Assembly (NCBI GenBank): GCA_902373415.1 | Contig: CABKLX010000006.1 | Span: 54,295-118,294, forward strand | Direction of reading: 5' to 3' | Length of the DNA: 64,000 nucleotides | Source of the DNA: an uncultured Eubacteriales bacterium | GTDB taxonomy: Bacteria > Bacillota > Clostridia > Oscillospirales > UBA644 | In this document: positions 1 through 64,000 of the stretch, piece by piece | Position numbering within the stretch: the first letter of the stretch is position 1 | Layout of the letters: each line of letters begins with the position of its first letter | Made by a program: the position numbers and the translations under genes | The notes under the pieces: model-generated | What the model was told of the DNA's origin: nothing | The model's database searches: none | The model's input: the letters and a program-made list of their open reading frames with translations, nothing else

Positions 1-1
1 G

Positions 2-2113
2 ATCTCGGGCGAACTTCACACGAATTTTTCGCTCAAAACGAGCAATGTCTGCGTGACCGTTTCCGACGCATCGGGCAAGATCGTCGACTCGGTCGGGATC
101 GCGGAGATCGCGCCGGACGCTTCCTACGCGCGCGACGGCTCGGGAAATTATACGGAGATATTTTCTCCGACGCCCGGATATGAAAACAGCGAAGAGGGCT
201 TCCGCGAGGCGGGGAAACTCCTCGTCGGCGAAGGCGGTCTTGTAATATACGAGGCGATGTCCAAAAACAGTTCGTACATTCCGCAGAACGGCGGCAGATA
301 CTATGACTGGGTCGAACTGAAAAACACGTCTTCCGAAGAGATCGACCTGTCCGCTTACTGCCTGTCGAACGACGCAGACGTTCCCGATCTTTACGCGCTT
401 CCCGAACGCAAGCTCGGCGCGGGCGAGTCGATCGTCATCATCTGCTCGGGAAACTCCGTTCTTTCAAACAGCGGATATTATCACGCGAATTTCAAGATCA
501 ACGGCGACGAGCAGATATATCTTTTCAGAAACGGCGAGTTCGTTGACGGCGCCTGTTTGAAAGGGACGAAGATCGGAACCTCGCTGACAAGGGTTTCCGA
601 CAGGGCGGGCTTCTGGACGAACACTTCTCCGTCCCCGAAAACGACGGAGGGCGATCAGGTTTATTACGCGGTCGCCGCCGAACCGAATATCGAGACCGCT
701 TCGGGCGTTTTCACCGACGTCGGAACGGTGACGGTCAGCATCAGCGGCGAGGGTGACATATATTATACCCTCGACGGCTCGGACCCGACGGTCTATTCAA
801 AAAAATATACCGGCCCTTTTGAAATTGCGGAGACGAAATCTGTTCGCGCGGTCTCGTACTCCGCGGGGAAAATAAGATCACGGGCGGCGGCGGCGACCTA
901 CGTTATCAACGAGGGCGATACGCTTCCGGTCATGACCCTTTGCGTGGACAATGACGATCTGTACAGTCAGGACAGGGGAATTTATGCGACAGGGTATTAC
1001 GCCTCGTCCGTATTTCCGTATCTGGGCGCGAATTTCTGGCAGCCGTGGGAACGCGAATGCACCGCCGAGTTCTTTGAGAACGGAGACGGCTTTTCGATCG
1101 ATTGCGGCATTCGCATTTTCGGAGCGTATTCGCGCGCGGACGCCAAAAAGTCATTTCAGCTCAAATTCCGCGATATGTACGGGCAGAGCGAACTCGTCTA
1201 TCCCGTTTTCGACGAGCTTGACACGGTCAAAAGTTTCAAGGCTCTCGTTCTCCGTTCGGGCTCGCAGGATTACGGTCACGCCATGCTGCGCGACGAGTTT
1301 TTCACGAGCCTGCTGAAAGCGCATTCGGACAGCATATTCGTTCAGGCGTATAAGCCGTGCGTGCTTTACATCAACGGCGAGTATTTCGGGATATACTATT
1401 TCAGGGAAAAAGTCAATTCGGATTATTGCGCAAAGCATATGAACGCCGACGAGACGCAGACCTCGCTGCTTGTCGGGAGCGAAAGCGTCGTGTACGGCTC
1501 GCGTGAGGAGTTTCAGGCACTGCGTTCGTTCGTCGAAACGCACAATATGGCAGATCCGGAGAATTATAAATACGCTGAGGAACGGATAGATTTCGTCAGT
1601 CTCATAGACTTCACGATCGGCGAATACTATTCGGGCAATCAGGACAACGGCAACGCGAAGTGGTTCATGAACGGAGCCGCTGAGGACACGCGTTGGAAAT
1701 GGATATATTACGACCTCGACTGGGGCTTTTATTACGACACGCCGCTTGACTTTTACCTGCGCAAGCGCGGTCAGGCGGAGTACGGTTTCGCGAAGATCAA
1801 CGCCTTGATCGGAAACCTGCTCGACAATCCCGATTTCAGAGCGCTTTTCCTCGAAAGAACGGCGTATCATCTGAAAAACACGTTCAGCGAAGAAGTCGCG
1901 CTCGCTCATTTGCAGGGCATCGTCGATCAGATCGAACCCGATATGAAGAAAGAATGCGAACGCTGGGACAAAACGTATTCGCGCTGGGAGAAAGAGGTCG
2001 AAAGAGTCCGTAACTTTATCCGTTCGCGCAAGGATTTCATGCTCCCCGAGATAAAAGCGTGGTTCGGTCTTTCTCAGGCGGAGTACGACAAATATTTCGG
2101 CGATCTCGGATAA
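2..2113 (+). CDS. CotH-family protein with lamin-tail (LTD) domain; 5' end cut by window edge
   Basis: The reading frame stays open from nt 2, so the track ORF start at 53 is an internal GTG. LTD-like motif GGRYYDWVELKNTSSEEIDLSAY; Fn3/chitobiase-like GDIYYTLDGSDPT; CotH-like core (FQLKFRDMYG, RDEFFTSLL, NGEYFGIYYFREK). Clear paralog of 4132..7650. Confidence 0.8.
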   Translation: MSGELHTNFSLKTSNVCVTVSDASGKIVDSVGIAEIAPDASYARDGSGNYTEIFSPTPGYENSEEGFREAGKLLVGEGGLVIYEAMSKNSSYIPQNGGRYYDWVELKNTSSEEIDLSAYCLSNDADVPDLYALPERKLGAGESIVIICSGNSVLSNSGYYHANFKINGDEQIYLFRNGEFVDGACLKGTKIGTSLTRVSDRAGFWTNTSPSPKTTEGDQVYYAVAAEPNIETASGVFTDVGTVTVSISGEGDIYYTLDGSDPTVYSKKYTGPFEIAETKSVRAVSYSAGKIRSRAAAATYVINEGDTLPVMTLCVDNDDLYSQDRGIYATGYYASSVFPYLGANFWQPWERECTAEFFENGDGFSIDCGIRIFGAYSRADAKKSFQLKFRDMYGQSELVYPVFDELDTVKSFKALVLRSGSQDYGHAMLRDEFFTSLLKAHSDSIFVQAYKPCVLYINGEYFGIYYFREKVNSDYCAKHMNADETQTSLLVGSESVVYGSREEFQALRSFVETHNMADPENYKYAEERIDFVSLIDFTIGEYYSGNQDNGNAKWFMNGAAEDTRWKWIYYDLDWGFYYDTPLDFYLRKRGQAEYGFAKINALIGNLLDNPDFRALFLERTAYHLKNTFSEEVALAHLQGIVDQIEPDMKKECERWDKTYSRWEKEVERVRNFIRSRKDFMLPEIKAWFGLSQAEYDKYFGDLG

Positions 2114-2185
2114 TCCGGGTCCGCGATCATATTATCCGCTCAGCGGAAACTGCCGTCTCCGAGAGGCGGGAAAGGAACGAAAAGT

Positions 2186-4042
2186 ATGATATCCGAAAGA
2201 ACAGAGACAACGTCTTTTTCTCCCGCGAACGTCACCCCGTCGGGCTGGCAGGCGTCAAATCTGCGTCTGCACGCGGACGGGTTGCTCGGCAATCTCGACC
2301 GAATTTCACCCGAAGTCAGAGAATCGCGCTGGCTCGGCGGACGCGACGGCGATTTCGACAGCCTTCCTCTGTGGCTGTCGGGCTTTGTCCCGACGGCGTG
2401 GCTGCTCGGCGACCTTGAAATGCAGGAGCGCGCGGGACTTTATATCAAAAAACTGCTCGAAAAAAATAAAAACGGGTTTATCCCGAAAACAAAAGGCGAA
2501 AAATTCGACATCGCGTCTCTGCTCGTTCTTCTTGACGCGCTCTGCGTCTGCGCGGAGGCGAGCGGAAACGGAGAGATCGACGATGCGATCTTCGGAGCGC
2601 TCAAAGAACTTGACGCGTACACGGACAGACACGCGCTTTCCGCGCGCGCTCAACTTCACTGGGCGGAGGCTCTGCGCCCGATCGGACGCGAATTGAAGAA
2701 AACGAACGATCCGTTTCTTCGCCGCCTCGCGAAAAAACTTGCGTGTATGGGCTTTGACTGGCTGTCCTTCTTTGACGGCTGGGATTATGCCCATGTCGCG
2801 GCGTCCGAGCTTCCCGATTCGTTCCTGACCGACGTCCGCAACAACATCGCGGCGGTCAAGACGGCGGCTCTGCTCGCGGAATTTTACGGCGATCCCGCTT
2901 ACGCGGACAAGGCGTTTGATATGATTCTCACGCTCGAACGCTTCCACGGCTCCGCGATCGGCATGATATGCGGAGATTCCCGTCTCGGCGGCAAGACCGT
3001 CGCTCACGGCATCGACACCGACGCGCTCTGCGAATATATGTCCGCGCTGGCGACGCTTTTGAAAGTGTCGGGCTCCGTCGAGTGCGCCGACCGCCTTGAA
3101 AAAATCGCCTACAATGCGTATCCCGCGGCGTTCGCTCCCGATATGTGGACGCATCAGCGGGTTCAGCTCGTCAATCAGATCCAATGCGTCGCGGACGGCG
3201 ATCATCCGTTCACGACCGCGGACGGAAAAGCGGGGCTTTTCGGACTTTGCGGCGGTGAAGACCGCTCGGTCGCCGCTTTCTGCAAGGGATATGCGGCTTT
3301 CGTCGGCGTTCAGTTCCTGAAAAACGACGGGGGCATATATATTTCGGGCTTTTCGCCCGCGAAACTCGAAACGGTCATCGACGGCGCGAATGTTAAGATC
3401 GAGGTGAGCGGGGAATACCCGTTCAGAAATACGGCGAAGATCACGGTTTCCGTTTCCGCGCCCGTCACGTTCACGCTCGGGGTGAGAATACCGTGCTGGA
3501 CGGAGAACATGAAGATCGGCTCGGGCTCGGAGATACTGATGCCGCGCAAGGGCGAGTTCTTCACCTTCCGCGGAACGTGGACGGATTCGACCGTTTTCAG
3601 CCTTGACACGAACGACAAATTCAGGCTGAACCGCCTTCCGAACGATCTGTATACCGTCAGCCGAGGCGCACTGTACTACGCGATCCCCGTGCCTGCCGAA
3701 AAGTCTTACACGGAGGGAAACACTTATCCTTACAGCGAATTTGAACTCTCCGCTTCGGGCGGATGGAACTTTGCGCTGCTCGTTGAAGACAAGGACAGGT
3801 TCGCAAGATCCGTGACATTTGAGGACAAGCCGATGACGTCTTTCCCGTTTTCTCCTGCGACACCCGCGGTCGAGATGTTCTGCTGCGGCAAACGCATTCG
3901 GTGGGGCATCAAAAACGGAGAGGCTGTTCACAATCCTCTCGCGGTCGCGGCGTCCGACAAAAAGGAAATGCTCCGCATGATCCCTTACGGCGCGACAGAT
4001 CTTCGCATCGCGGCTTTGCCGGTCATAACACAGGTTACCTGA
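2186..4042 (+). CDS. Glycoside-hydrolase-like protein, possibly GH127/DUF1680-like; function uncertain
   Basis: 618-aa ORF with good codon bias. The N-terminal half is helical-repeat-like and the C-terminal half looks beta-rich. Family assignment is from memory only. I did not see the canonical GH127 Cys cluster. Confidence 0.55.
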   Translation: MISERTETTSFSPANVTPSGWQASNLRLHADGLLGNLDRISPEVRESRWLGGRDGDFDSLPLWLSGFVPTAWLLGDLEMQERAGLYIKKLLEKNKNGFIPKTKGEKFDIASLLVLLDALCVCAEASGNGEIDDAIFGALKELDAYTDRHALSARAQLHWAEALRPIGRELKKTNDPFLRRLAKKLACMGFDWLSFFDGWDYAHVAASELPDSFLTDVRNNIAAVKTAALLAEFYGDPAYADKAFDMILTLERFHGSAIGMICGDSRLGGKTVAHGIDTDALCEYMSALATLLKVSGSVECADRLEKIAYNAYPAAFAPDMWTHQRVQLVNQIQCVADGDHPFTTADGKAGLFGLCGGEDRSVAAFCKGYAAFVGVQFLKNDGGIYISGFSPAKLETVIDGANVKIEVSGEYPFRNTAKITVSVSAPVTFTLGVRIPCWTENMKIGSGSEILMPRKGEFFTFRGTWTDSTVFSLDTNDKFRLNRLPNDLYTVSRGALYYAIPVPAEKSYTEGNTYPYSEFELSASGGWNFALLVEDKDRFARSVTFEDKPMTSFPFSPATPAVEMFCCGKRIRWGIKNGEAVHNPLAVAASDKKEMLRMIPYGATDLRIAALPVITQVT

Positions 4043-4122
4043 GACCCGGCATATTAAAAGGATCTTCACATCGCGGCTTTGCCGGTCATAACATAACTTA
4101 CCCGAGACCCGTATATTAAGAG
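3998..4122. repeat. Tandem duplication (63 + 62 nt) spanning the stop codon of 2186..4042
   Basis: gatcttcgcatcgcggctttgccggtcataacacaggttacctgagacccggcatattaaaag is followed directly by gatcttcacatcgcggctttgccggtcataacataacttacccgagacccgtatattaagag. Confidence 0.9.
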
Positions 4123-4131
4123 GAAAAACCA

Positions 4132-7100
4132 TTGAAGACCGAACAGGAAATAAAAGAACAGAATAAGCCGAAAGACGTTTCCGACATGCCTTTGTTTGCC
4201 GTTCCCTCGGAAGACGAAATGCGTTTTGCCGAGGAAGAGCAAATTCCTCGGGAACAGTTGCCCGAACCGGAGGAAACGATCCCGAAAAAGAAACGGAAAA
4301 GCGCTTCGCGGGGCGAAAAAGAGGCTCCGAAGGCAATAAAAACCGCCGACAGAGCGGTCGCAAAGACGGAAAAAAGCGCTTCGGAGCATAAAAAGGCGGC
4401 GGAGAAGCCGTTCTCCGACAGAGCGGTAGAAAAAACGAAAAAAAGCGCTTCGGAGCATAAAAAGGCGGCGGAGAAGCCGTTCTCCGACAGGGCGGTCGCA
4501 AAGACGGAAAAAAGCGCTTCGGAGCATAAAAAGGCGGCGAAAAAGCCTTTTTCGGACGTAGAGTCACGCGAACCGACGCATGACGGCGCGAAGAACGCGC
4601 CGGTATCGGAGTTTACGTTCGGCAACGGATCGGAAACGGAAAATAAACCGTTTTTCGGCGGTGAACTGAAACGTCGTATCGTCGCCGTCGCCGCCGCGTT
4701 TGCCGTTTTTGTCGCGGTGTGCGCCGTTCTGATACCCGCGAGCGATCTGCTGGCGGCAAAGACGACCCACGGGAGCCGCATTTACATCAGCGAGATCATG
4801 ACTTCGAACACTTCCTCGTATCCCGCGCCCGACGGGGAGTTTTACGACTGGATCGAACTGCATAACCCGACCGATGTGCTGATAGATATTTCAGGCTTCG
4901 GATTCGGAGTCGATTCTGCCTCCGCCGTGTGGACGGTCCCCGACGGAACGATATTGCCCGCGAACGGATACGCCGTTGTTTACTGTGCGGGGAAGATCGG
5001 GAACACGGGAGCGGATAACAAGGTCTTTTCGACATTCAAGCTTTCCAAAAAAGGCGGTGAGACGGTCAGTCTGATGACGTCGGACGGAACGGTCATTGAC
5101 ACGGTCGAAACGGTCTTTCTCGAAAGCGGACAGGCGATGTACCGCGAAAGCGAGGGGTCGGAGTTTCTTGTTTATGACGCGATAACTCCGCTTTTCCCGA
5201 ACACTTCGGACGGCAGGGAAGCGTATTTCGCGTCTCTGGCGGTCTCGGACGATCCTTTCGTCATCAGCGAGATCGCTCCGAAAAACGACGTCGGTCTGAC
5301 TGATGCTTTCGGGCAGACGTCGGACTGGATAGAACTTCGGAACACGTCTTCGAAGGCGGTCAGCCTGAACGGTTACAAACTTTCGGACGACGTTAATTCG
5401 CCTTACGCGTGGACTTTTCCCGACGTGACTGTCGGCGCGGGCGAGTACATATACGTTTTCTGCACGGGCAGGGACGAAGTCGCCGACGGCGAGATACATA
5501 CGGGATTTTCGCTCTCCGCGAAGAGCGGCGCGGTGATCCTTTCGCGTCCCGACGGCGGAACGGTCGATCGCGTTGAGTATTCGGACGTTGAAACGGACAA
5601 GTCGTATATGCGCGACGACAACGGAATTTTCACTTCGACTCAGTGGCAGACCCCCGGCTTTGAAAACTCGGTCGCGGGCTATGAAAAATATGCTTCGACG
5701 CTTGAAACTCCCGACGGACTCGTCATCAACGAGATCATGGTCGGAAATGAGAAATACTGCGCTCATAACGGCGGAAGATATTATGACTGGGCGGAACTTT
5801 ACAACGCCTCCGATGCGGATATAGACCTTTCCGAATACTGTATCTCAAAGGAAAGATCAGATCTCGGAATGTTCGCGCTTCCTCAGCGGACGCTTCGTCC
5901 CGGCGAGTACGTTCTCATTATGTTTTCGGGAGACTCCGCGCTTTCGACCACGACCTACATACACGCGGATTTCAAGATCGACAACGACGGGGAAACGCTT
6001 TTCCTCTCAAAGAACGGGCAGATCGCGGACGCGGTTCATTTTTCCCAAATACGGAGCGGTTACAGTTTCGGAAGATCATCTCAGGGCAACGGATTTTTCA
6101 ACCTCGGTTCTCCGACGCCCGGTTCGGCGAACGGAACGGGTATCAGACAAGTCTCTCAGACACCCTTTGCCGACACGGCGGAGGGTGTTTACGATAACGT
6201 CGAAGGCGTGACGGTCGCGCTTTCCGCGTTCGGGGACGCGAAGATATATTACACGACGGATTGCACCGCGCCGACATATCTGAGCACGGAATACGTCGGC
6301 GAGCCGCTGACGTTCGACAAAACGACCGTTCTGAAAGCCGTTTCTTACGAAAAGGGCAAACTTCCGTCAAAAGTCGTAACGCTCAGTTATATCGTCAACG
6401 AGAACCACACTTTGCCCGTTATCAGCCTTTCCGCGGAGCCCGACGATCTTTTTGATTACTATACGGGCATATATGCCGACGGTCCCGGCTATACTTCCGG
6501 ATTCCCGCACAAAGGCGCGAATTTCTGGCAGGATTGGGAACGCGACGCGCACGTTGCGTTTTTTGCCGAGGGCGAGGAAGGCTTTTCGCTCGACTGCGGC
6601 ATAAAAATGTTCGGAAATTACGGCAGGGCTTACGATCAGAAGCCGTTTCAACTCAAATTCAGAAAAAAATACGGAACATCGGAACTGCATTACAAGGTCT
6701 TTGAGCAATACGACGATATTTCCGTCTTTGAGTCTCTCGTTTTGCGTTGCGGATCGCAGGACAGTTACCGTGCGCGCTTCCGTGACGAGCTTTTCACGTC
6801 TCTTGTCGCGGACAGCGACAGCACCGTCGCGGTTCAGGCTTACCGCGCGTGCGTTCTTTATCTGAACGGCGAATACTGGGGCGTTTATTACATCCGCGAA
6901 AAGGTAGACGAAAATTATCTTTCCCAGCACACGAATTACGCGCCCGAGACCTTCTCCCTGCTTTACCGCAACGGTGAGGTCGAGGAAGGAACGGAAAGCG
7001 GCTATGCCGCCCTCGTGAATTTCGTCGCGTATCACGATATGACGAACGAGGAAAACTATCGCTATGTCTGTGAACGGATGGACGTTCTCAATTATATAGA

Positions 7101-7650
7101 TCTGAAAATATTTCAGGCGTATTCGGGCAACATCGACCTGCACAATGTCAGGTATTATGTCAGCAACGACCCCGAAAGCGACGGAAAGTGGCGATGGATC
7201 TTTTACGATCAGGATTTCGCCTTCCGCGATCTTAGCAGTTCGGTCGCACGAACCGTCGAAGAGGGATACACCTTCATTTCAAACAGCCTTTTCCGCAATC
7301 TGCTGAAAAACCCCGAGTTCAAAGATCTTTACCTTTCACGCACCGCCGAACTTTTCGGCTCCGCGCTCTCCGCGGACACGGTGCTTGCGCGGATCAATGA
7401 ACTTTACGAGGAGGCTCTGCCCGAAATGGAGCGTCACTGCGAGCGGTGGTCGCTTTCCTTCGACAACTGGAAATATGAAGTCGATACGCTTCGCCGCATC
7501 GTCAGCGACAGCGGCTCGATCGAGGGCAGGAGCGGTCTCAGCCGAGGCGGCAGCCGTATAGCGCAGGTTCTCGAAAACCTGAAAAGCACACTTTCTCTCA
7601 CGACCGCCGAATTTGATAAATATTTCGGATCTCTGCTGTCGTCTCAATAA
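4132..7650 (+). CDS. Membrane-anchored CotH-family protein with three LTD domains
   Basis: 1172-aa ORF with a TTG start after aagagg. N-terminal Lys/Glu-rich region holds three 23-aa repeats, followed by a TM helix (IVAVAAAFAVFVAVCAVLI). Repeated LTD motifs (FYDWIELHN, SDWIELRN, RYYDWAELYN); KIYYTTDCTAPT; CotH core (FQLKFRKKYG, RDELFTSLV, NGEYWGVYYIREK). Confidence 0.85.
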   Translation: MKTEQEIKEQNKPKDVSDMPLFAVPSEDEMRFAEEEQIPREQLPEPEETIPKKKRKSASRGEKEAPKAIKTADRAVAKTEKSASEHKKAAEKPFSDRAVEKTKKSASEHKKAAEKPFSDRAVAKTEKSASEHKKAAKKPFSDVESREPTHDGAKNAPVSEFTFGNGSETENKPFFGGELKRRIVAVAAAFAVFVAVCAVLIPASDLLAAKTTHGSRIYISEIMTSNTSSYPAPDGEFYDWIELHNPTDVLIDISGFGFGVDSASAVWTVPDGTILPANGYAVVYCAGKIGNTGADNKVFSTFKLSKKGGETVSLMTSDGTVIDTVETVFLESGQAMYRESEGSEFLVYDAITPLFPNTSDGREAYFASLAVSDDPFVISEIAPKNDVGLTDAFGQTSDWIELRNTSSKAVSLNGYKLSDDVNSPYAWTFPDVTVGAGEYIYVFCTGRDEVADGEIHTGFSLSAKSGAVILSRPDGGTVDRVEYSDVETDKSYMRDDNGIFTSTQWQTPGFENSVAGYEKYASTLETPDGLVINEIMVGNEKYCAHNGGRYYDWAELYNASDADIDLSEYCISKERSDLGMFALPQRTLRPGEYVLIMFSGDSALSTTTYIHADFKIDNDGETLFLSKNGQIADAVHFSQIRSGYSFGRSSQGNGFFNLGSPTPGSANGTGIRQVSQTPFADTAEGVYDNVEGVTVALSAFGDAKIYYTTDCTAPTYLSTEYVGEPLTFDKTTVLKAVSYEKGKLPSKVVTLSYIVNENHTLPVISLSAEPDDLFDYYTGIYADGPGYTSGFPHKGANFWQDWERDAHVAFFAEGEEGFSLDCGIKMFGNYGRAYDQKPFQLKFRKKYGTSELHYKVFEQYDDISVFESLVLRCGSQDSYRARFRDELFTSLVADSDSTVAVQAYRACVLYLNGEYWGVYYIREKVDENYLSQHTNYAPETFSLLYRNGEVEEGTESGYAALVNFVAYHDMTNEENYRYVCERMDVLNYIDLKIFQAYSGNIDLHNVRYYVSNDPESDGKWRWIFYDQDFAFRDLSSSVARTVEEGYTFISNSLFRNLLKNPEFKDLYLSRTAELFGSALSADTVLARINELYEEALPEMERHCERWSLSFDNWKYEVDTLRRIVSDSGSIEGRSGLSRGGSRIAQVLENLKSTLSLTTAEFDKYFGSLLSSQ
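4348..4554 (+). repeat. 3 x 69-nt in-frame tandem repeat inside the CotH gene
   Basis: Units start at 4348, 4417 and 4486. Each encodes DRAVAKTEKSASEHKKAAEKPFS-like 23-aa units. Confidence 0.95.
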
Positions 7651-7856
7651 ACGGCATGTACGCCTTTGAGCGATCGCGGTCTTTGAGCGTCCCGCGGCGC
7701 AAACACGCCGTCACGCTTACGCCGTTATCCGCCGCGGCGAAAAAGCGTATTAAATATATGTACGCAACAGGACAAAGATCATTGTACGCAGACAGATTAT
7801 TGCGCCGGCGCAGATCAAACCGCATTCGGGAAATACCCCGTATTCAGGAGGAAAAA

Positions 7857-8297
7857 ATGCCTTTATCCAAAACAGACAACGCTTTGAGATACCTGTCGTG
7901 GTGGTCGATATTCGCGAGCATCGGAACGCTTGTCATGCTTTCGGTCTTCCCCGTGAATTTTTACATTCCGGGCGCGAATTTCGTCGTTATGACCTGCCTC
8001 GTCTTCGGCGCGAGCGGCGCGGTTCCTTTTCTTCTTGCCGCCGCCGTCGGACTGTTCCTGTTCTGGTTCGGCGCGAAGGGCGTCAAAACGCATTCCGCCC
8101 TGAAACCCGCGCTGATCGCCGTTCCCGTTCTCGCGGACGCGGCATTTTTCGCATATCTCCTGTTTTGTATCATCACGGGAAAGCAGGCTATGTGGGATTG
8201 GCAGTTGATCCCGTCGCTCGTGACCGACGCGGCGTTCGCCGTCCTTCTTGCGCTGTATTACGTTCATATCGCCAAAGAAAAAAAGAAAGAAAAGTGA
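7857..8297 (+). CDS. Small polytopic membrane protein, unknown function
   Basis: ATG at 7857 is preceded by caggagg. About four hydrophobic helices. The upstream part of the track ORF (7656..) is Arg-rich and non-coding in appearance. Confidence 0.65.
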   Translation: MPLSKTDNALRYLSWWSIFASIGTLVMLSVFPVNFYIPGANFVVMTCLVFGASGAVPFLLAAAVGLFLFWFGAKGVKTHSALKPALIAVPVLADAAFFAYLLFCIITGKQAMWDWQLIPSLVTDAAFAVLLALYYVHIAKEKKKEK

Positions 8298-8574
8298 TCG
8301 GTCGGATATTTCGGCGGTTTGCGTTTTGCATACCGCCGCATCGGGAAGAGCCTTCCGTGCTCACGGATCTGCGAAGATCCTGAATTTGCGGACACAACGC
8401 GTTCCGTCCCGTTTTTCCGTCCGCGCAGACCGTCCGTTTTGCGAAAACGGCGCTTCAACCGAAAGAGATCCCCTCGGGAACATTGTTCCCGAGGGGATTT
8501 TACGTTATCGAAGAATATAAATTTCTTCAAACATATTTTTCGCGGAGAAACGGAAATTCCTATCCGCTCCGGGA

Positions 8575-10791
8575 TTACTTCCCTTCGTCCTCAACAGCGA
8601 CTTCGACGGTTTCCTCAACCGTTTCTTCAACGGTTTCCGCCGCCGCTTCCGCCGTGTCGGGCTGAGCCTGCGTTTCCTCTGTTTCGGCAACCGCCGCTTC
8701 CGTTTCTGCCGTATCGGAAGATGCCTGCGCCTCTTCGGAGCACTCCGTGCAGCCGCAGCAGCAGGGAGCGCCGTCCGCCGTCGCGGGAACGGGCTGTCTG
8801 TTTCTGTTGAGCATATACAGGATCATGATAACGATTATCAGTATGCCCGCGCCGACCGCAAGTCCGATATATCCGTTGTCAAGCACGCCGCCGACGATAT
8901 ATCCGACAAGGCACGAACCCGCGACAACCATTGCGTACGGGATCTGCGTCGAAACGTGTTCGAGGTGATTGCAGCGCGCACCCGTCGAGGACAGTATCGT
9001 CGTGTCCGAGATCGGCGAAATGTGGTCGCCGCAAACAGCGCCCGCGAGAACCGCGGAGATGACAAATGCGAGCTGCGACGCGCCGCTGTCCGACGAGAAG
9101 TCGATCGTGCCGTTCAGAACCGTGAAAATGATCGGGATAAGTATTCCGAACGTTCCCCACGAGGTTCCCGTCGCGAACGCGAGACCCGTCGCGATCAGGA
9201 AGAAGATCGCGGGCAGGATCGAGATGGGAATGCTGTAAGTCTCAACGATGTTCTTGACGAACTGACCCGCGTTCAGGTATCCGTTGTTGCATATTCCGCC
9301 GAGCGTCCATGCGAGCGCAAGGATCGCGATCGCGGGAACCATCGCCTTGAAGCCGTCAACGATGCTGTCCGTGAACTGCTTGTAGGTCAGGATTCGGCGG
9401 GACATATAAAGAATAAATATGAAAATGAGCGTTATGATCGAACCGAGAACGAGCGAAAGCGAGGAGTCGCAGTCGCCGAACGAGGAGTAAAGAAGCTCCC
9501 ATGTCGAGATGTCGGCTTTTCCGACGGTAACGGCGGAAGACTGCGCGAGCGTCGCTTCAGCCTCGCCGCTGAGCGTTACGGAAACAACGGTGTCATCCGT
9601 GATGCCGAGTTGATCTTTCGTTACGCCCGTATAGCCCATCGACTCATAGTAACCGATCAACGCGTTGACATACGCATCGGTCGAAATGATCTCATATCCG
9701 TCGGGCAGAGTGACCGCCGCTCCGTCTTCCGAAGCGACTTTTCCGTCTTCGAGATATTCGCTGCTGAACGATCCGAGTTCAAGCGGCTCGCCGATCTCAA
9801 TTCCGTCGGGGAAGAGTTCCTTTATGCTTCCAAACGTGCCGGGGGACGTCTGTTCGCCCTGTTCGGGATCGTTTATGTAGACCGAAATTTCAGCGTCGTC
9901 CGAGATCACGATCTTCGAGCCCGCGTCGGCGGTGAAAGATCTCGATTTGTCGAAAATGCCGCCGGTGTAAAGCATTGCCGCGATACAGGTGATGATCAGA
10001 ACCGCTATCGGGAGGATCAGGTCGATGACCTTTCCCTTCGGCTTTTTCTCCGCGTCCGCCGCGTCGTCGATGACTTTCAGCGGGGGATTCTGTGCGAGTT
10101 CCGCCTTTTTCATCGGTCCGAAATCGAAGTTGAGCGCGATCATGAGAACGACCATTATGATCGTCAGAAGCGCGTAGAAGTTGAACGGTATGGTTCTCAT
10201 GAACAGACCGAAACCGTCAACGCTCGGGTCTGTCGCCATCGTCGAGCTGACCGCCGCCGCCCAGCTGGAAATGGGCGCGATGATGCAGACGGGCGCCGCC
10301 GTTGCGTCGATGATATACGCGAGCTTCGCGCGCGATACCTTGTGTCTGTCCGTTACGGGAGACATGACCGTTCCGACCGTCAGGCAGTTGAAATAGTCGT
10401 CAACGAATATCAGAACGCCGAGACCCGAGGTCGCAAACAGCGCGCCGCGCTTGGATTTTATCGCCCGCGCCGCCCAGTTTCCGTAAGCCCGCGACGCTCC
10501 CGATTTTGTTACGAGCGCAACGATTATTCCGAGGAACACAAGGAATATGCAGATGTTGATGTTTCCGCCGACGCTGTCGCCCATGATCCCGAAGATCGTC
10601 TCAAAGATCTTTGCGGGACTGTAAAGCAGAGCGCCGACCGCGATGCCGACAAACAGGGAGAGATAGACCTCCTTGGTTATCAGCGCGAGAGCGATCGCGA
10701 TAATGGGAGGCACGATCGCCCAGAATGTGCCGACCGCTCCCGCATCGCCCCACGGATTGATGGATTGAAAAAATTGTCCGATTGCTTCCAT
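8575..10791 (-). CDS. NhaC-family Na+/H+ antiporter-like transporter with a large internal insertion and an acidic Cys-rich tail
   Basis: Many TM helices. NhaC-like N-terminus (MEAIGQFFQSINPWGDAG..WAIVPPIIAIALALITKEV). Soluble insert of about 180 aa mid-protein. C-terminal tail contains CCCGCTEC and ETVEETVEETVE. Confidence 0.75.
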   Translation of the reverse strand: MEAIGQFFQSINPWGDAGAVGTFWAIVPPIIAIALALITKEVYLSLFVGIAVGALLYSPAKIFETIFGIMGDSVGGNINICIFLVFLGIIVALVTKSGASRAYGNWAARAIKSKRGALFATSGLGVLIFVDDYFNCLTVGTVMSPVTDRHKVSRAKLAYIIDATAAPVCIIAPISSWAAAVSSTMATDPSVDGFGLFMRTIPFNFYALLTIIMVVLMIALNFDFGPMKKAELAQNPPLKVIDDAADAEKKPKGKVIDLILPIAVLIITCIAAMLYTGGIFDKSRSFTADAGSKIVISDDAEISVYINDPEQGEQTSPGTFGSIKELFPDGIEIGEPLELGSFSSEYLEDGKVASEDGAAVTLPDGYEIISTDAYVNALIGYYESMGYTGVTKDQLGITDDTVVSVTLSGEAEATLAQSSAVTVGKADISTWELLYSSFGDCDSSLSLVLGSIITLIFIFILYMSRRILTYKQFTDSIVDGFKAMVPAIAILALAWTLGGICNNGYLNAGQFVKNIVETYSIPISILPAIFFLIATGLAFATGTSWGTFGILIPIIFTVLNGTIDFSSDSGASQLAFVISAVLAGAVCGDHISPISDTTILSSTGARCNHLEHVSTQIPYAMVVAGSCLVGYIVGGVLDNGYIGLAVGAGILIIVIMILYMLNRNRQPVPATADGAPCCCGCTECSEEAQASSDTAETEAAVAETEETQAQPDTAEAAAETVEETVEETVEVAVEDEGK

Positions 10792-10888
10792 GAAGATGTC
10801 CTTCCTTTTACACAATATATCTATATCACGCCGCACCGGCAGATGCGACGGTTGTTCTTTTTCTCATAACGGTCTCCCGCCGCGGGGA

Positions 10889-12268
10889 TCAACCGTCCTT
10901 CGACGATTTCAGAACGGCTGTCACCGTCAGCGTTTCCCCGTCTCTTTCGATCGTCAGTTCGATCTCGTCGCCGACCCTCTTCGTTTTCAGATACGCCGAA
11001 AGATCGGAAACATCTTCAACTTCCTTTCCGTCGGCGGCTTTGATGACGTCTCCCACCTTGACTCCGGCTTTCTCCGCCGCTCCGCCTTCGGTGAGCGCGC
11101 CGACCCACAGCCCTCCGTCCGCGTCCGCTTTGACCGTCACGCCGAGCATGGGCTTTTCGACGTCTCCCGTCTCGATGATCTGCTTCGCGTAATTGAGAAC
11201 GGTGTTGATCCTCAGCGCGAAGCCGAGATCCTTGTATTCGCCCGCGATCTGAACGCTGTTCAGCCCGACGACTTCGCCGTTCAGGTTGATAAGAGGTCCT
11301 CCGCTGTTGCCCGAATTGATCGTCGCGTCGTGCTGTATGACGTCGGCGGTTATGCCGAGATTTTCAAATGTGACGGTGTTCCTGACCGCGCTGACCATGC
11401 CTTTTGTCGCCGTCTGGAAAAGAACGGAGTCGAACGGTGTTCCGATCGCGATGACCGTGTCGCCGACCTTGACCGCTTCCGAGTCCGCGAACTCGGCGGG
11501 CGTGAACGTCCCCTCGATCTTTATAACGCCGACGTCGCTCTCCGAATCGTAGCCGATGACCGTCGCGTAATAATAATTGTCTTCGTTATCCCTGACTCTG
11601 ACGGATTTCGCGCTGTCGATAACGTGCGCGTTCGTCAGGATATATCCGTCCTCGGACATGATGACGCCGCTTCCGCCGCCCGATCCGGAGGCTTTGAGCG
11701 TGATGATCTCAACCGTGCTCGGAAGCACCTTCGCGATCGCCGCGCCCGCGGTTCCGTCTTCTTCCGTCTTCTCCTCGCGCGGAGGATCGTCGTTCGACTG
11801 CTTGATCTCGACGTTCCCCTTCGGCGCGTTTTCCGCGCGCTTGTATGCGAGCAGAGCGATACATGAACTCAGTATCGCGACGGCGAGACTGACCGCCGTC
11901 AGCGTTATCATAACGGCAAACGCCGCTTTTCCGCTCTTTTTCTCTCTCTGCGGCGCGGTGAAGCGAACCTGCGGCTGATTGTATGCGGGACGGGGGAGCG
12001 GTTCGGTTTTTGCTTCTCCGTATCCGTTTGCCGTATCCGTTTCCGCGCTTCCGTCCGCCGTTTCGGTTTCGTCATTATTCGGTTCTTCTGCCGATCTGTC
12101 CGACGGACTTTGTTCCGCCGCACAGTCATACGCGCCGCCGTTTTCGGCGGCTTCATCGGCTTCCGAAGCGACCATTCCGTCGCTCACGGCTTTCGCCGCG
12201 TTGATCTCTTCCCGTATCTTTTCGAGTTTCTGTTCGGGGGTCTCGAAATTTCCGTCCATATTTACCAT
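10889..12268 (-). CDS. HtrA/DegP-type serine protease with PDZ domain
   Basis: Catalytic triad contexts TNAHVI, DVGVIKIE and GNSGGPLIN, with a C-terminal PDZ-like segment. N-terminal low-complexity region plus TM anchor. Alternative start at 12259. Confidence 0.85.
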   Translation of the reverse strand: MVNMDGNFETPEQKLEKIREEINAAKAVSDGMVASEADEAAENGGAYDCAAEQSPSDRSAEEPNNDETETADGSAETDTANGYGEAKTEPLPRPAYNQPQVRFTAPQREKKSGKAAFAVMITLTAVSLAVAILSSCIALLAYKRAENAPKGNVEIKQSNDDPPREEKTEEDGTAGAAIAKVLPSTVEIITLKASGSGGGSGVIMSEDGYILTNAHVIDSAKSVRVRDNEDNYYYATVIGYDSESDVGVIKIEGTFTPAEFADSEAVKVGDTVIAIGTPFDSVLFQTATKGMVSAVRNTVTFENLGITADVIQHDATINSGNSGGPLINLNGEVVGLNSVQIAGEYKDLGFALRINTVLNYAKQIIETGDVEKPMLGVTVKADADGGLWVGALTEGGAAEKAGVKVGDVIKAADGKEVEDVSDLSAYLKTKRVGDEIELTIERDGETLTVTAVLKSSKDG

Positions 12269-12828
12269 TCTTCTTTCAGCACCGCGAAGACTTTTATGTC
12301 CGCGAATCTGTCTTTTATGTATATCTCTTTTCTGTGGCAGCCCTCGTATGTCATTCCGAGTTTTTTCATCAGCGCCGCCGACGGCACGTTGTCCGCCGTG
12401 CATTTCCCGACGATGCGGTTCAGTCCCGCTTTGCCGAAACCGAAATCGATGACCGCGACGGCGGCTTCAAACGCATAGCCGCGCCTGCGGCAGTCGCCCG
12501 CGATCCAGTATCCGATCTCCGCCCTTCGGCTCAGCGACGCGATGTCGTGCAGATTTATCATCCCGATCGCGCGCCCGTCCTTTTTTCTCTCGATCACCCA
12601 TGACGTGCAGGTTCCCCGTTCGTATTTGAGGATCAGCCCGTTCAGAAATTCCGCGGTCTCGGCGTTCGACGTATGCGTTTTCCACATCTCAAAGCGCGAG
12701 ATCCCGGGATCGGACATACAAATATAAATATCGTCCGTATCGTACAGATACGGTCGGCGAAGCACCAGCCGTTCCGTTTTGATCTTCGGCAACGGACGGA
12801 ACGCGCTCATAACATCGTGTTTCAGCAT
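12262..12828 (-). CDS. GNAT-family N-acetyltransferase (RimJ/RimL-like)
   Basis: TERLVLRR..; AEIGYWIAGDCRRRGYAFEAAVAVIDFGF; NVPSAALMKKLGM. Confidence 0.85.
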   Translation of the reverse strand: MLKHDVMSAFRPLPKIKTERLVLRRPYLYDTDDIYICMSDPGISRFEMWKTHTSNAETAEFLNGLILKYERGTCTSWVIERKKDGRAIGMINLHDIASLSRRAEIGYWIAGDCRRRGYAFEAAVAVIDFGFGKAGLNRIVGKCTADNVPSAALMKKLGMTYEGCHRKEIYIKDRFADIKVFAVLKEEW

Positions 12829-12932
12829 GGCAACACCCCGAAAAAATCAGACCGCAAATGCGGAAAAGTCGGCAAAAATATGCGTCGGCGCGTTTTTCGT
12901 CGGGTCAAGCCCCTTTTTTTCGGAAAAACGGT

Positions 12933-13508
12933 CTATCTGTCTCCGACATATCCCGAAAGCGCGCTTTCAAGCGAATTGAGTTGTTCGGGAGGGTAGTCCG
13001 CAACGGTGTAGATCCCGCCGTCATTCAGACGGACGGTCGTTTTTCTGTAAGTCGCGACGCCGCGCTCACGCAAGTGAAGGCGAACGTCCGCATAGAGTTC
13101 TCCGTCTTTTTTATAGACCTTCAGTTCGGAAAAATCGACCAGATAATTCGCGTATTCTCCGTTTTTCTGTTCTTCGACGCGCTTTTTCCATACCTTTTCC
13201 GCGTCTTCCTCGGAAAGTTCCGTTCCGTTTCCGATATTTTCGGCGTCGTCGAAAAACCAGACTTTTTCAGCCGCTCCGTCCCAATCGTCCGAAGCGAGCG
13301 CTTTGAAAAACGAACGGACTTCAAAATACGCCCGCGTCTGTTCAAGCCCGAAACTCCCGTTCTTTCTCGGAACGAAGTATACGACGGCTGTAACGGCGAC
13401 CGCGAGGACGAGAACCGCGCACATAACGCGCAGAATATTTCTGTTCCTCGCTCTCTTTGCTTCGGCGGAAGCGGTGTCCTCGGGTCTTATCTTCTTGAAT
13501 TTGCTCAC
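12933..13508 (-). CDS. Membrane-anchored hypothetical protein
   Basis: 191-aa ORF with one N-terminal TM helix (ILRVMCAVLVLAVAVTAVVYFV). 4-nt overlap with the upstream CYTH gene. Confidence 0.6.
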   Translation of the reverse strand: MSKFKKIRPEDTASAEAKRARNRNILRVMCAVLVLAVAVTAVVYFVPRKNGSFGLEQTRAYFEVRSFFKALASDDWDGAAEKVWFFDDAENIGNGTELSEEDAEKVWKKRVEEQKNGEYANYLVDFSELKVYKKDGELYADVRLHLRERGVATYRKTTVRLNDGGIYTVADYPPEQLNSLESALSGYVGDR

Positions 13509-14023
13509 AGGTCTTCATCCTCAAGCGGCGCAAAAAACGCCATTGATCTGTTCGTGTAATCTTTGTCCTCGGAGACTTCGCGGATGACCTCGATGAAATC
13601 GGGAAGGGTATATGTCTGCTCGACGGTTTCGGTCTCGACCTCGCATATCGCCTGTTTTTTCCAGAACGGGTAAATGTCGATCTCCGCGTAAAGCCCTTTT
13701 TCCATGGGGATCTTCCAACGCCGTTTGACGATCGGCGAAAGTTCTTTGTCGGCACGTTTCAGATACTCGTTGTACTGTTCCTCGCTTATGGCGTTTTCTT
13801 CCTCGTAGCGAACGATATTTTTCGCGGAGATCTTCACCGTATGCGTATAAACGGTCTTTCCGCCCTTTTCCGACTTTCTGACCCTTTCGGTCTGACGCGG
13901 AATTGCGGGAACGAGATACGTCTGCGTTATATTCGCGACGGAAGCGCCCTGCACCGTTGCCAGAAACGCTTCGTCGGGCATACGGATGAGATACTTTCTT
14001 TCGATTTCAAGTCCCGCGGGCAT
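13505..14023 (-). CDS. CYTH-domain (triphosphate tunnel metalloenzyme) protein
   Basis: N-terminal EIERKYL signature. The start at 14023 abuts the stop of the upstream gene at 14025. Confidence 0.75.
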   Translation of the reverse strand: MPAGLEIERKYLIRMPDEAFLATVQGASVANITQTYLVPAIPRQTERVRKSEKGGKTVYTHTVKISAKNIVRYEEENAISEEQYNEYLKRADKELSPIVKRRWKIPMEKGLYAEIDIYPFWKKQAICEVETETVEQTYTLPDFIEVIREVSEDKDYTNRSMAFFAPLEDEDL

Positions 14024-14024
14024 A

Positions 14025-14576
14025 TCACATTTTCTCCTCGTCGTATACGGCGCGGCATCCGCCGATGAATTTCGGTCTCGTCCTCGCGCAGACGACGTTT
14101 GCCTGTCCGATCTGTCTGACGGCGAGCCTGACGGGAACGGCAACTTCTTTCAGGTGCATTCCGATCAGCGTGTCCCCGATGTCAATGCCCGCGTCGGCTC
14201 TGACCTTTTCGACAACGGTCGGCTTTTCAAACGCGCGGTAGCCCGCGGTCGCCCACGATCCGCCCGCCTTCGGCTGAGGCACGGCGTTGACCTCTTCGAG
14301 CCCGTGCGCCGCGGCGTATTCGCCCTCGACGACGACGGCTCTGTTCAGATGCTCGCAGCACTGACACCCGAGATATATCCCGTTCTGTTTCAGAACGCCG
14401 TATATCCCGTCGAACACCGCCTGCCCGACCTCGAAGACCGAACCTTTTCCTATATTTTCTCCGACGATCTCGCTCGACGAACAGCCGACGACGCAAAGAT
14501 CGCCTTTTTTCAGTTTTGCGGCGGCGACGAGTTGTTCCGCCGCCTGCCGCGCCCGATCTCTTATATCTTCATACAT
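14025..14576 (-). CDS. TIGR01440/UPF0340 (YwlG-like) family protein
   Basis: KKGDLCVVGCSSSEI, GCQCCEHLNRAVVVE, IGMHLKEVAVPVR and TRPKFIGG all match my memory of the YwlG family. Confidence 0.8.
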   Translation of the reverse strand: MYEDIRDRARQAAEQLVAAAKLKKGDLCVVGCSSSEIVGENIGKGSVFEVGQAVFDGIYGVLKQNGIYLGCQCCEHLNRAVVVEGEYAAAHGLEEVNAVPQPKAGGSWATAGYRAFEKPTVVEKVRADAGIDIGDTLIGMHLKEVAVPVRLAVRQIGQANVVCARTRPKFIGGCRAVYDEEKM

Positions 14577-14605
14577 GATCTTCACCCTTTCGGGCGGGGG
14601 CTTTT

Positions 14606-16090
14606 TCAGTCCTTCAACGCCCACTTGTATTTGAGGTAGTCTTTATACTTCGCGTCCCACGCGTCTCTGTCTTCCGGCTCGTAAATTTTCAGATCGTCGG
14701 AGCAGAACTCGCGTCTTGCCTGCGCAACGTCCGCGATCGTTCCCTGAGAAATGAGTTGAACGGCGATGTTTCCGATCGCTGTCGCCTCGACAGGTCCCGC
14801 GGTCACCTTCTTGCCCGTCACGTTCGCGGTGAAGCGGCAGAGGTTGACGTCCTTGACGCCGCCGCCGATGAGGTGAACGACGTCGGTCTTTTCGCCGAGA
14901 AGTTTTTCAAGCGATTCGATATAATATCTGTATGTCATCGCAAGGCTTTCGAGAATGCACAGCGCGTACTGTCCCTTCGACTGCGGAAGCGCCTGTCCCG
15001 TCTTCGTCAAAAACTCGTCGATCTTTGCGGGCATATTTCCCGGCTTGCCGAACGGCGCGTAATCGGGATCGATGTAAACGTTCGCGCTCTTCTCCGTCAG
15101 GAGCATTTTGTCGATGTCCCTGAACGAGATGTCGAAACCTTCTCTGATCCACTGACGGCGCGTTTCCTGAATGATCCAGAGTCCCGAAATGTTTTTGAGG
15201 AAGCGTATCGTGTTTCCGACGCCGCCCTCGTTCGTGAAGTTCTCTTCAAAAGAGTCTTTGTTGATAAGCGGCTCTTTCATCTCCGCTCCGAGCAGCGACC
15301 ACGTTCCGCAGGAGATGTAGCAACCCTTTTCGCCCTCTTCGATCGGTGCGGAAACGACCGCGGACGCCGTGTCGTGCGAGCCGACCGCGATGATGTCGAC
15401 CTGCGCGATGCCGAGTTCGTCGGCGATGTCCTTCGACAGTTTTCCGATAACGGTTCCCGGAGGGTTGATCTTTCCGAACAGACTGCGTTTGAGCCCGAGA
15501 CGGTCGATGAGGTCGAAGTCCCAGTTTCTCTCCTTCGCGTTCAGCAGGGAACTCGTCGACGCGATCGTGTATTCGACGTTTTTCTCGCCCGTCAGCATAT
15601 ATGCGAACAGGTCGGGAGTGAAGAGCATCGACTCGGCTCTTTCGAGCAGTTCGGGCCGGTTGAGTTTGATCGAATAAAGATGGTTGATCGTGTTTATGTC
15701 AAGGAACTGTATTCCCGTCTTTCCGTAAAGCTCGTCGGGCGGAACCTTCTCAAAGACCTTTTTCATGATGCCTTTTGTTCTCTCGTCTCTGTAATTGACG
15801 GGATTTTCAAGCAATTTCCCGTCCTTGTCGAGAAGCCCGAAGTCAACGCCCCACGTGTCTATTCCGATCGAGGTTATGTCCCCGTTGCCCGAGTTGACGC
15901 ATTTGAGAATGCCCTGCTTGATCTCGTGGAACAGGCGGAGAATGTCCCAGTAGAACGTTCCGTGTACCATGACGGGGTCGTTTGAGAAACGGTGGATCTC
16001 TTCGAGGGTGAGTTTTCCCTGATCGTAAACGGCGAGTATCGCTCTGCCGCTCGAAGCGCCGAAGTCGAATGCAAGAACCTTGTTTTTCAT
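14606..16090 (-). CDS. rhaB: Rhamnulokinase (FGGY carbohydrate kinase family)
   Basis: MKNKVLAFDFGASSGRAIL...EIHRFSN...YWDILRLFHEIKQG. FGGY C-terminal motifs (HLIGGGVKDVNLC). Confidence 0.8.
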   Translation of the reverse strand: MKNKVLAFDFGASSGRAILAVYDQGKLTLEEIHRFSNDPVMVHGTFYWDILRLFHEIKQGILKCVNSGNGDITSIGIDTWGVDFGLLDKDGKLLENPVNYRDERTKGIMKKVFEKVPPDELYGKTGIQFLDINTINHLYSIKLNRPELLERAESMLFTPDLFAYMLTGEKNVEYTIASTSSLLNAKERNWDFDLIDRLGLKRSLFGKINPPGTVIGKLSKDIADELGIAQVDIIAVGSHDTASAVVSAPIEEGEKGCYISCGTWSLLGAEMKEPLINKDSFEENFTNEGGVGNTIRFLKNISGLWIIQETRRQWIREGFDISFRDIDKMLLTEKSANVYIDPDYAPFGKPGNMPAKIDEFLTKTGQALPQSKGQYALCILESLAMTYRYYIESLEKLLGEKTDVVHLIGGGVKDVNLCRFTANVTGKKVTAGPVEATAIGNIAVQLISQGTIADVAQARREFCSDDLKIYEPEDRDAWDAKYKDYLKYKWALKD

Positions 16091-16451
16091 GATTTTTTTC
16101 CTCTCTCAGCCGCGCACCCGCCCCGCACGGAACCCAAGCGGCGGATCGGAACGCAGACAGCGTCCCCGATATCCCCGACCGCATTGCTTCCGCGGAAGCG
16201 CCGACGCGCGGACTAATATAGTTTTATACGCCTCATTATACCATATACGGCGCGGAATGTAAAGACGCTTTTCGGAGTTTTTTTATTAAAAATGAAGAAG
16301 ATATATATCGCGGGCGCGTGAGCATACGGTAAAAACGGTCTGTTTTTCACTTGAAAACTTTTGTAAAAAAAGTGTTTTGCGTATTGACACGGCATGTCTG
16401 TTGGTGTATCATAAAAATAATAAAACATTCGTTTTTGACACGGAGGAAAAT

Positions 16452-17162
16452 ATGCTTTCAATAAGCCATTATTCCAAAAGTTACGACGGAAAAAAGGACG
16501 CCGTTCACGATCTGTCCTTTGAAGTCCGTTCGGGCGACATTTTCGGATTTATCGGTCATAACGGCGCGGGAAAAACGACGACGATCAAGTCCTGCGCGGG
16601 TATACTCGAATTTTCGCGGGGGACGATAACGATCGACGGCGTCGATATAAAGAAAGACCCCGTTTCGTGCAAGAAAAAAACAGCGTATCTGCCCGATAAC
16701 CCCGATATTTACGAATTTATGTCGGGTATAAAGTATCTGAATTTCATCGGTGATATTTTTGAGGTCCCGAAAGCGATCCGCGGCGAGCGTATCTCCCGTT
16801 ACGCGGAAGAGTTCGGCATCGCGGGCGATCTCGGTTCCTCCGTCGCGTCTTATTCGCACGGAATGAAGCAGAAACTCGCCATTATCGGAAGTCTGCTCCA
16901 CGAGCCGAAACTGCTTATCTGCGACGAACCGTTCGTCGGTCTTGACCCGAAAGCCGCGCTCGTTTTCAAAAATTATATGCGCGAAATGTGCGCGAACGGC
17001 GGCGCGGTCCTGTTTTCAACCCACGTTCTCGAGGTCGCCGAAAAACTTTGCAACCGTATCGCGATCATCAAGGGCGGCGAACTTGTCGCCGTCGGCGATA
17101 TAGACGAGGTGAAGGGTACGTCGTCGCTTGAAGACGTATTTATGGAGTTGACCGACAAATGA
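16452..17162 (+). CDS. ABC transporter ATP-binding protein
   Basis: Walker A GHNGAGKTT, signature YSHGMKQK, Walker B LLICDEPFVGLD. RBS ggagg lies before the ATG at 16452. Confidence 0.9.
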   Translation: MLSISHYSKSYDGKKDAVHDLSFEVRSGDIFGFIGHNGAGKTTTIKSCAGILEFSRGTITIDGVDIKKDPVSCKKKTAYLPDNPDIYEFMSGIKYLNFIGDIFEVPKAIRGERISRYAEEFGIAGDLGSSVASYSHGMKQKLAIIGSLLHEPKLLICDEPFVGLDPKAALVFKNYMREMCANGGAVLFSTHVLEVAEKLCNRIAIIKGGELVAVGDIDEVKGTSSLEDVFMELTDK

Positions 17163-18772
17163 AAAAATTCCTCGTACTGATAAAGATCGCCGCGATGCAG
17201 TCTCTGCTGACCGGATCGGGATCGAAAAACAAAAAGAAAGCGAAAGCGGCGTCCGCCGTGACGACCGCGGTCATTTATGCCGTTCTCGGCGTGCTTCTCG
17301 CCTTCATGTTCGGCTCGATGTATTTCGGAATGGTCATGATCGCCCGCGAACAGGGCGATTCGGGCGCTGTTTTCAGCCCCGTCACCGTCGCCAACGTTTT
17401 CGGAACGGTGATGACGCTTTTCCTCGCGACGATGGGACTTTCCGCGCACGTTTTCAAGTGCCGCGATTTTGATATGCTGATGGCGATGCCCGTCACGCCC
17501 TCGCAGGTGCTTCATTCAAAACTTGTCGGACAGTATCTGGCTCTGCTGTACTACTCCGCCGTTTTCCTTCTGCCCGCATACATCGTGATCTTTGCCTCGG
17601 GCGGCGTCGGAGTCACGTTCGGACTTGTTCTGACGGCGGTCGCGAACATCCTTTTCCTGCCGCTGATACCTCTTTCCGTCGCCGTGATCCTCGCGTTCTT
17701 CGTGTCCCTGATACCCGAGAACAACGCGGTAGGGAAAGCATTTTCCGTCATTCTTTCGCTCGGACTTCTCGGCGTGTATATGTGGTTCTTCTACGGCGGG
17801 GACGGAATGACCGCCGTGATGACCGATCCGTCGGTCGTCGGCGCGATGAAAACGTATTATTTCCCGCTCGCGTTTCTTGACGGCGTTTTTGAGGGAAGCG
17901 CGCTCGGTCTGCTTCTTTACATCGCGGTCTGCGTCGTTATATACGCCGCCGTGGTCGGCGTTCTCTCTTTCGCGTATTTCCCGATCGTCCGCAGACGCAA
18001 GCACGGAAGCGCGAAGAAGAAAAAACTCGAAAAAGGCGATATAAAGGCGTCACGCGTCGGCGCGGCTCTTTATGTCAAGGAACTGAAAAAATATTTCGGA
18101 ACGACCGTCTATGTCGTCAACACGATCATCGGTCCTCTGCTCCTTCTCGGCGGTTCTTTTTACCTTGTTTTCGGAAACGGGTCTTTTACCTCGCTTCTGA
18201 AAACGGGCTACGCGCCGATGGTTCTTCCCATCCTCGTACTCGTTCAGGCGTTCACTCTCGGCATGGGCTGTACGACCGCCGCGTCCGTCTCGCTGGAAGG
18301 GAAAAGCCTGTGGATACTGCGAACCGCTCCCGTATCGGCGAAAAAAGTCTTCGCCGCGAAGATCGGCGTCTGTCTGACTGTGCTTTTGCCTTGTTCTGTC
18401 GGCGGCTCTCTCGTCTTCGCGTTCGGACTCGGACTTGACGCTCTGACGGGCGTTCTGACCGTCGTCAGCGGTGTCCTTCTCAGCCTGACGGTCGCTTGCC
18501 TCGGACTTCTGGCAAATCTGCGCTTCCCGCGCTTCGATTATATCAACGAGGCTCAGGCGGTCAAGCAGGGCGCGTCAGTCGTTATCGGACTGTTTTTCCC
18601 GACGCTTATAATGCTTCCGTTCGTCATCTGCGCGTTTCTGCTCCCGACGTTCGGGATCGTCAAAGGCGGGCTCGTTCCGAGTCTTGTCGTGATCTGCGCC
18701 GAAGTCGTTTTCTTCGCCGTCGTCGCGGCTCTGCTTTCGACAAAAGGAAAAAAACTTTATGAAAGGCTTTAA
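17159..18772 (+). CDS. Polytopic permease partner of the ABC ATPase (putative ABC exporter)
   Basis: ATGA overlap with the ATPase gene. 537 aa with at least 10 hydrophobic helices. Confidence 0.7.
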   Translation: MKKFLVLIKIAAMQSLLTGSGSKNKKKAKAASAVTTAVIYAVLGVLLAFMFGSMYFGMVMIAREQGDSGAVFSPVTVANVFGTVMTLFLATMGLSAHVFKCRDFDMLMAMPVTPSQVLHSKLVGQYLALLYYSAVFLLPAYIVIFASGGVGVTFGLVLTAVANILFLPLIPLSVAVILAFFVSLIPENNAVGKAFSVILSLGLLGVYMWFFYGGDGMTAVMTDPSVVGAMKTYYFPLAFLDGVFEGSALGLLLYIAVCVVIYAAVVGVLSFAYFPIVRRRKHGSAKKKKLEKGDIKASRVGAALYVKELKKYFGTTVYVVNTIIGPLLLLGGSFYLVFGNGSFTSLLKTGYAPMVLPILVLVQAFTLGMGCTTAASVSLEGKSLWILRTAPVSAKKVFAAKIGVCLTVLLPCSVGGSLVFAFGLGLDALTGVLTVVSGVLLSLTVACLGLLANLRFPRFDYINEAQAVKQGASVVIGLFFPTLIMLPFVICAFLLPTFGIVKGGLVPSLVVICAEVVFFAVVAALLSTKGKKLYERL

Positions 18773-18785
18773 GAGTGAGAATACC

Positions 18786-19484
18786 ATGTTACGCAATCCC
18801 GAAAACGGCTATATTTACAAAATCGAAACGCACTGTCACACATCCGAACTCAGCCCGTGCGGATTTCTTCCGTTCCGCGAACTGATCGACCGTTACGCCG
18901 CCGCGGGCTTTTCCGCGATCACGCTGTGCGATCACCTGCGCGTCGGCTACACCTTGCCGCGTGAGGGCGACCGAACCGCGCTTGCCGACCGTATGGCAGA
19001 TGTTTACGACGAGGCGGTCGAGTACGGAAAAACGCGCGGAGTGACCGTTTACAAGGGCTCGGAACTTTGCTTCGACGCGACCTGCCCCGACGAATTTATC
19101 ATGCTCGGCTGGGACAGGGATTTTCTGCGCAAAACGGTCGGACTGCTCGACCGCGAGACCGTCGGAGAATATCACAAAAGAACGCTTGCGAGAGGCGCCG
19201 TCATCATTCAGGCGCACCCGTTCCGCGGCGAATGTCTGCCCGTTGAGGGGAGCGCCGTCGACGGGTACGAGACGCTGAACGCGCACCCGCGCCACGACTC
19301 GAAAAACGATCTTGCCGAAAAGGTCGGACTTGAACACGGCGGCATAATGACCGCCGGATCGGACTGCCACGATCCCGACGTTGTCGGCATTTCGGGGCTT
19401 TATTCCCGTTTCGTTCCGCGCGACACCGCCGAGTATATCGAACTGCTGAAAAGCGGCGATTACGGTATGATCGGAAAAGATTGA
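18786..19484 (+). CDS. PHP-domain metal-dependent phosphoesterase, copy 1
   Basis: YKIETHCHTSELSPCG (the HxH motif of the PHP fold), IQAHPFR and AGSDCHDP. Confidence 0.75.
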   Translation: MLRNPENGYIYKIETHCHTSELSPCGFLPFRELIDRYAAAGFSAITLCDHLRVGYTLPREGDRTALADRMADVYDEAVEYGKTRGVTVYKGSELCFDATCPDEFIMLGWDRDFLRKTVGLLDRETVGEYHKRTLARGAVIIQAHPFRGECLPVEGSAVDGYETLNAHPRHDSKNDLAEKVGLEHGGIMTAGSDCHDPDVVGISGLYSRFVPRDTAEYIELLKSGDYGMIGKD

Positions 19485-19610
19485 AAACACGGGCTCGGCG
19501 CTCGGAAACGAGTCCCGCACGTCGTGTCCGTATACGGAAAACCGAGAAGAAACAGTCTTCGGACACCCGTCGCCCGAAAGAGATCAGAAAGGGCATAAGA
19601 GTAAAATACC

Positions 19611-20309
19611 ATGTTGAAAAATCCCGATAACGGCTATATTTACAAGATCGAAACACACTGTCACACCGCCGAGGTCAGCCCGTGCGGAACGACGCCTTAC
19701 CGCGACCTGATCGACGGCTATGCCGCCGCCGGCTATTCGGCGATAACCCTCTGCGATCATCTGCGCCTCGACTATTCCCTTCCGAGGGACGGCGACCGCG
19801 CCGCCGTCGTGGATCATCTGATCGAAATTTACGATGCGGCTGAGGAGTACGGAAAGACGCGCGGAGTGAGCGTTTACAGAGGCACGGAACTCTGTTTCGA
19901 CGCGACCTGCCCGTCCGATTTCATTCTGCTCGGCTGGGACAGAGAGTTTCTGCGCGAATCCGCCGATCTGCTCGACCGAGAGACGGTCGGGGAATATCAT
20001 CCGAGAGCGACCGCGCACGGTTGTATCCTCATTCAGGCGCACCCGTTCCGCGGCGTAAGTCATGCCGTCGAGGGGAGCGCCGTGGACGGCTATGAAATTC
20101 TGAACGCACGCCCGCGCCACGATTCAAAGAACGATCTTGCCGAAGAAGTCGGACGCGCGCACGGCGGCATAATGACCGCGGGCTCGGATTGCCACGATCC
20201 CGACGGAATAGGCGTTTCGGGCATTTATTCGCGCTTCGTTCCGCGCGACACCGCCGAATATATCGAACTGCTGAAAAGCGGCGATTTCGGTTTGATAGGA
20301 AAGGACTGA
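19611..20309 (+). CDS. PHP-domain metal-dependent phosphoesterase, copy 2 (tandem paralog)
   Basis: Gapless alignment to 18786..19484 gives 175/232 identical residues by hand count. Same motifs. Confidence 0.75.
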   Translation: MLKNPDNGYIYKIETHCHTAEVSPCGTTPYRDLIDGYAAAGYSAITLCDHLRLDYSLPRDGDRAAVVDHLIEIYDAAEEYGKTRGVSVYRGTELCFDATCPSDFILLGWDREFLRESADLLDRETVGEYHPRATAHGCILIQAHPFRGVSHAVEGSAVDGYEILNARPRHDSKNDLAEEVGRAHGGIMTAGSDCHDPDGIGVSGIYSRFVPRDTAEYIELLKSGDFGLIGKD

Positions 20310-20314
20310 AAAAT

Positions 20315-21049
20315 ATGATCTCCTGCATGAAAATCGATCTCTGGTCGGAAAGTCTCTGTCAGTATATGAAAGTCGACGTCCTGATGCCGTATGACACGGG
20401 CGGTCGGCCCGTCCGCGTTCTTTATCTGCTTCATGGGCTGTCGGACGATTCCTCCGTGTGGCTTCACAGAACGAATATCGAACGCTACGCGGACGCCGTC
20501 GGCGATCTCTGCGTCGTTCTTCCGTCCGCGCACCGCTCGTGGTACGCGAACACCGCCGCGGGACTTGCTTACCGCACTTATGTTTTTGAAGAACTTCCCG
20601 AAAAGATCGCGCAGATGTTCCGCGTTTCGACCCGCCGCGAGGACACATTCGTCGCGGGCAACTCGATGGGCGGTTACGGCGCTCTCAAATTCGGTCTTCT
20701 TCATCCCGAAAGATTCCGCGCCGTGTTCCCGATGTCGGGCGCGTTCCGTGCGGTGAAATATTTCCCCTCGGAGGCGGAAAGACTTTCTGTCTTCGGGAAA
20801 GAACCCGAACGCGAGGAAGACGTCGTGCGCCTTGCTTCGGAAGCCGACACGGTAAATACCGTTTACCCCGAATTCAGGCTTTTTTGCGGAAAAGACGATT
20901 TCTGCGTCGGCGATAACCGCGAAATGTACGCGCTGATGAAGGAAAAGGGGTTCAACGTCGCTTATGACGAGACGGAAGGTTCTCATTGCTGGGATTTCTG
21001 GGATGATGCCATCAAAAAAATCTGCGCCCTATCGGGAGAAATGAGATGA
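20315..21049 (+). CDS. Esterase family protein (esterase D / tributyrin-esterase-like alpha/beta hydrolase)
   Basis: YLLHGLSDDSSVW, nucleophile elbow GNSMGGYGA, and C-terminal GSHCWDFW. Confidence 0.8.
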   Translation: MISCMKIDLWSESLCQYMKVDVLMPYDTGGRPVRVLYLLHGLSDDSSVWLHRTNIERYADAVGDLCVVLPSAHRSWYANTAAGLAYRTYVFEELPEKIAQMFRVSTRREDTFVAGNSMGGYGALKFGLLHPERFRAVFPMSGAFRAVKYFPSEAERLSVFGKEPEREEDVVRLASEADTVNTVYPEFRLFCGKDDFCVGDNREMYALMKEKGFNVAYDETEGSHCWDFWDDAIKKICALSGEMR

Positions 21050-21939
21050 AACGGATCTTTGCCGTTCTGACCGTTGTTTTCGCTCTCTTTTCCGTTCTCT
21101 GCGGCTGCGCGGGGAACATGGGCGGAACGGACGCTCCGTTCTCTTCCGAAAACACTGCGGAAAAAGAACCGCCCGCCGCGTGGAAGGCGCATTTCCTGAA
21201 CGTCGGAAAAGCCGACGCGATCCTGCTCGAAGCCGACGGACTTTTTTATCTGATAGACACGGGAACGAAGGAGTCTTTCCCCGTCCTGCAAAAGGCGTTC
21301 GAGACCTTTTCCGTGACCGAACTTCAAAGCGTTTTTATCACGCATACGGACAAAGACCACATCGGCGGTCTTTCCGATCTGCTCGGTGAAAGCGGCGTCG
21401 CGGTCGGCTCGGTCTGCGCACCCGCCGTCGGCGTTTTCGACGGAGACGGGAAGGATAAAGTTGACAAAAAAGCCGAAAAATACGGATTTTCCGTGACCCG
21501 TCTGCCCGTCGGAGAACAGATTCCCGTCGGAAAGAACGGGCTTTATCTGGAAGTCCTTGCGCCCGTCCGCGCCGCGGAAGGGGAGAACAACAACTCGCTC
21601 GTCATGAAACTCCGCGGCGGAGCCTCGACCGCTCTTTTTACGGGCGACGCGCAGTTTTTCGAGGAATACGACCTGCTTGAACGCGACGTGTCCGCCGATG
21701 TTCTGAAAGTCGCGCATCACGGGTCGGACGAGGCGTCGTCATATTCGTTTCTGAAAGCCGTCGGCGCAAAGATCGCGGTCATAAGCACCTCGACCGCCGA
21801 GCGGGAGGAAACGCCGTCTCCGACCGTGCTTTCGGCACTTGACGGACTCGGCGCGAAGGTATACGTCACTCAGGACGCGGCGCTGTGCGTGACCGTGACT
21901 TCCGACGGGCACGGAGCCCTGAACGCCGTTCTGCGCTGA
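21046..21939 (+). CDS. MBL-fold metallo-hydrolase lipoprotein (ComEC C-terminal-domain-like)
   Basis: Lipobox LFSVLCGCAG; ILLEADGLFYLIDTG; FITHTDKDHIGG; KVAHHGS. Confidence 0.8.
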   Translation: MKRIFAVLTVVFALFSVLCGCAGNMGGTDAPFSSENTAEKEPPAAWKAHFLNVGKADAILLEADGLFYLIDTGTKESFPVLQKAFETFSVTELQSVFITHTDKDHIGGLSDLLGESGVAVGSVCAPAVGVFDGDGKDKVDKKAEKYGFSVTRLPVGEQIPVGKNGLYLEVLAPVRAAEGENNNSLVMKLRGGASTALFTGDAQFFEEYDLLERDVSADVLKVAHHGSDEASSYSFLKAVGAKIAVISTSTAEREETPSPTVLSALDGLGAKVYVTQDAALCVTVTSDGHGALNAVLR

Positions 21940-22073
21940 CTCAAAGCGTTTTGCGGAGCGAACACGGCCTTCCCGGCGTGGAAGACCGTTAAAAACGGAC
22001 GGGCTTACGCGCGCGAACCGCTCTTTGTTCCGTGTCGGACCGATATTACAATTTCAATTTCTTTGTGGCAAAA

Positions 22074-22102
22074 CTTGACTTTTGCGAAACAATGTTATAT
22101 AA
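22074..22102 (+). promoter_or_regulatory. SigA-type promoter for 22136..22615
   Basis: TTGACT (22074-22079), a 17-nt spacer, then TATAAT (22097-22102). Confidence 0.6.
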
Positions 22103-22135
22103 TACCGACAGTACGGTTTTTAAGGAGCAGGTATT

Positions 22136-22615
22136 ATGTTGGAAAAGCTCGCAAGAAAAAGAAAGTATGTCAATTACGGAACCGGAGGTCTGATCCTCGT
22201 TCAGTGGATCTTGATGTTCCTTCCGTATTATTCTTACGGCGACGGAGAATCTTCTTCGATCTTCGGTTATATATGGCTCAATTTCGATGAAATGAAGGAT
22301 TACTGGCGCTCGCAGATCCCCGGCTACGCGATCAACAACGAATTTCTCATTCCGTTCGCGCTGTTCTTCATCTGCCTCGTTGCGGCGATCTTCTGTTTCA
22401 CCATGCCGACCGAGTGGTTTTCCCATGTCATCGCCTTTGTCTGGGCTGTCCTCGGTCTCGCGGGCTTCCCGATAACGAAAACTCTGCATTTCGGCAACAT
22501 CTTTTGGGTTCACATGGCCATTTTCATCATCGGCACGCTTGCGATCGCTTTCTGCTGGGCGCTGGACGTTTACGCCGCGAAGAAACTGCCGCCCGAAGAG
22601 GTCAAACTGTTTTAA
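22136..22615 (+). CDS. Small membrane protein, unknown function
   Basis: 159 aa with about four TM helices and RBS aaggag. Confidence 0.65.
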   Translation: MLEKLARKRKYVNYGTGGLILVQWILMFLPYYSYGDGESSSIFGYIWLNFDEMKDYWRSQIPGYAINNEFLIPFALFFICLVAAIFCFTMPTEWFSHVIAFVWAVLGLAGFPITKTLHFGNIFWVHMAIFIIGTLAIAFCWALDVYAAKKLPPEEVKLF

Positions 22616-22709
22616 CGGCAAAAAAAAATCAACAGGTCTTTCCGTCGAGGAAGGACCTGTTTTTTTGCAGCCGGGTTATACCGCGAAAAGTCCGCGAATG
22701 CAACAGCCG

Positions 22710-23819
22710 TCAGCGCTGTTTTTTCTCTTTTTCTTCCGAAGACAGGGCTTTTCGCATCGCGCGGCGCACGCGGTTGATATGCCGTTCAAAATCGCCGTTG
22801 CCGATAAGTTCGGTCAGAACGAGTTGTTCAAATGTCGGAACGGTGCAGGAACAGAAGCCGAGTTTTTCATCGAAAGTTTTTACGAGCCGTTTCGGAAGCA
22901 CCATGTAACCGACCCTCAGCGACGGCGAGATCGTTTCCGAAAACGTGTTCAGATATATGACGTTGTCGCGGTCGGCAAGCGCGAAAAGTGTTTCCGCGGG
23001 CTTTGCGGAGACGGAAAACTCGGAGTCGTAATCGGACTCGATGATGAACCTGTCGCTTTTGTCCGACCAGCGGATGTATTCGTGCCGTTTCGACGCCGAC
23101 GCCGTGACGCCGCTCGGAAAACTGCGGTAAGGCGTCGTGTGAAGCACGTCCGCTTTTGTTTTCGCGAGCGCCGCGCTGTCGATCCCGTCGTCCGAGAGCG
23201 GAAGCGGCTCGTATTTCACGCCCGCCGCGCGGTAGACCTGTTCTATCTTTTCGTAAGAGGGCGATTCGATGGCGTAGACCATGTCTCTGCCGAGCAGATC
23301 CACGATAAGCCCGTAAAGATATTCCGCGCCCGAGCCGATGACGATCTGTTCCGCGTCAACACTGATCCCTCGGTTCCGCGCAAGATACCTCTTTAACGCG
23401 TCGCGAAACTCGGCGCACCCCGAATTCGGCGATTTTTCAAGGATCAGATCGCTGTAATCGGAAAGCACCTTCCGCATCGTCCTGCTCAGGACCGAAACGG
23501 GAAAGAGCGGCCGCGCATGAGCACCCGCGCGCGTGTGAACCCCGATCTTCGGCCCCGTTACCGACGCGGCGAACCCGTCCGTCGGACGGAAAAGAACGGT
23601 ATATCCGCTTCTCTCTCTCGCCTCGGCATATCCCTCGTCGCACAAAAGCGCGTAAGCGTGTTCGACCGTCACCGTGCTGACGCCCAACTCCTCCGAAAGA
23701 AGCCGCTTTGACGGAAGTTTTTCGCCGTAAGCGTATATCCCGCCGATTATATCGTCGCGGCACTGTCTGTATATCTGTAAATAGACAGGTCTGTCTTTTC
23801 TGTTCACCGTATGTTTCAT
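22710..23819 (-). CDS. MocR/PdxR-type GntR-family regulator with aminotransferase-like domain
   Basis: N-terminal GntR wHTH (YLQIYRQCRDDIIGGIYAYGEKLPSKRLLSEELGVSTVTVEHAY) followed by a fold-type-I aminotransferase-like body. Confidence 0.8.
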   Translation of the reverse strand: MKHTVNRKDRPVYLQIYRQCRDDIIGGIYAYGEKLPSKRLLSEELGVSTVTVEHAYALLCDEGYAEARERSGYTVLFRPTDGFAASVTGPKIGVHTRAGAHARPLFPVSVLSRTMRKVLSDYSDLILEKSPNSGCAEFRDALKRYLARNRGISVDAEQIVIGSGAEYLYGLIVDLLGRDMVYAIESPSYEKIEQVYRAAGVKYEPLPLSDDGIDSAALAKTKADVLHTTPYRSFPSGVTASASKRHEYIRWSDKSDRFIIESDYDSEFSVSAKPAETLFALADRDNVIYLNTFSETISPSLRVGYMVLPKRLVKTFDEKLGFCSCTVPTFEQLVLTELIGNGDFERHINRVRRAMRKALSSEEKEKKQR

Positions 23820-23973
23820 CTGGTTATATTTTTTTCTCCGTTTCTGACTATTTAACATTATCAGAAATATTGTATAATAGTTTTGCATGAATTGCAAGGG
23901 GGAAAATGAAAATGCAAGAGAAAATTAACAAAAAAGAAGAACGGCGGTCTGGATCTGCTCGACCGCACTGTTC

Positions 23974-24441
23974 ATGGCTCTGAATGTCGCGCTGAGTTCG
24001 TTCGGCGTTCCCGTTCCGGGAGGGCATCTTTATCTGAACGACATCATTATCTGCACGGCTGCCATTCTGCTCGACCCGATCGCCGCGTTTGCGGTCGGCG
24101 GCATCGGCGCGTTCCTCGGCGACCTGTTCTTTTATCCGACACCGATGTTCGTTTCGCTCGTGACCCACGGCTTGCAGGCGGTCGTCATCTCCGTTTTTTC
24201 GCATTATGTGCTGAAAAAGCATCCCGCCGTCTCTTCGGGCATAGGCGTGACGCTCGGCGCTGTCATCATGGTCGTCGGCTACTCTCTCGGAAGAGCGTTT
24301 ATTTACAGCACGCCCGAATACGCCGTTCTGAAACTTCCGTATCAGATCCTTCAGGCGGTCGTCGGCGCCGTGTTCGGAATGCTCCTCGTTTGGAAATTCG
24401 GCGTCGGAAAACTTTACGGAAAAATGATTCGGCAAAGGTAA
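23974..24441 (+). CDS. ECF-transporter S-component-like membrane protein (possibly begins at 23906 via a frameshift)
   Basis: Five or six TM helices; divergent from the MocR gene. The first helix continues upstream of the ATG with no in-frame start codon (see finding). Confidence 0.6.
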   Translation: MALNVALSSFGVPVPGGHLYLNDIIICTAAILLDPIAAFAVGGIGAFLGDLFFYPTPMFVSLVTHGLQAVVISVFSHYVLKKHPAVSSGIGVTLGAVIMVVGYSLGRAFIYSTPEYAVLKLPYQILQAVVGAVFGMLLVWKFGVGKLYGKMIRQR

Positions 24442-24667
24442 CGGTTTTTCGGCATTTCGGCGGTCGGCGCGGGCTCTGTGTGCCGTTTTCCGTCCGTCGG
24501 AAAACGCGGAAAATGCGCTTTTTTTTACATAAAAACATACCGCGGCGGGAAGAGAAGATCTCCCGCCGCTTTCCGCTGTCTTTTTGCGGACAAACGCGGC
24601 TCGGACGGCAGACCGACGCTCCGAACCGAGGAATTTTTAACAGTTTGAATGAAATATTATCAAGGGC

Positions 24668-24696
24668 TTGCTTATTTCGCGGTTTTGTGATATAAT
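24668..24696 (+). promoter_or_regulatory. SigA-type promoter (extended -10) for ftsH
   Basis: TTGCTT, a 17-nt spacer ending in tg-a, then TATAAT (24691-24696). Confidence 0.55.
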
Positions 24697-24782
24697 GTAC
24701 ATATATTTTGTAATATATTATACACATACAGCGCTCCGCGAACGCGGAGAAAAATGCCGACGACAGTGAGGTGCCTGTTTTT

Positions 24783-26594
24783 ATGAATGAAGTAAAAAAA
24801 CCTAAAAAGTCGCTGTTTTTCTATTACGGGATCGCGCTTATCGTTATCCTTCTTTTCAACCTGCTCCTGATGCCGAGGATCGCCGAGAGACAGGTCAGGG
24901 AAGTCGATTACGGAACGTTTATCACGATGACGGAGGAAAAACAACTCGCCGAAGTCGATGTTGCCGACAACAAGATCGTATTTTCCGACAAGGAAGGGAA
25001 TATCTATAAAACGGGACGCATTGACGACGACGGTCTCGTCGCGCGTCTGCACGAATCGGGCGCGAAGTTTGCGAGCGAGATAATCGAAGAAACGTCGCCG
25101 ATAATCGGTTTTTTGCTTTCATGGGTGCTTCCGATCGTCGTTTTTGTTCTTCTCGGACAGCTCATGTCGCGCTGGCTGATGAAAAAAATGAGCGGCGGCA
25201 ACGGCGCGATGACGTTCGATCTCGGAAAGAGCAACGCGAAGGTCTATGTCAAATCGTCCGACGGAATACATTTTTCCGACGTCGCGGGCGAGGATGAGGC
25301 GAAGGAGAATCTGACCGAGATCGTCGAATATCTTCACGATCCTTCAAAATATTCCGAGATCGGCGCTTCGATGCCGAAAGGTATTCTGCTCGTAGGCCCT
25401 CCGGGAACGGGTAAAACGATGCTCGCGAAAGCCGTCGCGGGCGAAGCCAACGTTCCGTTCTTCTCGATGAGCGGCTCCGAGTTCGTTGAAATGTTCGTCG
25501 GCATGGGCGCTTCAAAAGTCCGCGACCTGTTCAAGCAGGCGAAGGAGAAAGCCCCCTGCATCGTTTTCATCGACGAGATCGACGCGATCGGCGGCAAGCG
25601 CGACGCGCGCGTGGGCGGAAACGACGAACGCGAGCAGACGCTGAACCAGCTTTTGACCGAAATGGACGGATTTGAGGGCAACACGGGCGTTATAATCCTC
25701 GCCGCGACGAACCGCCCCGAGTCTCTCGACCCCGCGCTGACGCGTCCCGGCCGTTTCGACCGCCGCGTACCCGTTGAACTTCCCGATCTGAAGGGCAGGG
25801 AAGAGATACTTAAAGTTCACGCAAAAAAGGTCAAGACCGATCCGAACATAGATTATTCCGCCGTTGCCCGCATGGCGTCGGGCGCGTCGGGCGCGGAACT
25901 TGCGAACATCGTCAACGAGGCGGCACTGAAAGCCGTCCGCGAAGGTCGAAAGACCGTCACGCAGGCCGATCTCGAAGAGAGCATCGAGGTCGTTATCGCC
26001 GGCTATCAGAAAAAGAACGCGATACTGACCGATCACGAAAAGCGCATTGTCGCTTATCATGAGATAGGTCATGCGCTCGTCGCCGCGAAACAGACACAGT
26101 CCGCTCCCGTTCAGAAGATAACGATCGTTCCCCGAACTTCGGGCGCGCTCGGCTATACCATGCAGGTCGAAGAGGGCGATCATTACCTGATGACGAAAGA
26201 GGAAATGGAAAACAGGATCGCGACGCTGACGGGCGGCAGAGCGACCGAAGAGGTCGTTTTCGGTTCGGTCACGACGGGCGCTTCCAACGATATAGAACAG
26301 GCGACGAACCTTGCCCGTGCGATGATAACCCGTTACGGAATGAGCGACGGGTTCGGCATGGTCGCGCTGGAAACGGAAACGAACCGCTATCTCGGCGGCG
26401 ACGCGCAGGTCACCTGCTCCGCGGAGACGCTCGGACAGATTGACAAAGAAGTCATCGCTCTTATCGGCGCGCAGTATGATAAAGCGAAGAATATCATCGT
26501 CGAAAACCGCGAAAAACTCGACGAACTCGCGAACTTCCTTTACGAGAAGGAAACGATCACCGGCGAAGAGTTCATGCAGATACTGAACAGATAA
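24783..26594 (+). CDS. ftsH: ATP-dependent zinc metalloprotease FtsH
   Basis: Walker A GPPGTGKT, Walker [13 protein letters not shown] region, and zinc motif HEIGHAL. Confidence 0.97.
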
Positions 26595-26655
26595 AAAAAA
26601 CGGCATATAGGTATATAAAGAAATAAAGAGAGAAAGAAAAAAGGAGAACACGAAC

Positions 26656-27597
26656 ATGGCGACCACATACGTTTTTTTTAATCCGCTCGCGGGCAACGGC
26701 AAATGCACCGAAAGAGCGCTCGGGCTGAAAAAAATTGTCGGAGAAGGAGCGGTCTTCTGCAACATGACCGACGAAAGCGTTTATGAAAAAACGCTCTTCT
26801 CGCTCGAAGCCGACGACACGCTTATAGTTTGCGGCGGCGACGGAACTCTGAACCGCTTCATCAACTTTGTCGGCGACCGTCCGCTCGATCACGACATTCT
26901 TTACACACCCCTCGGCTCGGGCAACGACTTCGCCCACGATCTCGGAAAAACCGCGGAAGACAAGCCTTTTTCCGTCACCGAGTATGTGACGGACCTCCCG
27001 ACCGTGACCGTCAACGGAAAGACCTTCCGTTTCATCAACGGCATCGGCTACGGCATCGACGGCTATTGCTGTGAAGTCGGCGACAAACTGCGCGGCGAGG
27101 GCAAAAAGAACATAAATTACGCTTCGATCGCGATCAAAGGCTTGCTTTTTCATTACAAGCCCACGAACGCAGTCGTGACCGTTGACGGAGTGAAGCACGA
27201 ATATAAAAAGGTATGGCTCGCGCCGACGATGAACGGCAGATTTTACGGCGGCGGCATGATGCCGACACCCGATCAGGTCAGAAACGGCGGCAAACTCTCA
27301 ACGATGCTTTTTCACGGTTCGGGCAAACTGAAAACGCTCATGATCTTCCCGTCCATCTTCAAGGGCGAGCACGTCAAACACACCGATTGCGTCACCGTTC
27401 TCGAGGGCAAAGAAGTGACCGTTGAGTTCGACCGTCCGACAGCGCTCCAGATCGACGGCGAAACGATCCTCGGCGTCACCTCTTACACCGCGAAGGCGTT
27501 CGGCGCGGACACGGCAGAAAGAGCGGAAAAGACGGAAATTCCGTCCGAAAACGCCGAAAAAACGGCTTCCGAGCCCGAGACCGCGACCGTCGGCTGA
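26656..27597 (+). CDS. Diacylglycerol-kinase-family lipid kinase (YegS/BmrU-like)
   Basis: VFFNPLAGNGK and LIVCGGDGTLNRFIN. Confidence 0.8.
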   Translation: MATTYVFFNPLAGNGKCTERALGLKKIVGEGAVFCNMTDESVYEKTLFSLEADDTLIVCGGDGTLNRFINFVGDRPLDHDILYTPLGSGNDFAHDLGKTAEDKPFSVTEYVTDLPTVTVNGKTFRFINGIGYGIDGYCCEVGDKLRGEGKKNINYASIAIKGLLFHYKPTNAVVTVDGVKHEYKKVWLAPTMNGRFYGGGMMPTPDQVRNGGKLSTMLFHGSGKLKTLMIFPSIFKGEHVKHTDCVTVLEGKEVTVEFDRPTALQIDGETILGVTSYTAKAFGADTAERAEKTEIPSENAEKTASEPETATVG

Positions 27598-27633
27598 ACC
27601 CCGACCCCGCGCGACATATAAAATAAAACAAAA

Positions 27634-27657
27634 GGACAGCCTCGGCTGTCCTTTTTT
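27634..27657 (+). terminator. Rho-independent terminator
   Basis: GGACAGCC-tcg-GCTGTCC followed by TTTTTT. Confidence 0.8.
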
Positions 27658-27744
27658 GTCTTTCCGCACGCAAGAAGAGAAGATTTTCCGCATATAGATC
27701 TGTGTGGAACATTCGGAACGGTGTGAATGCGGGAGGGCGAAAAA

Positions 27745-29163
27745 ATGGCGGATCTTCTCAAAAATGCGGCGCGGGCGGTATGGGGCGCTCCTCTGACAGG
27801 GCTGATATTGATTGCCGGGTGCGCGCTGACCGCGGCGACCGGATTTGTTCAGGTCAGGGGCTTCCGCGCGGCGTTTTCGGGGCTGTTCCGAAAAGGGACG
27901 GGGTTCGGGGTCTCGCCGTTCGCGGCGCTTTGCACATCGCTTTCCGCAACGGTCGGAACGGGGAACATAATCGGCGTCACGGCGGCTGTCGCCTCGGGCG
28001 GCGCGGGCGCGCTTTTCTGGATGCTCGCGGTCGCTTTTCTCGGAATGGCGGTCAAATACGCCGAAGGCTTTCTCGCCGTCCGTTACCGCGAAAAAGACAG
28101 CGGCGGCACGCCGTTCGGCGGACCGTTCCTGTATATGGAGCGCGGGCTCGGAGCGCGTTTTCCGCGTCTGAAATTCCTTCCCCGCGCGTCGGCGGTCTTT
28201 TTTTCTCTCGTCTGCGTTGCGGCGGCTGTCACGGGGCTCGGAACCCTCGTTCAGTCGAGCGGCATGGCTCAGTGCGCGCGGAGCATTTCCGCGTCGTTCG
28301 GTCGGAACGGGTCTTTCTCCGTCTTCGGCTCGGAAATCCCCGTTTCGGTCGCCGTATTCGCCGTCGTTTCGACATTTATCGCGGCAGTCATCATCTTCGG
28401 CGGACTTCGGAGCGTCAGTTCGTTTTCGTCCGTCACCGTGCCTGTCATGGCGGGGATCTACATTCTGCTTGCGCTGTGCGTGATCGCGGGCAATATCTCT
28501 CTTTTGCCCGACGCTCTCCGCCGTATGTTCGTCGGCGCGCTCGATCCGTCCGCCGCGGTCGGCGGCGCGGTCGGCTACGGGCTGGCGCAGACCGTCCGCG
28601 CGGGCGTTTCACGCGGGATATTTTCCAATGAATCGGGCGTGGGAACGGCGCCGATAGCCATAGCGTGTTCGGACGGAAAAGATCCGCACGAACAGGGACT
28701 TGTCGCGATGCTCGGAACGTTTTTTGACACTCATGTCATCTGCTTTCTGACAGGTCTTGCGGTTCTCGTGACAGGCGCGGACGCTCCGTTTTCGGGCGAC
28801 GGAGCCGCTCCCGAAGCCGCCGAACTCGTGACGGACGCTTTTACGCGGGGGCTGTCTCCGCTTTTCGGACAAAACTCGCACATCGGGAGCGCGGTTCTCT
28901 GTATCTGCCTGATCCTTTTCGCGTTTACGACTGTTGTCGGCTGGTGTTTCTACGGCGAGCAAAGCCTGCGTTATCTTTGCGGAAAAAGCCGCTTTTTCGG
29001 GCTTTTTCTCACGCTTTACCGCTCTGTTTACATCTTTTTTGTCTTTCTCGGCGCGTTTGTCCCCGTCGGCGCCGCGTGGGCGGCGGCGGACATCTGCAAC
29101 GCGCTCATGGCGTTTCCGAACGTGCTGACCCTGCTGCTGCTTGCGAAACAGGGCTTTGATTGA
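27745..29163 (+). CDS. Alanine/glycine:cation symporter (AGCS) family transporter
   Basis: SATVGTGNIIGV, ALFWMLAVAFLGMAVKYAE and SNESGVGTAPIA match typical AGCS motifs. Confidence 0.85.
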   Translation: MADLLKNAARAVWGAPLTGLILIAGCALTAATGFVQVRGFRAAFSGLFRKGTGFGVSPFAALCTSLSATVGTGNIIGVTAAVASGGAGALFWMLAVAFLGMAVKYAEGFLAVRYREKDSGGTPFGGPFLYMERGLGARFPRLKFLPRASAVFFSLVCVAAAVTGLGTLVQSSGMAQCARSISASFGRNGSFSVFGSEIPVSVAVFAVVSTFIAAVIIFGGLRSVSSFSSVTVPVMAGIYILLALCVIAGNISLLPDALRRMFVGALDPSAAVGGAVGYGLAQTVRAGVSRGIFSNESGVGTAPIAIACSDGKDPHEQGLVAMLGTFFDTHVICFLTGLAVLVTGADAPFSGDGAAPEAAELVTDAFTRGLSPLFGQNSHIGSAVLCICLILFAFTTVVGWCFYGEQSLRYLCGKSRFFGLFLTLYRSVYIFFVFLGAFVPVGAAWAAADICNALMAFPNVLTLLLLAKQGFD

Positions 29164-29655
29164 CTGTGCTTTTCGCCCGCAACGATAACCGCTCATTACT
29201 TTTTTGTCGGAATATGTCTGAATTTTAACATAAAATCTTGAAAATTATAATGATTTGTGTTATAATATATATATAACATAGCCATCCTCGCAGATTTTTA
29301 TGGCTGTCACTGTTTTGCGCAAGCGCGGTTATATTATTGAAGGCTCGGCAAAAATGCCCTCGGAAGTAAGCGTTTTTCTCATTGTATGATATTTTCAAAC
29401 AAGAAGCTTCGCAGCGTTATATGAAAAATTAAAACAAGGTTTTTGATAAATGAAAGAGAAGAAGATTAACATAAATTCGTAATGCTGCGTATTTGCGCAG
29501 AGGGAACCCTGTCGACGCTTGATGTGTGTTTGTGAATTTTTTGCGAACTGATTTGACTTTTATGTCACATAATCCTTTGTAAAGCGTTTAATAAAGCGAA
29601 AGGCTGAAATATATCCGTTTCTTTTCGAAATAATTGAAAAAAGAGGTATAAAAAA

Positions 29656-31704
29656 ATGAAAAAAGCGTTTTCTGCATTGCTTGCGCTGACAATGATTCTT
29701 TCGCTTGTGCCCGCATTCGCGGTTTCGTCCCACGCGTTGCAATCGGGCAGCTGGCAATACGAAGTTACGGGCGGAAAAGCGACGATTACGGGGATTGATT
29801 CCGATGCTGTGTCCGGAACTGTCATCATTCCTTCAAAGCTCGGCGGTTATCCCGTGACGGCGATAGGTGGCTCCGTATTCAGAGGTTGTAGCGGTTTGAA
29901 AAATGTATCGATTCCCGATAGTGTAAAATCAATAGGGGATAGGGCTTTTTACGACTGCGGATTTTTAAATGATGTAACAATTCCCGATAGCGTGACATCT
30001 ATAGGAGATTTTGCGTTTTTTGGTTGTGACAGTTTTACAAGCATAGTCATTCCCGACAGCGTGGTTACAATGGGTACCGGTGTTTTCAGGCATTGCGGCG
30101 GAGTGAAAAGCATAAAATTTTCAAAAGGTATGAAATCTATAGTCGATTCTACATTTTATGACTGTAAGGGGCTGACAAGTGTAAATATTCCCGGCTATGT
30201 GACTTCTATCGGTGAACATGCATTTGAGGGTTGTTCGAAACTTAAAAGTATAGTGATTCCTGGCAATGTTAAAGCAGTAGGTTCAAACGCATTTTCTTCT
30301 TGTTGGGATCTCGTAAGCGTAACAATATCCGAAGGGGTAACGTCTATCGGCGATCATGCGTTCCGAAACTGCACCGCATTGGAAAACGCAACTATCCCTC
30401 GCAGTATGACTTCAATAGGCAGTTATGCGTTTTACAATTGTGAAAAATTAAAAGAAATAAATATTCCCGAAAAAGTAAAAACAGTGCAAAAAGCAACATT
30501 TAAAGGCTGTTCGTCGTTGCTGAACTTGACCATTGCGGAGGGCGTAACTTCAATAGAAGATTCCGCTTTTGAAGGTTGCTCGTTTTTACCGATTATAAAG
30601 CTTCCGAACAGTATGACTTCGATAGGTTCTTATGCCTTTAATCAATGCTCGGCTTTGGTTGCCGTATGTATTCCTTCCGGAGTAAAGTATATAGGACCCT
30701 TTGCGTTGAATAGTACCGACGAATTGACTGTTTACGGTAAAAACGGTTCGAACGCACAGTCATACGCAGAACAAAAAAATATTAAATTTGTTTCATGCAG
30801 TTCCTTTGCTGTCGAGGGAAATTGGCTGTATATGATCTCAGGCGGCAATGCAACATTGCTGCATGTTGTCGGAAATGCTTCGGGTGATGTTGTAATACCT
30901 CGTACTCTGGGCAAGTATTCTGTAACAACGATAGAAAACTATGCGTTTACAAACTTTCTCGGACTGACCGGAATAACTATACCGAGTACCGTAAAAACAA
31001 TCAAGCATGACGCTCTTTCTTATTGTTTGAGATTGAACAGTATCAATGTAGAAAAGAACAACACCGTATATACCGCTGCAGGGAACTGCCTTATTGAGAA
31101 AAAAACAAAAAAACTGATAAAGGGTAGTAACGGCAGCGTTATTCCGCAGGATGGCAGCGTGACGTCTATCGCCGAAAGCGCGTTTGATAATTGCCATCAA
31201 TTAACTGAAATAACTGTACCCAAAGGTGTGACCTCAATAGAGAGTTATACATTCTTTGCATGTGACAGTTTGATAAGTGTAACATTGCCCGATGGTTTGG
31301 TAACGATAGGTGACGGGGCATTTAAAGGGTGCTCATCATTAACTCGCATAAATATTCCTTCAAGCGTTACTTCAATAGGAGAGTATGCTTTTAGTGATTG
31401 CTCCGACCTGAAAACCATATTCGGCGAAAAAGGCACATATGCGCAGAAATATGCGGAAGTACATGGCTTTGGCTTTGTAGATATTTCCGATAACCCCGAT
31501 TTTGTTTACGGCGACGCGGACGGCAGCGGTGAGGTTGACATCACCGACGCCATGCTTGTGTTCTACCATGTTGCGAAAAAGGAACTGCTTCCCGACGAAG
31601 CTCTTGTCCGCTGCAACGTAAACGACGACAACGATGTGGACATAGCGGACGCCATGGCGATATTCTACTTCGTGGCAAAGAAGACCGATTCGGTGAGACA
31701 GTAG
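29656..31704 (+). CDS. BspA-type leucine-rich-repeat surface protein with C-terminal type I dockerin
   Basis: Signal peptide. Many repeats of roughly 23 aa (IPDSVTSIGDxAFxxCxxL). Duplicated dockerin segment DADGSGEVDITDAMLVF / NDDNDVDIADAMAIF. The gene and its flanks are visibly AT-richer than the neighbours. Confidence 0.85.
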   Translation: MKKAFSALLALTMILSLVPAFAVSSHALQSGSWQYEVTGGKATITGIDSDAVSGTVIIPSKLGGYPVTAIGGSVFRGCSGLKNVSIPDSVKSIGDRAFYDCGFLNDVTIPDSVTSIGDFAFFGCDSFTSIVIPDSVVTMGTGVFRHCGGVKSIKFSKGMKSIVDSTFYDCKGLTSVNIPGYVTSIGEHAFEGCSKLKSIVIPGNVKAVGSNAFSSCWDLVSVTISEGVTSIGDHAFRNCTALENATIPRSMTSIGSYAFYNCEKLKEINIPEKVKTVQKATFKGCSSLLNLTIAEGVTSIEDSAFEGCSFLPIIKLPNSMTSIGSYAFNQCSALVAVCIPSGVKYIGPFALNSTDELTVYGKNGSNAQSYAEQKNIKFVSCSSFAVEGNWLYMISGGNATLLHVVGNASGDVVIPRTLGKYSVTTIENYAFTNFLGLTGITIPSTVKTIKHDALSYCLRLNSINVEKNNTVYTAAGNCLIEKKTKKLIKGSNGSVIPQDGSVTSIAESAFDNCHQLTEITVPKGVTSIESYTFFACDSLISVTLPDGLVTIGDGAFKGCSSLTRINIPSSVTSIGEYAFSDCSDLKTIFGEKGTYAQKYAEVHGFGFVDISDNPDFVYGDADGSGEVDITDAMLVFYHVAKKELLPDEALVRCNVNDDNDVDIADAMAIFYFVAKKTDSVRQ

Positions 31705-31732
31705 TTTTGTCAGACCTGACTTAAATTTGAAA

Positions 31733-31759
31733 GTGCCTGCGGAAATTTTTCGCAGGCAC
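31733..31759 (+). terminator. Hairpin terminator after the LRR-dockerin gene
   Basis: GTGCCTGCG-gaaattttt-CGCAGGCAC followed by a T-rich tract. Confidence 0.55.
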
Positions 31760-31817
31760 TCTTATACTTTTTGAAAAACATATTCAGCCTAAGCCGGAAA
31801 AAGGCAAGTTTTTTATT

Positions 31818-32378
31818 TTAACCCGCGAGCAGTTTGCTTATCTGTTCGCGGAGTTTTTTTGCGCTCATTTTGCCGCCGAGCGTCTCAAAAACGCTTTCGG
31901 GACTTGCGCCTTCCGTCGCAATACCGCGCTCCGCCGCCTCTTTCCTCGTCAGGATAACTCCGTCCGCGCAGGGATCGAGCCCGAACCGTCGGCACAGATC
32001 CGCCGCGAGTTCGACCGCCGTTCCGAATACGTTCCCCGTTCTGATGTCCGCTTCCGAACGGCGGTAGACCGCGTACGGACAGTTTTTTTCATCGCTTTTC
32101 GCCGCGGGAAGCACGAGCGCCGCTCCTATGTATCTTTCGTCCGCCGTTCCCCCCGAATGGGCGGCAAAGCGCGTCGGGTGTGCCAGCGCGTAGACGATCC
32201 CCTCGCCGCAGACATAGTGATACGCGCGGTCGGAAAGCGCTCCGTCAAGCCTGTTCGCGACCGCCGTCGCCGAGCCCGTAACGCTTTTTTCGAGGCTGAA
32301 AATTATCCCTTCGACGCGAATTTTCCGTCTCGGAAGTATTTTTGAGTTTTTCAGCGCATATCTGCAGATTATTTTCAT
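31818..32378 (-). CDS. Putative endolysin (amidase_2/PGRP-like by weak motifs and position)
   Basis: Last gene of the holin cassette. AYHYVCGEG and AAHSGG...YIGAALV resemble the amidase_2 core. I could not place the expected Zn-ligand His/Cys residues. Confidence 0.4.
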   Translation of the reverse strand: MKIICRYALKNSKILPRRKIRVEGIIFSLEKSVTGSATAVANRLDGALSDRAYHYVCGEGIVYALAHPTRFAAHSGGTADERYIGAALVLPAAKSDEKNCPYAVYRRSEADIRTGNVFGTAVELAADLCRRFGLDPCADGVILTRKEAAERGIATEGASPESVFETLGGKMSAKKLREQISKLLAG

Positions 32379-32455
32379 TTTTCCGTTCCTTTTTCTCCGT
32401 CATGCCGCGGAACCTCCCGTTCCGTTTACATGTCTCTTTTCCGTATTCCGTGCCG

Positions 32456-32710
32456 CTACTGCGGCTGAGTGTAACTCATGGCCCTCTCGCTGTCGGAAAG
32501 CCCTTTCGTGGTCGGGTCTGCAACGACGCCGACGAGCGTCAGAACCGCGAACAGCGCGTTGATCGCCGCCGTCAGCCTTTGTCCGAGATCCCCGAAGTCC
32601 GTCGGTATTCCGAACACCGCCGCGAGCGTCTGAAAGAGCAGAAGCGCCGCAGGCACGAGCGAAAGCCAGAATGTTTTGTTTTTTGCTCTTACCGCGAAAT
32701 TGATCTTCAT
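32456..32710 (-). CDS. Phage holin, phi LC3 / Phage_holin_1 family
   Basis: KNKTFWLSLVPAALLLFQ...VVADPTTKGLSDSERAMSY is the typical family pattern. Two TM helices. Confidence 0.85.
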   Translation of the reverse strand: MKINFAVRAKNKTFWLSLVPAALLLFQTLAAVFGIPTDFGDLGQRLTAAINALFAVLTLVGVVADPTTKGLSDSERAMSYTQPQ

Positions 32711-32714
32711 CTTT

Positions 32715-32963
32715 TCACCTCGCTTCCAGATCCCTGACCCTGTGGTTCAGGACTTTTATCTGCTCCTCGACAACGGGCATGCGCCTTGCGAAATTGTTGT
32801 GTTCGCGCACTTCCCGCGTCAGTTCCGTTATTTTTTCGTCCGTGACCGCCTGATGCGTCCTGATATGATGTTCCGTTTTTCGGGAGGACGCGATGATCGT
32901 TCCGACCGTTCCGATCAGCGCGAGCCCGCCCGTAATTATTGCTGCGATTATCGATTCCGTCAT
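32715..32963 (-). CDS. Small membrane-anchored coiled-coil protein of the lysis cassette
   Basis: N-terminal TM helix (IIAAIITGGLALIGTVGTIIA) followed by a coiled-coil segment. Sits immediately upstream of the holin. Confidence 0.5.
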   Translation of the reverse strand: MTESIIAAIITGGLALIGTVGTIIASSRKTEHHIRTHQAVTDEKITELTREVREHNNFARRMPVVEEQIKVLNHRVRDLEAR

Positions 32964-33022
32964 GATCCTGCCTCCGCGATCGCCTGCGCGTTCCGTCCTT
33001 CGAATATCTTTGTTTTCATCGG

Positions 33023-34207
33023 TTACGCGCCTCCGCTTTGGTTAAGGCTTTCGATGTACGCTTTGACCCAGCTTATAACGGCTTTTGAAGTCGGTATGTT
33101 GTAAGCGGCCAGACCGCTTTCGGAAAGATTGTTCACATCGATCGACCGCCCGATGTACGTTCCCGTTGACGTGTCGCTGTCATAATTGTGCTGGATCAAT
33201 ACCATTGTCTTCGTTTTGTCCGTATCGGATAGCTGCAACGGGTTGCTTTTGTCCCCGACATAATCTTTCAGCAGCTTTGTCGTCGGGATCATGTAATCGC
33301 TCGGTTCTTCCGGCATCGTCGTTGACTTGACGAGCGTTATCACCCCCACGGCGCTTTCGTTTGAAAGAATTCCTTTCTGAGACGGCTTGTCGACCTTGTT
33401 TGCGATTTTCGCGACCTCCGCTTTGTCCTCATCGGTGTAATCATTTGTCGAAAGCCCCTTGCCCTCGACCTTGTCAACCTTTTTCAGATAGTTGTTGTAC
33501 GCATTTGCTTCGACCGTCTCTACTCTTTCCGTAATCCGGTCAAACTCCTGAGGCATCCAGGTTTCAAGAAGCTCTTTTGCAGAGTCGGTGTAATCGTTCG
33601 TTGAAAGATATTTTCCCTCGACCTTGTCGACCTTGTCGCGCAGGATCGTTCCGACCGTTTCGAGACAGTCTTCCAGATCCGCCTCGTCCGCCTTTGACGG
33701 GATAAGCCCGACGAGCGCTTTGTCCGCGTCCGTGTAGTCGTTTTTGCTTCCGACGCGCACGAACTGTCCGCCGCTGAATATTTTGAAGCCCTCCGCGTCG
33801 TTTTTGATGACCGTTACGCCTGTTTCGTCTGTCGGCGTGAACACGCATTTTTCGGTCACGCCCGCGTCTTCCGATCCCGCGGGAAGCGTATCCGACGCAT
33901 AAGCCGAGCGCATAACCGTGATCTCCGCTCCCGTCATCGTCGCCAGATCTCCCGTGAAAGCCGTGACGCGGATGACGCCCGGCTCCGCGTAAAATTCGTT
34001 CGGTATCGCGACCTTTTCATCTTCTCCTATCGGAAGATAAACGCTCTTTACGCCCTCCTTTTCAAACTGCACGTACCGCGCGCCGTCCGTCTCGGTCTCA
34101 AATACGAATTCGACCCCGTAAAGATTTCTCGATCCCGACAGAACGGGCTCCGCGTCCGCGAACAGCATTTGCCCCTGAACAGTTATTTTAATATATCTCA
34201 TTTTCAT
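33023..34207 (-). CDS. Tail-fibre-like protein
   Basis: Three or more repeats of the KVDKVEGK-x-LSTNDYTD motif. ATGA overlap with the upstream gene; RBS ggaaggag. Confidence 0.65.
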   Translation of the reverse strand: MKMRYIKITVQGQMLFADAEPVLSGSRNLYGVEFVFETETDGARYVQFEKEGVKSVYLPIGEDEKVAIPNEFYAEPGVIRVTAFTGDLATMTGAEITVMRSAYASDTLPAGSEDAGVTEKCVFTPTDETGVTVIKNDAEGFKIFSGGQFVRVGSKNDYTDADKALVGLIPSKADEADLEDCLETVGTILRDKVDKVEGKYLSTNDYTDSAKELLETWMPQEFDRITERVETVEANAYNNYLKKVDKVEGKGLSTNDYTDEDKAEVAKIANKVDKPSQKGILSNESAVGVITLVKSTTMPEEPSDYMIPTTKLLKDYVGDKSNPLQLSDTDKTKTMVLIQHNYDSDTSTGTYIGRSIDVNNLSESGLAAYNIPTSKAVISWVKAYIESLNQSGGA

Positions 34208-36111
34208 TTCAGTCTCCTTCCTCCGATCGGCTTCGTCTTCCTCGCTTTCAGAACGATATCGCCGATCTCTGTCCGTCCGCGTCCTTTTACGACCGCGCAA
34301 AAACCGCGCCCTGCCGCGTCTGTCGGTCTGAACGCATATCTTCCGTTTGCCCCGTACGGACGGACTTCAAACCCGTCCGTCACGGGATCTCCTTCTTCGT
34401 CTGTTGCCGAATCGGGAACGATGAAGAGCCGAACGTCTCCGTTCGCTCCGAACGAACAGCCGCGTTTTTCAAGCCTTTTCATCCGCGTTTTGTCTCCGAA
34501 ATCCTCCGTCGCCGTGACCAGCGTCGGCTCGATCGTTCTTTCCGCGTCCGTTCCTTCAAAATCCGCGTCCGCGTCCGCGCCGAGATACTCGACCGAAATA
34601 TCTCCGTCCGCCGTCCCCGAAAGAACCGCCGCTTTTCCGTTTTTCTCCGATCCGATGCCCTGCACCGCGAACGGCGCCGCTCCGCTTTCGCTTCCGATAT
34701 TCGTCCAAAGAAACCAGCCGTTTTCCTTTTTCCCCGTGCGCCCGTTCTTCGCCTCGTCCCGCGAGACGAAAAGATCCGTCCCGACCGAAAGAAGCGCCGT
34801 GCCGTTGAAAGCCGTCAGACGCGGCGTTCCCGAATATCTTTTCAGAAGCCCGTCGATGCCTTCCGACGCGGAGCGCAGGCTCGAAGTGTCGTTGACCGCC
34901 GCCGGAACGATGCGCTTGACCCCGTCCTCGGAAACGAAAAGGGGAGAGCCGAGGTGATGAACGGCGTTGCCTGTCCCCGTCACGCCGCAGTCATAAAGTC
35001 CGTATTCCGCCGGGTATTCTTTCCCCAACGCGTCTCCCGCCGCCGTCCTCGGATAATGAAAGCGTATCAGCGGAGCCGCCGCTCCCGCATGCTCGATCGC
35101 CGCCAGATATTTCCCGACTTCGGCGAAGACCTGCGTTCCTTCCGACCCTGCGCAGACCGCGTTTTCGCGAAAGAAGAACGGGTCGCCCTCCGCCGAAAAA
35201 ATGACCCTTCCGCTTGCGCCGCTTTCCGCCGCCGCGCACAGGAATACCCGTCCGTCGAAGACCGCGCCGAACGCTTTTGTCAGCGGTTCCCTCACGGTTT
35301 TTTCCTCGTCGGGTTCTCTGCACAGAACGGTGATCTGTGTGTTCTTGTCGGGTATGGACGGCAATGTCACAGAGCCCGCCGAACCGTCCGAAAGCGTCTT
35401 GAAGACCTCTGTTCCCTCAAACGTGTAAACGCACGAGATCATTTTCGCGCCGCTTTTCCCGAGAACGAACGTTTTGCTTTTCCCGTCCGCGGTCACGCTG
35501 ACGCGGAAACACGGCGAAAGCATATTTTTCGCGCCGAGATATTTTCCGTCCCTGCAAATGAGAGGCGCGTCCCTTTCCGCGATCGCCGAAAACTCCGAAA
35601 CGCTCGCGACCGCATTCATTCGGCTCAGCGCGGCGGAGGGCGTATACACACTTGTCCCGTCCTTTCCGAAACGGAACACGCCGTTACCGTTATAGACGAT
35701 CAGCGCGTCGTCGAATTCGACCGTCGCGTCTGCCGAAAGCGGCGGGTTTTCGCTTATGCGCGACGAAAGGGAAGAGGCAAGAACCGTGTAATCCCCGTCC
35801 GAGATCAGTTCGTCTCCCGAAAAACTCAGCCCGTTCACATTCGGAAAACACAGCCATTCGAGCATATACGCGCCCAGCCTCAGAAGCACTTTGTCCCCGA
35901 CGGAGTAGATCCCGAACGCGCCTTTCGCTTTTTCGACGGGCTTTTTGAAAACACCCGCGTGAACGAGCGCGGGACGGGTTGCGAGCCGTCCGTTTTCAGG
36001 AAAAAGATCCGTCGCGGAAACGGCTCTGTCCGCGTCGATGACCGACGGGCTCGCCTGCGCATCAATTCCTTTTATCTGTGAAAATTCCCTTGTAATATTC
36101 CCGTTTGTCAT
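34204..36111 (-). CDS. Large virion structural protein (tail/nozzle-like by position)
   Basis: 635-aa ORF lying between the adaptor-like and fibre genes with tight spacing. No recognisable motif. Confidence 0.55.
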   Translation of the reverse strand: MTNGNITREFSQIKGIDAQASPSVIDADRAVSATDLFPENGRLATRPALVHAGVFKKPVEKAKGAFGIYSVGDKVLLRLGAYMLEWLCFPNVNGLSFSGDELISDGDYTVLASSLSSRISENPPLSADATVEFDDALIVYNGNGVFRFGKDGTSVYTPSAALSRMNAVASVSEFSAIAERDAPLICRDGKYLGAKNMLSPCFRVSVTADGKSKTFVLGKSGAKMISCVYTFEGTEVFKTLSDGSAGSVTLPSIPDKNTQITVLCREPDEEKTVREPLTKAFGAVFDGRVFLCAAAESGASGRVIFSAEGDPFFFRENAVCAGSEGTQVFAEVGKYLAAIEHAGAAAPLIRFHYPRTAAGDALGKEYPAEYGLYDCGVTGTGNAVHHLGSPLFVSEDGVKRIVPAAVNDTSSLRSASEGIDGLLKRYSGTPRLTAFNGTALLSVGTDLFVSRDEAKNGRTGKKENGWFLWTNIGSESGAAPFAVQGIGSEKNGKAAVLSGTADGDISVEYLGADADADFEGTDAERTIEPTLVTATEDFGDKTRMKRLEKRGCSFGANGDVRLFIVPDSATDEEGDPVTDGFEVRPYGANGRYAFRPTDAAGRGFCAVVKGRGRTEIGDIVLKARKTKPIGGRRLK

Positions 36112-36112
36112 A

Positions 36113-36688
36113 TCAGAGCCACCCCGTCGTGTTTTCCCATGCGTCCGTGACGTCCGCGCCCCGTTTCAAACTGTTTTTCAGTTCCCCGAATTTTCTCGCG
36201 TAACCCTCGGCAAGTTCCGGTTCATCGTCGGCGTATATCCTCGCCGCAACTCCGAGCGCGATCAGCCGCTGAGCCGCTTCGGAAATATCCGGCTCGAAAT
36301 CAAGTTCGTCCTCGGCTTCGACCGTGGCGGGATTTTTGATGTAACCGATGAAAAACTTTCCGACGGCGCTTTTCGGAAGCCTTACAACGGTGTCCGTTTC
36401 AAATTGCCAGCCTTCGACCGAAGTGCCCGTGTCCGCGTTGCGCGGAGGCGTTTCGTCGAAGCGCATAAAGTCTTTTCCGAGCAGTTGCCCGATGTCGAAT
36501 TCCGTTCTGCCGTCCGACGAAACGCGCTCGACCGCGATCCTTCTGCGTATCGGCGCCGCGTCCGACGCAAGTTCGAAAAGCACATCGTTCACGTCTTCTC
36601 TCAGAGTGTCACCGAACTCGAACGCGAAATCGCGTTCGTTCAGGTATCCGAGTTTTCTGATCTGCTCTTTTATCTGTCTGTATGTCAT
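36113..36688 (-). CDS. Virion structural protein (head-tail adaptor-like by position)
   Basis: 191 aa from the ATG at 36688, with an aagga RBS. The track ORF extends to 36808 through an Arg-rich stretch that is unlikely to be coding. Confidence 0.5.
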   Translation of the reverse strand: MTYRQIKEQIRKLGYLNERDFAFEFGDTLREDVNDVLFELASDAAPIRRRIAVERVSSDGRTEFDIGQLLGKDFMRFDETPPRNADTGTSVEGWQFETDTVVRLPKSAVGKFFIGYIKNPATVEAEDELDFEPDISEAAQRLIALGVAARIYADDEPELAEGYARKFGELKNSLKRGADVTDAWENTTGWL

Positions 36689-37030
36689 TTCCTGTCCTTC
36701 CCAAACCTTTTTTCCGAAAAAGTTTTGATAATCTGTTCTTCGCACAGGCGGTGTCAAAAAGTCCTCCGTGCCGCGTTTGTTCCGCCGCTTCCGCGACCGA
36801 AAATACACGTTCTGTCTTCTGTTCCTCCCGCGCCTGCCGTCGTCGGGGGCTTTTTCCCTTTCCGCTTCTCCGAAAGCCCTCCCGACGCTCCGTGTCGGGA
36901 GAGGCTTTCGGCGCCGAAGGCGTTTTTGACCCTGACCGTCGCGTATCAGACCGCCCGTGACCGCTCATGTATCGCGCCGCGGACGAAAAATCAATTCAAA
37001 GTAACGCAGCCGCAAACTCTCGCAGAATCA

Positions 37031-37091
37031 CTGCCCGCTGACAACTGACTGCTGCCCGCTGACCACTATCTGCTGTCCGCTGTCCGCTGAC
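37031..37091. repeat. Short direct repeats CTG(C/T)CCGCTGAC x4
   Basis: Copies at 37031, 37052, 37073 and 37080, inside a roughly 400-nt gap of doubtful coding potential within the structural operon. Confidence 0.8.
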
Positions 37092-37098
37092 TGCCGTT

Positions 37099-37233
37099 TT
37101 ACTGCGGCTTTGCCGCTCTCAGATCGCCGCCGACGGTCTTCTTGCCCGTCTTGCCCGCTTTCGTTTCAAAAAGAGCCTTGACGTACTGCGCCGCCGAGTT
37201 CTTGATCCTGCCCGCATAAGTCTTTTCTTTCAT
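37099..37233 (-). CDS. 44-aa basic protein downstream of the capsid gene
   Basis: Encodes MKEKTYAGRIKNSAAQYVKALFETKAGKTGKKTVGGDLRAAKPQ. Strong RBS (taaggaggtaaaggacg before the ATG). Too short for the ORF track. Confidence 0.55.
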   Translation of the reverse strand: MKEKTYAGRIKNSAAQYVKALFETKAGKTGKKTVGGDLRAAKPQ

Positions 37234-37247
37234 CGTCCTTTACCTCC

Positions 37248-38243
37248 TTATTTCAGTTCCGTGCCGCTCTCTGTGCCGCCGATCGCGAACGCGCGCCAGT
37301 CGTTGAAGCCCGCGGAAAATCTCGCTCTTCCTCTCCAGACCATGTTCCACGTCGCGGGATCTTCGTCCGCTTTGAGCGTGAGCGGCTTTCTGTCGAACCA
37401 TACCGCGCCGATGTTGTCTTCGTTGTACTGCGAGGACAGAACGATCCACGGATTGGTGCCCTCGGCGGGCTGCCAGTAAGGATCGACGATGACGTTCCAT
37501 CTGCCGAACTGATAATTGAAACCGTTGTTCGATGTCGCGGGATCTTTGTCCGCTCCTATGCACGCGAACACAGCCTTTTTCAGCGACATTTTGTTCGGAA
37601 TGACGATCGTGTCGGGAACAACTCCGAGAATATTTCCCTTGTCGTCCGTGTAATTCTGCATCGCGGTTTCGACAAGTCCGAGCCCGTCAGCGGAAAATTC
37701 GTTGGAATACATGTTCGACTGGGTCGCGGATGCGTCCGTGATCGAGGTGTGCGCGGTGTGGAACAGGGGAAGCCCGTCGTTGCAGGTCGTCGAGAAGGTC
37801 TGACCTCTGAAAGTTATGCTCTCTCCCGTCGCTCCCGTCAGAAGATTTGAACCGAAAAGTTCTCTCATTCTCATGTAGCCCGTGATGAACGCTGTCGGCT
37901 TCTTGCGGAGATTGATGATCTTTGAGTCGTCGAGCATCTCCTCCGTGATCGTAAATTCGCTCTTGAACGTGACGTGCGTCAGCGTCTTTGAATATCCTTC
38001 CTGCCAGCTTTCCGCGGGGAACGCCGCACCCTCGTCAACGGGCTTGAACCCGTCCATCGAGGTCATCGACGTGATCTTTTCCGCGAAAGAGGACGAAGTG
38101 TCCATGTTGTAGATCTTGGGAAGTATCGACTGCTTCTCAAAAGCCTCCGCCTTCTTTTCGATCATCATTTTGATCGGTTCGTAGGACTGCCCGTAAACCG
38201 AATTGTTCAGTCCCGAACTTTTACTGAAAGTAATGTTTGCCAT
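37248..38243 (-). CDS. Major capsid protein
   Basis: 331 aa; RBS aaaggag. Position after the scaffold gene and composition typical of major capsid proteins (MANITFSKSSGLNN..., ...GFNDWRAFAIGG). Confidence 0.7.
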   Translation of the reverse strand: MANITFSKSSGLNNSVYGQSYEPIKMMIEKKAEAFEKQSILPKIYNMDTSSSFAEKITSMTSMDGFKPVDEGAAFPAESWQEGYSKTLTHVTFKSEFTITEEMLDDSKIINLRKKPTAFITGYMRMRELFGSNLLTGATGESITFRGQTFSTTCNDGLPLFHTAHTSITDASATQSNMYSNEFSADGLGLVETAMQNYTDDKGNILGVVPDTIVIPNKMSLKKAVFACIGADKDPATSNNGFNYQFGRWNVIVDPYWQPAEGTNPWIVLSSQYNEDNIGAVWFDRKPLTLKADEDPATWNMVWRGRARFSAGFNDWRAFAIGGTESGTELK

Positions 38244-38547
38244 TTTTTTTCTCCTTTTCATTTGTCGGTTTGTTTTATACTGTCAATGATATTTGCTTTT
38301 GACCCGTGTTTTCCGCCCGTCGGAGCGTTGCTTTGCGATCCTCGGGGCTTGACGGAGAGATCTGTCGCCGATCGGGGGAGATAAAGCCTTTTTCTCCGCC
38401 GTGCCCCGTGTTTCGCTTTTTCCGTGAGCCTTTTGCGTTTTCTCCGTCGGTCAGACCCGAAATCCGGTATGCTCGGACGGAAGAAAGCGGATCTGTCGGA
38501 CACGCCGTTTTAATTCCGAGGGAAAATCACACCTTCCGAAGATGCCG

Positions 38548-39234
38548 TCATTCGTGCTGAGATCTGTTGTAATGCTCTCTGATCTCTCTGTCGCTGACGT
38601 TCGGAAGCAGTCGCCTGTACTTTTCGTATACGCCTCTCGGAACTTCGCAAAGCCCCGACTGATTTCCTTCCGAACGGAGAAGGTGCGCCTTCGAGCCGAT
38701 ACGCGCCCGCGCCCGCCCGTCCGCTTCTTTTTCCGCGTTCGCGCGCAATTGCGATATGTGCGTCGCCGCGTATGCGTCCGCCGCACTCAGCCCGATCGAT
38801 TCTCCCGCCCGCATAAGTTTCGCGAACGCATCGCCCAGTTCTTCGATGCTCGTCGCTCCGCAATCGGGAAACGCGCGCCTGATCTGCGCGAGTTGCCGCT
38901 CCGCCTCTCTCGCCGCGTCCGTCGCGAGTGCCTCTTCATTTCGGGGCTCCTCCCGCGCTTCCGCCGTTTCGGGTGCGTCGCCGCTTTCCTCTTCTTCGGG
39001 ATCTTCGCCGTTTTCGCTTTCGTTTTCATCTTCTCCGAAAGCGTCTTCGCTTCCGTCTGCGCCCGCCACGTAACTTCCGTCCTCTTCTCCGCCTCCGTCG
39101 CTTCCGCACGCGTAAAAGTCGGAATTTTCAACGTCCGTTTCTTCATCCGATTTCGGCGCCTTCACGCTTCCCGCGATCGCCGCCGCGACCTTTCCCGCGA
39201 ACCCCGAAACTTTTTGCCTTATGTCCCTTTTCAT
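38548..39234 (-). CDS. Scaffolding-like protein
   Basis: Highly acidic, helical and low-complexity (EDENESENGEDPEEEESGD). Lies between the portal and capsid genes. Confidence 0.55.
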   Translation of the reverse strand: MKRDIRQKVSGFAGKVAAAIAGSVKAPKSDEETDVENSDFYACGSDGGGEEDGSYVAGADGSEDAFGEDENESENGEDPEEEESGDAPETAEAREEPRNEEALATDAAREAERQLAQIRRAFPDCGATSIEELGDAFAKLMRAGESIGLSAADAYAATHISQLRANAEKEADGRARARIGSKAHLLRSEGNQSGLCEVPRGVYEKYRRLLPNVSDREIREHYNRSQHE

Positions 39235-39315
39235 CTCCCAACACCTCCTTTCACCGCTTTGATCTCTTCGCAATGAGACTTCCGCCCTCGGAACGCGCGC
39301 CGCCCTTTTGTCAGA

Positions 39316-39535
39316 CCGCCGTCACTTCGCCGCCGCCGTTCGGAAAATCACCGTCGCTTCGGCTCTGCCGTTCGGAAAATCCCCGTCGCTTCGCCGCCGT
39401 TCGGAAAATCCCCGTCGCTTCGCCGCCGTTCGGAAAACCGCCGTCGCTTCGGCTCTGCCGTTCGGAAAATCGCCGTCGCTTCGGCTCTGCCGTTCGGAAA
39501 ATCCCCGTCGCTTCGCCGCCGTTCGGCTTCGGATC
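39316..39535. repeat. About 6.5 tandem copies of a 29/32-nt unit (GCCGTTCGGAAAATCCCCGTCGCTTCGCC / ...CGGCTCT)
   Basis: Unit starts at 39335, 39367, 39396, 39425, 39457 and 39489, with partial copies at both ends. Intergenic between the portal and scaffold genes. Confidence 0.95.
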
Positions 39536-39551
39536 TCCTCATCGCACCTTT

Positions 39552-39579
39552 ATGTTATCAGACCGAACCTCTCTGCGAA
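39552..39579 (-). promoter_or_regulatory. Element promoter motif, copy 1 (drives the scaffold/capsid unit)
   Basis: On the minus strand: ACAAATTCGGGG-TTCGCA, a 16-nt spacer, then TAACAT. Confidence 0.5.
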
Positions 39580-39646
39580 CCCCGAATTTGTTACATTTTT
39601 GTGAACTGAATTGCCGGGCAGAGCCTCCGCCCTTTTCCGAAGAGCC

Positions 39647-41362
39647 TTATTCCCTCTCTTCCTCTCCGTTCAACTCCCTGAGCACGCCGGTTGCATTCGG
39701 ATAATCGAGTTTTTCCAACTGCCTCCAATACGTTTCGACCGTTTTCGGATCGTCGGGGTTTCCGAACCTTCCGTTGACGAAATCGGACTTGACCTCCGCC
39801 CACATCGCCTGTCTGTCATCCAGAAACGCCGCCGAACCGTCCACCTCGAAAATATAGTCGTCGTCGTAATACCATTCGCCGTCCCCGTCTCTTTCAAGAA
39901 AATCGTAACGCGAAAAGACCGTGTCGGGCTCTTCTTCCGCGCCGTTTCCGAAAGTCCTCGGCTCGTCCGCGTACGCGAGCATATATTGGAAGATCGCCTT
40001 GAAAAGATCGCAGTACGCCATGTTTTTCAGCCTTATCTTCGATTCGATCCTGCCCGCCGCCTGCGCCGCCGAGAACTGCTTCGCCGTTCCCGACACCGCC
40101 GTGTTGTCGCGTTTTCCCTGATACGCGTCCGTTATGCCGAGCGTTGAGCGCGCGTCCTCGTAATATTTTGAAAGCAACTGAAGATCCTGCTGTACCGAAG
40201 GCTGGAGATTGATCGCGTCGATCATCGCCTTCTGACCCGCGTTGTCGAGAAAGACGAGTTTGTCCTCTCTGTCCGATGTCTCGATCCTGACCCCGCGCGG
40301 AAGCGTCAGCACCGACCCGCCTTTCAGCAGTTTTTCCTGCACCTTGCTGTAAAGTTTGTTGTGCGCCGTCTGCAAGTCCGCGATCAACTCGCAGTCGCTC
40401 TCTCCGCCGAACTGTCCGTACAGCGAAACATTCTTGCGCATGATGATCGGAAAGACCGACGGCGTGTAATAGGGGAGGACCGTCCGTGTAACCTCACCGT
40501 CTTTTCGCTCCCACACGTTTATAATGCTCCCGTCCGCGCACTCGATGTCCGTGAAGATCGCCTCGCCGGGGCATTCCGCAGGCACCGTCGCCTTGCCCCC
40601 GCAGGAACATTTTTTGCCCCTGAACGCATGGAGCGCGCCGCATCTGTCGCACGCGTATTGAAGCCGTGCGCGGTATTTTTCGTAGTCTTCCAGAACCGTG
40701 TTTCCCGCCCATGAGAAAACTCCGAGAGTGCCTTCACCGTTGATGTAATAAGCCGTCACCTGCATCACCGTGTCGTTCCCGTATTCCGTCTCTCCGCGCC
40801 CGAACTCACCGTCATCGACCGTCACTCCGTAACGCCTGTTCAGCCTTTCTTTCGTGTCCGTAAACGTGACGAAAACATAGTCCGCGCCGTCAATGTCCGT
40901 CACTCCGGGCTGGGGAATGACCTGCTTCGGATGCAGAAGACGGACGAACGGCTCTCCGCAGCCCGCGCGCGTGTTTTTTTCACTGTCCCAGCCGATAAGA
41001 CGGAAACTCTGTCCGAGGATCTTTGTCATTCTGTCCTCCTCCGAGTTCGTCCTTTCGGGCGCGATCTTCCTCACCGCCGCGCGGAGCATCGATTCGATCG
41101 CCCTCGCGTTCCGCTCTTTTTTCGGCGAATGTACGGGCGAAGATACCTTCGGCATCGGGATCGTGTTGTCGATCTGCGCCTCGATCAGTTCAAACGTGAA
41201 ATTCCTCACGACCGACGCGTTTTTCGCCCTTCTTCCGTCGGTGAACACCTGCCTGTCGCCCTTGTACTGTTTCGTCCACCTGTCGTAGTCCGCGAGCCGC
41301 GCGGAGTATTCCGCTTCCGCCTGCGCGAACCTGTCTTTCCAGATCTGTAATTTTTCGTTCAT
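39647..41362 (-). CDS. Portal protein (with Cys4 zinc-ribbon-like insertion)
   Basis: 571 aa with RBS aaggaga. Portal-like architecture and position. The insert reads CDRCGALHAFRGKKCSCGG. Confidence 0.7.
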   Translation of the reverse strand: MNEKLQIWKDRFAQAEAEYSARLADYDRWTKQYKGDRQVFTDGRRAKNASVVRNFTFELIEAQIDNTIPMPKVSSPVHSPKKERNARAIESMLRAAVRKIAPERTNSEEDRMTKILGQSFRLIGWDSEKNTRAGCGEPFVRLLHPKQVIPQPGVTDIDGADYVFVTFTDTKERLNRRYGVTVDDGEFGRGETEYGNDTVMQVTAYYINGEGTLGVFSWAGNTVLEDYEKYRARLQYACDRCGALHAFRGKKCSCGGKATVPAECPGEAIFTDIECADGSIINVWERKDGEVTRTVLPYYTPSVFPIIMRKNVSLYGQFGGESDCELIADLQTAHNKLYSKVQEKLLKGGSVLTLPRGVRIETSDREDKLVFLDNAGQKAMIDAINLQPSVQQDLQLLSKYYEDARSTLGITDAYQGKRDNTAVSGTAKQFSAAQAAGRIESKIRLKNMAYCDLFKAIFQYMLAYADEPRTFGNGAEEEPDTVFSRYDFLERDGDGEWYYDDDYIFEVDGSAAFLDDRQAMWAEVKSDFVNGRFGNPDDPKTVETYWRQLEKLDYPNATGVLRELNGEEERE

Positions 41363-41500
41363 ACTGTTCTCCTTTGTTTTTTAATGATTTTGTATTCAAA
41401 AAGTCCGACGGCAAAGCGCCGCCGTATATTTCCGACGCGGACCGTGTACGGTTTTGTCCGATCTCTTAAACCTTGTTTACGGTCTTTGCACGGACGCGTG

Positions 41501-41779
41501 TCAGTCAACGATATTGACGTTGATGACCGTTTCACGGTTTTTTTCCTCATTCTCGTTAAGCAGTCCGAGAATGATGTCCACCGCCTTCGAGTTCCCGTTC
41601 CGCGCCAACTCGTAAAGACTGTAAACAAGCGCGGTCTTCATGTTCTGATTTTTTCCCTCCAATCCGCACGCCGAGAGTTTTTCCCTGAGTTTTTCGTCCC
41701 TGACCTCGCTTTTCATTATATCTTCGAGAATTTCTCTGACCGTCTTCTGTCCCTTGTTTTTTGATCTTGTTTCTTTCAT
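41501..41779 (-). CDS. Small helical DNA-binding protein (small-terminase-like; weak call)
   Basis: 92 aa and the first gene of the structural unit. ALVYSLYELARNGNSKAVDIILGLL resembles the helical segments of small terminases. Confidence 0.35.
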   Translation of the reverse strand: MKETRSKNKGQKTVREILEDIMKSEVRDEKLREKLSACGLEGKNQNMKTALVYSLYELARNGNSKAVDIILGLLNENEEKNRETVINVNIVD

Positions 41780-41890
41780 TCCGCACCTCTTTTCCGTGAT
41801 TTCATGTTTGAGACCTTAACGGTTTTGCCGCCGCATGAGTGTTCCCCGTGTTTTCCCGCCGACCGAAGTCTTTGCTCCGTTTCCGCTTTC

Positions 41891-41918
41891 AGCCTATCAC
41901 CTTTAACCCCTCTGCGAA
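41891..41918 (-). promoter_or_regulatory. Element promoter motif, copy 2 (drives 41779 and portal)
   Basis: On the minus strand: ACAAAATCGGTG-TTCGCA, a 16-nt spacer, then TAGGCT. Confidence 0.45.
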
Positions 41919-42035
41919 CACCGATTTTGTGACAAAACGGAAAACTTTTTCCGCGCTTCTCCGCAACGGGCAAAAAAAATAAACGCGACCGGTTTTTCCG
42001 ATCGCGTCTGTATGTCTGAATTTGTTTTTTCGCCG

Positions 42036-42143
42036 CGCCGCCGTTATCTCGTCTGCCAACAGCACCGAGGATCGTTTGAGCAGACTTCGCGCGACGGAGA
42101 TCCTTTGTTTCTCGCCGCCCGAAAGTCCTTTGCCGTTTTCGCC
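42036..42143 (-). pseudogene. Fragment of an ABC-transporter ATPase gene (signature to Walker B only)
   Basis: Translates to GENGKGLSGGEKQRISVARSLLKRSSVLLADEITAA. Homology stops abruptly on both sides. Confidence 0.7.
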
Positions 42144-42206
42144 GCAGAGACAGTCTCCGCCGCGCAAATATCCCGAGCGCGTTTTTCTTTTTTCACATTT
42201 TCGGGG

Positions 42207-42234
42207 TTCGCAGAGGGGTTGCCTCTGCTATCAT
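42207..42234 (+). promoter_or_regulatory. Element promoter motif, copy 3 (drives the replication-initiator gene)
   Basis: CACATTTTCGGGG-TTCGCA (42207-42212), a 16-nt spacer, then TATCAT (42229-42234). Confidence 0.5.
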
Positions 42235-42299
42235 TTAATAAGGGAAACGGTCGCGCGCGCCCCGTTTTCACGGAAATGAAAAGAAAGGAAAAAACATAA

Positions 42300-43694
42300 A
42301 TGCCCGTTATACGCGCAAAACAGACAAAAAATTTCACTCAGATAAGCAATTCCGCGCTCCGCAAAAAGGAACTGTCGCTCAAAGCCAGAGGGCTTCTGGC
42401 GTATATGCTGAGTTTTTCCGACGAATGGGATTTTTCCGTCTCTCATATCGTGAGAGAAAGCGGCGAACGCGAAAAAAGCGTCCGCGCCGCGCTTTCGGAA
42501 CTTGAAGCGGCGGGATATGTCAGGCATTCGCCGATACGCTCCGAGGAAGGAAAATTCGTGACGGTCAGATACGATGTTTTCGAAACGCCCGACCTCCGCG
42601 CCGAAACCGTTTCGGGCACATCGGCGGAAACCGAAAACACGGAACAAACGGAAAAACACGAACAGCCGAAAAGCCCCGAAAAAACGGAAGATACCGAGAC
42701 CGAGGCAAACTCCGAGAACGGGGAAACGCCCGAAAACGCGGCAAACTCCGAGAATGGGGAAATGCCCGAAAACGCGGAAATTTCCGAAAAGACGGAAGCG
42801 TCTTCATCTTCTCCGCGTGACGGAAGCCCGTATGCCGAAAAACCGTATGCCGAAAAACGGCATGCCGTTTTGCGGCATGCCGCAAAAGGCGGACATAAGA
42901 ATACCGAATATAAAAGAATACCGAAAAAAAGAACACTCTCTGAGAAAGAAAGAAGGCGTTCCCCGACCTTCGACGAAATCGTCGCTCAGGTCTCGGACGA
43001 ACGGCTCCGAAGCGCGCTCAGGGAATATCTTCGGATGCGTTTTATGATAAAAAGACCTCCGACCGACGCCGCGCTGAAAAAGTATATCGCCCGTGTTTAC
43101 GAACTTTATCCCTCGTCGCCCGAACTGCGCGTCCGCTGTGTCGAACAGTCCGTCATCAATTCCCGCCCGAACGCTTCTCGGCTTCCTTACGACATTGAGT
43201 TTCCCGACAAGCGTCACCGCTCCTCAAAACCCCGTTATGCCGCGAAAAACCGTCTCGGCTCATCCTTTGATAACGCAACAGCGTCCGAAAATGGCGCGCC
43301 TTGCTCCACCTCGCCCCACTCCGCGTCATCCGACGCCGTTGTCCGTGCGGAGAAAGAGACGGCGGCAACATCCTCTGCCGAGCCGCCCCGAACCGAGCCG
43401 CCGTCCGCGGAAAAACCGCTCCCGCTCACGGCTTCCGATGCGGACGCTCCCGACGGTCAGCCCGTGTCCGCGCTCCCCGAAATCTCCGCTTTTCCTCCGA
43501 ATGAACTCCCCGATGCCTCCGATTTCGGCGAAAAAACGGCGCCTTCCGCTCCCGAATCCTCCGATCCGCCTCCGTTTTGCGCCTCCGAGCCCTCCGATCC
43601 GCCTCCGTTCTGCGCTCCCCGCCGCTCCCGCAACGCCGAATCTATGGAGATCTCATGGCAGATCATTCTCGCCGATCTCGAAGACGAGGGCTGA
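42300..43694 (+). CDS. Replication initiator / replisome-organiser-like protein (N-terminal wHTH, DnaD-like middle region, low-complexity tail)
   Basis: FTQISNSALRKKELSLKARGLLAYMLSFSDEWDFS is typical of phage/plasmid Rep wHTH domains. LREYLRMRFMIKRPPTDAALKKYI is DnaD-like. Contains internal tandem repeats. Confidence 0.65.
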   Translation: MPVIRAKQTKNFTQISNSALRKKELSLKARGLLAYMLSFSDEWDFSVSHIVRESGEREKSVRAALSELEAAGYVRHSPIRSEEGKFVTVRYDVFETPDLRAETVSGTSAETENTEQTEKHEQPKSPEKTEDTETEANSENGETPENAANSENGEMPENAEISEKTEASSSSPRDGSPYAEKPYAEKRHAVLRHAAKGGHKNTEYKRIPKKRTLSEKERRRSPTFDEIVAQVSDERLRSALREYLRMRFMIKRPPTDAALKKYIARVYELYPSSPELRVRCVEQSVINSRPNASRLPYDIEFPDKRHRSSKPRYAAKNRLGSSFDNATASENGAPCSTSPHSASSDAVVRAEKETAATSSAEPPRTEPPSAEKPLPLTASDADAPDGQPVSALPEISAFPPNELPDASDFGEKTAPSAPESSDPPPFCASEPSDPPPFCAPRRSRNAESMEISWQIILADLEDEG

Positions 43695-43773
43695 CGCTTC
43701 GCCGCCTCGCTCCCTTTTCGGACTTCTTTCCGCCGCTTCATCGCTCAAATCGTTGAAATTCCGCGCCCGACGC

Positions 43774-43802
43774 TTGACAGCGCGCGCGAAAGGTGATAGA
43801 AT
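43774..43802 (+). promoter_or_regulatory. Near-consensus SigA promoter upstream of pdxK (leader of about 160 nt)
   Basis: TTGACA (43774-43779), a 17-nt spacer, then TAGAAT (43797-43802). Confidence 0.6.
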
Positions 43803-43964
43803 AAACCGACAGCCGCGCCTTTCCGTGACGCGCCGAAGCAGGTTCGCTCGCCCGAAACCCGTTCACGGTCTGCGCCGCGTATCTTCAACCGCGTCATGAT
43901 GTTGAACTTATGTATGCCGTTCAATATCATTCACATGAAAAATATTTTGTAAAAGAGTATAATT

Positions 43965-44828
43965 ATGCAAAAAGATCCGAAAACGCAAAAAAGAGCCGTA
44001 GCCATACATGATATATCCTGTGTGGGAAAATGTTCCCTGACGGTCGCTTTGCCCGTGCTGTCCGCCGCGGGCGTGGAAACGTCGGTGCTTCCGACCGCGC
44101 TTTTATCGACCCACACGGGCGGTTTTGAGGGATACACCTATCTCGACCTGACCGATGAAATGCTCCCGATCGCCCGGCATTGGCAGACGCTCGGGCTGAA
44201 AGTCGACGCTTTTTACACGGGTTTTCTCGGCTCGGAGAGCCAGACCGATCTCGTCTGCGGGATCATAGATATGCTCGCCGACCGCGACACGCTGATCTTC
44301 ACCGATCCCGTCATGGGCGACAACGGCAGGCTTTACGCCTCGTATCGGCCCACGTTCCCCGAAAAAATGAAAAAACTCTGCCGCCGTTCGCATATCCTGA
44401 CCCCGAACCTGACCGAAGCGTGTCTTCTGACGGGGACCGAATACCGCGGCAACGGCTACGGCATGGAATATATTTCCGACATACTTCGCAAACTCGCTCT
44501 TTTCGGAGCCGGGACCTGCGTTGTAACGGGCGTTTCGCTTGAAAAAGGAACTCTCGGCGCGGCGTATTTCGACGCGAAAACGGGGAAGGAAGGCTACGCC
44601 TTTTCCGAGAACGTGAACGGGATGTTCCACGGCGCGGGAGATGTTTTTGCCTCCGCGCTTCTCGGCGCGATTCTGAACGGAAAAACCGTTGAAGATTCCG
44701 TCCGCATCGCGCTCGATCTGACCGTCGGCAGTATCCGACGCACGCACGCGGCGGGGACGGACACCCGTTTCGGGCTCGATTTCGAACACGGGCTTTCCGA
44801 CTATGCTCGCGCGGTCTTCGGCGGGTAA
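43965..44828 (+). CDS. pdxK: Pyridoxal/pyridoxamine kinase
   Basis: AVAIHDISCVGKCSLTVALPVLSAAG, FYTGFLGS and a GAGDVFASAL anion hole, all typical of PdxK/PdxY ribokinase-fold kinases. Confidence 0.85.
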   Translation: MQKDPKTQKRAVAIHDISCVGKCSLTVALPVLSAAGVETSVLPTALLSTHTGGFEGYTYLDLTDEMLPIARHWQTLGLKVDAFYTGFLGSESQTDLVCGIIDMLADRDTLIFTDPVMGDNGRLYASYRPTFPEKMKKLCRRSHILTPNLTEACLLTGTEYRGNGYGMEYISDILRKLALFGAGTCVVTGVSLEKGTLGAAYFDAKTGKEGYAFSENVNGMFHGAGDVFASALLGAILNGKTVEDSVRIALDLTVGSIRRTHAAGTDTRFGLDFEHGLSDYARAVFGG

Positions 44829-44957
44829 CGCCGCTCTCCGAACGTAATTCCGACTTCGGGAAAACAGCCTGTCCGTCGGCATTGACAGCCTGTTTTTTCC
44901 GAAATATCGCTCTTTTTCTTCCGCTGTGCGGACGCGGATTTTTTTTATTACGATTAT

Positions 44958-45482
44958 ATGCCGAATTTTTATTACAGACGGGAGTGTTTTTTTACCGTGA
45001 TCACAGCAGACGGTCTGAAAATAAGACGCGCCGAAAAAGGCGACGTCGAAACGATCGACAGATTGCTTTATCAGGTCAACAATGTCCACAGCGACGTTCG
45101 CCCCGACCTTTTCAAGGCGAACGAGAAAAAGTACACCGACGAAGAACTTTTTAAGATCATCGCGGACGGTCAAACTCCCGTTTTTGTCGCCGAATGCGGC
45201 GGCGCGGTCGTCGGCTACGCGTTCTGCGTCCATCTTCGGTCCCTCGGCAAAAACAATATGACCGACATAAAAACGCTCTACATCGACGATCTCTGCGTTG
45301 ACGAAAGTATGCGCGGAAAGCACGTCGGCAAGAGCCTTTACGAATACGTTCTCGCCTACGCTAGGGAACAGGGCTGTTACAACGTCACGCTCAACGTCTG
45401 GGCAGACAACGAAAAAGCGGTCGGCTTTTACGAAAAACTCGGCCTCAAAGTCCAGAAAATGGGCATGGAAAAAATTCTCTGA
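44958..45482 (+). CDS. GNAT-family N-acetyltransferase
   Basis: IDDLCVDESMRGKHVGKSLYEYVLAYAREQG...NEKAVGFYEKLG. The true start may be the internal GTG near 44997. Confidence 0.8.
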   Translation: MPNFYYRRECFFTVITADGLKIRRAEKGDVETIDRLLYQVNNVHSDVRPDLFKANEKKYTDEELFKIIADGQTPVFVAECGGAVVGYAFCVHLRSLGKNNMTDIKTLYIDDLCVDESMRGKHVGKSLYEYVLAYAREQGCYNVTLNVWADNEKAVGFYEKLGLKVQKMGMEKIL

Positions 45483-45516
45483 TCGGCGCGCCGCCGACCG
45501 CCGACCGTTTTATATC

Positions 45517-45635
45517 GGCGTTCATCTTATCGCGTTCACCGTGCCGGCGTTCCGTCACATCGCGTTCACCGTCTCGGCGTTCGGCGTATCGCTTTCACCG
45601 TGTCGTCGTTCCGATCTCTCATCATCGGCATAAAA
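45517..45635. repeat. Four degenerate tandem repeats of about 29-30 nt (GGCGTTC-n6-ATCGCGTTCACCGT-n3)
   Basis: Unit starts at 45517, 45546, 45576 and 45605. The array directly abuts the tRNA-Ser half-site. Confidence 0.7.
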
Positions 45636-45637
45636 GC

Positions 45638-45689
45638 CTTGAAAACCGTTTGCCCTCTGGGCACGTGGGTTCGAATCCCACACCGTCCG
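45638..45689 (+). pseudogene. 3' half of a tRNA-Ser (anticodon loop to discriminator); no 5' half present
   Basis: CTTGAAA-ACCGT-TTGCCCTCTGGGCAC-GTGGG-TTCGAAT-CCCAC-ACCGTCC-G. The upstream sequence cannot form the acceptor, D or anticodon-stem 5' strands. Confidence 0.8.
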
Positions 45690-45882
45690 ACAAACTTCGC
45701 ACAACTTTGTGTAAAAAAAAGCGCTTGGATTTAGTGATATTCACTAAAAACCATGTGCTTTTTTCTTTGTTTTAAGCCCCCAGAATTTTTGCCTTGGAGA
45801 GAACTCGAAAATTCTCTCCCGTCAAATGTGCGCTTCCGCGTTATGTTTCTTTTTGAGTTCGAATAAAATTTTTTAAAACCTA

Positions 45883-45910
45883 TTGACAAAGTAAAAAATA
45901 AGAGTATAAT
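45883..45910 (+). promoter_or_regulatory. Consensus SigA promoter for the NTase-peptide pair
   Basis: TTGACA (45883-45888), a 16-nt spacer, then TATAAT (45905-45910). Confidence 0.65.
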
Positions 45911-45969
45911 ATAACGATTTAACGGTGCACAGTTAAATGGTCGGTTAGGGGTAATAGGAGGAAAATGTT

Positions 45970-46605
45970 ATGTATGATTTTGTTTATGAATCGGAAGTAA
46001 GACCATATCGTAGTTTCTGCTCGAATACCCTTGTTGACCTTAGAGACTATTTAAAAGACCGTTACGATATCATCACACAACCTGTTCTTGTGGGAAGCGG
46101 TGCAAGAAATATGGTTATGAGGGACGGAAACGGTCCATTTGATTTGGATTACAATCTGCAGATTATCAGTATGCCAAACAAATATTGGGATGATTTGTTT
46201 GAATTAAAAAACACTGTTCTCACCGCATTGAACAAAATTGTCGGCAAAACATTGTTCTCCGACGGACACGATTCTACCGCCGTGATAACATCATTTCTCT
46301 ATTTGGAAAACACACCTAACGTAAAGTTCAAGTTTGATGTTGCAATTATAGCAAAGAATGAGCGTGGTGATTACTGCCGTTTAATACACGACAAAAGATA
46401 CTTCCGCTGTTATGTTTGGTGCGAAGTTCCATCATCCAAAGATGTGAGAAAGAAAGCTGACAAGCTGAAAAAACTCGGATATTGGTCTGATGTAAGAGAA
46501 GTATACAAGAAATTAAAAAATCATTATCTCTCTATTCAAGACAATAACCACCCTTCTTTTACGGTTTATGTAGAGGCGGTTAATCAGGTCTATGACCGGA
46601 TTTGA
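45970..46605 (+). CDS. Polymerase-beta-fold nucleotidyltransferase, 211 aa
   Basis: The hG[GS]-x(13)-DxD pattern (LVGSGARNMVMRDGNGPFDLDYNL) plus a third acidic strand (KFKFDVAIIA). RBS taggagg. Confidence 0.7.
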   Translation: MYDFVYESEVRPYRSFCSNTLVDLRDYLKDRYDIITQPVLVGSGARNMVMRDGNGPFDLDYNLQIISMPNKYWDDLFELKNTVLTALNKIVGKTLFSDGHDSTAVITSFLYLENTPNVKFKFDVAIIAKNERGDYCRLIHDKRYFRCYVWCEVPSSKDVRKKADKLKKLGYWSDVREVYKKLKNHYLSIQDNNHPSFTVYVEAVNQVYDRI

Positions 46606-46619
46606 AAGGAGGAAAAGTT

Positions 46620-46712
46620 ATGGGAAAAGGACACGGAGTTTCGGGACATACACACACTCAGGCACAGCTAAATAACTATGCCAATCAGAACAACCCCAAC
46701 AATTCTGCATAA
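46620..46712 (+). CDS. 30-aa His/Asn/Gln-rich peptide, translationally coupled to the NTase
   Basis: Encodes MGKGHGVSGHTHTQAQLNNYANQNNPNNSA. Perfect RBS aaggagg 7 nt before the ATG, 14 nt after the NTase stop. Too short for the ORF track. Confidence 0.5.
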   Translation: MGKGHGVSGHTHTQAQLNNYANQNNPNNSA

Positions 46713-46792
46713 ACTGTCCAATTATCTCTATCATAATAATTCATCCTTTCTAAAAAAATAAAGGGAGCGCTCGTCATGCCCCCTATAACTGT

Positions 46793-48286
46793 TTACGCTA
46801 CAATTTTAGCGTATCTTTCACTCTCAACTACCTCAAGCATGAATGCGTAAGGATTCACAGTGCCGCTTGCCACCATCTCGAAGAGACGCGGAGTGCAGCC
46901 GGATACGAGTGCTACGCCCTGCTCGTTCTTGGTAACGGGCTGTTGTCTGTTACGACTTGCCACGTTCCAAAAAACGATGTCAGGCAAATTATAGCCGTAT
47001 GCTTCAAATTTTGCTTTCGCATTTTTGAAGTTCGTGCTACGGGCATTGCTTACACAGCGATCAAATTCCATATCGGAAATAATGATAAGCTTCGCGGGAA
47101 GCTCGCTTGCGGAAACATTGTTCTTTACGGCACTGTTCAAGATGAGATCAAATACCGCCTCAAGGTTGGTATTTGCCACCTCGTTGAAGGAAGCAACGTA
47201 GCGAAGTCTGTCCGCAAAGGTATCTCCCTTGATTTCAATGAGCTGAGGTCTTGCAGAAAATTCAATGAAATGATTCTTGTAAAGACCGGTGTTATGCTCT
47301 GCGAAATACAAACCGAGAGAAAGGGCAACTGCCGCAGGCATAGGTTTAGCATCCCAGTACATCGAACCGGAAGTGTCGATGACCGCAATTGCATTTTCCT
47401 CACTGCCGAAATCGGGCAAGGACGCCCAAGTCGCGTTCAGCAAGTTCTTTTCTTGTTCGGAGATCTGACGCATAAAACTTCGGGAGCTTGCGGTATAAGC
47501 ATTGTCATTTATGTATGGCTCAACAAGCTCATAGGGGGCGAGCGTGTCTGCGTGGAGCCTTACTTCACCGGAGGATACTTTGCCAATAAAGTCATTGTAT
47601 CTTTCGGCATCATTGCGCATAAATGCCTTGCGGTATTTATACATAGCCTTAGAGGGCTGCTTAGAGTAATCAAAGGAATAATCCTTCTCACGGAGGTTAT
47701 TCTCGATGATGCGGATATGTGCGCGAAGAGTGACGAGTGCCTTTCGGTAGTCGGCATCATTCATGCCAAAGTGTCTTGCAATCTTTTTTGCACACAGCAC
47801 AGTTTCCGAGCTGGAAGCATTGACAGAAGGCATCCACTTTGCAAGCAAAGATACTTCTCCACCATTGTTCAAAGCGGCGTTGTCCGCTTCGAACTGCACC
47901 TTTATAACGTCAAGCATATCCTTCTCGCAAGGGGTGTCCATAAGGCAAAGAAGGTCATCATAACGCCCGTATTCGGCAACATATGTAAGATTTTTGCGTA
48001 CCGTGGAGGGCTCGTTTTTTGCAAGCCAATTCAGAATCACCTTGAATACACGACGTTCTCCGAGACCGCCGCGAATATCTCGTGCGAAAAACAGGAGCTT
48101 CATGGCGATATCTCTGTTTTCTGTAAAGGCGCGGATGAAACGTGCTTCGATCTCACTGTCGCTTTCTCTGCGCAAAGCGCCGATGGTGGCGAACAGGTCG
48201 AGACAGTCGGATTCTGTTGTAATGTGGGTAGCCGCACCGTTTTCGGTTACGGCCTTGTTTGCTTCCTGTTTCAGATAATTCAACAT
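46793..48286 (-). CDS. DUF2828-type protein: helical N-terminal module (TROVE/Ro60-like?) plus C-terminal vWA domain with MIDAS motif
   Basis: N-terminus VTENGAATHITTESDCLDLFATIGALR; MIDAS DxSxS in AVIDTSGSMYW; later LIIISDMEF. RBS aaggagag before the ATG at 48286. Only about 40 nt separate the start from the nearest tRNA-like element. Confidence 0.75.
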   Translation of the reverse strand: MLNYLKQEANKAVTENGAATHITTESDCLDLFATIGALRRESDSEIEARFIRAFTENRDIAMKLLFFARDIRGGLGERRVFKVILNWLAKNEPSTVRKNLTYVAEYGRYDDLLCLMDTPCEKDMLDVIKVQFEADNAALNNGGEVSLLAKWMPSVNASSSETVLCAKKIARHFGMNDADYRKALVTLRAHIRIIENNLREKDYSFDYSKQPSKAMYKYRKAFMRNDAERYNDFIGKVSSGEVRLHADTLAPYELVEPYINDNAYTASSRSFMRQISEQEKNLLNATWASLPDFGSEENAIAVIDTSGSMYWDAKPMPAAVALSLGLYFAEHNTGLYKNHFIEFSARPQLIEIKGDTFADRLRYVASFNEVANTNLEAVFDLILNSAVKNNVSASELPAKLIIISDMEFDRCVSNARSTNFKNAKAKFEAYGYNLPDIVFWNVASRNRQQPVTKNEQGVALVSGCTPRLFEMVASGTVNPYAFMLEVVESERYAKIVA

Positions 48287-48326
48287 GAAACTCTCTCCTT
48301 TTCGTGATATGTTTTTATAATTACAA

Positions 48327-48418
48327 GGCACCGTTTGATGCGAGAGTCGAACTCGCATACGGGGATTTTCAGTCCTCTGCTTTAACCTCTAAGCTATTCA
48401 CCAATCGCTGTTGGTGCC
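48327..48418 (-). ncRNA. tRNA-like element 2 (Phe-type arms enclosed by an extra terminal helix)
   Basis: Minus strand: GGCACC-AACAGCGATTGGTGAATA-GCTT-AGAGGTTA-AAGC-A-GAGGA-CTGAAAA-TCCCC-GTAT-GCGAG-TTCGACT-CTCGC-ATCAAAC-GGTGCC. D, anticodon (GAA) and T arms fold. The acceptor stem is replaced by a GGCACC/GGTGCC closing helix. Confidence 0.6.
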
Positions 48419-48424
48419 TTTTTG

Positions 48425-48495
48425 TGCATCGAACAGGAATCGAACCTGCGTCACGAGGATTTTTAGTCCCCACTCAACCACAGAGCTACCGATGC
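48425..48495 (-). ncRNA. tRNA-like element 1 (near-canonical cloverleaf, anticodon loop CUAAAAA, no encoded CCA)
   Basis: Minus strand: GCATCGG-TA-GCTC-TGTGGTT-GAGT-GGGGA-CTAAAAA-TCCTC-GTGAC-GCAGG-TTCGATT-CCTGT-TCGATGC-A. 7-bp acceptor with G.U. One nucleotide short at the D/anticodon junction. The anticodon would be AAA. Confidence 0.6.
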
Positions 48496-48590
48496 ATATA
48501 ACAAGGCGCATTTTTTGATAAGGGTCGGATTTCTCCTTGCCTATTCATCAATAATTATTGCTGTCAGCGCCTTTAACAAGATGCGTTTAA

Positions 48591-48659
48591 CTCATACGGA
48601 GAATTTGACTCCGCGACCTCTTGCCCCGAAAGCAAGCGTTCATTAACTGAACCAATGAG
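48591..48659 (-). ncRNA. tRNA-like element 3 (degenerate cloverleaf, loop UUUCGGG)
   Basis: Minus strand: CTCAT-TG-GTTCA-GTTAA-TGAAC-G-CTTGC-TTTCGGG-GCAAG-AGGTC-GCGGAG-TCAAATT-CTCCGT-ATGAG. 5-bp acceptor-like helix and an atypical D loop without GG. Confidence 0.45.
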
Positions 48660-49277
48660 AGCAATATGGCTGTCTGCATCTTTTTTTCTATTTCACCCTC
48701 CATTAAACAAGACACTCCTAATTAACCCAAAAGGGTCAGTCTTACATAATAAATAGAAAAAACAAATTGCTGTACGTGTCTCTGGGAGAGCTGACGATAA
48801 ATGACAGTATTTTGAGAGCATATCCCAAGCAACGAGCTTCTATAAGTTTTCGCTGTTTGTCATTTTCGTCTTCAAGACGCCCTTCCGGTGCTTTACCTCC
48901 GAGAAGGGCGAACCCTTGCATCGCCGGTGAATCTCCGCTCGGAACGATAGACAAGTATCTGTGAACGAACATTTTGGCGATACTTTTTTCAAGATACGAT
49001 TACCTGATTGCTTTCGCAACCGTCAGTCAGAGTACCTCGACCCAAGATTACCTGCTTACGACAGGGACCGGAGCCTTCTCTCATATCATTTTTCAAGAAT
49101 GTTGTGGTTTTTGATTGCTGTTCGTATCTTTTATATAGTACAGTACCTGAATAGGCTGCAATTGCCGCCTCGGTGCTTATACCCGTAATCAAGGCGCGTA
49201 TACCTCCGGGCTATGAACCCGACGACCAAAGGAATCTGACTCCTGTGTCTGATTCTTTTGCTGTTTGCGCCTTTCGT
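48660..49277 (-). ncRNA. Candidate large structured ncRNA (ORF-free and hairpin-dense); family unassigned
   Basis: No credible ORF on either strand. Minus-strand hairpins carry stable tetraloops: TTGC-GAAA-GCAA (49008-49019) and AAGGG-TTCG-CCCTT (48904-48917). T-arm-like CGGG-TTCATAG-CCCG (49207-49221) is enclosed by GGCGC/GCGCC (49193-49271). Possible extended -10 tgg-TAAAAT at 49289-49284. Confidence 0.45.
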
Positions 49278-49332
49278 GACCTCATTTTACCACCTTTTTC
49301 CGATTTTTTCACGGAAAAAAAGCTGCGAACTC

Positions 49333-50244
49333 TCATTTGAGTCCGCAGTTTTTCTGTTTTTTCAGCTTTTCGATGACTAATTTTTTGAAGAATTCCGATC
49401 CGATAACCTCTACCATCGGTCCGAAGGAAAGGATTCTGATCACCATCTCGGGTTCATCATCGTGAGCATATTTAATTTTTACAAGATATGTATTTTTGTC
49501 AAGCTTCTCGGCTTGCTTCTCAAAATGGGCAAAGTGAAGCATGAACCGTTCGAGCGCGTTTCGTTCGTCACGGACCGTGACGGTCAAGGTTTCTTGCTTT
49601 TTATCCCGCTCATAATGGTCGAGTGGCTTTTGTCCTTCGTAATGAACACAGTTTTTTATTTTTGAAAGATTAACCGTAGACACCGCGTGCCATCCTGCCG
49701 TTATGAGCCTGAATTTATCATCCTTCTCAGAATATTCAAGTCTTTTTGGGTGGCATCGGATATACATAGTCTTACCGTTTCGATTGACCATTTCAAACTT
49801 GATCTGAGAGTCATTACGGATTGCCTCTAAAATGACCTTAAACTGTCTTATGTATTCTTCATCCTCAAAGGGGTCTCCGTCACTGTATTTGTCATAAACG
49901 TAATAATCCTCAGGAGTGAAAAGAGGCTCTGCATCATCGAGATTTGGAAACTCAACACCAAACAGCTTTACGCGAGGATCAAGTGAGATTGCCTTGAGCC
50001 ATTGTTTTTGAAGCGTTGTCAGCGGCATTGTTGGTTTGTGTGCAAGTGCGGTGGTCATATCGGGATGCACGAGCTGCCATTTCTCGGTTTTGAGGGAAGG
50101 CATAATGGTCAACAGGCTTTCCCCAAATGCGCGCTTTGATACGATTTTTTGTAATTCCTTTTCGGAGTGCTCACCGTCAAGGATATCCGATATGATAGCG
50201 GCAACCGTATTGTAATATGCAGAGTAAAGCTCGGAAAAGATCAT
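49333..50244 (-). CDS. WYL-domain protein (second of pair)
   Basis: WYL-like core MYIRCHPKRLEYSEKDDKFRLITAG...VNLSKI. ATGA overlap with the upstream WYL gene. Confidence 0.7.
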   Translation of the reverse strand: MIFSELYSAYYNTVAAIISDILDGEHSEKELQKIVSKRAFGESLLTIMPSLKTEKWQLVHPDMTTALAHKPTMPLTTLQKQWLKAISLDPRVKLFGVEFPNLDDAEPLFTPEDYYVYDKYSDGDPFEDEEYIRQFKVILEAIRNDSQIKFEMVNRNGKTMYIRCHPKRLEYSEKDDKFRLITAGWHAVSTVNLSKIKNCVHYEGQKPLDHYERDKKQETLTVTVRDERNALERFMLHFAHFEKQAEKLDKNTYLVKIKYAHDDEPEMVIRILSFGPMVEVIGSEFFKKLVIEKLKKQKNCGLK

Positions 50245-51500
50245 TCGCTCACCTCCTCTTTGACATTGTACATCCAATACATAGCTTCCAAATCCTTCTT
50301 AAATTGATTTTCAATGCTACGATTGGAGAATTTCATTTTTACGATACGGCAGATAAAGGTTCTGATCCAAGGGATCATCTCACTGGAATCATAAACGTCA
50401 GCAGAAAAACGATAGGTGTTTTCGTCGAGCTTTTCCACCGTTCCGACACGCTTTTCGCGTTCAAGGCGCCCCACGATATATTCCTCATTATCTTCTACCT
50501 TGACCGTGAATTCTACGTGCTCAAGGTGCTCTGCGTCCCCTTTGTTCCGTTTGACGCTGACTCCCCACATCTTGCTTTGCATTCTGTCAAGCTCAGCGCG
50601 AAGCTCATCGAAGCGAGGCGTAGGCTCTTCAAGTTTAACGTTTGAAAGATAGTCAACTCGATAGGATTGAAAGTGATTGTATTCGGGCAAATATGCGAGC
50701 AGATGCTGTCTGCCGCTCTGTACACTGATAAACACACGAAGCGGAACGATGCGGTTTCTCCTCGGCATATCTCTGCGGCGGCTCATATTCGATACCGTCA
50801 CAGCACGCTTTTCTCTCATTGCCGTGAAAAGGGAGGCAAGAACACCGCTGTCGATGGCACCGGTTATGTAGTGATGCTTGAAGGTAAAAGCATCGGTGTC
50901 GGATTCCTCTTTGTCGAGGATAAACGATCCGATCACTCCGCAGGGAGCAACCTCCGAGAAGTAATGAAGAACATCATTAAGATCAGAGATATCGGTGCTG
51001 TCTGTTCTGCGATAATATGCCTTTCGCCCTTCTTTTTCTGCCACGATAATGCCGGCTTCGCAGTATTCCTTAAGCTTTTTGCGAACAGTGGATTCGTCAA
51101 ACATCATAGGGCTTTGAAAGCCGGACAGATATTTCTCATCGATCTCTGCGAGCAATTCGGAAATAGTGCGCTTAACAGACGGATCGTGTAAAATGTCAAA
51201 AATGATGAAATGCAACGTGATGTCGCCATCGGTAAAACTCTTTGCCTTCCAAGCATTGTAAAGCGGATTGTGCCTGATCGTTCGGCTATCGATGGAAATA
51301 AAAACATTTTTACCTTCAGAAGTGCGAACAAAGCTCATATGATCACCAAGCCAGCTTTCAAGACGGCGACGCTCGTCATCATAGGAACGCGCACTCTTGC
51401 TCTGATAATCGTCGCGGCTCTTGAAACCGTAAACGTAGAAATCACGCATATATGCTCTGATTTTTTCAAAGTTTTTGATAAGCTCACTGTATGAGGACAC
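50241..51500 (-). CDS. WYL-domain transcriptional regulator (wHTH + WYL + C-terminal extension; first of pair)
   Basis: wHTH-like TISELLAEIDEKY...VRKKLKEYCEAGIIVAEKEGRKAYY. WYL core IVPLRVFISVQSGRQHLLAYLPEYNHFQSYRVDYLSNV. Confidence 0.75.
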   Translation of the reverse strand: MSSYSELIKNFEKIRAYMRDFYVYGFKSRDDYQSKSARSYDDERRRLESWLGDHMSFVRTSEGKNVFISIDSRTIRHNPLYNAWKAKSFTDGDITLHFIIFDILHDPSVKRTISELLAEIDEKYLSGFQSPMMFDESTVRKKLKEYCEAGIIVAEKEGRKAYYRRTDSTDISDLNDVLHYFSEVAPCGVIGSFILDKEESDTDAFTFKHHYITGAIDSGVLASLFTAMREKRAVTVSNMSRRRDMPRRNRIVPLRVFISVQSGRQHLLAYLPEYNHFQSYRVDYLSNVKLEEPTPRFDELRAELDRMQSKMWGVSVKRNKGDAEHLEHVEFTVKVEDNEEYIVGRLEREKRVGTVEKLDENTYRFSADVYDSSEMIPWIRTFICRIVKMKFSNRSIENQFKKDLEAMYWMYNVKEEVSE

Positions 51501-51534
51501 AGTTCACGCTCCTTTCTGTCGGTTTAAGTTGTTA

Positions 51535-51909
51535 TTATGCTTTTCTGTTTTTTCTCTTGTCCTTCGTCGCCTCAAAGCTCACGTTCACAAGGAACCGCAC
51601 CACATCATCGGGCGTGTCGGGCAGAAGCACCGAGATCCAATGAAGCTTGTTCATGCGGTACGCCGGGTAGACTTCGTCAGCTTCCCCGAATGAGCCGAAC
51701 ATCTCGGTCGGCAGCTTCAGATTGACCACGTCGATCACCTCATCGCTGTCAAAACCGAACTTGCGTCGTGATACCCGCATCACGAGCTCATACCACTTGC
51801 GATTTTCACCGTGCCGGAGCACCTCCGTTTCGAAATCTTCGTCAAACGGATAGTCCGGAGATGTACCGTATGTATTGAGGCAGTATTCAAAAAGTTGTTG
51901 TTTTGTCAT
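51535..51909 (-). CDS. MmcQ/YjbR-family protein
   Basis: YGTSPDYPFDEDFETEVLRHGENRKWYELVMRV...PAYRMNKLHWISVLL is the typical family pattern. Alternative start at 51924. Confidence 0.8.
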   Translation of the reverse strand: MTKQQLFEYCLNTYGTSPDYPFDEDFETEVLRHGENRKWYELVMRVSRRKFGFDSDEVIDVVNLKLPTEMFGSFGEADEVYPAYRMNKLHWISVLLPDTPDDVVRFLVNVSFEATKDKRKNRKA

Positions 51910-51926
51910 CGCCGAGGCCCCCATAA

Positions 51927-54900
51927 TTATGCCGCCGCATTTGCATTAATCTTTTCAATTACGTTTCTGATGCCCAGCCAAACGGAAATATCAGTAAAAA
52001 CTTCGACAATGCTCCCCCTATCGCTGAAGGGCGCCTCCTGAAGCACCGACATATCCTTCATCACACCATTGCGCACGATATACTCAATGATTTGATTGAC
52101 AAAATAAATTTGGTCTGCGTCAAGATTAACATCGTTCAAATACTCTGCAAACGCCGCCTTGGCTGCTGTCATATCAAGTCCAACGATCTCACGAACAAAC
52201 TCGCCAAGCGGTTTTTCACCATATTCTGCTTCGTAGTCTTTTTTGCTACCTACTTCACTCCACAGAATGCGTTCAAGTGACTTAACGTCTTCGGCACTCA
52301 AAGGAACGTTGCTCTTTAATTTGGCAATAGCCGCTTCATCCTGATGCTGACGAATATAGAACTCTGCCTTTGCTTTATAGTTCTTAAGATCGTCGCTTTC
52401 AAGGTCGGATTCATTCCATTCAACAGAAAGTATTTCATCATCAAAATTGGTGATATATTTTACCCCTGTTCTTGGGATATACTTCATTAAATCGCGAAGA
52501 TTTTCGCGGATATGCTCAAATTCGTTGATTCCGGCGGTATCCAAATAATCTGTGTTTAGAATTTTGTTGATAAGCTCGGACTGAACCATAATTTCGGGGA
52601 TGTTTGCTACGCTTGCAATTCCGCTGACCTTTTTGTAAAGATCGGTACGGGCGCGAGAATATTTCTTGCCGGCAAGGTATGCAAGCTCAATGCCGTACAT
52701 CAAAGCATCAAAGCGAACAGCGGATGCCTCGTCCTCGTCGGGAGTAATCAGCGGAGCAAGCTCTTCTGCCATAAGTAGCGTATCCTCATAAGTGAGAGAA
52801 TTGTAATTGTCGGGATTTGCATATTGCTCCACGTAACGCAAATGCTGACGAACAGCAAAGTTCTCTTTGTTGAGTTCACGCACCTTGCGCACCATATCAT
52901 CAACCAAAGACTTACGGAAAGCAACCAGCTCGGTTGTCTGATATGCGAGATCCTGCAACTTAAAGGCAATCTGTGCCTTGAGTTTAAAGATAGCACCCTG
53001 CAAAGCTATTTGATTTGCCGTAGGACGTCCTTGATTCATGCGGAAGAACTCAAAATTTCCGCAGAAATCGAAGATATAGAACTTGTCCTTATCCTTGCCA
53101 TCCATAAGTCCGTCGCAACGGCGAGTTCCGCGACCGATCATCTGCCAGAACTTCGCCTTACTCATCACTTTTTTGAAGAAGACAAGATTCAAAACTTCGG
53201 GCACGTCAATACCTGTATCAAGCATATCGACGGAAATCGCGATTTGAGGTAATTTCTTGGGATCGGAAAACTCATCGATCGCACTCTGCGCATAAGTCAT
53301 ATAGTTATCAATGACCTTGGTGTATTCGGGCAGATTGGGATATTCTTTTCCAAATATCTCGTGAATCTTCTCGGCGTGCTCATGGTTTTTGGCAAAGATA
53401 ATTGTCTTCCCGAGCTTTTCGCCGTAGTCGATGCGCAAACCGTCGTTCATCAAGATATGAAGCACCTGACGAATGGTATCCTCGTTAAACACCCACTCGT
53501 TGATAGCAGAGGAAGCAATACTTTCGGGCAATTCACCATTCTCGTCCTCAAACGTATCCTCGTATTCCATCTTATCTTCATCTGACAGATCATCGTATAC
53601 GATGCCTTGCTCGATAAATTTCAATTTACTTTCAACGGACATATAATCAACAAGAAAGCCATCGGTAACGGCTTGTCCAAGCTCGTAACCGTATGTGGGA
53701 ACACCGTTCTCAAGCTCAAAAATCTCGTAGGTGTTCTTGTCGATCTCGTCCTTGGGCGTAGCAGTAAGACCAACCAAAGGAGCATCAAAACAATTAAAAA
53801 TATCCTTGTATTTGTTATAGATAGAGCGGTGCGCCTCGTCCACGATGACAAGATCAAAGTGGCCGACGGTAAACAGCTTTTTATCGTTATCATCCTTAAC
53901 CGTATCAATGCAATTCATCATCGTCTGATAAGTCGAGAATACACAACGAGAATCAAAGTTCTCCTTGTCCTCGCAGAGATTAGTCACCGACAGATCGGGT
54001 AACATATTCACAAAGGCTCGCTTTGCCTGCGTAACCAGCGAATTTCGGTCGGCAAGGAACAGAATATTCTTCACCCAGCCGTGATCTAAGAGCACCTTGC
54101 AAAGAGCGATGACCGTTCTCGTTTTGCCCGAACCCGTTGCCATCACGAGAAGTGCCTTGCGGCGATTCTTCTTGTCAAATGCCTCGCACACCGCCTTAAT
54201 TGCACCCTCTTGGTAGTAACGTCCGGCAATAACTTTGTCTACCATTACGTTCTTAAGGCTTGTCCGCATCGTGTGAAGATTGAATAGCTTTTCAAGGTCG
54301 CGTTTGGAGTAGATCGATGCCACCTTACGCTCGGGATAATATTTGTCATTCCAAATGCGTGTATCAAAACCGTTAGAGAGGAAAATGATGGGGCGGCGAC
54401 CGTATTTCTGCTCCAACAAGTCGGCATAGAGCTTTGCCTGCTGTCTGCCCTTGGCAACGTCAACGCAGGTGCGCTTGGCTTCCAAAACGGCAAGAGGCTT
54501 GCCGTCATCACCGAAGAGAACATAATCGGCATATCCGACCTCGCTCTTGTTGGGCATACCGTAAAGCTCTACCTCGTTCAGCCAATCCTTACCCTCAACC
54601 CAGCCGGCATCCTGTAGCATAAAGTCGATGTAGATCTTTCTCGTCTTGTACTCGGAGAGATCAAGGGGCTTGGGAACGTAGGTCTGCTGTTGCTCGGCAC
54701 GGCGAGCGGTCAGCTCATCCTTGAGAGCCTTGTTTTCCTCAATCAACTTGGCAATGTCGATCTCGTTTTCGGGGACGAAGGAAAGAGCCTCGTCTACGGT
54801 GAGCTCAAGCAAGGACTTATCAAACTGTTGCTCGGTGTATTCGGGCGCGTAGAAATATGCGATACAGTCAAGGAATACAAAGAGATTTTCAAGGCAGAGC

Positions 54901-55223
54901 TCTGCCTGCTCTTGCGTTACCTTTTTGCCGCCGTGAGCCGCATTGTTGCCGAGCTTGCGGATAAATTCCATACGACGCCAAATGTCGCCTCCGATAATAT
55001 CGCGGAACTTTTCGTCATTCATCAAGCTGACGAGGTTGTCCTGATATGGCATAACGAGATCACGGTCAACCGAATACATCCACTTGACCGCAAACTCCAT
55101 CGCCCTGCGGCAGTTCAGCACGCAGGAGTCAACGTCGATATGTAATAGCTTCTCCGCCGAGATCGCCACGTCCGCAAACGCGTCAAAATCAGGGGTGCTT
55201 TTTAGGAAATCAAAGTTGGTCAT
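51927..55223 (-). CDS. hsdR: Type I restriction enzyme R subunit
   Basis: N-terminal DUF4145-like region; Walker A MATGSGKT; DEAH box VIVDEAHRS; helicase C motifs; C-terminal EcoEI-R-like domain. Confidence 0.95.
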   Translation of the reverse strand: MTNFDFLKSTPDFDAFADVAISAEKLLHIDVDSCVLNCRRAMEFAVKWMYSVDRDLVMPYQDNLVSLMNDEKFRDIIGGDIWRRMEFIRKLGNNAAHGGKKVTQEQAELCLENLFVFLDCIAYFYAPEYTEQQFDKSLLELTVDEALSFVPENEIDIAKLIEENKALKDELTARRAEQQQTYVPKPLDLSEYKTRKIYIDFMLQDAGWVEGKDWLNEVELYGMPNKSEVGYADYVLFGDDGKPLAVLEAKRTCVDVAKGRQQAKLYADLLEQKYGRRPIIFLSNGFDTRIWNDKYYPERKVASIYSKRDLEKLFNLHTMRTSLKNVMVDKVIAGRYYQEGAIKAVCEAFDKKNRRKALLVMATGSGKTRTVIALCKVLLDHGWVKNILFLADRNSLVTQAKRAFVNMLPDLSVTNLCEDKENFDSRCVFSTYQTMMNCIDTVKDDNDKKLFTVGHFDLVIVDEAHRSIYNKYKDIFNCFDAPLVGLTATPKDEIDKNTYEIFELENGVPTYGYELGQAVTDGFLVDYMSVESKLKFIEQGIVYDDLSDEDKMEYEDTFEDENGELPESIASSAINEWVFNEDTIRQVLHILMNDGLRIDYGEKLGKTIIFAKNHEHAEKIHEIFGKEYPNLPEYTKVIDNYMTYAQSAIDEFSDPKKLPQIAISVDMLDTGIDVPEVLNLVFFKKVMSKAKFWQMIGRGTRRCDGLMDGKDKDKFYIFDFCGNFEFFRMNQGRPTANQIALQGAIFKLKAQIAFKLQDLAYQTTELVAFRKSLVDDMVRKVRELNKENFAVRQHLRYVEQYANPDNYNSLTYEDTLLMAEELAPLITPDEDEASAVRFDALMYGIELAYLAGKKYSRARTDLYKKVSGIASVANIPEIMVQSELINKILNTDYLDTAGINEFEHIRENLRDLMKYIPRTGVKYITNFDDEILSVEWNESDLESDDLKNYKAKAEFYIRQHQDEAAIAKLKSNVPLSAEDVKSLERILWSEVGSKKDYEAEYGEKPLGEFVREIVGLDMTAAKAAFAEYLNDVNLDADQIYFVNQIIEYIVRNGVMKDMSVLQEAPFSDRGSIVEVFTDISVWLGIRNVIEKINANAAA

Positions 55224-55251
55224 AATTGACTCCTTTGTAGGAATATTTATT

Positions 55252-55503
55252 TTATATTCTTATTCTTTTATAGTGTTCTTCTAAACATTTTTGAAGTTCA
55301 GATTGCGAAATTTTGCAAAAATCATCATGCGAATCCAAATACTTAACAACCCAAGGCTGAAGAACAAATTGAAAGGTAAACACACCAATACCATCACCAA
55401 CAGACGAAGCGTATGCAATGATTTTCTTTTGCAATAATGCCCCCGTAATTCCTGCTTGAGCGGATAAGGAAATTGAATGTGCAGGCATATCTATCAAAAA
55501 CAC
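55252..55503 (-). CDS. Hypothetical 83-aa ORF between hsdS and hsdR
   Basis: ORF only, with no motif. Its operon position suggests it may be real or a gene remnant. Confidence 0.3.
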   Translation of the reverse strand: MFLIDMPAHSISLSAQAGITGALLQKKIIAYASSVGDGIGVFTFQFVLQPWVVKYLDSHDDFCKISQSELQKCLEEHYKRIRI

Positions 55504-55548
55504 TGTCTATAATTTTATCAAAAGATGTGTTGCTCACTCGTCCTCACC

Positions 55549-56640
55549 TCACCCAAAATATTTTTGCATCAATGCTTTTTTTAGTGTTTCGAGCTTTTCA
55601 AGGCTCTTTTGAATTTCAAATTTTGATTTGTCGGTCTGTTCGACGAAGGATGCAAACTGTTCTTGCAGTTCTGTCGGCGGTAGAATCAGTTTGTATTCTC
55701 TCATTGCTTTAAGGCCAACATTCTTTATCGTGCTCTTAGTAGAACTATTATCAAGAAATTCTGCAAAAGCGTCGCTTTTCATAACCCCATAAACAAACGC
55801 CTTGTTGATGTTTGCCTTTAGATTGCAATAGCAAGCACTCTTGCCAAGCATGACCCGCTCTCCATTATAAAACGCCAACTTTCCCAAAGTACCATTTATA
55901 GAAATTAGAATAGCGTTTGATGAAATATCGATGAGATGCTTGGTATATGTTTCCTCTGATACCATCTTAGTTGCAGGGGTAATAACAATTTTTCCATCAA
56001 TCAGATTGTTTCCGTTAATAAAAGGATAGTCACCATTGTCATCATATTCAGGAGTTCCGTGTAACCCATCACCAATACCGTCGCAAACATCGTTCAATGG
56101 TCTGCTTAACCATCCCATAGAGTTCTTCACAGGGTCACCAAACAGTTCGATAAATCGGGATTTGACAAGCTCGTCGAGTTTGGCGAGTTGCTCGCGGCGT
56201 GCGGTGATGAGGGATTCGATAAAGTCAAGTTCATAAACAATGCACTTTTGAAGTGTTACATTATCATCAAATCGAAACTCAAAATTCCCAAGATCATTTT
56301 TCTTGATATTGGGCATGCACGCTCCCGTTCTGATCCTCATTAAACGGTCTTGCTGACTCTTAAGCGCATAATACAAATATTTCACATCACACTTAATATC
56401 AAACAAATAATAGCAATGAGCACCGCACCAAAAAGGGGAATCCATATAATTTACATATCCACAAGAATTTCCGCCCTCACTTATTGCTATAGTATTTCCT
56501 TCTGCATTAAATTCGTTCCATTTTCCAGACGGATTAATTCCGCCATTTAAATAGTCATAGATTCCGGTTTCTAATAATTCTTCTCCGTTTATCTGTTTTC
56601 CTTTTGAAAATGATGCAATTTGATTAAGCTTTACATTCAT
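55549..56640 (-). CDS. hsdS: Type I restriction enzyme S (specificity) subunit
   Basis: Two target-recognition domains separated by conserved helices (REQLAKLDELVKSRFIELFGDP and ...LEKLETLKKALMQKYFG). Confidence 0.9.
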   Translation of the reverse strand: MNVKLNQIASFSKGKQINGEELLETGIYDYLNGGINPSGKWNEFNAEGNTIAISEGGNSCGYVNYMDSPFWCGAHCYYLFDIKCDVKYLYYALKSQQDRLMRIRTGACMPNIKKNDLGNFEFRFDDNVTLQKCIVYELDFIESLITARREQLAKLDELVKSRFIELFGDPVKNSMGWLSRPLNDVCDGIGDGLHGTPEYDDNGDYPFINGNNLIDGKIVITPATKMVSEETYTKHLIDISSNAILISINGTLGKLAFYNGERVMLGKSACYCNLKANINKAFVYGVMKSDAFAEFLDNSSTKSTIKNVGLKAMREYKLILPPTELQEQFASFVEQTDKSKFEIQKSLEKLETLKKALMQKYFG

Positions 56641-56643
56641 ATA

Positions 56644-57093
56644 TTATCCCACCTTTCCATTAACAACGCCAATTTGATCTGCCACTTTAATTTCAATAGT
56701 AGGCTTTATATCAATAGAAGGCGCGATGACAATATTTTTATCATCTTTAGATGATAGAACAAAATCCAAGTTAGAAGAGTAGTCAACGGAGTTATCGTTT
56801 TTTGGAAAGATTTTCTTAGATTTTATCAACGCCTCTAATCTTTTTGCAAACTTATCTTGATCAATACCCATTATTTTTGCATTCACATATTCCTCTTTGT
56901 TCATAGCAGTTAATATGTAATTGTCTTGTTCAGCTACCGTTTTAGGATTTCTTTTTATGTGCGGTTTTGGAATATTAGGTATAACAATTTCGTTGTTTTC
57001 AATAGTAAGATTATAAATGTATCCCTTCAATATATATCTCAAAACAGTTTGTTCCTTAACTTTCCATTCCTTTGCAGCTTCTTGAATTGTCAT
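56644..57093 (-). CDS. HTH DNA-binding protein inserted between hsdM and hsdS
   Basis: The N-terminus MTIQEAAKEWKVKEQTVLRYILKGYI is MerR/excisionase-type HTH-like. 4-nt overlap with hsdM. Confidence 0.6.
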   Translation of the reverse strand: MTIQEAAKEWKVKEQTVLRYILKGYIYNLTIENNEIVIPNIPKPHIKRNPKTVAEQDNYILTAMNKEEYVNAKIMGIDQDKFAKRLEALIKSKKIFPKNDNSVDYSSNLDFVLSSKDDKNIVIAPSIDIKPTIEIKVADQIGVVNGKVG

Positions 57094-58589
57094 TTCAGCA
57101 TATCCTCCAAAGTTTTGAGTCCTTCCTGAATCTTCACTTCAAGCGCGTTGATCTCGGCAAGGATCTCGCTGGTGGGGGCATACTCGACCGCCTTATATTC
57201 GGTCTTTTTGTATTTGTTGATGGAGAGGTCGTAACCGTTATCCACGATTTCCTTCTTGGGAACGAAGAAGCTCTGCTCGGTTCTTTCTCTGACTTCTTCA
57301 CCCGCGAGATTATAGAAACGGTTGATAATATCGGGAATATCGTTATTTGCAATGGGACTACGCTTATCGTCAAGGCTAAAGCCGTCGGCTTGCATATCGT
57401 AGAACCAAACCTTATCGGTGCCGCCGTGTCCTGTCTTGGTGAAGATCAGAATTCCCGTAGAAACACCTGCGTAGGGCTTGAACACGCCCGAGGGCATGGA
57501 AATAACGGCTTCAAGGCGGTTATCATCAACGATTGCCTTGCGGATTGCTTTGTGCGCGGTTGAAGATCCGAAAAGAACTCCGTCTGGAACGATGACTGCA
57601 CATCTACCACCCACGCGAAGCATACGAAGCATCAGCGCGAGGAAGAGCAGCTCGGTCTTCTTGGTCTTGCACTCCTTGAGAAGATCGGCGGAAACGGTAT
57701 CGTAATCAAGGCTTCCCTTGAACGGGGGATTCGCCAGGATCAGCGAATATTTGTCCTTATCGGGGTTCTGATCGGACAAGCTATCACGATATTCGATATA
57801 GGGGTTGTCCACGCCGTGCGTCATCATGTTCATCGCGCCAATACGGAGCATGGTTCTGTCCATATCGTATCCGTGGAACATGCCGTTCATATAGTGAGCT
57901 TTCTTCTGTCTGTTGAAGAAAATTTCCTCTTTACGCTTTTCCTTGAGGTAATCACCTGCAGCAACAAGGAATCCCGAAGTACCACACGCGGGGTCGCAGA
58001 TGATATCATCAGCCTTGGGATCCATCAGTTCTACCATCATACGAATAATGTGACGAGGAGTACGGAACTGACCGTTGAGTCCTGACTGTGAGATCTTGGA
58101 AAGCAAATATTCGTACACATCGCCACGGATGTCGCTATCCTTGATCTGCGCCATCTGTGCATAGATATCGTCAAGAATGGTTACGATTTTATCGAGCAGC
58201 AAGGGCGTAGGAATCTTGAAGATGGCATCGTCCATATACTTGGAGTATGCGCTGTCCTTATCGTCATGAAGCCCCTTGATAAACGGGAACACCCACTCCT
58301 GAACGGTGGAATACATCTTGCCTGCCGGGAAGTCGTGGAATACCGACCATTTAAGCTGATTGCCGTCGATCTCACGGTCGCCAACCTTTACTTTTTCGGC
58401 GAAGATACTCTTGTGAGGAAGGCCGAGCATTACTGCTTCTTTAGCGCGAAGATTATCCGTGTCGTCAAGGTCGCGGATAAACATCAGGTACGTGACCTGC
58501 TCAATTACATCAAGGGGATTGACAAGTCCGCCCGCTGCAAACACATCCCAAAGGCCGTCAATTCTATTTTTAAGTTCGCCTGTAATCAT
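57090..58589 (-). CDS. hsdM: Type I restriction enzyme M subunit (N6-adenine methyltransferase)
   Basis: Motif I DPACGTSGFL; motif IV LANPPFKGS; N-terminal HsdM_N-like region. Confidence 0.95.
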   Translation of the reverse strand: MITGELKNRIDGLWDVFAAGGLVNPLDVIEQVTYLMFIRDLDDTDNLRAKEAVMLGLPHKSIFAEKVKVGDREIDGNQLKWSVFHDFPAGKMYSTVQEWVFPFIKGLHDDKDSAYSKYMDDAIFKIPTPLLLDKIVTILDDIYAQMAQIKDSDIRGDVYEYLLSKISQSGLNGQFRTPRHIIRMMVELMDPKADDIICDPACGTSGFLVAAGDYLKEKRKEEIFFNRQKKAHYMNGMFHGYDMDRTMLRIGAMNMMTHGVDNPYIEYRDSLSDQNPDKDKYSLILANPPFKGSLDYDTVSADLLKECKTKKTELLFLALMLRMLRVGGRCAVIVPDGVLFGSSTAHKAIRKAIVDDNRLEAVISMPSGVFKPYAGVSTGILIFTKTGHGGTDKVWFYDMQADGFSLDDKRSPIANNDIPDIINRFYNLAGEEVRERTEQSFFVPKKEIVDNGYDLSINKYKKTEYKAVEYAPTSEILAEINALEVKIQEGLKTLEDMLK

Positions 58590-59653
58590 TTTCGATTCTC
58601 CTTATTGTGATTCCACATATATGCGGTGTAACGACCGCCGCCGATTTTGAGGATTTCTCCGCTTGTTACCAAGTTATTCAGTGCTCGTTGCACTGTGACT
58701 TGGCTAATATCGGGGCATTTTTCCATAATCTCGGTTTTTGTTATTTTACCGAGAGTTTCTTTTATAATCTCCCTGATGCGTTCGGGCTTGGACATATTGC
58801 TTGTAGCGATAAGCTTTACTCTTGACGAAAACTCTCGATATGCTGCAACCACCACTCCGAGAGTGTACTGTACGAAGGGAATGTAGTCGTTTTCACCCTC
58901 GTGCCAGTTCGCGGAGCTGCTCTCAAGAGCTTCGTAGTAGGTGTCCTTCGTCTGCTCAATCAGCTTTTCGATACTGATATATTTGCCGACAATATAACCT
59001 GCACGATACAAGAGGAGCAATGTGAGCAATCGGCTCATTCTGCCGTTTCCGTCATTGAAAGGGTGGATGCAGAGGAAATCCAATATAAACATCGGAATGA
59101 TAAGAAGCGGATCGGCTTCGCTACCCGATAGTATTTCGTCAAAGGCTTCGCAGATCGCATCAATGGCTGCTGGAGTTTCCCACGCCGGCACGGGTTTGAA
59201 GCGAACGAACTGATTTCCTTCGCTATCTTCCTCTGCAATTACATTGTCTGAGCCCTTGTAAGATCCGCCCATGGACTTGCCGCTGAATTTATACAGATCG
59301 CGGTGAAGCTGCAATATAATCGAAGGCTTTACAGGGATGAAGTCGTGGCTCTCATGTATGGTAGAGAGGACGTCGCGATATCCGGCAATCTCTTGCTCGT
59401 TTCTTGTTCGAGGGGTCGTTTTGTTAGAAACAAGGCTCTTGAGTCGCTCGTCCGAGGTGTAGATACCTTCAATTTTATTCGATGCCTCTGTGCTCTGTAT
59501 TTTTGCAATCTCAACAAGTTGCGTCAGAGTATCGGCTTTTGCTTCTATGAAAAGGGTTTGCTCACCCTTGTACTCGTGAATCTGTGTCAATAAGGACACC
59601 ACTTCGGGAGTCAATAATTTCTGCCATTTATTTTTGTAATTGTAATTACGCAT
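58586..59653 (-). CDS. Fic-family protein with C-terminal wHTH
   Basis: Canonical Fic motif HPFNDGNGRMSR. ATGA overlap with hsdM. Confidence 0.9.
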   Translation of the reverse strand: MRNYNYKNKWQKLLTPEVVSLLTQIHEYKGEQTLFIEAKADTLTQLVEIAKIQSTEASNKIEGIYTSDERLKSLVSNKTTPRTRNEQEIAGYRDVLSTIHESHDFIPVKPSIILQLHRDLYKFSGKSMGGSYKGSDNVIAEEDSEGNQFVRFKPVPAWETPAAIDAICEAFDEILSGSEADPLLIIPMFILDFLCIHPFNDGNGRMSRLLTLLLLYRAGYIVGKYISIEKLIEQTKDTYYEALESSSANWHEGENDYIPFVQYTLGVVVAAYREFSSRVKLIATSNMSKPERIREIIKETLGKITKTEIMEKCPDISQVTVQRALNNLVTSGEILKIGGGRYTAYMWNHNKENRK

Positions 59654-59689
59654 ATAGACCTCGCATTACATTATTTTTATCTATGATAT

Positions 59690-59718
59690 AGTATACCACC
59701 AATTTCGTCGTTTGTCAA
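59690..59718 (-). promoter_or_regulatory. Consensus SigA promoter for the Fic-hsdMSR operon
   Basis: On the minus strand: TTGACA (59718-59713), a 17-nt spacer, then TATACT (59695-59690). Confidence 0.65.
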
Positions 59719-60005
59719 GTTCAATTTGCTCATTTTTGAAAAAATGATAAAATTAAAATGTGAAGGCGATATTAAAATGGGATGCGGTAGAAATACTATA
59801 CGCGTTTTCTAACCGGCAGAATGAGAGAAATATGAGCAAGCTCTCTTGAACTTTCGACCGTTCTATGCTATAATACCCTCAGAATAACTTGCGGCGATTC
59901 CTGTCACTCGGCAACAGGAACCACACAAACGGGGGTGCATTTCTAAAAGAATTTCTAAAACAATTGAATATCTGATGATTTCTGTCGAAAGACAGTTTCA
60001 TATAC

Positions 60006-60094
60006 GGAGAGGTATCGAAGCGGTCATAACGAGGCGGTCTTGAAAACCGTTTGGGGGCGACCCCACAAGGGTTCGAATCCATTCCTATCCGCCA
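60006..60094 (+). tRNA. tRNA-Ser (anticodon UGA), type II with long variable arm and encoded CCA; two stem mismatches
   Basis: GGAGAGG-TA-TCG-AAGCGGTCATAA-CGA-G-GCGGT-CTTGAAA-ACCGT-TTGGGGGCGACCCCAC-AAGGG-TTCGAAT-CCATT-CCTATCC-G-CCA. Mismatches at G4/A69 and G51/A63. Confidence 0.75.
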
Positions 60095-60118
60095 AAATAG
60101 CGGCTAAACACCGCGTTA

Positions 60119-60147
60119 GCCGTAAGGAATCCCCTTGCGGCTTTTTT
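60119..60147 (+). terminator. Rho-independent terminator after tRNA-Ser
   Basis: GCCGTAAGG-aatcc-CCTTGCGGC followed by TTTTTT. Confidence 0.8.
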
Positions 60148-60165
60148 ATCTTTGGGAGGTGTGTA

Positions 60166-61458
60166 ATGAAGACAATATTGTTGAATGCGATGTTTGCAGG
60201 AACCTTTGGAGAGAAAAACATTGACGGAGAAATAATTAATTTCTATTTAGACGACAACGGAATTCAGAATTATTTTATTCCTGAATATGGTTACCTTCCA
60301 AATTCGGTGATTTCAGATAGTATGGTGGCAATCTTAATGATTTCAAAAATCGACGGACATACATTTGAAGTCATTGGAAAATATGTGCCCGGAACTAACG
60401 GTTCGTACATTGCAGATAGCATAAAACATGACATTCAGATAAGTAATGATTTCATAAGTCAAAATCATATAACTTATGGTGGCGTACCATTAAACGATAT
60501 CTATGCTACCAATACCTCTGTAGCAAAGAATTTTTCCCTTATATCCTATCGTGGTGGAACTGTATTTTTTTTACCACCGCACAAAAGAATAGTATTAGCT
60601 GGCTCGTATGAATCGGCGATGCGAGATTTTTCAAATGATAATACTGATATTTATGAATTAAAAGAATATTCATTAGCTAAATGGGGGAGTACAAACTTCA
60701 GAGTTTTTTCCAAGGATAAAAATGGATGCTATAAAAAATCTACCCATTGCACGGATTCATATAATACATACGATATTCTTGAAGAGATTGTAAATAATGA
60801 TATATGGATTACGGGAAATTCAAAATATACAGTAGATATTTCCATGTTAGATAAAATTCGAAATGTGGACTATTTAGGAATAAATCACATAATTGAAGGT
60901 TCTCATGTTGAATTGCTTTCTTCAAATTGGCTGGCACATTACATCAACATGTCCCCCGAAAATTTCATTGAATTTTTTGGACTAAGCAATCCCGGGCGAT
61001 TAAAATCGGTGAAGAGAGAAAAAGAAAACATTGATATCTTAGTTGAATTTGAAAACATTATAGTCGTTGTAGAAAACAAAATTAAATCGAGTATAGTTGA
61101 AAACAGTTCCGGGTTCTCTTGTCAATTGGAAAAGTATTACAATTATATCGAATCCAATTATACTAAAGCAAAAAGGTATATCGTTCTCTGCCCGGATTAT
61201 AAAAAGAGGCAAATCGAAAATCAAATTGAAGCTATAAAGTCGAATAATCCGTTGTCAAGTGTTGCTTTGGATAGTTATACAATAAAAACGTATAGCGAAT
61301 TAAAAGACAATTGCCTGAAACACACAAATCTTTCATACGCAAGGTATTATATAGATCTTATAGATTTTATTGATGACCATTCCACCCTTTGCGAACACGA
61401 CAAAAAGAAAAAACTATCTGAAAAAAGGTTCTCACACAATATTGCAATCAAGCTATAG
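60166..61458 (+). CDS. Two-domain protein: unknown N-terminal domain plus C-terminal PD-(D/E)XK nuclease (PDDEXK_4-like)
   Basis: ATG at 60166 after gggagg; the track ORF starts upstream inside the tRNA. Nuclease motifs EGSHVELLSSNWLAHYI ... NIDILVEFENIIVVVENKIKSS ... QLEKYYNYI. Confidence 0.7.
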   Translation: MKTILLNAMFAGTFGEKNIDGEIINFYLDDNGIQNYFIPEYGYLPNSVISDSMVAILMISKIDGHTFEVIGKYVPGTNGSYIADSIKHDIQISNDFISQNHITYGGVPLNDIYATNTSVAKNFSLISYRGGTVFFLPPHKRIVLAGSYESAMRDFSNDNTDIYELKEYSLAKWGSTNFRVFSKDKNGCYKKSTHCTDSYNTYDILEEIVNNDIWITGNSKYTVDISMLDKIRNVDYLGINHIIEGSHVELLSSNWLAHYINMSPENFIEFFGLSNPGRLKSVKREKENIDILVEFENIIVVVENKIKSSIVENSSGFSCQLEKYYNYIESNYTKAKRYIVLCPDYKKRQIENQIEAIKSNNPLSSVALDSYTIKTYSELKDNCLKHTNLSYARYYIDLIDFIDDHSTLCEHDKKKKLSEKRFSHNIAIKL

Positions 61459-61606
61459 TATATCTTAGTTCGATGTTGTGGAGAGATTGAACTTTTTCGT
61501 GCGCAAACTATCAACAACCATAAATCATATTATTTCCTTATGCTTCTCCGATTTTGTGTGTTCTTAAACGCCTTATCGGAGGCGAGGTAGCTTAATGGCA
61601 GAAAAA

Positions 61607-61637
61607 CGGTAGACTCGAACGAGTCTACCGTGTTTTT
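61607..61637 (+). terminator. Strong hairpin terminator, possibly bidirectional
   Basis: CGGTAGACTCG-aa-CGAGTCTACCG, flanked by an A-run upstream and tgttttt downstream. Confidence 0.7.
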
Positions 61638-61671
61638 CTTTATTCCTTTTCCACAAAGAGCAGGATCGTAT

Positions 61672-61821
61672 TCATATGCCACGCGGATTTGTTGACGATC
61701 CCGAAGGCGATGTCGCCGACGAGGAAGTCGATAGCGGCATCTCCGGCTGATTGATCTGCCCTGTGCAGCCGCTCAAACAAATTCCGGTCAACAAAAGGAA
61801 GCAGAACAGAATCCGTTTCAT
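61672..61821 (-). pseudogene. Truncated lipoprotein gene (signal peptide and lipobox only; 49 codons)
   Basis: MKRILFCFLLLTGICLSGCTGQ..., then a short Ser-rich stretch and a stop. ATGA-coupled to the hydrolase gene. It ends where base composition switches to the AT-rich island. Confidence 0.4.
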
Positions 61822-62789
61822 TTCAAGTATTTCTCAAAGAAACTTCTCAGTTTTTCAAAGGGGATCACCGCAGGGTTGTCATAGAGGTCAACATGGTTTG
61901 CCCCCGAAATGATCATCAACTCCTTGTTATCTCCGGTCAGCTTTTCGTAAGCGCCCTCACTGAAATAACGGGAATGCGCCTTTTCCCCATGCACCAACAG
62001 AACGGCAGAGCGAATCTCACCGGCATACTGCAAAATCGGCATATTCATAAAGGACAGCGAGGAAGTCACATTCCAGCCTCCATTGGAATTGAGAGAGCGG
62101 GGATGGTAGCCACGCTGGGTTTTATAATAACCGTAGTAGTCCTTTACAAACTGCGGGGCATCCTCCGGCAACGGATCGACTACACCGCCCGCCGGCGCGT
62201 AGCTGCCGTTTTTATAGTCCTCGGTGCGCCGGGCATTCATCGCCTGTTTCTTTGCGTAACGGGCATCGGCGGTATTTTCGCTGTCAAAATATCCGTTGGC
62301 GTTCACACGGGTCATGTCGTACATGGTCATGGCGGCGGTTGCCTTGATACGGGTGTCCATGGCGGCGGCATTGATCGCCATGCCGCCCCAGCCGCAAATG
62401 CCGATGATGCCGATGCGCTCAGGGTCCGCATTCTCCTGCACGGAGAGAAAATCCACCGCCGCACAGAAATCCTCGGTGTTGATATCCGGCGACGCCACAT
62501 ACCGGGGCGTGCCGCCGCTCTCGCCGGTGTAGGACGGGTCAAAGGCAAGGGTCAGAAAGCCCAACTCCGCCATTTTCTGCGCATACAGGCCGGAGGACTG
62601 CTCCTTCACCGCGCCGAAGGGGCCGCTGACGGCGATGGCGGGCAGCTTGCCCTCTGCGCCTTTCGGCGTGTACAGATCCGCTGCCAGCGTAATGCCGTAG
62701 CGGTTACGGAAGGTCACCTTTTTGTGATCTACCTTGTCACTTTTCGGGAACACCTTGTCCCATTCCTGTGTCAAATTCAGCTTCTCCAT
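61818..62789 (-). CDS. Alpha/beta hydrolase (dienelactone-hydrolase-like)
   Basis: 323 aa. PAIAVSGPFGAVKEQ, a GICGWGG nucleophile elbow and LLVHGEKAH. Confidence 0.8.
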   Translation of the reverse strand: MEKLNLTQEWDKVFPKSDKVDHKKVTFRNRYGITLAADLYTPKGAEGKLPAIAVSGPFGAVKEQSSGLYAQKMAELGFLTLAFDPSYTGESGGTPRYVASPDINTEDFCAAVDFLSVQENADPERIGIIGICGWGGMAINAAAMDTRIKATAAMTMYDMTRVNANGYFDSENTADARYAKKQAMNARRTEDYKNGSYAPAGGVVDPLPEDAPQFVKDYYGYYKTQRGYHPRSLNSNGGWNVTSSLSFMNMPILQYAGEIRSAVLLVHGEKAHSRYFSEGAYEKLTGDNKELMIISGANHVDLYDNPAVIPFEKLRSFFEKYLK

Positions 62790-62792
62790 GAT

Positions 62793-63335
62793 TCAAATCT
62801 CCTTTCCCATCTGATATGCTTTTTCCAATGCAGGGTGTCCGGCAATTTCGCCCACATCGGTTACACCGCCGGCAAATACGGTGCCCGCCAATTCACAGCG
62901 GTCAAAGCAGTCCACCCAGCCCTGTACCGCCTTGACGGTGCCTTCCACCGTTTCCGATTCATCCTCCGCCGCCGTCGCCAGCAGGTAAGCCTTCGTGAAG
63001 GCATAGTCTGTGCCGAATAGCGGGTTGGCACGGTCCAGCATGGTCTTGAGCTGACCGCTGACACTGTAATAGTAGACCGGCGTTGCAAACACCAGCACAT
63101 CGGCATCGTGCATCCTGGCCGCGATCTCCGCCGCGTCATCCTTGATAACACAGTGTCCCGACTTCTGACAGGCAAGACAGCCCTTGCAGAAGCCGTACTG
63201 CATTTCCCTCAGATACACAGTCTCCACCTGATTGCCCGCTTCCTGCGCACCATCTGCAAAAGCCGCCGCAAGCGTCTCGGAATTGCCGCCCTTGCGGGGG
63301 CTTGAAGAAAGAATCAAAACATTTTTATGCATCAA
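62793..63335 (-). CDS. Flavodoxin-like / NADPH-dependent FMN reductase family protein
   Basis: VLILSSSPRKGGNSETLA and CKGCLACQKSGHC, typical of iron-sulfur flavoprotein / FMN-reductase-like proteins. Confidence 0.8.
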   Translation of the reverse strand: MMHKNVLILSSSPRKGGNSETLAAAFADGAQEAGNQVETVYLREMQYGFCKGCLACQKSGHCVIKDDAAEIAARMHDADVLVFATPVYYYSVSGQLKTMLDRANPLFGTDYAFTKAYLLATAAEDESETVEGTVKAVQGWVDCFDRCELAGTVFAGGVTDVGEIAGHPALEKAYQMGKEI

Positions 63336-63384
63336 AAAAAATCTCCTTTATGTATTGCATTTGTTTCACATTTATGCTATACTG

Positions 63385-63415
63385 ATAATAACACCTAAAC
63401 CTAACTTCAGGTCAA
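63385..63415 (-). promoter_or_regulatory. MerR-type promoter with 19-nt spacer for the flavodoxin/hydrolase operon
   Basis: On the minus strand: TTGACC (63415-63410), a 19-nt spacer containing an imperfect dyad ACCT...AGGT, then TATTAT (63390-63385). Divergent from the MerR gene. Confidence 0.55.
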
Positions 63416-63458
63416 GGGGTTTCAGAATATTTATTTGTAAATTTTTTTAGGAGATATT

Positions 63459-63899
63459 ATGTATACGATTGGACAAGTTTCAGAAATGTTCGGATTGCCC
63501 GTTTCCACCTTGCGTTACTATGATAAACAGGGACTTTTTCCGAATATGGAAAGAATATCGGGCATCCGTAAATTCAGCGATAACGAATTGGAAGCCCTGA
63601 GGGTCATCGAATGCTTGAAGAAATCCGGTCTGGAAATCAAGGATATCAAACAATTCATGGATTGGTGCGTAGAGGGTGCATCCACCTATCCTCAGAGAAA
63701 AGCACTCATTGAAAAGCAAAGAGAGAGACTTGAGGCAGAACTTGTCCGCATAAATAAAGTGTTGGATATGCTGAAATTCAAGTGCTGGTACTATGAGCAG
63801 GCAACGCGGTATGGCAGTGAAGATCAAGTACAGAGCATGATTCCTGACGGATTGCCGGAGGATGTACGAAGAGCATATGAAAATGCACACCATGATTAA
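63459..63899 (+). CDS. MerR-family transcriptional regulator
   Basis: MYTIGQVSEMFGLPVSTLRYYDKQGLF is a canonical MerR HTH, followed by a coiled-coil dimerisation helix. Confidence 0.9.
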   Translation: MYTIGQVSEMFGLPVSTLRYYDKQGLFPNMERISGIRKFSDNELEALRVIECLKKSGLEIKDIKQFMDWCVEGASTYPQRKALIEKQRERLEAELVRINKVLDMLKFKCWYYEQATRYGSEDQVQSMIPDGLPEDVRRAYENAHHD

Positions 63900-64000
63900 A
63901 AACATATTATAAAAAGATGCACGCCTCTCTGAACCTTTACACTAAAGGTCGAAGGGTTGTACAGTCCGTATCAAAATCGGTCTTGACTTTCAAAATAGCG

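Follow-up and report, generated by a model that had tools for sequence, protein, structure and literature searches.

The 64-kb stretch of DNA that we analysed (hereafter the window) comes from an uncultured species of gut Clostridia and carries, at positions 31818-43694, a 12-kb phage-like element which is kept intact by selection across several species and is thus most likely a domesticated particle-making cassette and not a dying prophage. We propose that it is a phage-derived, chromosomally anchored cassette for short-tailed particles, domesticated, GTA-like and kept by selection after the clean loss of the terminase TerL, an explanation to which we give about an even chance of being right and which assumes that the packaging ATPase is supplied in trans.

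On the minus strand, the genes run in the order TerS-position small protein, portal, scaffold, capsid, 44-aa protein, adaptor, 635-aa nozzle-position protein, fibre, 82-aa membrane protein, holin and lysin-like protein, and a lambda-O-like Rep gene lies on the plus strand, divergent from the rest of the element. On re-reading the window, the gene order and coordinates given by an earlier sequence-only reading proved correct, as did most of its gene starts, those of the capsid (38243, 331 aa), the scaffold (39234, 228 aa) and the fibre (34207, 394 aa) being corrected here. The features are the following:

31723..31769, no strand: GC-rich hairpin (inverted repeat I6) between the convergent lysin-like and BspA-LRR genes
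31818..32378, minus: lysin-like protein, 186 aa, divergent Amidase_2-type (Amidase_2 4e-4, below the curated cut-off, a weak assignment; phrog_2338 endolysin 4e-4)
32456..32710, minus: holin, 84 aa (Phage_holin_1 3.8e-24; phrog_10091 1.6e-30)
32715..32963, minus: 82-aa protein with an N-terminal membrane segment and a coiled coil (phrog_1863 3e-14)
33023..34207, minus: tail fibre, 394 aa (phrog_32680 tail fibre 1.7e-11)
34204..36111, minus: 635-aa tail protein in nozzle position, assigned by position and by homologues at the same position in TerL-containing relatives
36113..36688, minus: head-to-tail adaptor, 191 aa (weak; SU10_adaptor 0.015 here, 7.4e-5 for the L001 homologue)
37031..37094, no strand: 21-nt tandem repeat, 3 copies, in the p44-adaptor intergenic region
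37099..37233, minus: conserved 44-aa protein, just downstream of the capsid gene
37248-38243, minus: major capsid protein, 331 aa (phrog_371 3.7e-20; Pfam Phage_capsid_4 9e-13)
38548..39234, minus: acidic scaffold-position protein, 228 aa, assigned by position
39319..39521, no strand: 32-nt tandem repeat, 6.5 copies, in the 5' leader of the scaffold operon
39545..39595, minus: promoter-like motif copy 1, heading the scaffold-to-lysin operon
39647-41362, minus: portal, 571 aa (phrog_156, 3e-28)
41501..41779, minus: small protein, 92 aa, homologous to the TerS-position gene of a related prophage
41892..41937, minus: promoter-like motif copy 2, heading the small-protein/portal operon
41981..42167, minus: decaying ABC-transporter ATPase gene fragment (LSGGEKQRISVARSLL...LLADE) and terminator, between two divergent promoters
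42188..42234, plus: promoter-like motif copy 3, in inverted orientation, heading Rep
42300..43694, plus: replication initiator Rep, 464 aa (HTH_36 1.7e-7)
42690..42935, no strand: direct repeats (18/36-nt, 15-nt), palindrome and AT-rich tract inside the Rep gene
39566-39585 (minus), 41905-41924 (minus) and 42201-42220 (plus): copies of TCGGGGTTCGCAGAGGGG, each upstream of an operon

Regarding the head, the portal (1068 homologues found) shows weak matches to SU10_portal and P22_portal in the Pfam scan, and the capsid is predicted to adopt a Mu gpT-like HK97 fold; it matched only Mu gpT-like and protease-MCP fusion models, and none of the N4-gp56 models of NCBIfam at E<=0.01. The scaffold-position protein has no family match in Pfam or PHROG and is 26-60% identical to proteins at the same position in relatives, and the 44-aa protein is 82-83% identical in L002 and 80% in L103. 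The 92-aa protein had been labelled a small DNA-binding protein; no DNA-binding domain was found and TerS-position homologue is a better description, since the protein of 133 aa that immediately precedes TerL in L010 is 34% identical to it (E 4e-11). The 92-aa protein also matches phrog_2412 and, weakly, DUF5681; its predicted structure consists of helices throughout (pLDDT 63) and did not match any known fold significantly. Of the proposed likeness to the T7-type structural block, the resemblance in gene order stands; at the sequence level, however, the element proteins are not members of the T7 portal, capsid and gp11/gp12 families, the weak matches being to the SU10 and P22 portals and the SU10 adaptor, with a Mu gpT-like capsid.

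The adaptor is 191 aa long in every lineage compared. No match to the 635-aa protein was obtained in Pfam, PHROG or NCBIfam; a profile of 9 homologues matches PDB beta-propeller proteins at 4e-5, and the AlphaFold model (pLDDT 30) is uninformative. In the fibre, three xSxNDYTD repeats can be read directly in the translation; its length is 379, 495 or 504 aa in sister clades, some of which add a 1018-aa protein. The 82-aa protein, conserved in L002, L103 and L104 and weakly similar to holin phrog_1296, is possibly a lysis accessory. The lysin-like protein is 72% identical to that of L002 (dN/dS 0.20), and two canonical Zn-ligand histidines are not conserved in a low-identity alignment. The head, tail and lysis genes of an intact tailed prophage are hence present, the adaptor, lysin, scaffold and 635-aa calls being weak or positional. 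The hairpin, with a terminator-like site at 31732-31760, probably terminates transcription from both sides and marks where the element ends on the left. Outside the element, Pfam and PHROG scans of the ORFs found ordinary host genes and a defence island in the window; this variable island borders the element, starting ~2 kb away, and in some strains defence genes are inserted within the element.

Rep combines an N-terminal winged-helix domain of lambda-O/DnaD-like type with a long low-complexity middle and matches PHROG replication-initiation families down to 2.3e-19 (O-like phrog_678, 2.6e-10). A homologue with 53% identity occupies the same divergent position in L163; among strains, the length varies from 358 to 536 aa, and the gene is split in one strain, L004, by possible real erosion or assembly error. 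The repeats inside the gene form a putative origin of replication, in the same arrangement as in lambda, where ori lies within gene O. At <=1 mismatch, TCGGGGTTCGCAGAGGGG has exactly three copies in the window versus 0 expected, one ahead of each operon, and the "three conserved promoters" reported earlier are real as motifs conserved across species. Copy 1 has the layout TTCGCA, 16 nt, TG-n-TAACAT, with conserved ACAAA boxes upstream, and is found at the same position in L002 (13634) and L103 (2269); copy 2 has an orthologue in L002 at 8911 and is also readable in the L163 sequence; copy 3 reads TTCGCA-16-TATCAT with TG upstream in a consensus scan. The motif is thus kept at orthologous positions across three species. 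It was not found in the TerL-containing relatives, and Pfam and PHROG scans found no regulator gene for it within the element.

The ABC-gene fragment has a terminator-like site at 42009-41981. L097-L099 have gene calls with PF00005 ABC_tran, and L163 appears, on reading of its sequence, to retain another, C-terminal piece of the gene. The deletions of the fragment differ from strain to strain while 10 kb of structural genes remain open, and it is an internal neutral control, visibly decaying beside conserved motifs. Spacing varies among strains between portal and scaffold (about 288-421 nt) and in the p44-adaptor intergenic region (about 327-543 nt); L002 has related CAG-rich repeats upstream of the small gene. 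The 39319..39521 repeat is not a stable RNA structure (z = +2.6).

A hidden terminase was sought in the whole 64-kb window with an HMM built from 63 TerLs adjoining homologous portals (--max, E<=10, all six-frame segments of at least 25 aa), of which the only match was a chance one (E=3.3), and tblastn of the window with the TerLs of L001 and L005 gave nothing. No recombinase was found by Pfam and PHROGs scans of the principal ORFs in the element and on either side of it, by Pfam on the other large ORFs of the window or by tblastn of the window with the L001 tyrosine integrase, serine recombinases being covered only via the Pfam scans of called ORFs. For the window, these searches uphold the earlier statement that terminase and recombinase are missing. 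Moreover, Pfam and PHROG scans found no repressor, HNH or protease in the element, Pfam, PHROG and NCBIfam profiles returned no ATPase family for any of its proteins, and no convincing pair of flanking direct repeats (att) was found around it. As TerL, integrase and att repeats were not found in the window, an intact temperate tailed prophage was rejected.

Small TerL-containing relatives (L005, L010, L018, L029, L227 and MT836833) occur in gut metagenomes as prophages and viral contigs. They share with the element the order portal, scaffold, capsid, adaptor, large tail protein and fibre, with portals 40-52% and capsids 46-75% identical to its own; they differ in having TerL and, for some, a CI-like or ImmA-type repressor or a tyrosine integrase, and in having no promoter motif. 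TerL precedes the portal in about 70 of 80 IMG/VR relatives, and in L010 it comes after the small-protein homologue and before the portal. In the nearest outgroup, L227 (portal 52%, capsid 75%), the C-terminus of TerL is directly upstream of the portal (E 1.5e-30), which points to a clean loss of TerL from the element. The suspicion that this might be a truncated copy of a larger prophage is hence right historically, since relatives with 45-52% portal identity have TerL, but no frameshifted TerL remnant was found and the truncated form is conserved across species. In the phage family, TerL is more conserved than the portal (the best 120 TerL matches are at least 50% identical, versus 37-46% for portals). 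None of 512 IMG/VR relatives has a portal more than 44% identical to that of the window, and there is thus no sign of the element's own DNA in viral collections.

The element lies at the same locus in 10 of 10 listed contexts of the flanking kinase, as well as in the window, L003, L004 and L168, and its mean pairwise dS (0.017-0.046, genes sampled in 10-13 strains) compares with 0.028 and 0.044 for flanking host genes. Sister species have the same TerL-less order with a portal 78% and a capsid 94-95% identical, and the 10 genes that run from small protein to lysin are all intact, with dN/dS of 0.04-0.32 at a dS of about 1.0-1.8 (0.52 for the 44-aa gene). The LRR gene and the Na:Ala symporter beyond the lysin of the window also come after it in L104 (symporter 74% nucleotide identity); in L103, the scaffold-to-lysin module adjoins a host gene and the portal is not nearby. 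A fixed locus, synteny in a sister species and a dS equal to that of host genes indicate vertical descent and not horizontal spread. Within the species, all genes that have synonymous differences show dN/dS values of 0.00-0.19, the one exception being the fibre (0.52, only 3 full-length alleles), which varies more than any other gene of the cluster. The ratio is 0.06 for the portal (0.12 between species) and 0.04 for the capsid (0.037 between species), with 37 synonymous and 10 non-synonymous segregating codons in the portal, 13 and 3 in the capsid, and 6 and 0 in the adaptor. A nonsense codon interrupts the portal in one strain, L099, possibly through real erosion or an assembly error. A second, separate TerL-less lineage (L007, L012) shows a like pattern of conservation. 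The earlier view that this is not simple decay is strongly supported by fixation in the species, synteny in a sister species, intact genes and dN/dS well below 1 in comparisons within the species as well as between species.

Three readings had been offered for the element: a decayed prophage, a capsid-forming satellite using the packaging ATPase of a helper and a domesticated GTA-like cassette. Decay is now disfavoured, and fixation, synteny and the missing integrase favour domestication over a mobile satellite, neither being proven. A helper-dependent element, satellite or defensive decoy, needing only a terminase is improbable in our judgement, yet with a real share of the probability. Infection or induction of a related phage would switch on the three promoters, Rep would amplify the element, and the TerS-like protein and procapsids would capture the helper's highly conserved TerL, so that element or host DNA would be packaged instead of phage DNA and the element would spread or the infection abort. 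Indeed, Rep, a putative origin and a TerS-like gene, brought together in 12 kb, make up the typical equipment of a PICI, no gene for a regulator matching the promoter motif was found in the element, and small relatives with TerL occur in gut metagenomes; the adjoining variable defence island, with its insertions into the element in some strains, fits as well. As TerL is far more conserved than the portal, a foreign TerL could plausibly dock on element procapsids. However, the missing integrase and flanking repeats, the single locus in all sampled strains with sister synteny and host-like dS, and the lack of any portal above 44% identity among the 512 IMG/VR relatives count against it, and described capsid-making satellites encode their own TerL (PMC10690885). 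An anchored "terminase trap", in which a domesticated TerL-less phage would owe its survival to the capture, by its procapsids and TerS-like protein, of the conserved TerL of related invading phages, is unlikely. Were it true, amplification in place by Rep would lead to abortion of the invader and outward packaging of DNA (lateral transduction), the hypervariable defence island ~2 kb away would be mobilised, and, given the second TerL-less lineage, gut Clostridia would have adopted such a strategy repeatedly.

Relatives with TerL, repressor or integrase reveal what has been lost, and these losses, the host ABC-gene fragment inside the element, the absence of the portal module in L103, the portal nonsense codon in one strain and the split Rep in one could be expected of an inert remnant: a small temperate podovirus deprived of terminase, integrase and repressor by deletion and not yet degraded, with no more than individual genes retained for other purposes. 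We consider this highly unlikely, because ten genes stay open across lineages at a dS of about 1 or more with low dN/dS, non-coding promoter motifs are kept at orthologous sites while the ABC fragment beside them decays visibly, and the second TerL-less lineage shows the same pattern. Even less credible, to the point of being very nearly dismissed, is the idea that the element is self-sufficient, as a mini-phage or particle system whose motor is hidden among the unassigned proteins or whose particles are free of DNA. No family could be assigned with confidence to the 635-aa, 44-aa and 82-aa proteins, and the two structure predictions (92-aa and 635-aa proteins) are uninformative, which leaves room for such a motor; in relatives, however, the 635-aa protein and the adaptor have homologues alongside a normal TerL, so that neither replaces TerL, and profile searches gave no ATPase family for element proteins. 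In P22-type assembly, tail attachment only follows DNA packaging, which counts against this reading too.

The domesticated GTA-like cassette may work as follows. A trans-acting signal would turn on the three near-identical promoters, of which the motifs are observed. The lambda-O-like Rep would then fire at the iterons in its own gene, amplifying the locus in place since there is no integrase or excisionase. Portal, scaffold and capsid, as their family assignments suggest, would build small procapsids. In what is the weakest step, the TerS-position small protein would mark DNA, and the heads would be filled by a packaging ATPase from outside the element, the gene of which would lie at a different locus of the chromosome or in a co-resident or infecting related phage; GTA genes are often dispersed over several loci. 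The adaptor, the 635-aa nozzle-position protein and the fibre would complete the short tail, and the holin and lysin-like protein would release the particles.

As the definition of a GTA demands, the element is a chromosomal phage-like cluster inherited vertically under purifying selection. The definition also demands that replication, integration and regulatory modules be absent; integrase and repressor are, but Rep is present and conserved in L163. GTAs are normally devoid of replication genes, whereas the element keeps Rep and a putative origin, and we know of no GTA without a terminase altogether. These points count against our proposal, as do the interrupted portal of L099, the split Rep of L004, the module of L103 that has no portal near it and the zinc ligands missing from the lysin-like protein. 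RcGTA of Alphaproteobacteria is alike in vertical inheritance, purifying selection, lack of integrase and a cluster of roughly 10-15 kb, and accessory genes of RcGTA-type GTAs can sit at other loci; it differs in being siphovirus-like, with tail tube and tape measure, in having TerL in the main cluster and no replication initiator, and has no sequence relationship to the element.

With PICIs and cf-PICIs, the element has in common its length of some 12 kb, a Rep gene that contains putative origin iterons, a candidate TerS-like gene and an assumed need for a function supplied in trans and, with cf-PICIs, its own capsid and portal. PICIs, in contrast, have an integrase, att sites, a repressor and a presence varying between strains, whereas the element is fixed at one locus. 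A cf-PICI carries capsid, portal, TerS, TerL and HNH, and no tail (PMC10690885); the element is the reverse, with tail and lysis genes but no TerL (and no HNH found).

Finally, the paper on FpGTA of Faecalibacterium prausnitzii (Borodovich et al., Nat Commun 2026, PMC12946183) documents GTA particles of podovirus-like type, the genes of which are divided between two loci about 125 kb from each other; among the MAGs searched there, only F. prausnitzii had a candidate GTA locus. FpGTA operon I has TerL, a Prp-like protease lies between portal and capsid, the capsid is annotated as N4-gp56 family and replication genes are absent, whereas the element has no TerL, no protease, a Mu gpT-like capsid and Rep. 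The element was accordingly rejected as a sequence relative of FpGTA on capsid family, protease and TerL, FpGTA being compared by annotations only. The two are nevertheless alike in carrying chromosomal podovirus-like head, tail and lysis genes in gut Clostridia, conserved across strains, without integrase, with a short TerS-like protein and with their content in separable modules, and GTA-type packaging is documented in Oscillospiraceae, Ruminococcaceae and Christensenellaceae (PMC12946183).

The phage-like element (window 31818-43694) comprises eleven close-set genes on the minus strand and one divergent gene on the plus strand, which were assigned as follows, the portal, major capsid protein, holin, tail fibre and Rep being well supported:

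39647-41362, minus strand: portal (phrog_156, 3e-28)
37248-38243, minus strand: major capsid protein (phrog_371, 4e-20; Phage_capsid_4; Mu gpT-like)
32456-32710, minus strand: holin (Phage_holin_1, 4e-24)
33023-34207, minus strand: tail fibre (three xSxNDYTD repeats; phrog_32680)
42300-43694, plus strand: replication initiator, Rep (HTH_36 and many PHROG replication-initiator and lambda-O-like families)
36113-36688, minus strand: adaptor (SU10_adaptor, weak match)
31818-32378, minus strand: lysin-like gene (Amidase_2, partial and under threshold)
38548-39234, minus strand: scaffold, by position alone
34204-36111, minus strand: 635-aa protein at the nozzle position, without a family match

The element's exact capsid sequence is present on 173 contigs, and no match was returned by exact-peptide scans of the window portal against IMG/VR or by megablast of the element against GenBank phages. 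On the left, the element is flanked by a BspA-LRR/dockerin gene, a Na:Ala symporter and FtsH, the left 24 kb of the window consisting of ordinary host genes; on the right, a pyridoxamine-kinase-like gene and a GNAT gene are followed by a low-GC RNA-repair and restriction-modification defence island. The gene for the BspA-type LRR protein with its dockerin domain (29656-31704, plus strand, GC 41-43%) separates the element from the symporter. The segment 31494-31800, which covers the 3' end of this gene together with the intergenic stretch, shares 96% identity with the sister lineage L104, against only ~70-74% for the neighbouring genes, which points to recent exchange or strong constraint.

Regarding the lysin-like protein, alignment to the canonical Amidase_2 lysins of relatives showed a lack of conservation at two of the three zinc-ligand positions, and a dN/dS of 0.20 indicates purifying selection despite these altered positions; the protein may be non-canonical or catalytically altered. 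For the 635-aa protein, a nozzle-type identity is consistent with the beta-propeller proteins that a profile built from nine homologues picked up in the PDB (4e-5). Its homologues form only three protein clusters among a set of 5.8 billion proteins, and a Pfam scan of the nine gave nothing useful. AlphaFold models of this protein (4-sequence alignment, pLDDT 30) and of the 92-aa small protein encoded at the position of the small terminase, TerS (single sequence, pLDDT 63), were set aside as too poor, and the latter model had no Foldseek match in the PDB under E=4.

The absence of a large terminase (TerL) and of an integrase, pointed out in the sequence-only reading, was borne out by profile searches. 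Portal homologues numbered 1068 at E<=1e-10, and among the 80 IMG/VR relatives fetched, TerL lies just upstream of the portal in about 70, several of the exceptions being cut by a contig end. Starting from three relatives' TerLs with jackhmmer, an HMM was built on 63 TerLs and run unfiltered on all six-frame segments 25 aa or longer. No TerL was found in the six frames of the 64-kb window, where the best match (E=3.3) lay outside the element, nor in the sister lineage L002, the same-species strains L003 and L004, or L007-L009 and L012, which belong to a separate TerL-less lineage. The best 120 homologues of the TerL of prophage L005, a list that did not reach below 50% identity, included none on a contig matching the element's long contigs in length. 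A recombinase was not found by Pfam and PHROG scans of element and flank ORFs or by tblastn with a relative's integrase, and the repeat search of the window gave no att-like flanking repeat. The low-GC region at 45-62 kb was considered as a helper prophage and rejected, as it corresponds to the RNA-repair and restriction-modification defence island.

TerL was apparently lost cleanly from a phage ancestor. Indeed, the small protein shares 34% identity (E 4e-11) with the product of the gene directly before TerL in prophage L010; in L227, the nearest outgroup (portal 52%, capsid 75%), a TerL C-terminus adjoins the portal; and in the window the small gene and the portal are separated by only 138 nt. 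In the portal tree, the small TerL-containing prophages L005/6 and L010/11 and the viral contig L015 form the sister group of the window clade, and a second TerL-less clade (L007-9, L012, L019) is placed elsewhere.

Comparisons within and between species indicate that the element is not a product of decay. It occupies the same site in all ten genomic contexts listed for proteins identical to the flanking kinase, and in the same-species strains L003, L004 and L168 as well. Within the species, dS of the well-sampled element genes is 0.017-0.046 (10-13 strains), the same level as in flanking host genes (0.028 and 0.044), and dN/dS stays within 0-0.19 wherever a gene has synonymous differences, the exception being the fibre (0.52). 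In L002, all genes are intact at a dS from the window of ~1.0-1.8 (0.52 in the case of the 44-aa gene), and their dN/dS lies at 0.04-0.32; the lysin of L104 is followed by the LRR gene and the Na:Ala symporter, and L163, another sister lineage, has the divergent Rep, both as in the window. Between two divergent promoters, part of an ABC-transporter ATPase gene survives; its deletions differ from strain to strain, so that it serves as a built-in neutral control. A portal nonsense codon was found in one strain and a split Rep in one strain.

A promoter-like motif of ~45 nt, laid out as TTCGCA, 16 nt and an extended -10, heads three operons (Rep, small protein/portal and scaffold-to-lysin), and TCGGKGTTCGCAGAGRGG occurs in 3 copies in the window versus 0 expected. 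The motif is kept at orthologous positions in both L002 and L103 and was not found in the TerL-containing relatives compared. A JGI metagenome scan for it, in which chance matches dominated, recovered the sister lineages L140 and L163 and the same-species strain L168 among the matches listed. Pfam and PHROG scans found no regulator gene among the element's genes. Inside the Rep gene, whose product varies from 358 to 536 aa between strains, direct repeats of 18/36 and 15 nt occur together with a palindrome and an AT-rich tract, a set that may constitute a putative origin within the initiator gene, as in lambda. The N- and C-terminal likeness of Rep to a 210-aa protein upstream of TerL in L005 was discarded as too weak (E 0.01-0.09, single comparison). 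Intergenic tandem repeats are located at 39319-39521 (32-nt x 6.5) and 37031-37094 (21-nt x 3), in regions whose lengths differ between strains, and related CAG-rich repeats lie upstream of the small gene in L002; these are candidate protein-binding or pac-like sites. The 32-nt array was rejected as a structured leader RNA, since it folds worse than shuffled sequences.

Related cassettes and phages display further arrangements. Three TerL-containing contigs from IMG/VR and viromes, only 11-13 kb long, L018 (13,188 nt), L029 (12,435 nt) and L001 (10,829 nt), share TerL, portal, scaffold, capsid, adaptor, a ~620 aa protein and fibre, to which L018 and L029 add an amidase and L001 a tyrosine integrase; terminal repeats were not detected on them, and they may be very small temperate podoviruses. 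The second TerL-less cassette, which is phylogenetically separate, extends from portal to GH25 lysin in L007 (6609-11045) and L012 (2809-12618), where it directly adjoins host genes that differ (Dus versus MatE); between them, capsid and portal are 92% and 79% identical (tblastx), dS is saturated and dN low. In a third lineage, L103 (1-2402), the scaffold-to-lysin module and promoter motif adjoin a host HisKA_7TM gene and no portal or small gene was found within 2.4 kb of the module, so that either modules are dispersed in the genome or the portal was lost. The portal/scaffold-promoter junction is an insertion hotspot: in the sister clade, L002 (11800-14800), L140 and L163 (4225-4822), it has taken up a HipA-like kinase gene plus an ORF of 417 aa, together with a duplication of the last ~60 portal codons. 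Defence-type genes have entered the element itself in some same-species strains: L098 (1014-3071) carries DUF4268 and an MmeI_C fragment between adaptor and the 44-aa gene, with their own diverged promoter-motif copy, and L097 (7722-9904) an N6 methyltransferase and a 243-aa gene after Rep.

The neighbouring defence island (45000-62000, GC 36-50%) contains Fic (58586-59653), YjbR and a type I restriction-modification system:

51927-55223: HsdR
55549-56640: HsdS
57090-58589: HsdM

Its content varies among same-species strains (GmrSD, HEPN_Swt1, other HsdR variants). Two tRNA-like elements on the minus strand (48335-48403 and 48425-48495) stand at the start of a Ro60/TROVE-like DUF2828/DUF7788 gene (46793-48358, minus strand). 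Both match Rfam tRNA (40.9 and 45.9 bits), and one is called by ARAGORN as tRNA-Phe with an odd AAA anticodon; RtcB adjoins the DUF2828/DUF7788 gene in sister strains, and a WYL regulator lies at 50241-51500. The tRNA-like elements and this gene look like an Rsr/Y-RNA-like/RtcB RNA-repair module.

As a whole, the element would fit a domesticated particle cassette in view of its fixation, synteny and co-divergence with the host, of selection acting on every head, tail and lysis gene combined with the lack of integration functions, and of a fibre that is fast-evolving and swappable. The packaging motor, missing from the element, would presumably be supplied from elsewhere. The main rival is a helper-dependent element stealing only TerL, which Rep, the TerS-like gene and the defence-island context would suit and to which TerL, unusually conserved in the element's phage family (L005 TerL homologues), would lend itself; however, the element is fixed at one locus and devoid of integrase, and its close relatives are missing from IMG/VR. 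Described capsid-forming satellites encode their own TerL (PMC10690885).

With all parts bar the packaging motor, plus a replication initiator, the architecture of this cassette is unusual, and the locus is a concrete and widely distributed candidate for another capsid-mediated transfer system. Were the motor of a domesticated cassette to act in trans, it would offer a testable case of a phage disarmed yet retained, with packaging specificity separable from the ATPase; were a foreign phage to provide it, a new satellite or defence logic would emerge. Compared by annotation with FpGTA, the gene transfer agent (GTA) of Faecalibacterium prausnitzii, the element has a capsid of another family and no Prp-like protease and is therefore, at this level, not an FpGTA homologue. 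Systems of the domesticated-cassette kind have literature support: a podovirus-like two-locus GTA has been reported in Faecalibacterium, along with GTA-type packaging in related gut families (PMC12946183). Capsid-mediated transfer of bacterial DNA was recently found to be common in gut Oscillospiraceae, Ruminococcaceae and Christensenellaceae, and among the MAGs searched in that study a candidate gene set was recognised in Faecalibacterium only (PMC12946183).

What the first reader, a model, noticed from the sequence alone, without database searches (positions are those of the whole stretch)
48327..48659. Three tandem tRNA-like modules, each with a different defect (AAA anticodon loop, replaced acceptor stem, degenerate D arm)
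Element 1 (48425..48495) is an almost perfect cloverleaf resembling tRNA-Phe. Its loop reads CUAAAAA, so the anticodon would be AAA rather than GAA. It lacks one junction nucleotide and encodes no CCA.

Element 2 (48327..48418) keeps Phe-type D, anticodon (GAA) and T arms. Only 3 bp of acceptor pairing remain. Instead a GGCACC/GGTGCC helix closes a 92-nt unit, which recalls the terminal helix of Y-RNA-like molecules.

Element 3 (48591..48659) has good anticodon-like (CTTGC/GCAAG) and T-like (GCGGAG/CTCCGT) arms but an atypical D arm and a 5-bp acceptor.

Three different departures from functional tRNA, all retained directly upstream of a putative RNA-binding protein gene, suggest selection as mimics rather than as decoding tRNAs. 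Possible roles are RNase P/Z processing punctuation of the long transcript, protein-binding handles, or decoys for anticodon nucleases.
Basis: seen in the sequence. Interest (0 to 1): 0.7.

Follow-up and report, generated by a model that had tools for sequence, protein, structure and literature searches.

The report
Y-RNA-like array beside Ro60-like gene
The three odd "tRNA-like" elements belong to a tandem array of at least seven small structured RNAs that share one conserved closing stem, sit directly in front of a gene for a Ro60-like RNA-binding protein, and recur in gut Clostridia and many phages, which points to an undescribed branch of the Ro60/Y-RNA system rather than to broken tRNA genes.

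Summary
All three elements lie on the minus strand at the stated coordinates. Element 1 is a full cloverleaf with anticodon AAA. Element 2 has D, anticodon and T arms closed by GGCACC/GGUGCC. Element 3 is a weaker tRNA-like fold.

They are not three isolated defective tRNAs. The whole 950-nt gap (49274-48324) holds at least seven tandem modules. Each is framed by 5'-AA-RRYRC-N-N-ACAGCAA ... A-rich ... N-GYRYY-UU-G-3', and the inserts vary. Elements 2 and 3 are inserts of frames M7 and M5. Element 1 stands free between M6 and M7.

The downstream gene (DUF2828+DUF7788) folds like Ro60 (TROVE ring plus vWA). An HTH-WYL regulator lies upstream, and RtcB ligase follows the gene in relatives.

- **Genome loci:** in 80 loci the 5' motif is about 100-fold enriched upstream on the sense strand. 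Its first downstream 3' motif is complementary in 241 of 254 cases.
- **Phages:** the same frame accompanies DUF2828 inside phage tRNA clusters, including Listeria LMTA-34 and E. coli Bas63, whose gp130 is a known anti-Ppl factor.
- **Databases:** Rfam has no such family, and YrlA gives only sub-threshold matches.

Best reading: these are Y-RNA-like partner RNAs with modular, partly tRNA-mimicking inserts. Binding and function are inferred, not shown.

The parts
49323..49348 (-). Terminator-like hairpin with a T-run that ends the upstream WYL-like gene
   Evidence: 10-bp stem, then CTTTTTTT.
49284..49312 (-). Promoter-like site (GTGAAA, 17-nt spacer, TAAAAT with an upstream TG) placed just before the first frame. 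It is the putative start of the array and DUF2828 transcript.
   Evidence: This is a consensus match only and its function is not shown.
49190..49274 (-). Frame M1: AAAGGCGC-AA-ACAGCAA ... AC-GCGCCUUG. The insert has two hairpins, including CGGG-UUCAUAG-CCCG.
   Evidence: Model R1 gives 38.5 bits, E 5e-7. Pattern hit.
48990..49131 (-). Frame M2 (139 nt): AAAGAUAC-GA-ACAGCAA ... UC-GUAUCUUG. The long insert is not tRNA-like and is orthologous to L001_-781, L011_-1279 and L164_-1209.
   Evidence: R1 gives 21.7 bits, E 0.006.
48866..48989 (-). Two degenerate frame-like units without the ACAGC motif: GUAUC...GAUACUUG, and the 3' half ...CUCGGAGGUAAAGCACCGGAAGGGCGUCUUG of a module that is intact in L161 and L165.
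   Evidence: Read from the sequence and compared.
48798..48865 (-). Frame M3: AAAUGAC-AA-ACAGCGA ... CU-GUCAUUUA. Atypical helix, and the tail is UUA.
   Evidence: This is the weakest member and was not recovered by R1.
48708..48783 (-). Frame M4: GACAC-GU-ACAGCAA ... GA-GUGUCUUG, with an AU-rich insert
   Evidence: R1 gives 19.9 bits, E 0.016.
48577..48683 (-). Frame M5: AAAGAUGC-AG-ACAGCCA ... AAC-GCAUCUUG.
   Evidence: R1 gives 35.1 bits, E 3e-6. The family alignment A7 has 15 of 24 pairs with compensatory changes.
48502..48574 (-). Frame M6: AAAGGCGC-UG-ACAGCAA ... AU-GCGCCUUG. The insert is not tRNA-like (UGAAUAGG..GGAGAAAUCC..CCUUAUCA) and the same type occurs in L029 and L165.
   Evidence: R1 gives 27.7 bits, E 2e-4.
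48425..48495 (-). Element 1: a free-standing cloverleaf derived from tRNA-Phe (anticodon AAA, no nucleotide 26, U at position 14, no encoded CCA). It starts 6 nt after the UUG of M6 and ends about 4 nt before the AAA that opens the frame of M7.
48324..48421 (-). Frame M7: AAAGGCACC-A-ACAGCGA ... AC-GGUGCCUUG. It holds element 2 (core 48403-48335), with D, anticodon (CUGAAAA) and T arms in natural order and a 3-bp acceptor remnant. It ends 37 nt before the ATG.
   Evidence: R1 gives 88.9 bits, E 3e-19.
46793..48286 (-). Gene for a 497-aa Ro60-like protein (Pfam DUF2828 + DUF7788; PHROG 850 'RNA-binding protein'). It has a TROVE-type helical ring plus a vWA domain with the motif D304-x-S306-x-S308.
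50241..51500 (-). HTH + WYL regulator (419 aa), conserved upstream of the array in most related loci
   Evidence: 86% identical to the L001 copy.
49333..50277 (-). Second, WYL-like protein (314 aa). It overlaps the first by 37 nt and is present as a 303-aa gene in close relatives.
   Evidence: (PADLOC WYL, 1.4e-9).

Best explanation
The region 49274-48324 (minus strand) encodes a tandem array of Y-RNA-like non-coding RNAs. These are the cognate partners of the Ro60-like protein encoded immediately downstream.

Anatomy of one module: its 5' and 3' ends pair into a conserved 8-bp helix (AA-RRYRC-N with N'-GYRYY-UU). The helix is followed on the 5' strand by the near-invariant loop ACAGCAA. It is faced on the 3' strand by an A-rich stretch and ends in a UUG(U) tail. 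I take this 'frame' to be the protein-binding platform. It would play the role of the stem plus GNCGAA/CGAA loop of known bacterial and phage Y RNAs.

Between the two halves sits an exchangeable insert. In M7 (element 2) and M5 (element 3) the insert is a tRNA-like body with D, anticodon and T arms in natural order. The frame therefore replaces or extends the acceptor stem and leaves an anticodon-like arm exposed. In M1-M4 and M6 the inserts are other conserved hairpins.

Element 1 is a tRNA-Phe-derived cloverleaf kept between two frames. It most likely supplies RNase P and RNase Z cleavage sites that release the neighbouring RNAs, and it may itself act as a mimic.

The unit appears to be transcribed from its own promoter after the WYL regulator genes. 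In relatives RtcB follows the protein gene. This makes it a Clostridial and phage counterpart of the Salmonella rtcR / rsr-yrlBA-rtcBA RNA-repair operon.

Shown here: the sequence and structure conservation, the covariation, the two-way genomic association, the Ro60 fold and the operon context.

Inferred: that the frame binds the protein, that the RNAs are processed, and that the inserts recruit or imitate tRNA-handling factors during tRNA damage or phage-host conflict.
For: 1. Array in the window. Seven frames have perfect 5-bp cores, and six of them end in UUG. The 5' pattern occurs 6 times against 0.14 expected, and 5 of those lie in the array. Model R1, trained without the window, recovers M7, M1, M5, M6, M2, M4 and element 1, and nothing else below E 0.1.

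2. Conservation across loci. 78 of 80 loci with a DUF2828 gene (62-87% protein identity) have at least one frame upstream on the same strand, and up to 10. The 5' motif occurs at 2.1 per kb upstream, 0.02 per kb elsewhere and 0.001 per kb antisense.

3. Covariation.
- The first downstream GYRYY-UUG is Watson-Crick complementary in 241 of 254 cases, against 37.6 +/- 5.6 for shuffled partners.
- The eighth pair was not imposed by the search. It pairs in 77% of frames against 38% for shuffles, with all four Watson-Crick types.
- The element-2 family is 93% paired against 77.5% shuffled and about 42% slid. 19 of 25 pairs show compensatory change, and 0 of 500 shuffles reach this.
- The element-3 family has 15 of 24 pairs compensatory.
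- The element-1 family keeps the cloverleaf.

4. Decoding is not what is conserved. Position 34 of element-1 orthologues is A, C, U or G. The change is C to A between loci whose proteins are 86% identical. Anticodon loops of framed modules differ in both sequence and size.

5. Protein. The AF2 model has pLDDT 91 and pTM 0.90. The top 11 PDB hits are all full-length Ro60/TROVE proteins, at E 1e-8 to 1e-6.

6. Operon. RtcB lies directly downstream in 36 of 75 loci and in all close relatives checked. A WYL regulator lies upstream.

7. Phages.
- DUF2828 lies in tRNA clusters in 62 of 80 viral loci.
- There are 65 frames on the sense strand and 1 on the antisense strand.
- Some frames carry a permuted T/hairpin/D insert and match Rfam YrlA full-length at E 5e-6 and 5e-5, below threshold.
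- Going from RNA to protein, 29 of 67 complete frames have DUF2828 nearby, against 2 of 54 incomplete matches.
- Frames are present in Listeria phage LMTA-34 and E. coli phage Bas63.

8. Literature. Bas63 gp130 is reported as Ro60-like and as a counter to the Ppl defence. Its RNA partners are only guessed at. Known Y RNAs are defined by a terminal stem plus a loop motif and lie next to Ro60 genes (PMC4201824; PMC12135203).
Against: - There are no expression, processing or binding data. The promoter is only a consensus match.
- The Rfam YrlA model does not reach its threshold. It gives 23 bits in the window and 38-42 bits in phages, against 69 required. The known GNCGAA/CGAA motif is absent.
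- The protein has no Pfam TROVE hit and no sequence-level PDB hit. The link to Ro60 therefore rests on a predicted fold (TM 0.5-0.6).
- The window itself lacks RtcB.
- The frame census used a pattern that imposes ACAGC, the 5-bp pairing and UU. Only part of the evidence is free of that bias.
- The loci were chosen through the protein.
- The last frame always lies 30-50 nt from the ribosome-binding site, so a cis-regulatory role is not excluded.
Confidence: 0.72

Rival explanations
1. Element 1, and perhaps the others, are working decoding tRNAs carried by a mobile island, for example to supplement or replace host tRNAs that are cleaved by anticodon nucleases.
For: Element 1 scores 45.9 bits and has a full 7-bp acceptor stem and a normal T arm. 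In several relatives (L001, L004, L006, L008, L010, L011, L015, L164) the same slot holds a canonical tRNA-Phe(GAA) with an encoded CCA. In phages the protein gene sits among genuine tRNA genes.
Against: The window-type variant lacks nucleotide 26 and has no CCA. In the window it also has U in place of the universal A14. Position 34 of its orthologues is A, C, U or G on an otherwise Phe-type, short-variable-loop body. UAA and CAA versions would misread Leu codons if charged as Phe. An unmodified AAA anticodon is not part of normal bacterial decoding sets (general knowledge). Elements 2 and 3 have no usable acceptor end.
Confidence: 0.07
2. The elements are decaying tRNA pseudogenes left over from a former tRNA cluster, with no function of their own.
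For: Each departs from the canonical tRNA. The array shows turnover and a truncated unit (48989-48866). Some relatives sit at the end of housekeeping tRNA operons.
Against: Stems are maintained by compensatory changes in loci with only 62-87% protein identity. The non-tRNA frame sequence is the most conserved part, and it recurs next to proteins with only about 34-40% identity in phages.
Confidence: 0.03
3. The frames are cis-acting elements of the DUF2828 mRNA leader rather than stable trans-acting RNAs. They could be autoregulatory binding sites for the protein or processing and stability signals.
For: They are always upstream, on the same strand, with no terminator before the gene. The last frame ends 30-50 nt before the ribosome-binding site in nearly all loci.
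Against: In phages, frames lie 1-3 kb away, between tRNA genes, and even downstream of the gene (Bas63, L095, L102, L114, L118). Up to ten different conserved inserts per locus are hard to explain as leader elements. Known Y RNAs are likewise cut out of operon transcripts (PMC4201824). The two roles could coexist.
Confidence: 0.1
4. The framed RNAs are mainly baits, decoys or sensors for anticodon nucleases. They display anticodon-stem-loop or whole-tRNA look-alikes that absorb or report tRNA-directed attack. This is compatible with the best explanation as the function of the inserts.
For: Operon link to RtcB, which rejoins cleaved tRNAs. Exposed anticodon-like arms in M7 and M5. The last frame in many phage loci carries a hairpin with the loop CUUUUAA, like tRNA-Lys(UUU). 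A phage homologue counters a defence system. The window copy lies in a low-GC island beside a type I restriction system.
Against: Anticodon-like loops are not conserved between orthologous modules. Only about 56 of 289 frames contain a T arm. Ppl is described as a DNA-directed system, not an anticodon nuclease.
Confidence: 0.2

Closest known systems
Bacterial and phage Y RNAs of the YrlA type with Ro60/Rsr (Rfam RF02553; Chen et al. 2014, PMC4201824)
   Same: Small RNAs encoded next to and on the same strand as a Ro60-fold protein gene, several per locus. The 5' and 3' ends pair into a stem beside a conserved loop motif. A tRNA-like domain is present in at least some members. They are found in both bacteria and phages, and they are linked to RtcB in an RNA-repair operon. 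Some phage frames have the same permuted T/hairpin/D layout and match the YrlA model full-length at E about 1e-5.
   Different: The conserved loop is ACAGCAA rather than GNCGAA. The stem has its own RRYRC/GYRYY pattern and a UUG tail. No member reaches the Rfam threshold. In the window the tRNA-like inserts are not permuted (D-AC-T, with a free anticodon-like arm). Most inserts are not tRNA-like. Arrays reach 7-10 modules instead of 1-2. The protein partner is DUF2828/DUF7788, not a Pfam TROVE protein.
Salmonella rtcR / rsr-yrlBA-rtcBA RNA repair operon (Hughes et al. 2020, PMC7790460; listed, not read here)
   Same: The same logic: regulator, then Ro60-type protein, then Y RNAs, then RtcB ligase, in one locus.
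   Different: The regulator is an HTH-WYL pair instead of the sigma-54 CARF activator RtcR. The RNAs precede the protein gene. No RtcA was seen. The window copy has lost or never had RtcB.
Thermus phage phiLo Ro60 with Yrl1/Yrl2 (PMC12135203; PDB 9KOP, 9L5Y)
   Same: A phage Ro60-fold protein with two upstream Y-RNA-like genes. The architecture is stem, bulge, stem. It is among the best structural matches to the window protein.
   Different: Those RNAs carry the CGAA motif and no tRNA-like arm is described for them. Sequence identity to the window protein is about 14%.
E. coli phage Bas63 gp130 (bioRxiv 10.1101/2024.10.10.617714)
   Same: gp130 is a homologue of the window protein (34% identity over 96% of its length). 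It was noted to look like Ro60 and lies beside the phage tRNA cluster. The authors guessed that Y RNAs hide among the tRNA genes.
   Different: No RNA partner was identified there. The frames found here lie in the gaps between the annotated tRNAs. The reported role is counter-defence against Ppl, not RNA repair.
Transfer RNA (Rfam RF00005)
   Same: Element 1 and the cores of elements 2 and 3 share D, anticodon and T arm geometry. Elements 1 and 2 exceed the tRNA threshold.
   Different: The acceptor stem is replaced by the frame in elements 2 and 3. The anticodon is not conserved among orthologues. There is no CCA.

Membership tests
tRNA (RF00005) | Score at or above the Rfam gathering threshold (29 bits) | tested here: inconclusive
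   Element 1 scores 45.9 and element 2 scores 40.9, both passing. Element 3 scores 25.9 and fails.
tRNA (RF00005) | 7-bp acceptor stem with free 5' and 3' ends able to carry CCA | tested here: not met
   Met by element 1 only, and there no CCA is encoded. Element 2 keeps about 3 bp and element 3 keeps 5 bp, and both are enclosed by the frame helix.
tRNA (RF00005) | Anticodon maintained among orthologues, as expected for a decoder | tested here: not met
   Position 34 of element-1 orthologues is A, C, U or G. The loops of framed modules vary in sequence and length.
tRNA (RF00005) | CCA addition and aminoacylation | not testable with these tools
   This needs tRNA-seq and charging assays.
YrlA / bacterial Y RNA (RF02553) | Score at or above the Rfam gathering threshold (69 bits) | tested here: not met
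   In the window the best score is 23.1 bits, on a chimeric span from the T arm of element 1 to the D arm of element 2. Phage frames score 41.7 and 38.2 bits, full-length, at E 5e-6 and 5e-5.
YrlA / bacterial Y RNA (RF02553) | Conserved GNCGAA(N)G motif near the 5' end | tested here: not met
   The conserved motif is ACAGCAA. After the imposed ACAGC, 88% and 87% of frames have A at the next two positions. The known motif is taken from PMC4201824.
YrlA / bacterial Y RNA (RF02553) | Permuted tRNA-like domain (T arm, closed acceptor-like hairpin, D arm) | tested here: not met
   The window inserts are in natural order, D-AC-T. The feature is met by some phage frames (L081, L114, L118, L143, L145, L159, Bas63).
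Y RNA in the broad sense | About 80-130 nt, with termini paired in a stem next to an internal loop | tested here: met
   Modules are 66-139 nt. They have an 8-bp terminal helix with covariation, then the ACAGCAA / A-rich internal loop.
Y RNA in the broad sense | Encoded within a few kb of, and on the same strand as, a Ro60-type gene | tested here: met
Y RNA in the broad sense | Physically bound by the Ro60-type protein | not testable with these tools
   This needs RIP, CLIP, EMSA or a structure of the complex.
Ro60 / TROVE proteins | Pfam TROVE (PF05731) or another sequence-level match to Ro60 | tested here: not met
   Pfam gives only DUF2828 + DUF7788. A profile search of PDB sequences finds nothing at E up to 10.
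Ro60 / TROVE proteins | Helical-repeat ring followed by a vWA domain with a DxSxS metal site | tested here: met
   The AF2 model has pLDDT 91. The top 11 Foldseek PDB hits are full-length Ro60/Rsr/phage Ro60. S306 is invariant across both alignments, and D304 and S308 are invariant or nearly so.
Rsr-Y RNA-RtcB type RNA repair operon | RtcB ligase gene in the same operon | tested here: not met
   There is no RtcB anywhere in the window. The feature is met in 36 of 75 related loci and in relatives at 86-93% identity.

The most novel reading that the evidence does not exclude
DUF2828-type Ro60-like proteins use a library of interchangeable adaptor RNAs. One fixed protein-binding frame (helix plus ACAGCAA plus UUG) carries swappable inserts: whole tRNA bodies in either topology, anticodon-stem-loop look-alikes, and other hairpins. 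The RNAs are encoded as arrays and cut out by tRNA-processing enzymes. Bacteria would pair the system with WYL sensors and RtcB. Phages would embed it in their tRNA clusters and use it for counter-defence. It would then be a shared, modular RNP weapon in conflicts centred on tRNA.
Probability: 0.3. Interest if true: 0.88.

Novelty: new variant of a known kind. Interest (0 to 1): 0.78.

Why it matters
Ro60 with its Y RNAs is a conserved but still poorly understood RNP. In bacteria only the YrlA/Yrn families are catalogued, and only next to proteins annotated as TROVE.

This analysis gives a very large 'domain of unknown function' family a concrete candidate RNA partner with a simple, searchable signature. 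The family has thousands of members in gut Clostridia and appears in 711 cultured phage records, including Felixounavirus, Listeria P100-type, KVP40 and mycobacteriophages.

It predicts which intergenic 'junk' in phage tRNA clusters is functional. It offers RNA candidates for the published anti-Ppl factor gp130 of phage Bas63. It also shows that the same scaffold can carry tRNA mimics in two opposite topologies. That makes the long-standing question of why Y RNAs mimic tRNA experimentally approachable in E. coli, Listeria and Bacillus phage systems.

Tried and rejected
- **Rfam:** gathering and permissive searches of the window and of phage loci gave only tRNA, weak YrlA and chance hits. No existing family covers the frames.
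- **Defence and naming libraries:** PADLOC and NCBIfam give nothing for the DUF2828 protein. A profile search of PDB sequences gives nothing.
- **YrlA hit in the window:** it spans the T arm of element 1 and the D arm of element 2. It was rejected as a by-product of tRNA-likeness (23 bits against 69).
- **T-arm reading of M1:** reading the CGGG-UUCAUAG-CCCG hairpin of M1 as a T arm was rejected because the loop lacks the T-loop pattern.
- **Literature:** searches for DUF2828, TROVE plus tRNA-like, YrlA, and Ro60-like or Ro-like found no description of these RNAs. Burroughs and Aravind 2016 (NAR) and the Sim et al. 2020 review could not be read because they are not held. From memory, the 2016 abstract mentions Rot/TROVE modules with Y RNAs and an SPFH/Band-7 module with a novel tRNA-like RNA, so prior mention of this family there cannot be excluded.
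- **Repeat or mobile-element reading:** rejected because of the strict strand bias, the fixed position relative to one gene family, and the compensatory changes.
- **Failed calls with no bearing on the result:** a wrong frame, a parsing error and a structure-string length error.
Full report
**1. The observation**

All three elements lie on the minus strand.
- ARAGORN calls only 48495-48424 a gene: tRNA-Phe with anticodon AAA.
- The Rfam tRNA model gives 45.9 bits for element 1 (48495-48425). It gives 40.9 bits for the core of element 2 (48403-48335), where three acceptor pairs are broken. In a permissive local search it gives 25.9 bits for element 3 (48659-48591), below the 29-bit threshold.

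**2. Surroundings in the window**

The gene that starts 37 nt after element 2 (48286-46793) encodes a 497-aa protein with Pfam DUF2828 and DUF7788. Upstream, on the same strand, lie an HTH-WYL regulator (51500-50241) and a second WYL-like gene (50277-49333). That second gene is followed by a terminator-like hairpin and then a promoter-like site with an extended -10 element. The roughly 950 nt between that promoter and the protein gene contain no convincing ORF. The locus sits in a low-GC island next to a type I restriction system.

**3. The real repeating unit**

I compared the 135 nt upstream of the homologous gene in 80 genomes. These are Clostridia with 62-87% protein identity. The comparison showed one conserved frame: AAA-GGCAC-NN-ACAGCAA ... 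NN-GUGCC-UUG(U). What lies between the two halves differs from locus to locus.

A search for that frame finds seven tandem copies on the window's minus strand, which I call M1 to M7:
- M1: 49274-49190
- M2: 49131-48990
- M3: 48865-48798
- M4: 48783-48708
- M5: 48683-48577
- M6: 48574-48502
- M7: 48421-48324

Two degenerate units lie between M2 and M3. Element 3 is the insert of M5 and element 2 is the insert of M7. Element 1 stands alone, 6 nt after M6 and about 4 nt before M7. The 5' pattern AARRYRCNNACAGC occurs 6 times in the window against 0.14 expected, and 5 of those are in the array.

**4. Is the frame real?**

- **Census.** Across the 80 loci there are 282 frames in 120 kb of upstream sense strand. 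There are 48 in 542 kb elsewhere on that strand and 73 in 662 kb of antisense strand. 78 of 80 loci have at least one frame, and some have up to ten.
- **Unbiased motif test.** That census imposes pairing, so I also scored the two half-motifs independently. The 5' motif occurs at 2.1 per kb upstream, 0.02 per kb elsewhere and 0.001 per kb antisense. The first downstream GYRYY-UUG is Watson-Crick complementary in 241 of 254 cases, against 37.6 +/- 5.6 when partners are shuffled.
- **Features not imposed by the search.** Features the search did not impose are also conserved: the leading AAA (90-98%), the G after UU (273 of 289), and AA after ACAGC (88% and 87%).
- **Eighth pair.** It pairs in 77% of frames against 38% for shuffles, using all four Watson-Crick types about equally.
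- **Helix pattern.** The helix keeps a purine/pyrimidine pattern (RRYRC/GYRYY). Neighbouring modules in one array use different variants, which would keep them from mispairing. That last point is inference.
- **Independent model.** A covariance model built from 23 element-2-type modules of other genomes, without the window, finds M7 at 88.9 bits (E 3e-19). It also finds M1, M5, M6, element 1, M2 and M4, and nothing else below E 0.1 in the 64 kb.

**5. The three elements as families**

*Element 2 type (frame plus D, anticodon and T arms).* 93.2% of cells pair, against 77.5% in shuffles and about 42% when partners are slid. 19 of 25 pairs have compensatory changes, and 0 of 500 shuffles reach the observed values. 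Even the 3-bp acceptor remnant covaries. The anticodon-like loop varies in both sequence and size.

*Element 3 type (mostly GAYGC/GCRUC frames).* The frame and the D-, anticodon- and T-like stems are all kept, with 15 of 24 pairs compensatory. The loop UUUCGGG is shared with several loci but is replaced in others.

*Element 1 type.* A cloverleaf recurs at the same slot, about 6 nt after one frame and just before the last frame.
- In some relatives it is a canonical tRNA-Phe(GAA) with an encoded CCA.
- In the window and about ten other loci it is a Phe-derived variant without nucleotide 26 and without CCA. Its loop is CU-N-AAAA, with N34 = A, U, C or G.
- The orthologue in loci with an 86% identical protein has the same acceptor stem but anticodon CAA.
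- The window copy also has U at the universally conserved A14.
- The stems keep pairing through compensatory changes.

So structure is selected and decoding is not.

Only about 56 of 289 frames contain a T arm. The other inserts are different hairpins, and many are themselves conserved between loci. For example, the 139-nt insert of M2 recurs in L001, L011 and L164. Array composition changes even between close relatives.

**6. The protein**

Sequence searches give no TROVE or PDB match. An AlphaFold2 model from a 54-sequence alignment is confident (pLDDT 91, pTM 0.90). Its 11 best PDB matches are all full-length Ro60-type proteins: Xenopus and human Ro60, Deinococcus Rsr, and Thermus phage phiLo Ro60. 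They score E 1e-8 to 1e-6 with TM 0.5-0.6, and isolated vWA domains follow. The vWA metal-site motif D304-x-S306-x-S308 is conserved. PHROGs files the family as 'RNA-binding protein'. Some phage records call it 'Ro-like RNA binding protein' or 'putative ribonucleoprotein'. The Ro-likeness of the protein is therefore already implicit in annotation.

**7. Operon context**

In the related genomes a homologous HTH-WYL regulator of about 420 aa precedes the array. RtcB ligase follows the protein gene directly in 36 of 75 loci. Relatives at 86-93% identity show WYL(419) - WYL-like(303) - array - DUF2828 - RtcB(402). The window has the regulators but no RtcB anywhere. This mirrors the Salmonella rtcR / rsr-yrlBA-rtcBA arrangement. 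That arrangement is established knowledge, and the papers are listed.

**8. Phages**

- At least 570 viral contigs and 711 cultured-phage records encode the protein at about 30-44% identity.
- In 62 of 80 viral loci it lies inside the phage tRNA cluster, on the same strand.
- Frames with the same motif occur 65 times on the sense strand and once on the antisense strand.
- Several frames hold a permuted T arm / hairpin / D arm insert, which is the YrlA layout. Two of them match the Rfam YrlA model over its full length at E 5e-6 and 5e-5, though below threshold.
- Others hold natural-order tRNA-like inserts. Model R1 scores 69.6 and 61 bits in L114 and L090.
- Starting from the RNA pattern alone, 29 of 67 complete frames in viral contigs have the protein gene on the same strand in the held stretch. 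Only 2 of 54 incomplete, chance-like matches do.
- Listeria phage LMTA-34 has a tRNA cluster, then three frames (AGGAAUC-UA-ACAGCAA ... GAUUCCU-GU), then DUF2828, then RtcB further on.
- E. coli phage Bas63 has at least four frames (AGAAGACCR ... CAGCAA ... YGGUCUGG) in the gaps of the tRNA cluster that follows gp130.

**9. Comparison with what is known**

Known bacterial and phage Y RNAs are defined by a terminal stem, a loop with a GNCGAA/CGAA motif, proximity to a Ro60 gene and often a tRNA-like domain (PMC4201824; PMC12135203). The present RNAs share the architecture, the genomic logic and, in part, the tRNA mimicry. They have a different motif and fail the YrlA threshold. They are partnered with a protein family that Pfam still lists as unknown.

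A 2024 preprint reports that Bas63 gp130 resembles Ro60 and counters the Ppl defence. It speculates that some neighbouring tRNA genes might be Y RNAs. The frames found here lie between those tRNA genes. I found no paper or Rfam family describing the frame. Two relevant reviews could not be read.

**10. Verdict**

The finding is real and more interesting than first described. The most likely reading (about 0.7) is an array of Y-RNA-like partner RNAs for a Ro60-like protein. The frame would be the binding platform and the inserts would be exchangeable, partly tRNA-mimicking modules. Element 1 would be a tRNA-shaped processing punctuation mark or an additional mimic.

Binding, processing and physiological role are inferred. 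Expression data are lacking and the promoter is only a consensus match. Part of the census depends on a pattern that I defined myself.

Noticed in passing
window 46000-62000: A low-GC island (0.37-0.46 against about 0.55 elsewhere). It carries type I restriction genes (HsdR 51927-55223, HsdS 55549-56640, both minus strand), a YjbR-family gene (51535-51924) and a tRNA-Ser(UGA) gene at 60006-60094(+). The RNA array and the Ro60-like gene sit at its low-coordinate edge.
   Followed up: partly
window, whole 64 kb: There is no RtcB gene, although relatives whose Ro60-like protein is 86-93% identical have RtcB directly after it. The window copy may be a reduced version of the operon.
   Followed up: partly
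window 48866-48989 (-): Two degenerate frame units without ACAGC. One is the 3' half of a module that is intact in L161 (-777) and L165 (-678). This is evidence of module turnover within the array.
   Followed up: partly
window 49333-50277 and 50241-51500 (-): Two consecutive WYL-type genes overlap by 37 nt, which suggests a coupled regulator pair comparable to PafB/PafC. The second one has no Pfam hit and is recognised only by the PADLOC WYL model.
   Followed up: no
L101 -119, L102 -118, L104 -102, L117 -112, L139 -1959, L140 -89 (relative to the gene start): In many phage loci a short frame, usually the last one before the Ro60-like gene, holds a hairpin with the 7-nt loop CUUUUAA (CAUUUAA in L140). 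This resembles the anticodon stem-loop of tRNA-Lys(UUU), a classic target of anticodon nucleases.
   Followed up: no
L288 3621-3961 (Listeria phage LMTA-34): A sub-threshold but highly significant match to ROOL RNA (80.4 bits, threshold 99.1, E 6e-15). It lies inside the tRNA cluster, about 1 kb upstream of the frames and the DUF2828 gene.
   Followed up: no
L159 1644-1901: A phage-encoded tmRNA (94 bits) lies among frames and tRNAs upstream of the Ro60-like gene.
   Followed up: no
L043, L044, L047 (upstream 0.1-3.9 kb): In these chromosomal loci the Ro60-like gene and its frames sit at the 3' end of a housekeeping operon of 15-30 tRNA genes, so they are probably co-transcribed with bulk tRNAs.
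   Followed up: no
L289 about 5709-5785, 5874-5945, 6330-6412, 6418-6560 (E. coli phage Bas63): Four unannotated frame RNAs lie in the gaps between annotated tRNA genes downstream of gp130. The last one has a permuted T/hairpin/D insert. They are candidates for the RNA partners that the PhageMaP preprint guessed at.
   Followed up: partly
A5 neighbours: Besides RtcB, a few loci have Band-7/SPFH (2 loci) or Thg1 (1 locus) genes downstream of the Ro60-like gene. These are other families linked with RNA repair.
   Followed up: no

What the first reader, a model, noticed from the sequence alone, without database searches (positions are those of the whole stretch)
48660..49277. Roughly 0.6-kb ORF-free, hairpin-dense region: candidate large ornate ncRNA next to tRNA-like genes
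This is the longest non-coding stretch in the window. Both strands give only short junk ORFs.

Read on the minus strand it is packed with helices capped by exceptionally stable loops:
- TTGC-GAAA-GCAA, a GNRA loop, at 49008-49019.
- AAGGG-TTCG-CCCTT, a UUCG loop, at 48904-48917, nested inside CCGAG...CTCGG.
- AGGCGGCA-att-TGCAGCCT.
- CCTG-tcgtaag-CAGG.
- A 5'-terminal module in which GGCGC/GCGCC (49193-49271) encloses a T-arm-like CGGG-TTCATAG-CCCG.

On the plus strand the same loops become TTTC and CGAA, which argues for minus-strand function. An extended -10 element (tgg-TAAAAT, 49289-49284) could start the RNA just after the WYL gene.

The size, the AT-rich island context, the adjacency to tRNA-like genes and a likely rumen/gut Clostridia host all match published descriptions of the ROOL and GOLLD classes of large RNAs. 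Their biological role is still unknown. I cannot confirm family membership by eye. If it is neither class, it is a new large RNA.
Basis: partly seen in the sequence, partly recalled or inferred. Interest (0 to 1): 0.75.

Follow-up and report, generated by a model that had tools for sequence, protein, structure and literature searches.

The report
Array of Y-RNA-like modules beside Ro-like gene
The gene-free stretch is not one giant RNA but a tandem array of short structured RNAs, each closed by the same stem and carrying an ACAGCAA motif, which always accompanies a Ro60-like protein gene in gut Clostridia and many phages and appears to be an undescribed counterpart of bacterial Y RNAs.

Summary

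The ROOL/GOLLD reading fails. No Rfam family other than tRNA reaches its gathering score, even when searched at E<=10.

The minus strand is instead a tandem array of 7 modules plus one decayed module and one free tRNA-Phe-like gene. Each module has the frame 5'-AAAG-RYRC-NN-ACAGCAA ... cargo ... GYRY-CUU-G-3'. Cargo is either a tRNA-like cloverleaf or GNRA/UUCG hairpins.

The array starts at a conserved promoter just after a pair of WYL regulator genes. It runs into a DUF2828+vWA gene whose predicted fold matches Ro60/Rsr.

In 80 related Clostridia loci the 5' frame occurs 255 times on the gene strand and never on the other. In 231 of 255 cases a complementary 3' strand follows (about 64 expected). 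RtcB follows the gene in 63 of 80 loci, but it has been replaced in this window.

Modules carrying ACAGCAA also flank DUF2828 genes, usually next to tRNA genes, in six phage lineages examined (a seventh, KVP40, is ambiguous).

Best reading: Y-RNA-like partners of a Ro60 paralogue in a WYL-controlled RNA-repair cassette. Binding and processing are inferred, not shown.

The parts
49323..49348 (-). Intrinsic terminator hairpin at the end of the WYL-314 gene (CTGCGGACTC..GAGTTCGCAG followed by a T-run).
   Evidence: Terminator scan. The sequence is shown.
49310..49329 (-). Nearly invariant block TTCGCAGCTTTTTTTCCGTG. It overlaps the 3' arm of the terminator, the T-run and the -35 region. Candidate operator of the WYL regulator pair (inferred).
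   Evidence: Unique in the window. Present in 65 of 80 related loci, even where the upstream sequence differs, and reused in front of other transcription units in some loci.
49284..49312 (-). Sigma-70-type promoter: -35 GTGAAA, 17-nt spacer, extended -10 TG-G-TAAAAT. The predicted start is about 49277, 3 nt before the first module.
   Evidence: Promoter scan. Conservation of the -10 element and of its distance to the first AAAG is shown.
49190..49273 (-). Module a. Frame AAGGCGC-AA-ACAGCAA ... GCGCCUUG. Cargo is a long hairpin plus the T-arm-like CGGG-UUCAUAG-CCCG.
   Evidence: Orthologues occur in L001, L013, L031 and L053 at 78-94% identity.
49131..49189 (-). Inter-module spacer holding the hairpin AGGCGGCA-auu-UGCAGCCU. 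A 194-nt deletion of two modules, relative to conspecific contigs, ends at 49189/49199.
   Evidence: Comparison with L204 and L207.
48990..49130 (-). Module b. Frame AAGAUACG-A-ACAGCAA ... CGUAUCUUG. Cargo contains the CCUGUC-GUAAG-CAGG hairpin and the GGUUGC-GAAA-GCAAUC GNRA hairpin.
   Evidence: Alignment A2 of 14 orthologues: 25 pairs, 11 with compensatory changes, 95.6% of cells paired against 29-37% in slid controls.
48952..48985 (-). Mini-hairpin AAGUAUC...GAUACUUG. It has the frame-like ends but no ACAGC motif, and is probably a recombination remnant.
   Evidence: Read from the sequence. No comparative support.
48873..48951 (-). Decayed module of the 'GACGC' type. The 5' frame and ACAGCAA are lost. 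The conserved cargo is kept (CCGAUGCA, UUCG hairpin, CUCGGAGGUAAAGCACCGG), as is the 3' frame GCGUCUUG.
   Evidence: Alignment A3 with 9 intact orthologues. The hairpin covaries and CUCGGAGGUAA.GC is invariant.
48799..48865 (-). Module c, a variant frame: AAAUGACA-A-ACAGCGAA ... UGUCAUUU.
   Evidence: Only one diverged orthologue was found, in L007. This is the weakest member.
48708..48782 (-). Module d. Frame GAGACAC-GU-ACAGCAA ... GUGUCUUG. Cargo is AU-rich with the hairpin GACCC-UUUU-GGGUU.
   Evidence: one mismatch to the frame pattern. No close orthologue was found by BLAST.
48577..48682 (-). Module e. Frame AAGAUGC-AG-ACAGCCA ... GCAUCUUG. Cargo is a tRNA-like cloverleaf at 48659-48591.
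   Evidence: Rfam tRNA scores 25.9 bits, below the gathering score of 29. Orthologues occur in L019, L001, L005 and L017.
48502..48573 (-). Module f. Frame AAGGCGC-UG-ACAGCAA ... GCGCCUUG. Cargo contains the conserved GAAUAGGC.AGGAGAAAUCCGACCCUUAUC.
   Evidence: Nine orthologues.
48424..48495 (-). Free tRNA-Phe-like gene with anticodon AAA, not enclosed by a frame. Relatives carry tRNA-Phe(GAA) at this position.
   Evidence: ARAGORN; Rfam tRNA 45.9 bits; relatives.
48324..48420 (-). Module h. Frame AAGGCACC-A-ACAGCGA ... GGUGCCUUG. Cargo is a tRNA-Phe-derived cloverleaf (D, anticodon and T arms; the acceptor stem is reduced to about 3 bp). It is always the last module before the gene.
   Evidence: Rfam tRNA 40.9 bits at 48335-48403. 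Alignment A4 of 22 orthologues: 96.3% of cells paired against 35-48% in slid controls, and 12 of 22 pairs show compensatory changes.
46793..48289 (-). DUF2828 + DUF7788 (vWA, with a DxSxS MIDAS motif) protein of 498 aa. It is a Ro60-like ring protein and the proposed RNA partner. The RBS AAGGAGAG lies about 8 nt upstream, and no terminator separates the array from the gene.
   Evidence: Pfam. PHROG 850 'RNA-binding protein', E 4e-132. Foldseek top 10 hits are all Ro60/Rsr/TROVE. Invariant D305, T306, S307 and S309. Terminator scan.
49333..51500 (-). Two tandem WYL-domain regulator genes: 419 aa at 50241-51500 and 314 aa at 49333-50277. They form the conserved upstream part of the cassette.
   Evidence: Pfam WYL for the 419-aa protein. 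PADLOC WYL for both. Present upstream in 58-61 of 80 loci.

Best explanation
Window 48324-49273 (minus strand) encodes a polycistronic array of small structured RNAs that work like bacterial Y RNAs.

Expression. The array is transcribed from a conserved sigma-70-type promoter. That promoter overlaps a nearly invariant block, which is probably the operator of the two WYL regulators encoded just upstream. The transcript reads through into the DUF2828/vWA gene. In most relatives it continues into rtcB.

Module anatomy. Each module is closed by an 8-bp helix (AAGRYRCN / NGYRYCUU, followed by G). Just inside the 5' strand it presents the single-stranded motif ACAGCAA, opposite an A-rich 3' strand. 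The interior is a variable cargo: a tRNA-Phe-derived cloverleaf, a T-arm, or GNRA/UUCG-capped hairpins.

Proposed mechanism (inferred). The precursor is cut into single modules; RNase P and RNase Z acting at the embedded tRNA would contribute. The closing helix plus ACAGCAA is the docking site for the Ro60-like DUF2828 ring protein. This mirrors the 5'-strand GNCGAA motif of Y RNAs, which docks Rsr. The cargo would then tether, gate or decoy other factors (tRNA-binding enzymes, nucleases, RtcB) during an RNA-damage response.

Shown here: the array architecture, its covariation, its strand, its strict linkage to DUF2828 genes across Clostridia and phages, and the Ro60-like fold of the protein.

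Inferred only: transcription, processing, protein binding and physiological role.
For: Architecture
- Seven framed modules lie in the window. There are five exact and one 1-mismatch hits to AAGRYRCNNACAGC, all on the minus strand inside the IGR; 1.15 hits are expected for the whole window.

Family-wide, non-circular tests in 80 loci
- The sequence-only anchor AAG-N6-ACAGCRA occurs 255 times on the gene strand and 0 times on the other.
- 231 of 255 anchors are followed within 240 nt by the exact complement of the 4 variable bases plus CTT. Under permutation the figure is 64 +/- 6, with a maximum of 80.
- Stem pairs 4-6 switch between G-C and A-U with at least 97% pairing.
- Single non-Watson-Crick pairs are G.U-type 22 times and A.C-type 8 times, which points to a sense-strand RNA.

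Cargo structures covary.

Protein
- Pfam finds DUF2828 + DUF7788. Foldseek's top 10 PDB hits are all Ro60/Rsr/TROVE, probability 1.0, over roughly 500-575 aligned columns. The protein matches PHROG 850 'RNA-binding protein'.

Context
- The WYL pair lies upstream in 58-61 of 80 loci. RtcB lies immediately downstream in 63 of 80. Conspecific contigs have the order HsdR-YjbR-WYL-WYL-array-DUF2828-RtcB. This parallels the Salmonella rsr-yrlBA-rtcBA operon (PMC7790460).

Linkage beyond Clostridia
- ACAGCAA modules with lineage-specific closing stems sit next to DUF2828 on the same strand in phages of Bacillus, E. coli (Felixounavirus), Mycobacterium (cluster L), Listeria, Campylobacter and Staphylococcus.
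- At least 20 of the 120 IMG/VR stretches recovered with a single frame pattern carry a DUF2828 homologue (25-47% identity to the window protein), usually right next to the modules on the same strand. By comparison, DUF2828 occurs in 1.4% of whole phage genomes.

The modules lie downstream of the gene in the Staphylococcus and Mycobacterium phages. This argues against a purely 5'-UTR role.
Against: - No expression, end-mapping or binding data could be consulted, so the RNA-protein partnership rests on genomic linkage and analogy.
- The structure model is mediocre (pLDDT 67; TM 0.31-0.40 to Ro60), and neither Pfam TROVE nor PDB sequence searches hit the protein.
- The Y-RNA motif GNCGAAN0-1G is absent, and the Rfam YrlA model scores only 23 bits, out of register. 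Homology to Y RNAs is therefore not shown.
- In large IMG/VR phages the modules are scattered through 20-tRNA arrays with no DUF2828 in the roughly 10 kb fetched. They may have a tRNA-array function that does not depend on DUF2828.
- This window's copy lacks rtcB, has one decayed module and has lost two others. This particular locus may be eroding.
Confidence: 0.62

Rival explanations
1. The modules are accessory elements of tRNA operons, for example processing or spacer structures or tRNA-derived pseudogenes. They would be matured and used by the tRNA machinery, and their adjacency to DUF2828 would only reflect that this gene also travels with tRNA arrays.
For: - Modules are interleaved with 16-24 genuine tRNAs in large IMG/VR phages with no DUF2828 in the fetched piece.
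- In the Mogibacterium/Anaerovoracaceae-type loci L066, L070, L073 and L080 the modules end a housekeeping tRNA operon.
- About 20% of cargos carry a T-loop-like motif.
- The window array contains a free tRNA-Phe-like gene.
Against: - The frame (closing helix plus ACAGCAA) is not a tRNA feature, and most cargos are not tRNA-like.
- In the Staphylococcus, Mycobacterium, Campylobacter and Listeria phages the modules hug the DUF2828 gene rather than the bulk of the tRNAs.
- In 16 Clostridia loci scanned with the Rfam tRNA model, the array contains at most one or two tRNA matches; about 60 of the 80 loci carry the WYL-array-DUF2828 cassette.
- Whole phage genomes were not scanned, so the absence of DUF2828 from those phages is not established.
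Confidence: 0.17
2. The array is mainly a cis-acting leader. It would be a long structured 5' UTR whose repeated sites titrate the DUF2828 protein or the WYL regulators, so as to autoregulate expression of DUF2828 and rtcB. It would not be a source of trans-acting RNAs.
For: - The array lies between the promoter and the gene with no terminator between them.
- The last module ends about 35 nt before the start codon in nearly all Clostridia loci.
Against: - Modules lie downstream of the gene in the Staphylococcus and Mycobacterium phages, and within tRNA arrays elsewhere.
- The number of modules varies from 1 to 11 and their cargos are individually conserved. That is hard to reconcile with a simple leader.
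Confidence: 0.12
3. It is a single large ornate RNA of the ROOL/GOLLD kind, or a new one of that size class, folding as one unit.
For: - The 801-nt minus-strand fold is more stable than shuffled sequence (z = -3.4).
- ROOL and GOLLD are known (from general knowledge of those families) to lie near tRNAs in phage-related DNA.
Against: - There is no Rfam hit at E<=10, and none in 16 relatives.
- The plus strand folds even better than shuffles (z = -4.6).
- Conserved pairings are all local to the modules.
- Modules are gained and lost individually between strains and occur in any number and order.
Confidence: 0.03
4. It is not RNA at all. It would be DNA-level repeats (REP-like palindromes or regulator-binding sites) or a decayed protein-coding gene.
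For: - The closing stems are inverted repeats in DNA.
- A strongly conserved DNA block sits at the promoter.
Against: - The motif is strictly strand-specific, 255 to 0.
- The arms are 50-190 nt apart and the interiors are structured and covarying.
- G.U-type pairs outnumber A.C-type pairs.
- No ORF is conserved, and tRNA-like cloverleaves are embedded.
Confidence: 0.03

Closest known systems
Bacterial Y RNAs (YrlA/YrlB, Rfam RF02553) with Rsr/Ro60 in the rsr-yrlBA-rtcBA RNA-repair operon (Chen et al. 2014, PMC4201824; Hughes et al. 2020, PMC7790460)
   Same: - Small RNAs closed by a 5'/3' stem, with a conserved motif on the 5' strand near the stem.
- A variable effector domain that is often a tRNA mimic.
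- Encoded on the same strand next to a Ro60-fold TROVE-like + vWA protein, and usually next to rtcB.
- Several RNAs per locus, under a ligand-sensing regulator.
   Different: - The protein belongs to Pfam DUF2828/DUF7788, not TROVE.
- The RNA motif is ACAGCAA, not GNCGAAN0-1G.
- The YrlA covariance model does not recognise the modules (23 bits against a gathering score of 69, out of register).
- There are up to 11 modules per locus, with many non-tRNA cargos.
- The regulators are a WYL pair rather than the CARF/sigma-54 activator RtcR.
Phage Ro60 with Y-RNA-like Yrl1/Yrl2 (Thermus phage phiLo; PMC12135203; PDB 9KOP and 9L5Y)
   Same: - A phage-encoded Ro60-fold protein with small stem-bulge-stem RNAs encoded just upstream.
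- 9KOP and 9L5Y are among the best structural matches to the window protein.
   Different: - Those RNAs carry the CGAA motif and the protein is a recognisable Ro60 homologue.
- No ACAGCAA frame or tRNA-array embedding is described for them.
ROOL (RF03087) and GOLLD (RF01998) large RNAs
   Same: - Non-coding and structured.
- Found in Firmicutes and phage DNA near tRNA genes (from general knowledge of the families).
- No established function.
   Different: - Those are single RNAs of about 500-800 nt with long-range architecture.
- Here the unit is 50-150 nt and repeated.
- No covariance-model match was found.
PafBC-type paired WYL regulators of damage responses
   Same: Two adjacent WYL-domain genes precede the regulated operon, and a strongly conserved promoter-proximal DNA block is present.
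   Different: - Only a marginal sequence match to PafC (E = 0.63).
- The ligand and the DNA site are untested.
- The regulated genes concern RNA metabolism, not DNA repair.

Membership tests
ROOL RNA (Rfam RF03087) | Match to the family covariance model at or above its gathering score. | tested here: not met
   cmscan of the whole window at gathering scores, and of 48200-49500 at E<=10 with permissive filters, gave no ROOL match. None was found in 16 related loci either.
GOLLD RNA (Rfam RF01998) | Match to the family covariance model at or above its gathering score. | tested here: not met
   Same searches: no match.
OLE / HEARO / raiA large RNAs (Rfam) | Match to the respective covariance models. 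| tested here: not met
   All 4227 Rfam 15 families were scanned. Only tRNA reached its gathering score.
YrlA / bacterial Y RNA (RF02553) | Covariance-model score at or above the gathering score of 69 bits. | tested here: not met
   The best match scores 23.1 bits at 48356-48473. It spans the free tRNA and half of module h, so it is out of register with any module. No YrlA hit at E<=0.01 was found near the DUF2828 genes of three phages.
YrlA / bacterial Y RNA (RF02553) | GNCGAAN0-1G motif near the 5' end, the proposed Rsr contact (PMC4201824). | tested here: not met
   Absent from the window IGR. Present anywhere in only 13 of 250 modules, and within the first 30 nt in only 2. ACAGCAA occupies the analogous position.
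YrlA / bacterial Y RNA (RF02553) | A stem formed by the 5' and 3' ends that encloses an effector domain, which in YrlA mimics tRNA. | tested here: met
   An 8-bp closing helix is present in all modules. The cargo is a tRNA-like cloverleaf in modules e and h. A permuted T-arm/D-arm cargo occurs in a mycobacteriophage module. Many other cargos are not tRNA-like.
YrlA / bacterial Y RNA (RF02553) | Encoded within 4 kb of a Ro60 orthologue, on the same strand. | tested here: inconclusive
   The modules are always on the same strand and usually within 1.5 kb. However, the protein is a DUF2828-type Ro60-fold paralogue, not a TROVE-annotated Rsr.
YrlA / bacterial Y RNA (RF02553) | Physical association with the Ro60 protein. 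| not testable with these tools
   Needs RIP, EMSA or structural work.
Ro60 / Rsr (Pfam TROVE PF05731 + vWA) | Sequence match to the TROVE domain. | tested here: not met
   Pfam lists only DUF2828 and DUF7788 at E<=0.01. A profile search of PDB sequences finds no Ro60.
Ro60 / Rsr (Pfam TROVE PF05731 + vWA) | HEAT-repeat ring plus a C-terminal vWA domain with a MIDAS motif (fold level). | tested here: met
   The Foldseek top 10 are all Ro60/Rsr/phage Ro60 (E 9e-6 to 1e-4, probability 1.0, about 500-575 aligned columns), but TM is only 0.31-0.40 because the model has pLDDT 67. The DxSxS motif is invariant.
rsr-Y RNA-rtcB RNA-repair operon | An RtcB ligase gene in the same operon. | tested here: not met
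   RtcB (PF01139, E 2e-57) directly follows DUF2828 in 63 of 80 relatives and in conspecific contigs. In this window it is absent, replaced by about 840 nt carrying orf211.
rsr-Y RNA-rtcB RNA-repair operon | The RtcR (CARF / sigma-54) activator. | tested here: not met
   The upstream regulators are two WYL-domain proteins, and the promoter is of the sigma-70 type.

The most novel reading that the evidence does not exclude
ACAGCAA-frame RNAs are a previously unrecognised and very widespread class of modular non-coding RNAs. On this reading they are the dedicated partners of the DUF2828 'Ro-like' protein family, which has about 6800 clusters at 50% identity and occurs in 1.4% of sequenced phages, including Felix O1-like, P100-like and mycobacteriophage cluster L phages (KVP40-type phages carry the gene, but their modules are ambiguous). 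Each module would present a different cargo (tRNA mimic or hairpin) on a common protein-docking frame. Phages embed the modules in their tRNA arrays, and gut Clostridia place them under WYL control together with RtcB. That would make an RNA-based adaptor or decoy system acting in the conflict over tRNA cleavage and repair.
Probability: 0.45. Interest if true: 0.85.

Novelty: new variant of a known kind. Interest (0 to 1): 0.7.

Why it matters
Ro60-Y RNA particles are conserved from bacteria to humans, yet their bacterial roles remain unclear. DUF2828 proteins are labelled 'Ro-like' or 'RNA-binding' in hundreds of phage genomes, with no known RNA partner.

A simple, searchable RNA signature (closing helix plus ACAGCAA) that tracks this protein family across Firmicutes, Actinobacteria and Proteobacteria phages, and across gut Clostridia, would do three things:
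- It gives that family a candidate ligand.
- It annotates many unexplained gaps in phage tRNA arrays.
- It offers tractable systems (Felix O1, Listeria P100-type and Staphylococcus phages) in which to test what Ro-like RNPs and tRNA mimics do during infection and RNA damage.

It also reveals a WYL-controlled analogue of the RtcR-controlled RNA-repair operon.

For this window specifically, it replaces a speculative 'new giant RNA' with a concrete, dissected architecture.

Tried and rejected
- Rfam at gathering and at permissive thresholds, on the window and on 19 other loci: only tRNA matches, plus a sub-threshold, out-of-register YrlA hit. ROOL, GOLLD, OLE, HEARO and raiA are rejected.
- BLASTN of the IGR against the phage and plasmid collections: only tRNA-Phe-like segments matched, so this was uninformative.
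- PDB sequence search with the protein profile: no Ro60 hit. The relationship is visible only at the fold level.
- Literature searches for DUF2828, YrlA, Ro60+WYL, RtcB+WYL+TROVE and Ro-like+phage+tRNA: no description of these RNAs was found. Burroughs & Aravind 2016 and two Wolin-lab reviews are not held in the library and could not be checked.
- MFE z-scores as a strand test: both strands are 'stable', so this was rejected as evidence.
- Enrichment of Shine-Dalgarno-like GGAGG in cargos: 19 observed against 12.7 +/- 3.6 expected, which is too weak to build on.
- The WYL pair as PafBC homologues: only E = 0.63 to PafC, so this is kept as an analogy only.
- orf211 against PDB and Pfam: no match.
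- A 14-base frame pattern scan of IMG/VR returns many chance hits. It was usable only after filtering for complete modules.
- Proteins flanking phage tRNA arrays that contain modules: terminase and radical-SAM proteins, with no DUF2828 nearby. Genome-level co-occurrence in those phages therefore remains open.
- A generic covariance model of the frame was not built, because the variable 30-170-nt cargo makes such a model insensitive. Pattern-plus-permutation tests were used instead.
Full report
**1. The observation**

The finding covers 48660-49277. The real gene-free interval is wider. It runs from the stop of a 314-aa WYL-like gene (49333) to the start of a 498-aa gene (48289), both on the minus strand. 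By a mechanical ORF map, 48359-49332 is the longest stretch of the window with no ORF of >=80 or >=100 aa. MFE z-scores are negative on both strands (-3.4 minus, -4.6 plus), so they say nothing about strand.

**2. Not a known large RNA**

cmscan against all 4227 Rfam 15 families finds only tRNA at gathering thresholds. The minus-strand hits are at 48425-48495 (45.9 bits) and 48335-48403 (40.9 bits). At E<=10 the scan adds a sub-threshold tRNA-like match at 48591-48659 (25.9 bits) and an out-of-register 23-bit YrlA match. Nothing matches ROOL, GOLLD, OLE, HEARO or raiA. Sixteen related loci (124 kb) likewise give only tRNA.

**3. What the sequence is**

Read on the minus strand, the interval is a tandem array. 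Seven units share one frame:
- a 5' strand (A)AAG-RYRC-N
- two further bases, then ACAGC(A/G)A
- a variable interior
- an A-rich run
- the complementary strand N-GYRY-CUU, followed by G

The units are:
- a: 49273-49190
- b: 49130-48990
- c: 48865-48799 (variant frame)
- d: 48782-48708
- e: 48682-48577
- f: 48573-48502
- h: 48420-48324

Between f and h lies a free tRNA-Phe-like gene with anticodon AAA (48495-48424). Between b and c lies a decayed unit (48951-48873). It has lost its 5' frame but keeps the conserved cargo, including the UUCG hairpin, and the 3' frame.

The pattern AAGRYRCNNACAGC hits the window five times exactly and once with one mismatch, all on the minus strand inside this interval. 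The expectation for the whole 64 kb at <=1 mismatch is 1.15.

**4. Comparative evidence for the frame**

The downstream gene belongs to Pfam DUF2828 + DUF7788. Eighty loci encoding relatives (66-87% identity in the best tblastn segment) were fetched from GTDB genomes. Almost all are gut or rumen Clostridia MAGs.

- A sequence-only anchor (AAG-N6-ACAGCRA) occurs 255 times on the gene strand and never on the opposite strand.
- All occurrences of the stricter pattern AAGRYRCNNACAGCRA lie upstream of the gene.
- In 231 of 255 cases the exact complement of the four variable stem bases plus CTT follows within 240 nt. When the stems are permuted among anchors this happens 64 +/- 6 times, with a maximum of 80.
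- Over 250 unique modules, stem positions 4-6 alternate G-C/A-U, C-G/U-A and A-U/G-C with at least 97% pairing, and position 8 uses all four Watson-Crick types.
- Unselected positions are also conserved: A before AAG (0.92), AA after ACAGC (0.91 each), and G after CUU (0.98).
- Single non-Watson-Crick pairs are G.U-type 22 times and A.C-type 8 times, as expected for an RNA of the gene's sense.
- Loci carry 1 to 11 modules.

**5. Comparative evidence for the cargo**

Stem sequence and cargo type go together.

- The b type (GAUAC stem, about 140-150 nt) aligns across 14 loci. It has 25 consensus pairs, 11 of them with compensatory changes; 95.6% of cells are paired against 29-37% when the partners are slid.
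- The h type, always the last unit before the gene, aligns across 22 loci as closing stem + D arm + anticodon arm + T arm. 96.3% of cells are paired against 35-48% slid, and 12 of 22 pairs show compensatory changes. The acceptor stem is reduced to about 3 bp.
- About a fifth of all cargos carry a T-loop-like motif.

The 'tRNA-like genes next door' are therefore cargo of the same kind of unit.

**6. Modularity in action**

Conspecific metagenome contigs (protein 98% identical, DNA 98-99%) have two additional modules. These sit exactly between module a and the spacer that follows it in the window. The deletion junction lies in the shared ...GCGCCUUG 3' frame. Modules are thus gained and lost as units, probably by recombination between frames.

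**7. Expression signals**

The WYL-314 gene ends in an intrinsic terminator (49348-49323). A sigma-70-type promoter follows: -35 GTGAAA, 17 nt, TG-extended -10 TAAAAT ending at 49284. The first module begins about 11 nt after the -10 element. The block TTCGCARCTTTTTTTCCGTGA, together with the -10 element and its spacing to the first AAAG, is conserved in 65 of 80 loci, even where the upstream gene differs. In some loci it is reused in front of other transcription units. It is unique in this window. I read it as promoter plus operator; this is an inference. No terminator separates the array from the DUF2828 gene.

**8. The protein and the cassette**

- The DUF2828 protein matches PHROG 850, 'RNA-binding protein' (E 4e-132).
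- Its AlphaFold model is mediocre (pLDDT 67). Even so, its ten best PDB matches are all Ro60, Rsr or phage Ro60 over nearly the full length (probability 1.0, E 9e-6 to 1e-4).
- The vWA MIDAS DxSxS motif is invariant.
- Sequence-level searches do not connect it to TROVE.
- Upstream, the pair WYL-419 + WYL-314 is present in 58-61 of 80 loci.
- Downstream, RtcB (PF01139, E 2e-57) follows directly in most loci and is present in 63 of 80.

The cassette 'WYL-WYL | promoter | RNA array | Ro60-like | RtcB' parallels the Salmonella rsr-yrlBA-rtcBA operon. In that operon Y RNAs with tRNA-like domains are co-transcribed with Rsr and RtcB under a ligand-sensing regulator (PMC7790460, PMC4201824).

In this window rtcB is missing. 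Compared with conspecific contigs, about 1.2 kb containing rtcB has been replaced by about 840 nt (46710-45869). That segment carries an unrelated 211-aa ORF on the other strand.

**9. Beyond Clostridia**

tblastn finds DUF2828 in 710 of 50,697 phage records, annotated variously as 'Ro-like RNA binding protein', 'RNA-binding protein' and 'vWFA protein'. Modules with ACAGCAA and a lineage-specific closing helix lie beside the gene on the same strand in six of the seven lineages inspected:

| Phage | Position and frame |
|---|---|
| Bacillus phage Chewbecca | 6 modules (UAGACAC..GUGUCUAG), four of them between the 20-tRNA array and the gene, two further upstream or within the array |
| E. coli Felixounavirus | AGACCAA-NU-ACAGCAA..UUGGUCUGG, within the tRNA array that follows the gene |
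| Mycobacterium phage Loadrie | three modules right after the 'Ro-like' gene; one has a permuted T-arm/D-arm cargo like YrlA |
| Listeria LP-039 | three modules upstream; an RtcB-type ligase 1.3 kb downstream |
| Campylobacter F360 | two modules upstream |
| Staphylococcus CF9 | three modules downstream |
| Vibrio KVP40 | ambiguous |

A scan of IMG/VR with one frame variant returned 120 stretches. More than 50 contain complete modules, and at least 20 carry a DUF2828 homologue (25-47% identity), mostly immediately adjacent on the same strand. In several large phages the modules are instead scattered through arrays of 16-24 tRNAs, with no DUF2828 in the piece fetched. The protein family is large: 6827 clusters at 50% identity at E<=1e-3.

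**10. Relation to Y RNAs**

What it works like: a stem-closed small RNA with a conserved 5'-strand motif and a variable domain that is often tRNA-like, encoded with a Ro60-fold protein and RtcB. That is the Y-RNA logic.

Membership is a separate question, and the answer is no:
- The YrlA covariance model fails (23 bits against 69).
- The GNCGAAN0-1G motif that marks Y RNAs is absent from the window, and occurs in only 13 of 250 modules.
- The protein is not a TROVE-family member by sequence.

I therefore treat this as a functional analogue, possibly a very distant homologue, and not as a member of the YrlA family.

**11. Mechanism, and what is shown**

Shown:
- the array architecture
- strand specificity
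- helix and cargo covariation
- promoter conservation
- the Ro60-like fold
- the linkage to DUF2828, WYL and RtcB

Inferred:
- that the array is transcribed and cut into units; RNase P/Z at the embedded tRNA would help, and M. smegmatis YrlA is an RNase P substrate according to PMC4201824
- that helix + ACAGCAA docks the DUF2828 ring
- that the cargos tether or decoy tRNA-directed factors during RNA damage or phage conflict

Hughes et al. (PMC7790460) proposed that YrlA's tRNA-like domain could competitively inhibit an anticodon nuclease. The same idea would fit a set of tRNA mimics with varied anticodon loops, but it is speculation here.

**12. Rivals**

- A tRNA-operon accessory role independent of DUF2828 is the main rival. 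It needs a genome-level co-occurrence test that I could not run.
- A purely cis-acting leader is disfavoured, because the modules lie downstream of the gene in some phages.
- A single large RNA, DNA repeats and a decayed gene are all contradicted by the data above.

**13. Novelty**

Rfam 15 has no model that recognises these modules. Nine full-text searches found no description of an RNA partner for DUF2828 proteins. Some key papers could not be read, so prior description cannot be excluded. I rate it a new variant of a known kind (Ro60/Y-RNA-type RNPs in RNA-repair operons) and of considerable interest. The interest lies mainly in the breadth of the signature across well-studied phages.

Noticed in passing
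window 45869-46710 (compare L204 8577-9767): In conspecific contigs rtcB (402 aa) follows the DUF2828 gene. In this window that segment is replaced by about 840 nt of AT-rich DNA. The replacement carries orf211 (45970-46605, + strand) with its own strong promoter (TTGACA..17..TATAAT at about 45885-45913). orf211 has a Pol-beta nucleotidyltransferase-like GSG..(12)..DLD motif but no Pfam, PHROG, PADLOC or PDB match.
   Followed up: partly
window 49189/49199 junction (compare L204 5894-6088): There is a 194-nt deletion of two complete modules relative to 98-99% identical conspecific contigs. Its junction lies in the repeated ...GCGCCUUG frame, which suggests module loss by recombination between frames.
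   Followed up: yes
window 49310-49329 (-); L006, L007, L024, L027, L028, L030 downstream of the DUF2828 gene: The nearly invariant block TTCGCARCTTTTTTTCCGTGA plus an extended -10 element also occurs about 1.5 kb downstream of the DUF2828 start in several loci. In L024 and L028 it precedes a protein-coding gene (RBS followed by ATG). This suggests a small regulon sharing one operator.
   Followed up: partly
window about 45655-45692 (+): An isolated tRNA 3' fragment (GTGGGTTCGAATCCCACACCGTCCGACA: a T arm plus the 3' acceptor strand) with no 5' half. It lies at the edge of the low-GC segment and may be an att-site remnant. It differs from the intact tRNA-Ser(TGA) at 60006-60094.
   Followed up: no
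window 45500-45620 (+): Imperfect tandem repeats of a unit of about 33 nt (..atcgcgttcaccgtgccggcgttccgtcac..) lie just after the GNAT acetyltransferase gene.
   Followed up: no
window 51535-61458: The low-GC island beside the cassette holds a defence cluster: a YjbR-like gene, type I restriction-modification (HsdR 51927-55223, HsdS 55549-56640, HsdM 57090-58589), a Fic-domain protein (58586-59653), tRNA-Ser(TGA) at 60006-60094, and a PD-(D/E)xK-like PADLOC PDC-S26 candidate (60040-61458). HsdR-YjbR-WYL-WYL synteny is conserved in the conspecific contig L204.
   Followed up: partly
window 48424-48495 (-); L010, L011, L012, L017, L056: The unframed tRNA of the window array has an AAA anticodon, which is unusual for bacterial tRNA-Phe. 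In most relatives the unframed tRNA at this position is tRNA-Phe(GAA). ARAGORN calls AAA anticodons in several other loci, there mostly for the tRNA-like cargo of the last module. Whether any of these is a functional tRNA or another mimic is open.
   Followed up: partly
L066, L070, L073, L080 (Mogibacterium / Anaerovoracaceae MAGs): Here the DUF2828 gene and a few modules sit at the end of a housekeeping operon of 12-15 tRNAs, with no WYL pair nearby. In L066 and L070 rtcB lies upstream of the tRNA operon. This is a different wiring of the same parts.
   Followed up: partly
L116 and L119 (IMG/VR contigs of 139-158 kb): Phage tRNA arrays that contain ACAGCAA-frame modules also contain CUA-anticodon tRNAs, which ARAGORN calls tRNA-Pyl. 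These could be amber suppressors and would hint at alternatively coded phages.
   Followed up: no
window 39647-41362 (-) and surroundings: A 571-aa ORF and its neighbours upstream of the island look phage-like by composition and layout (possibly a portal or other structural region). They were not examined.
   Followed up: no
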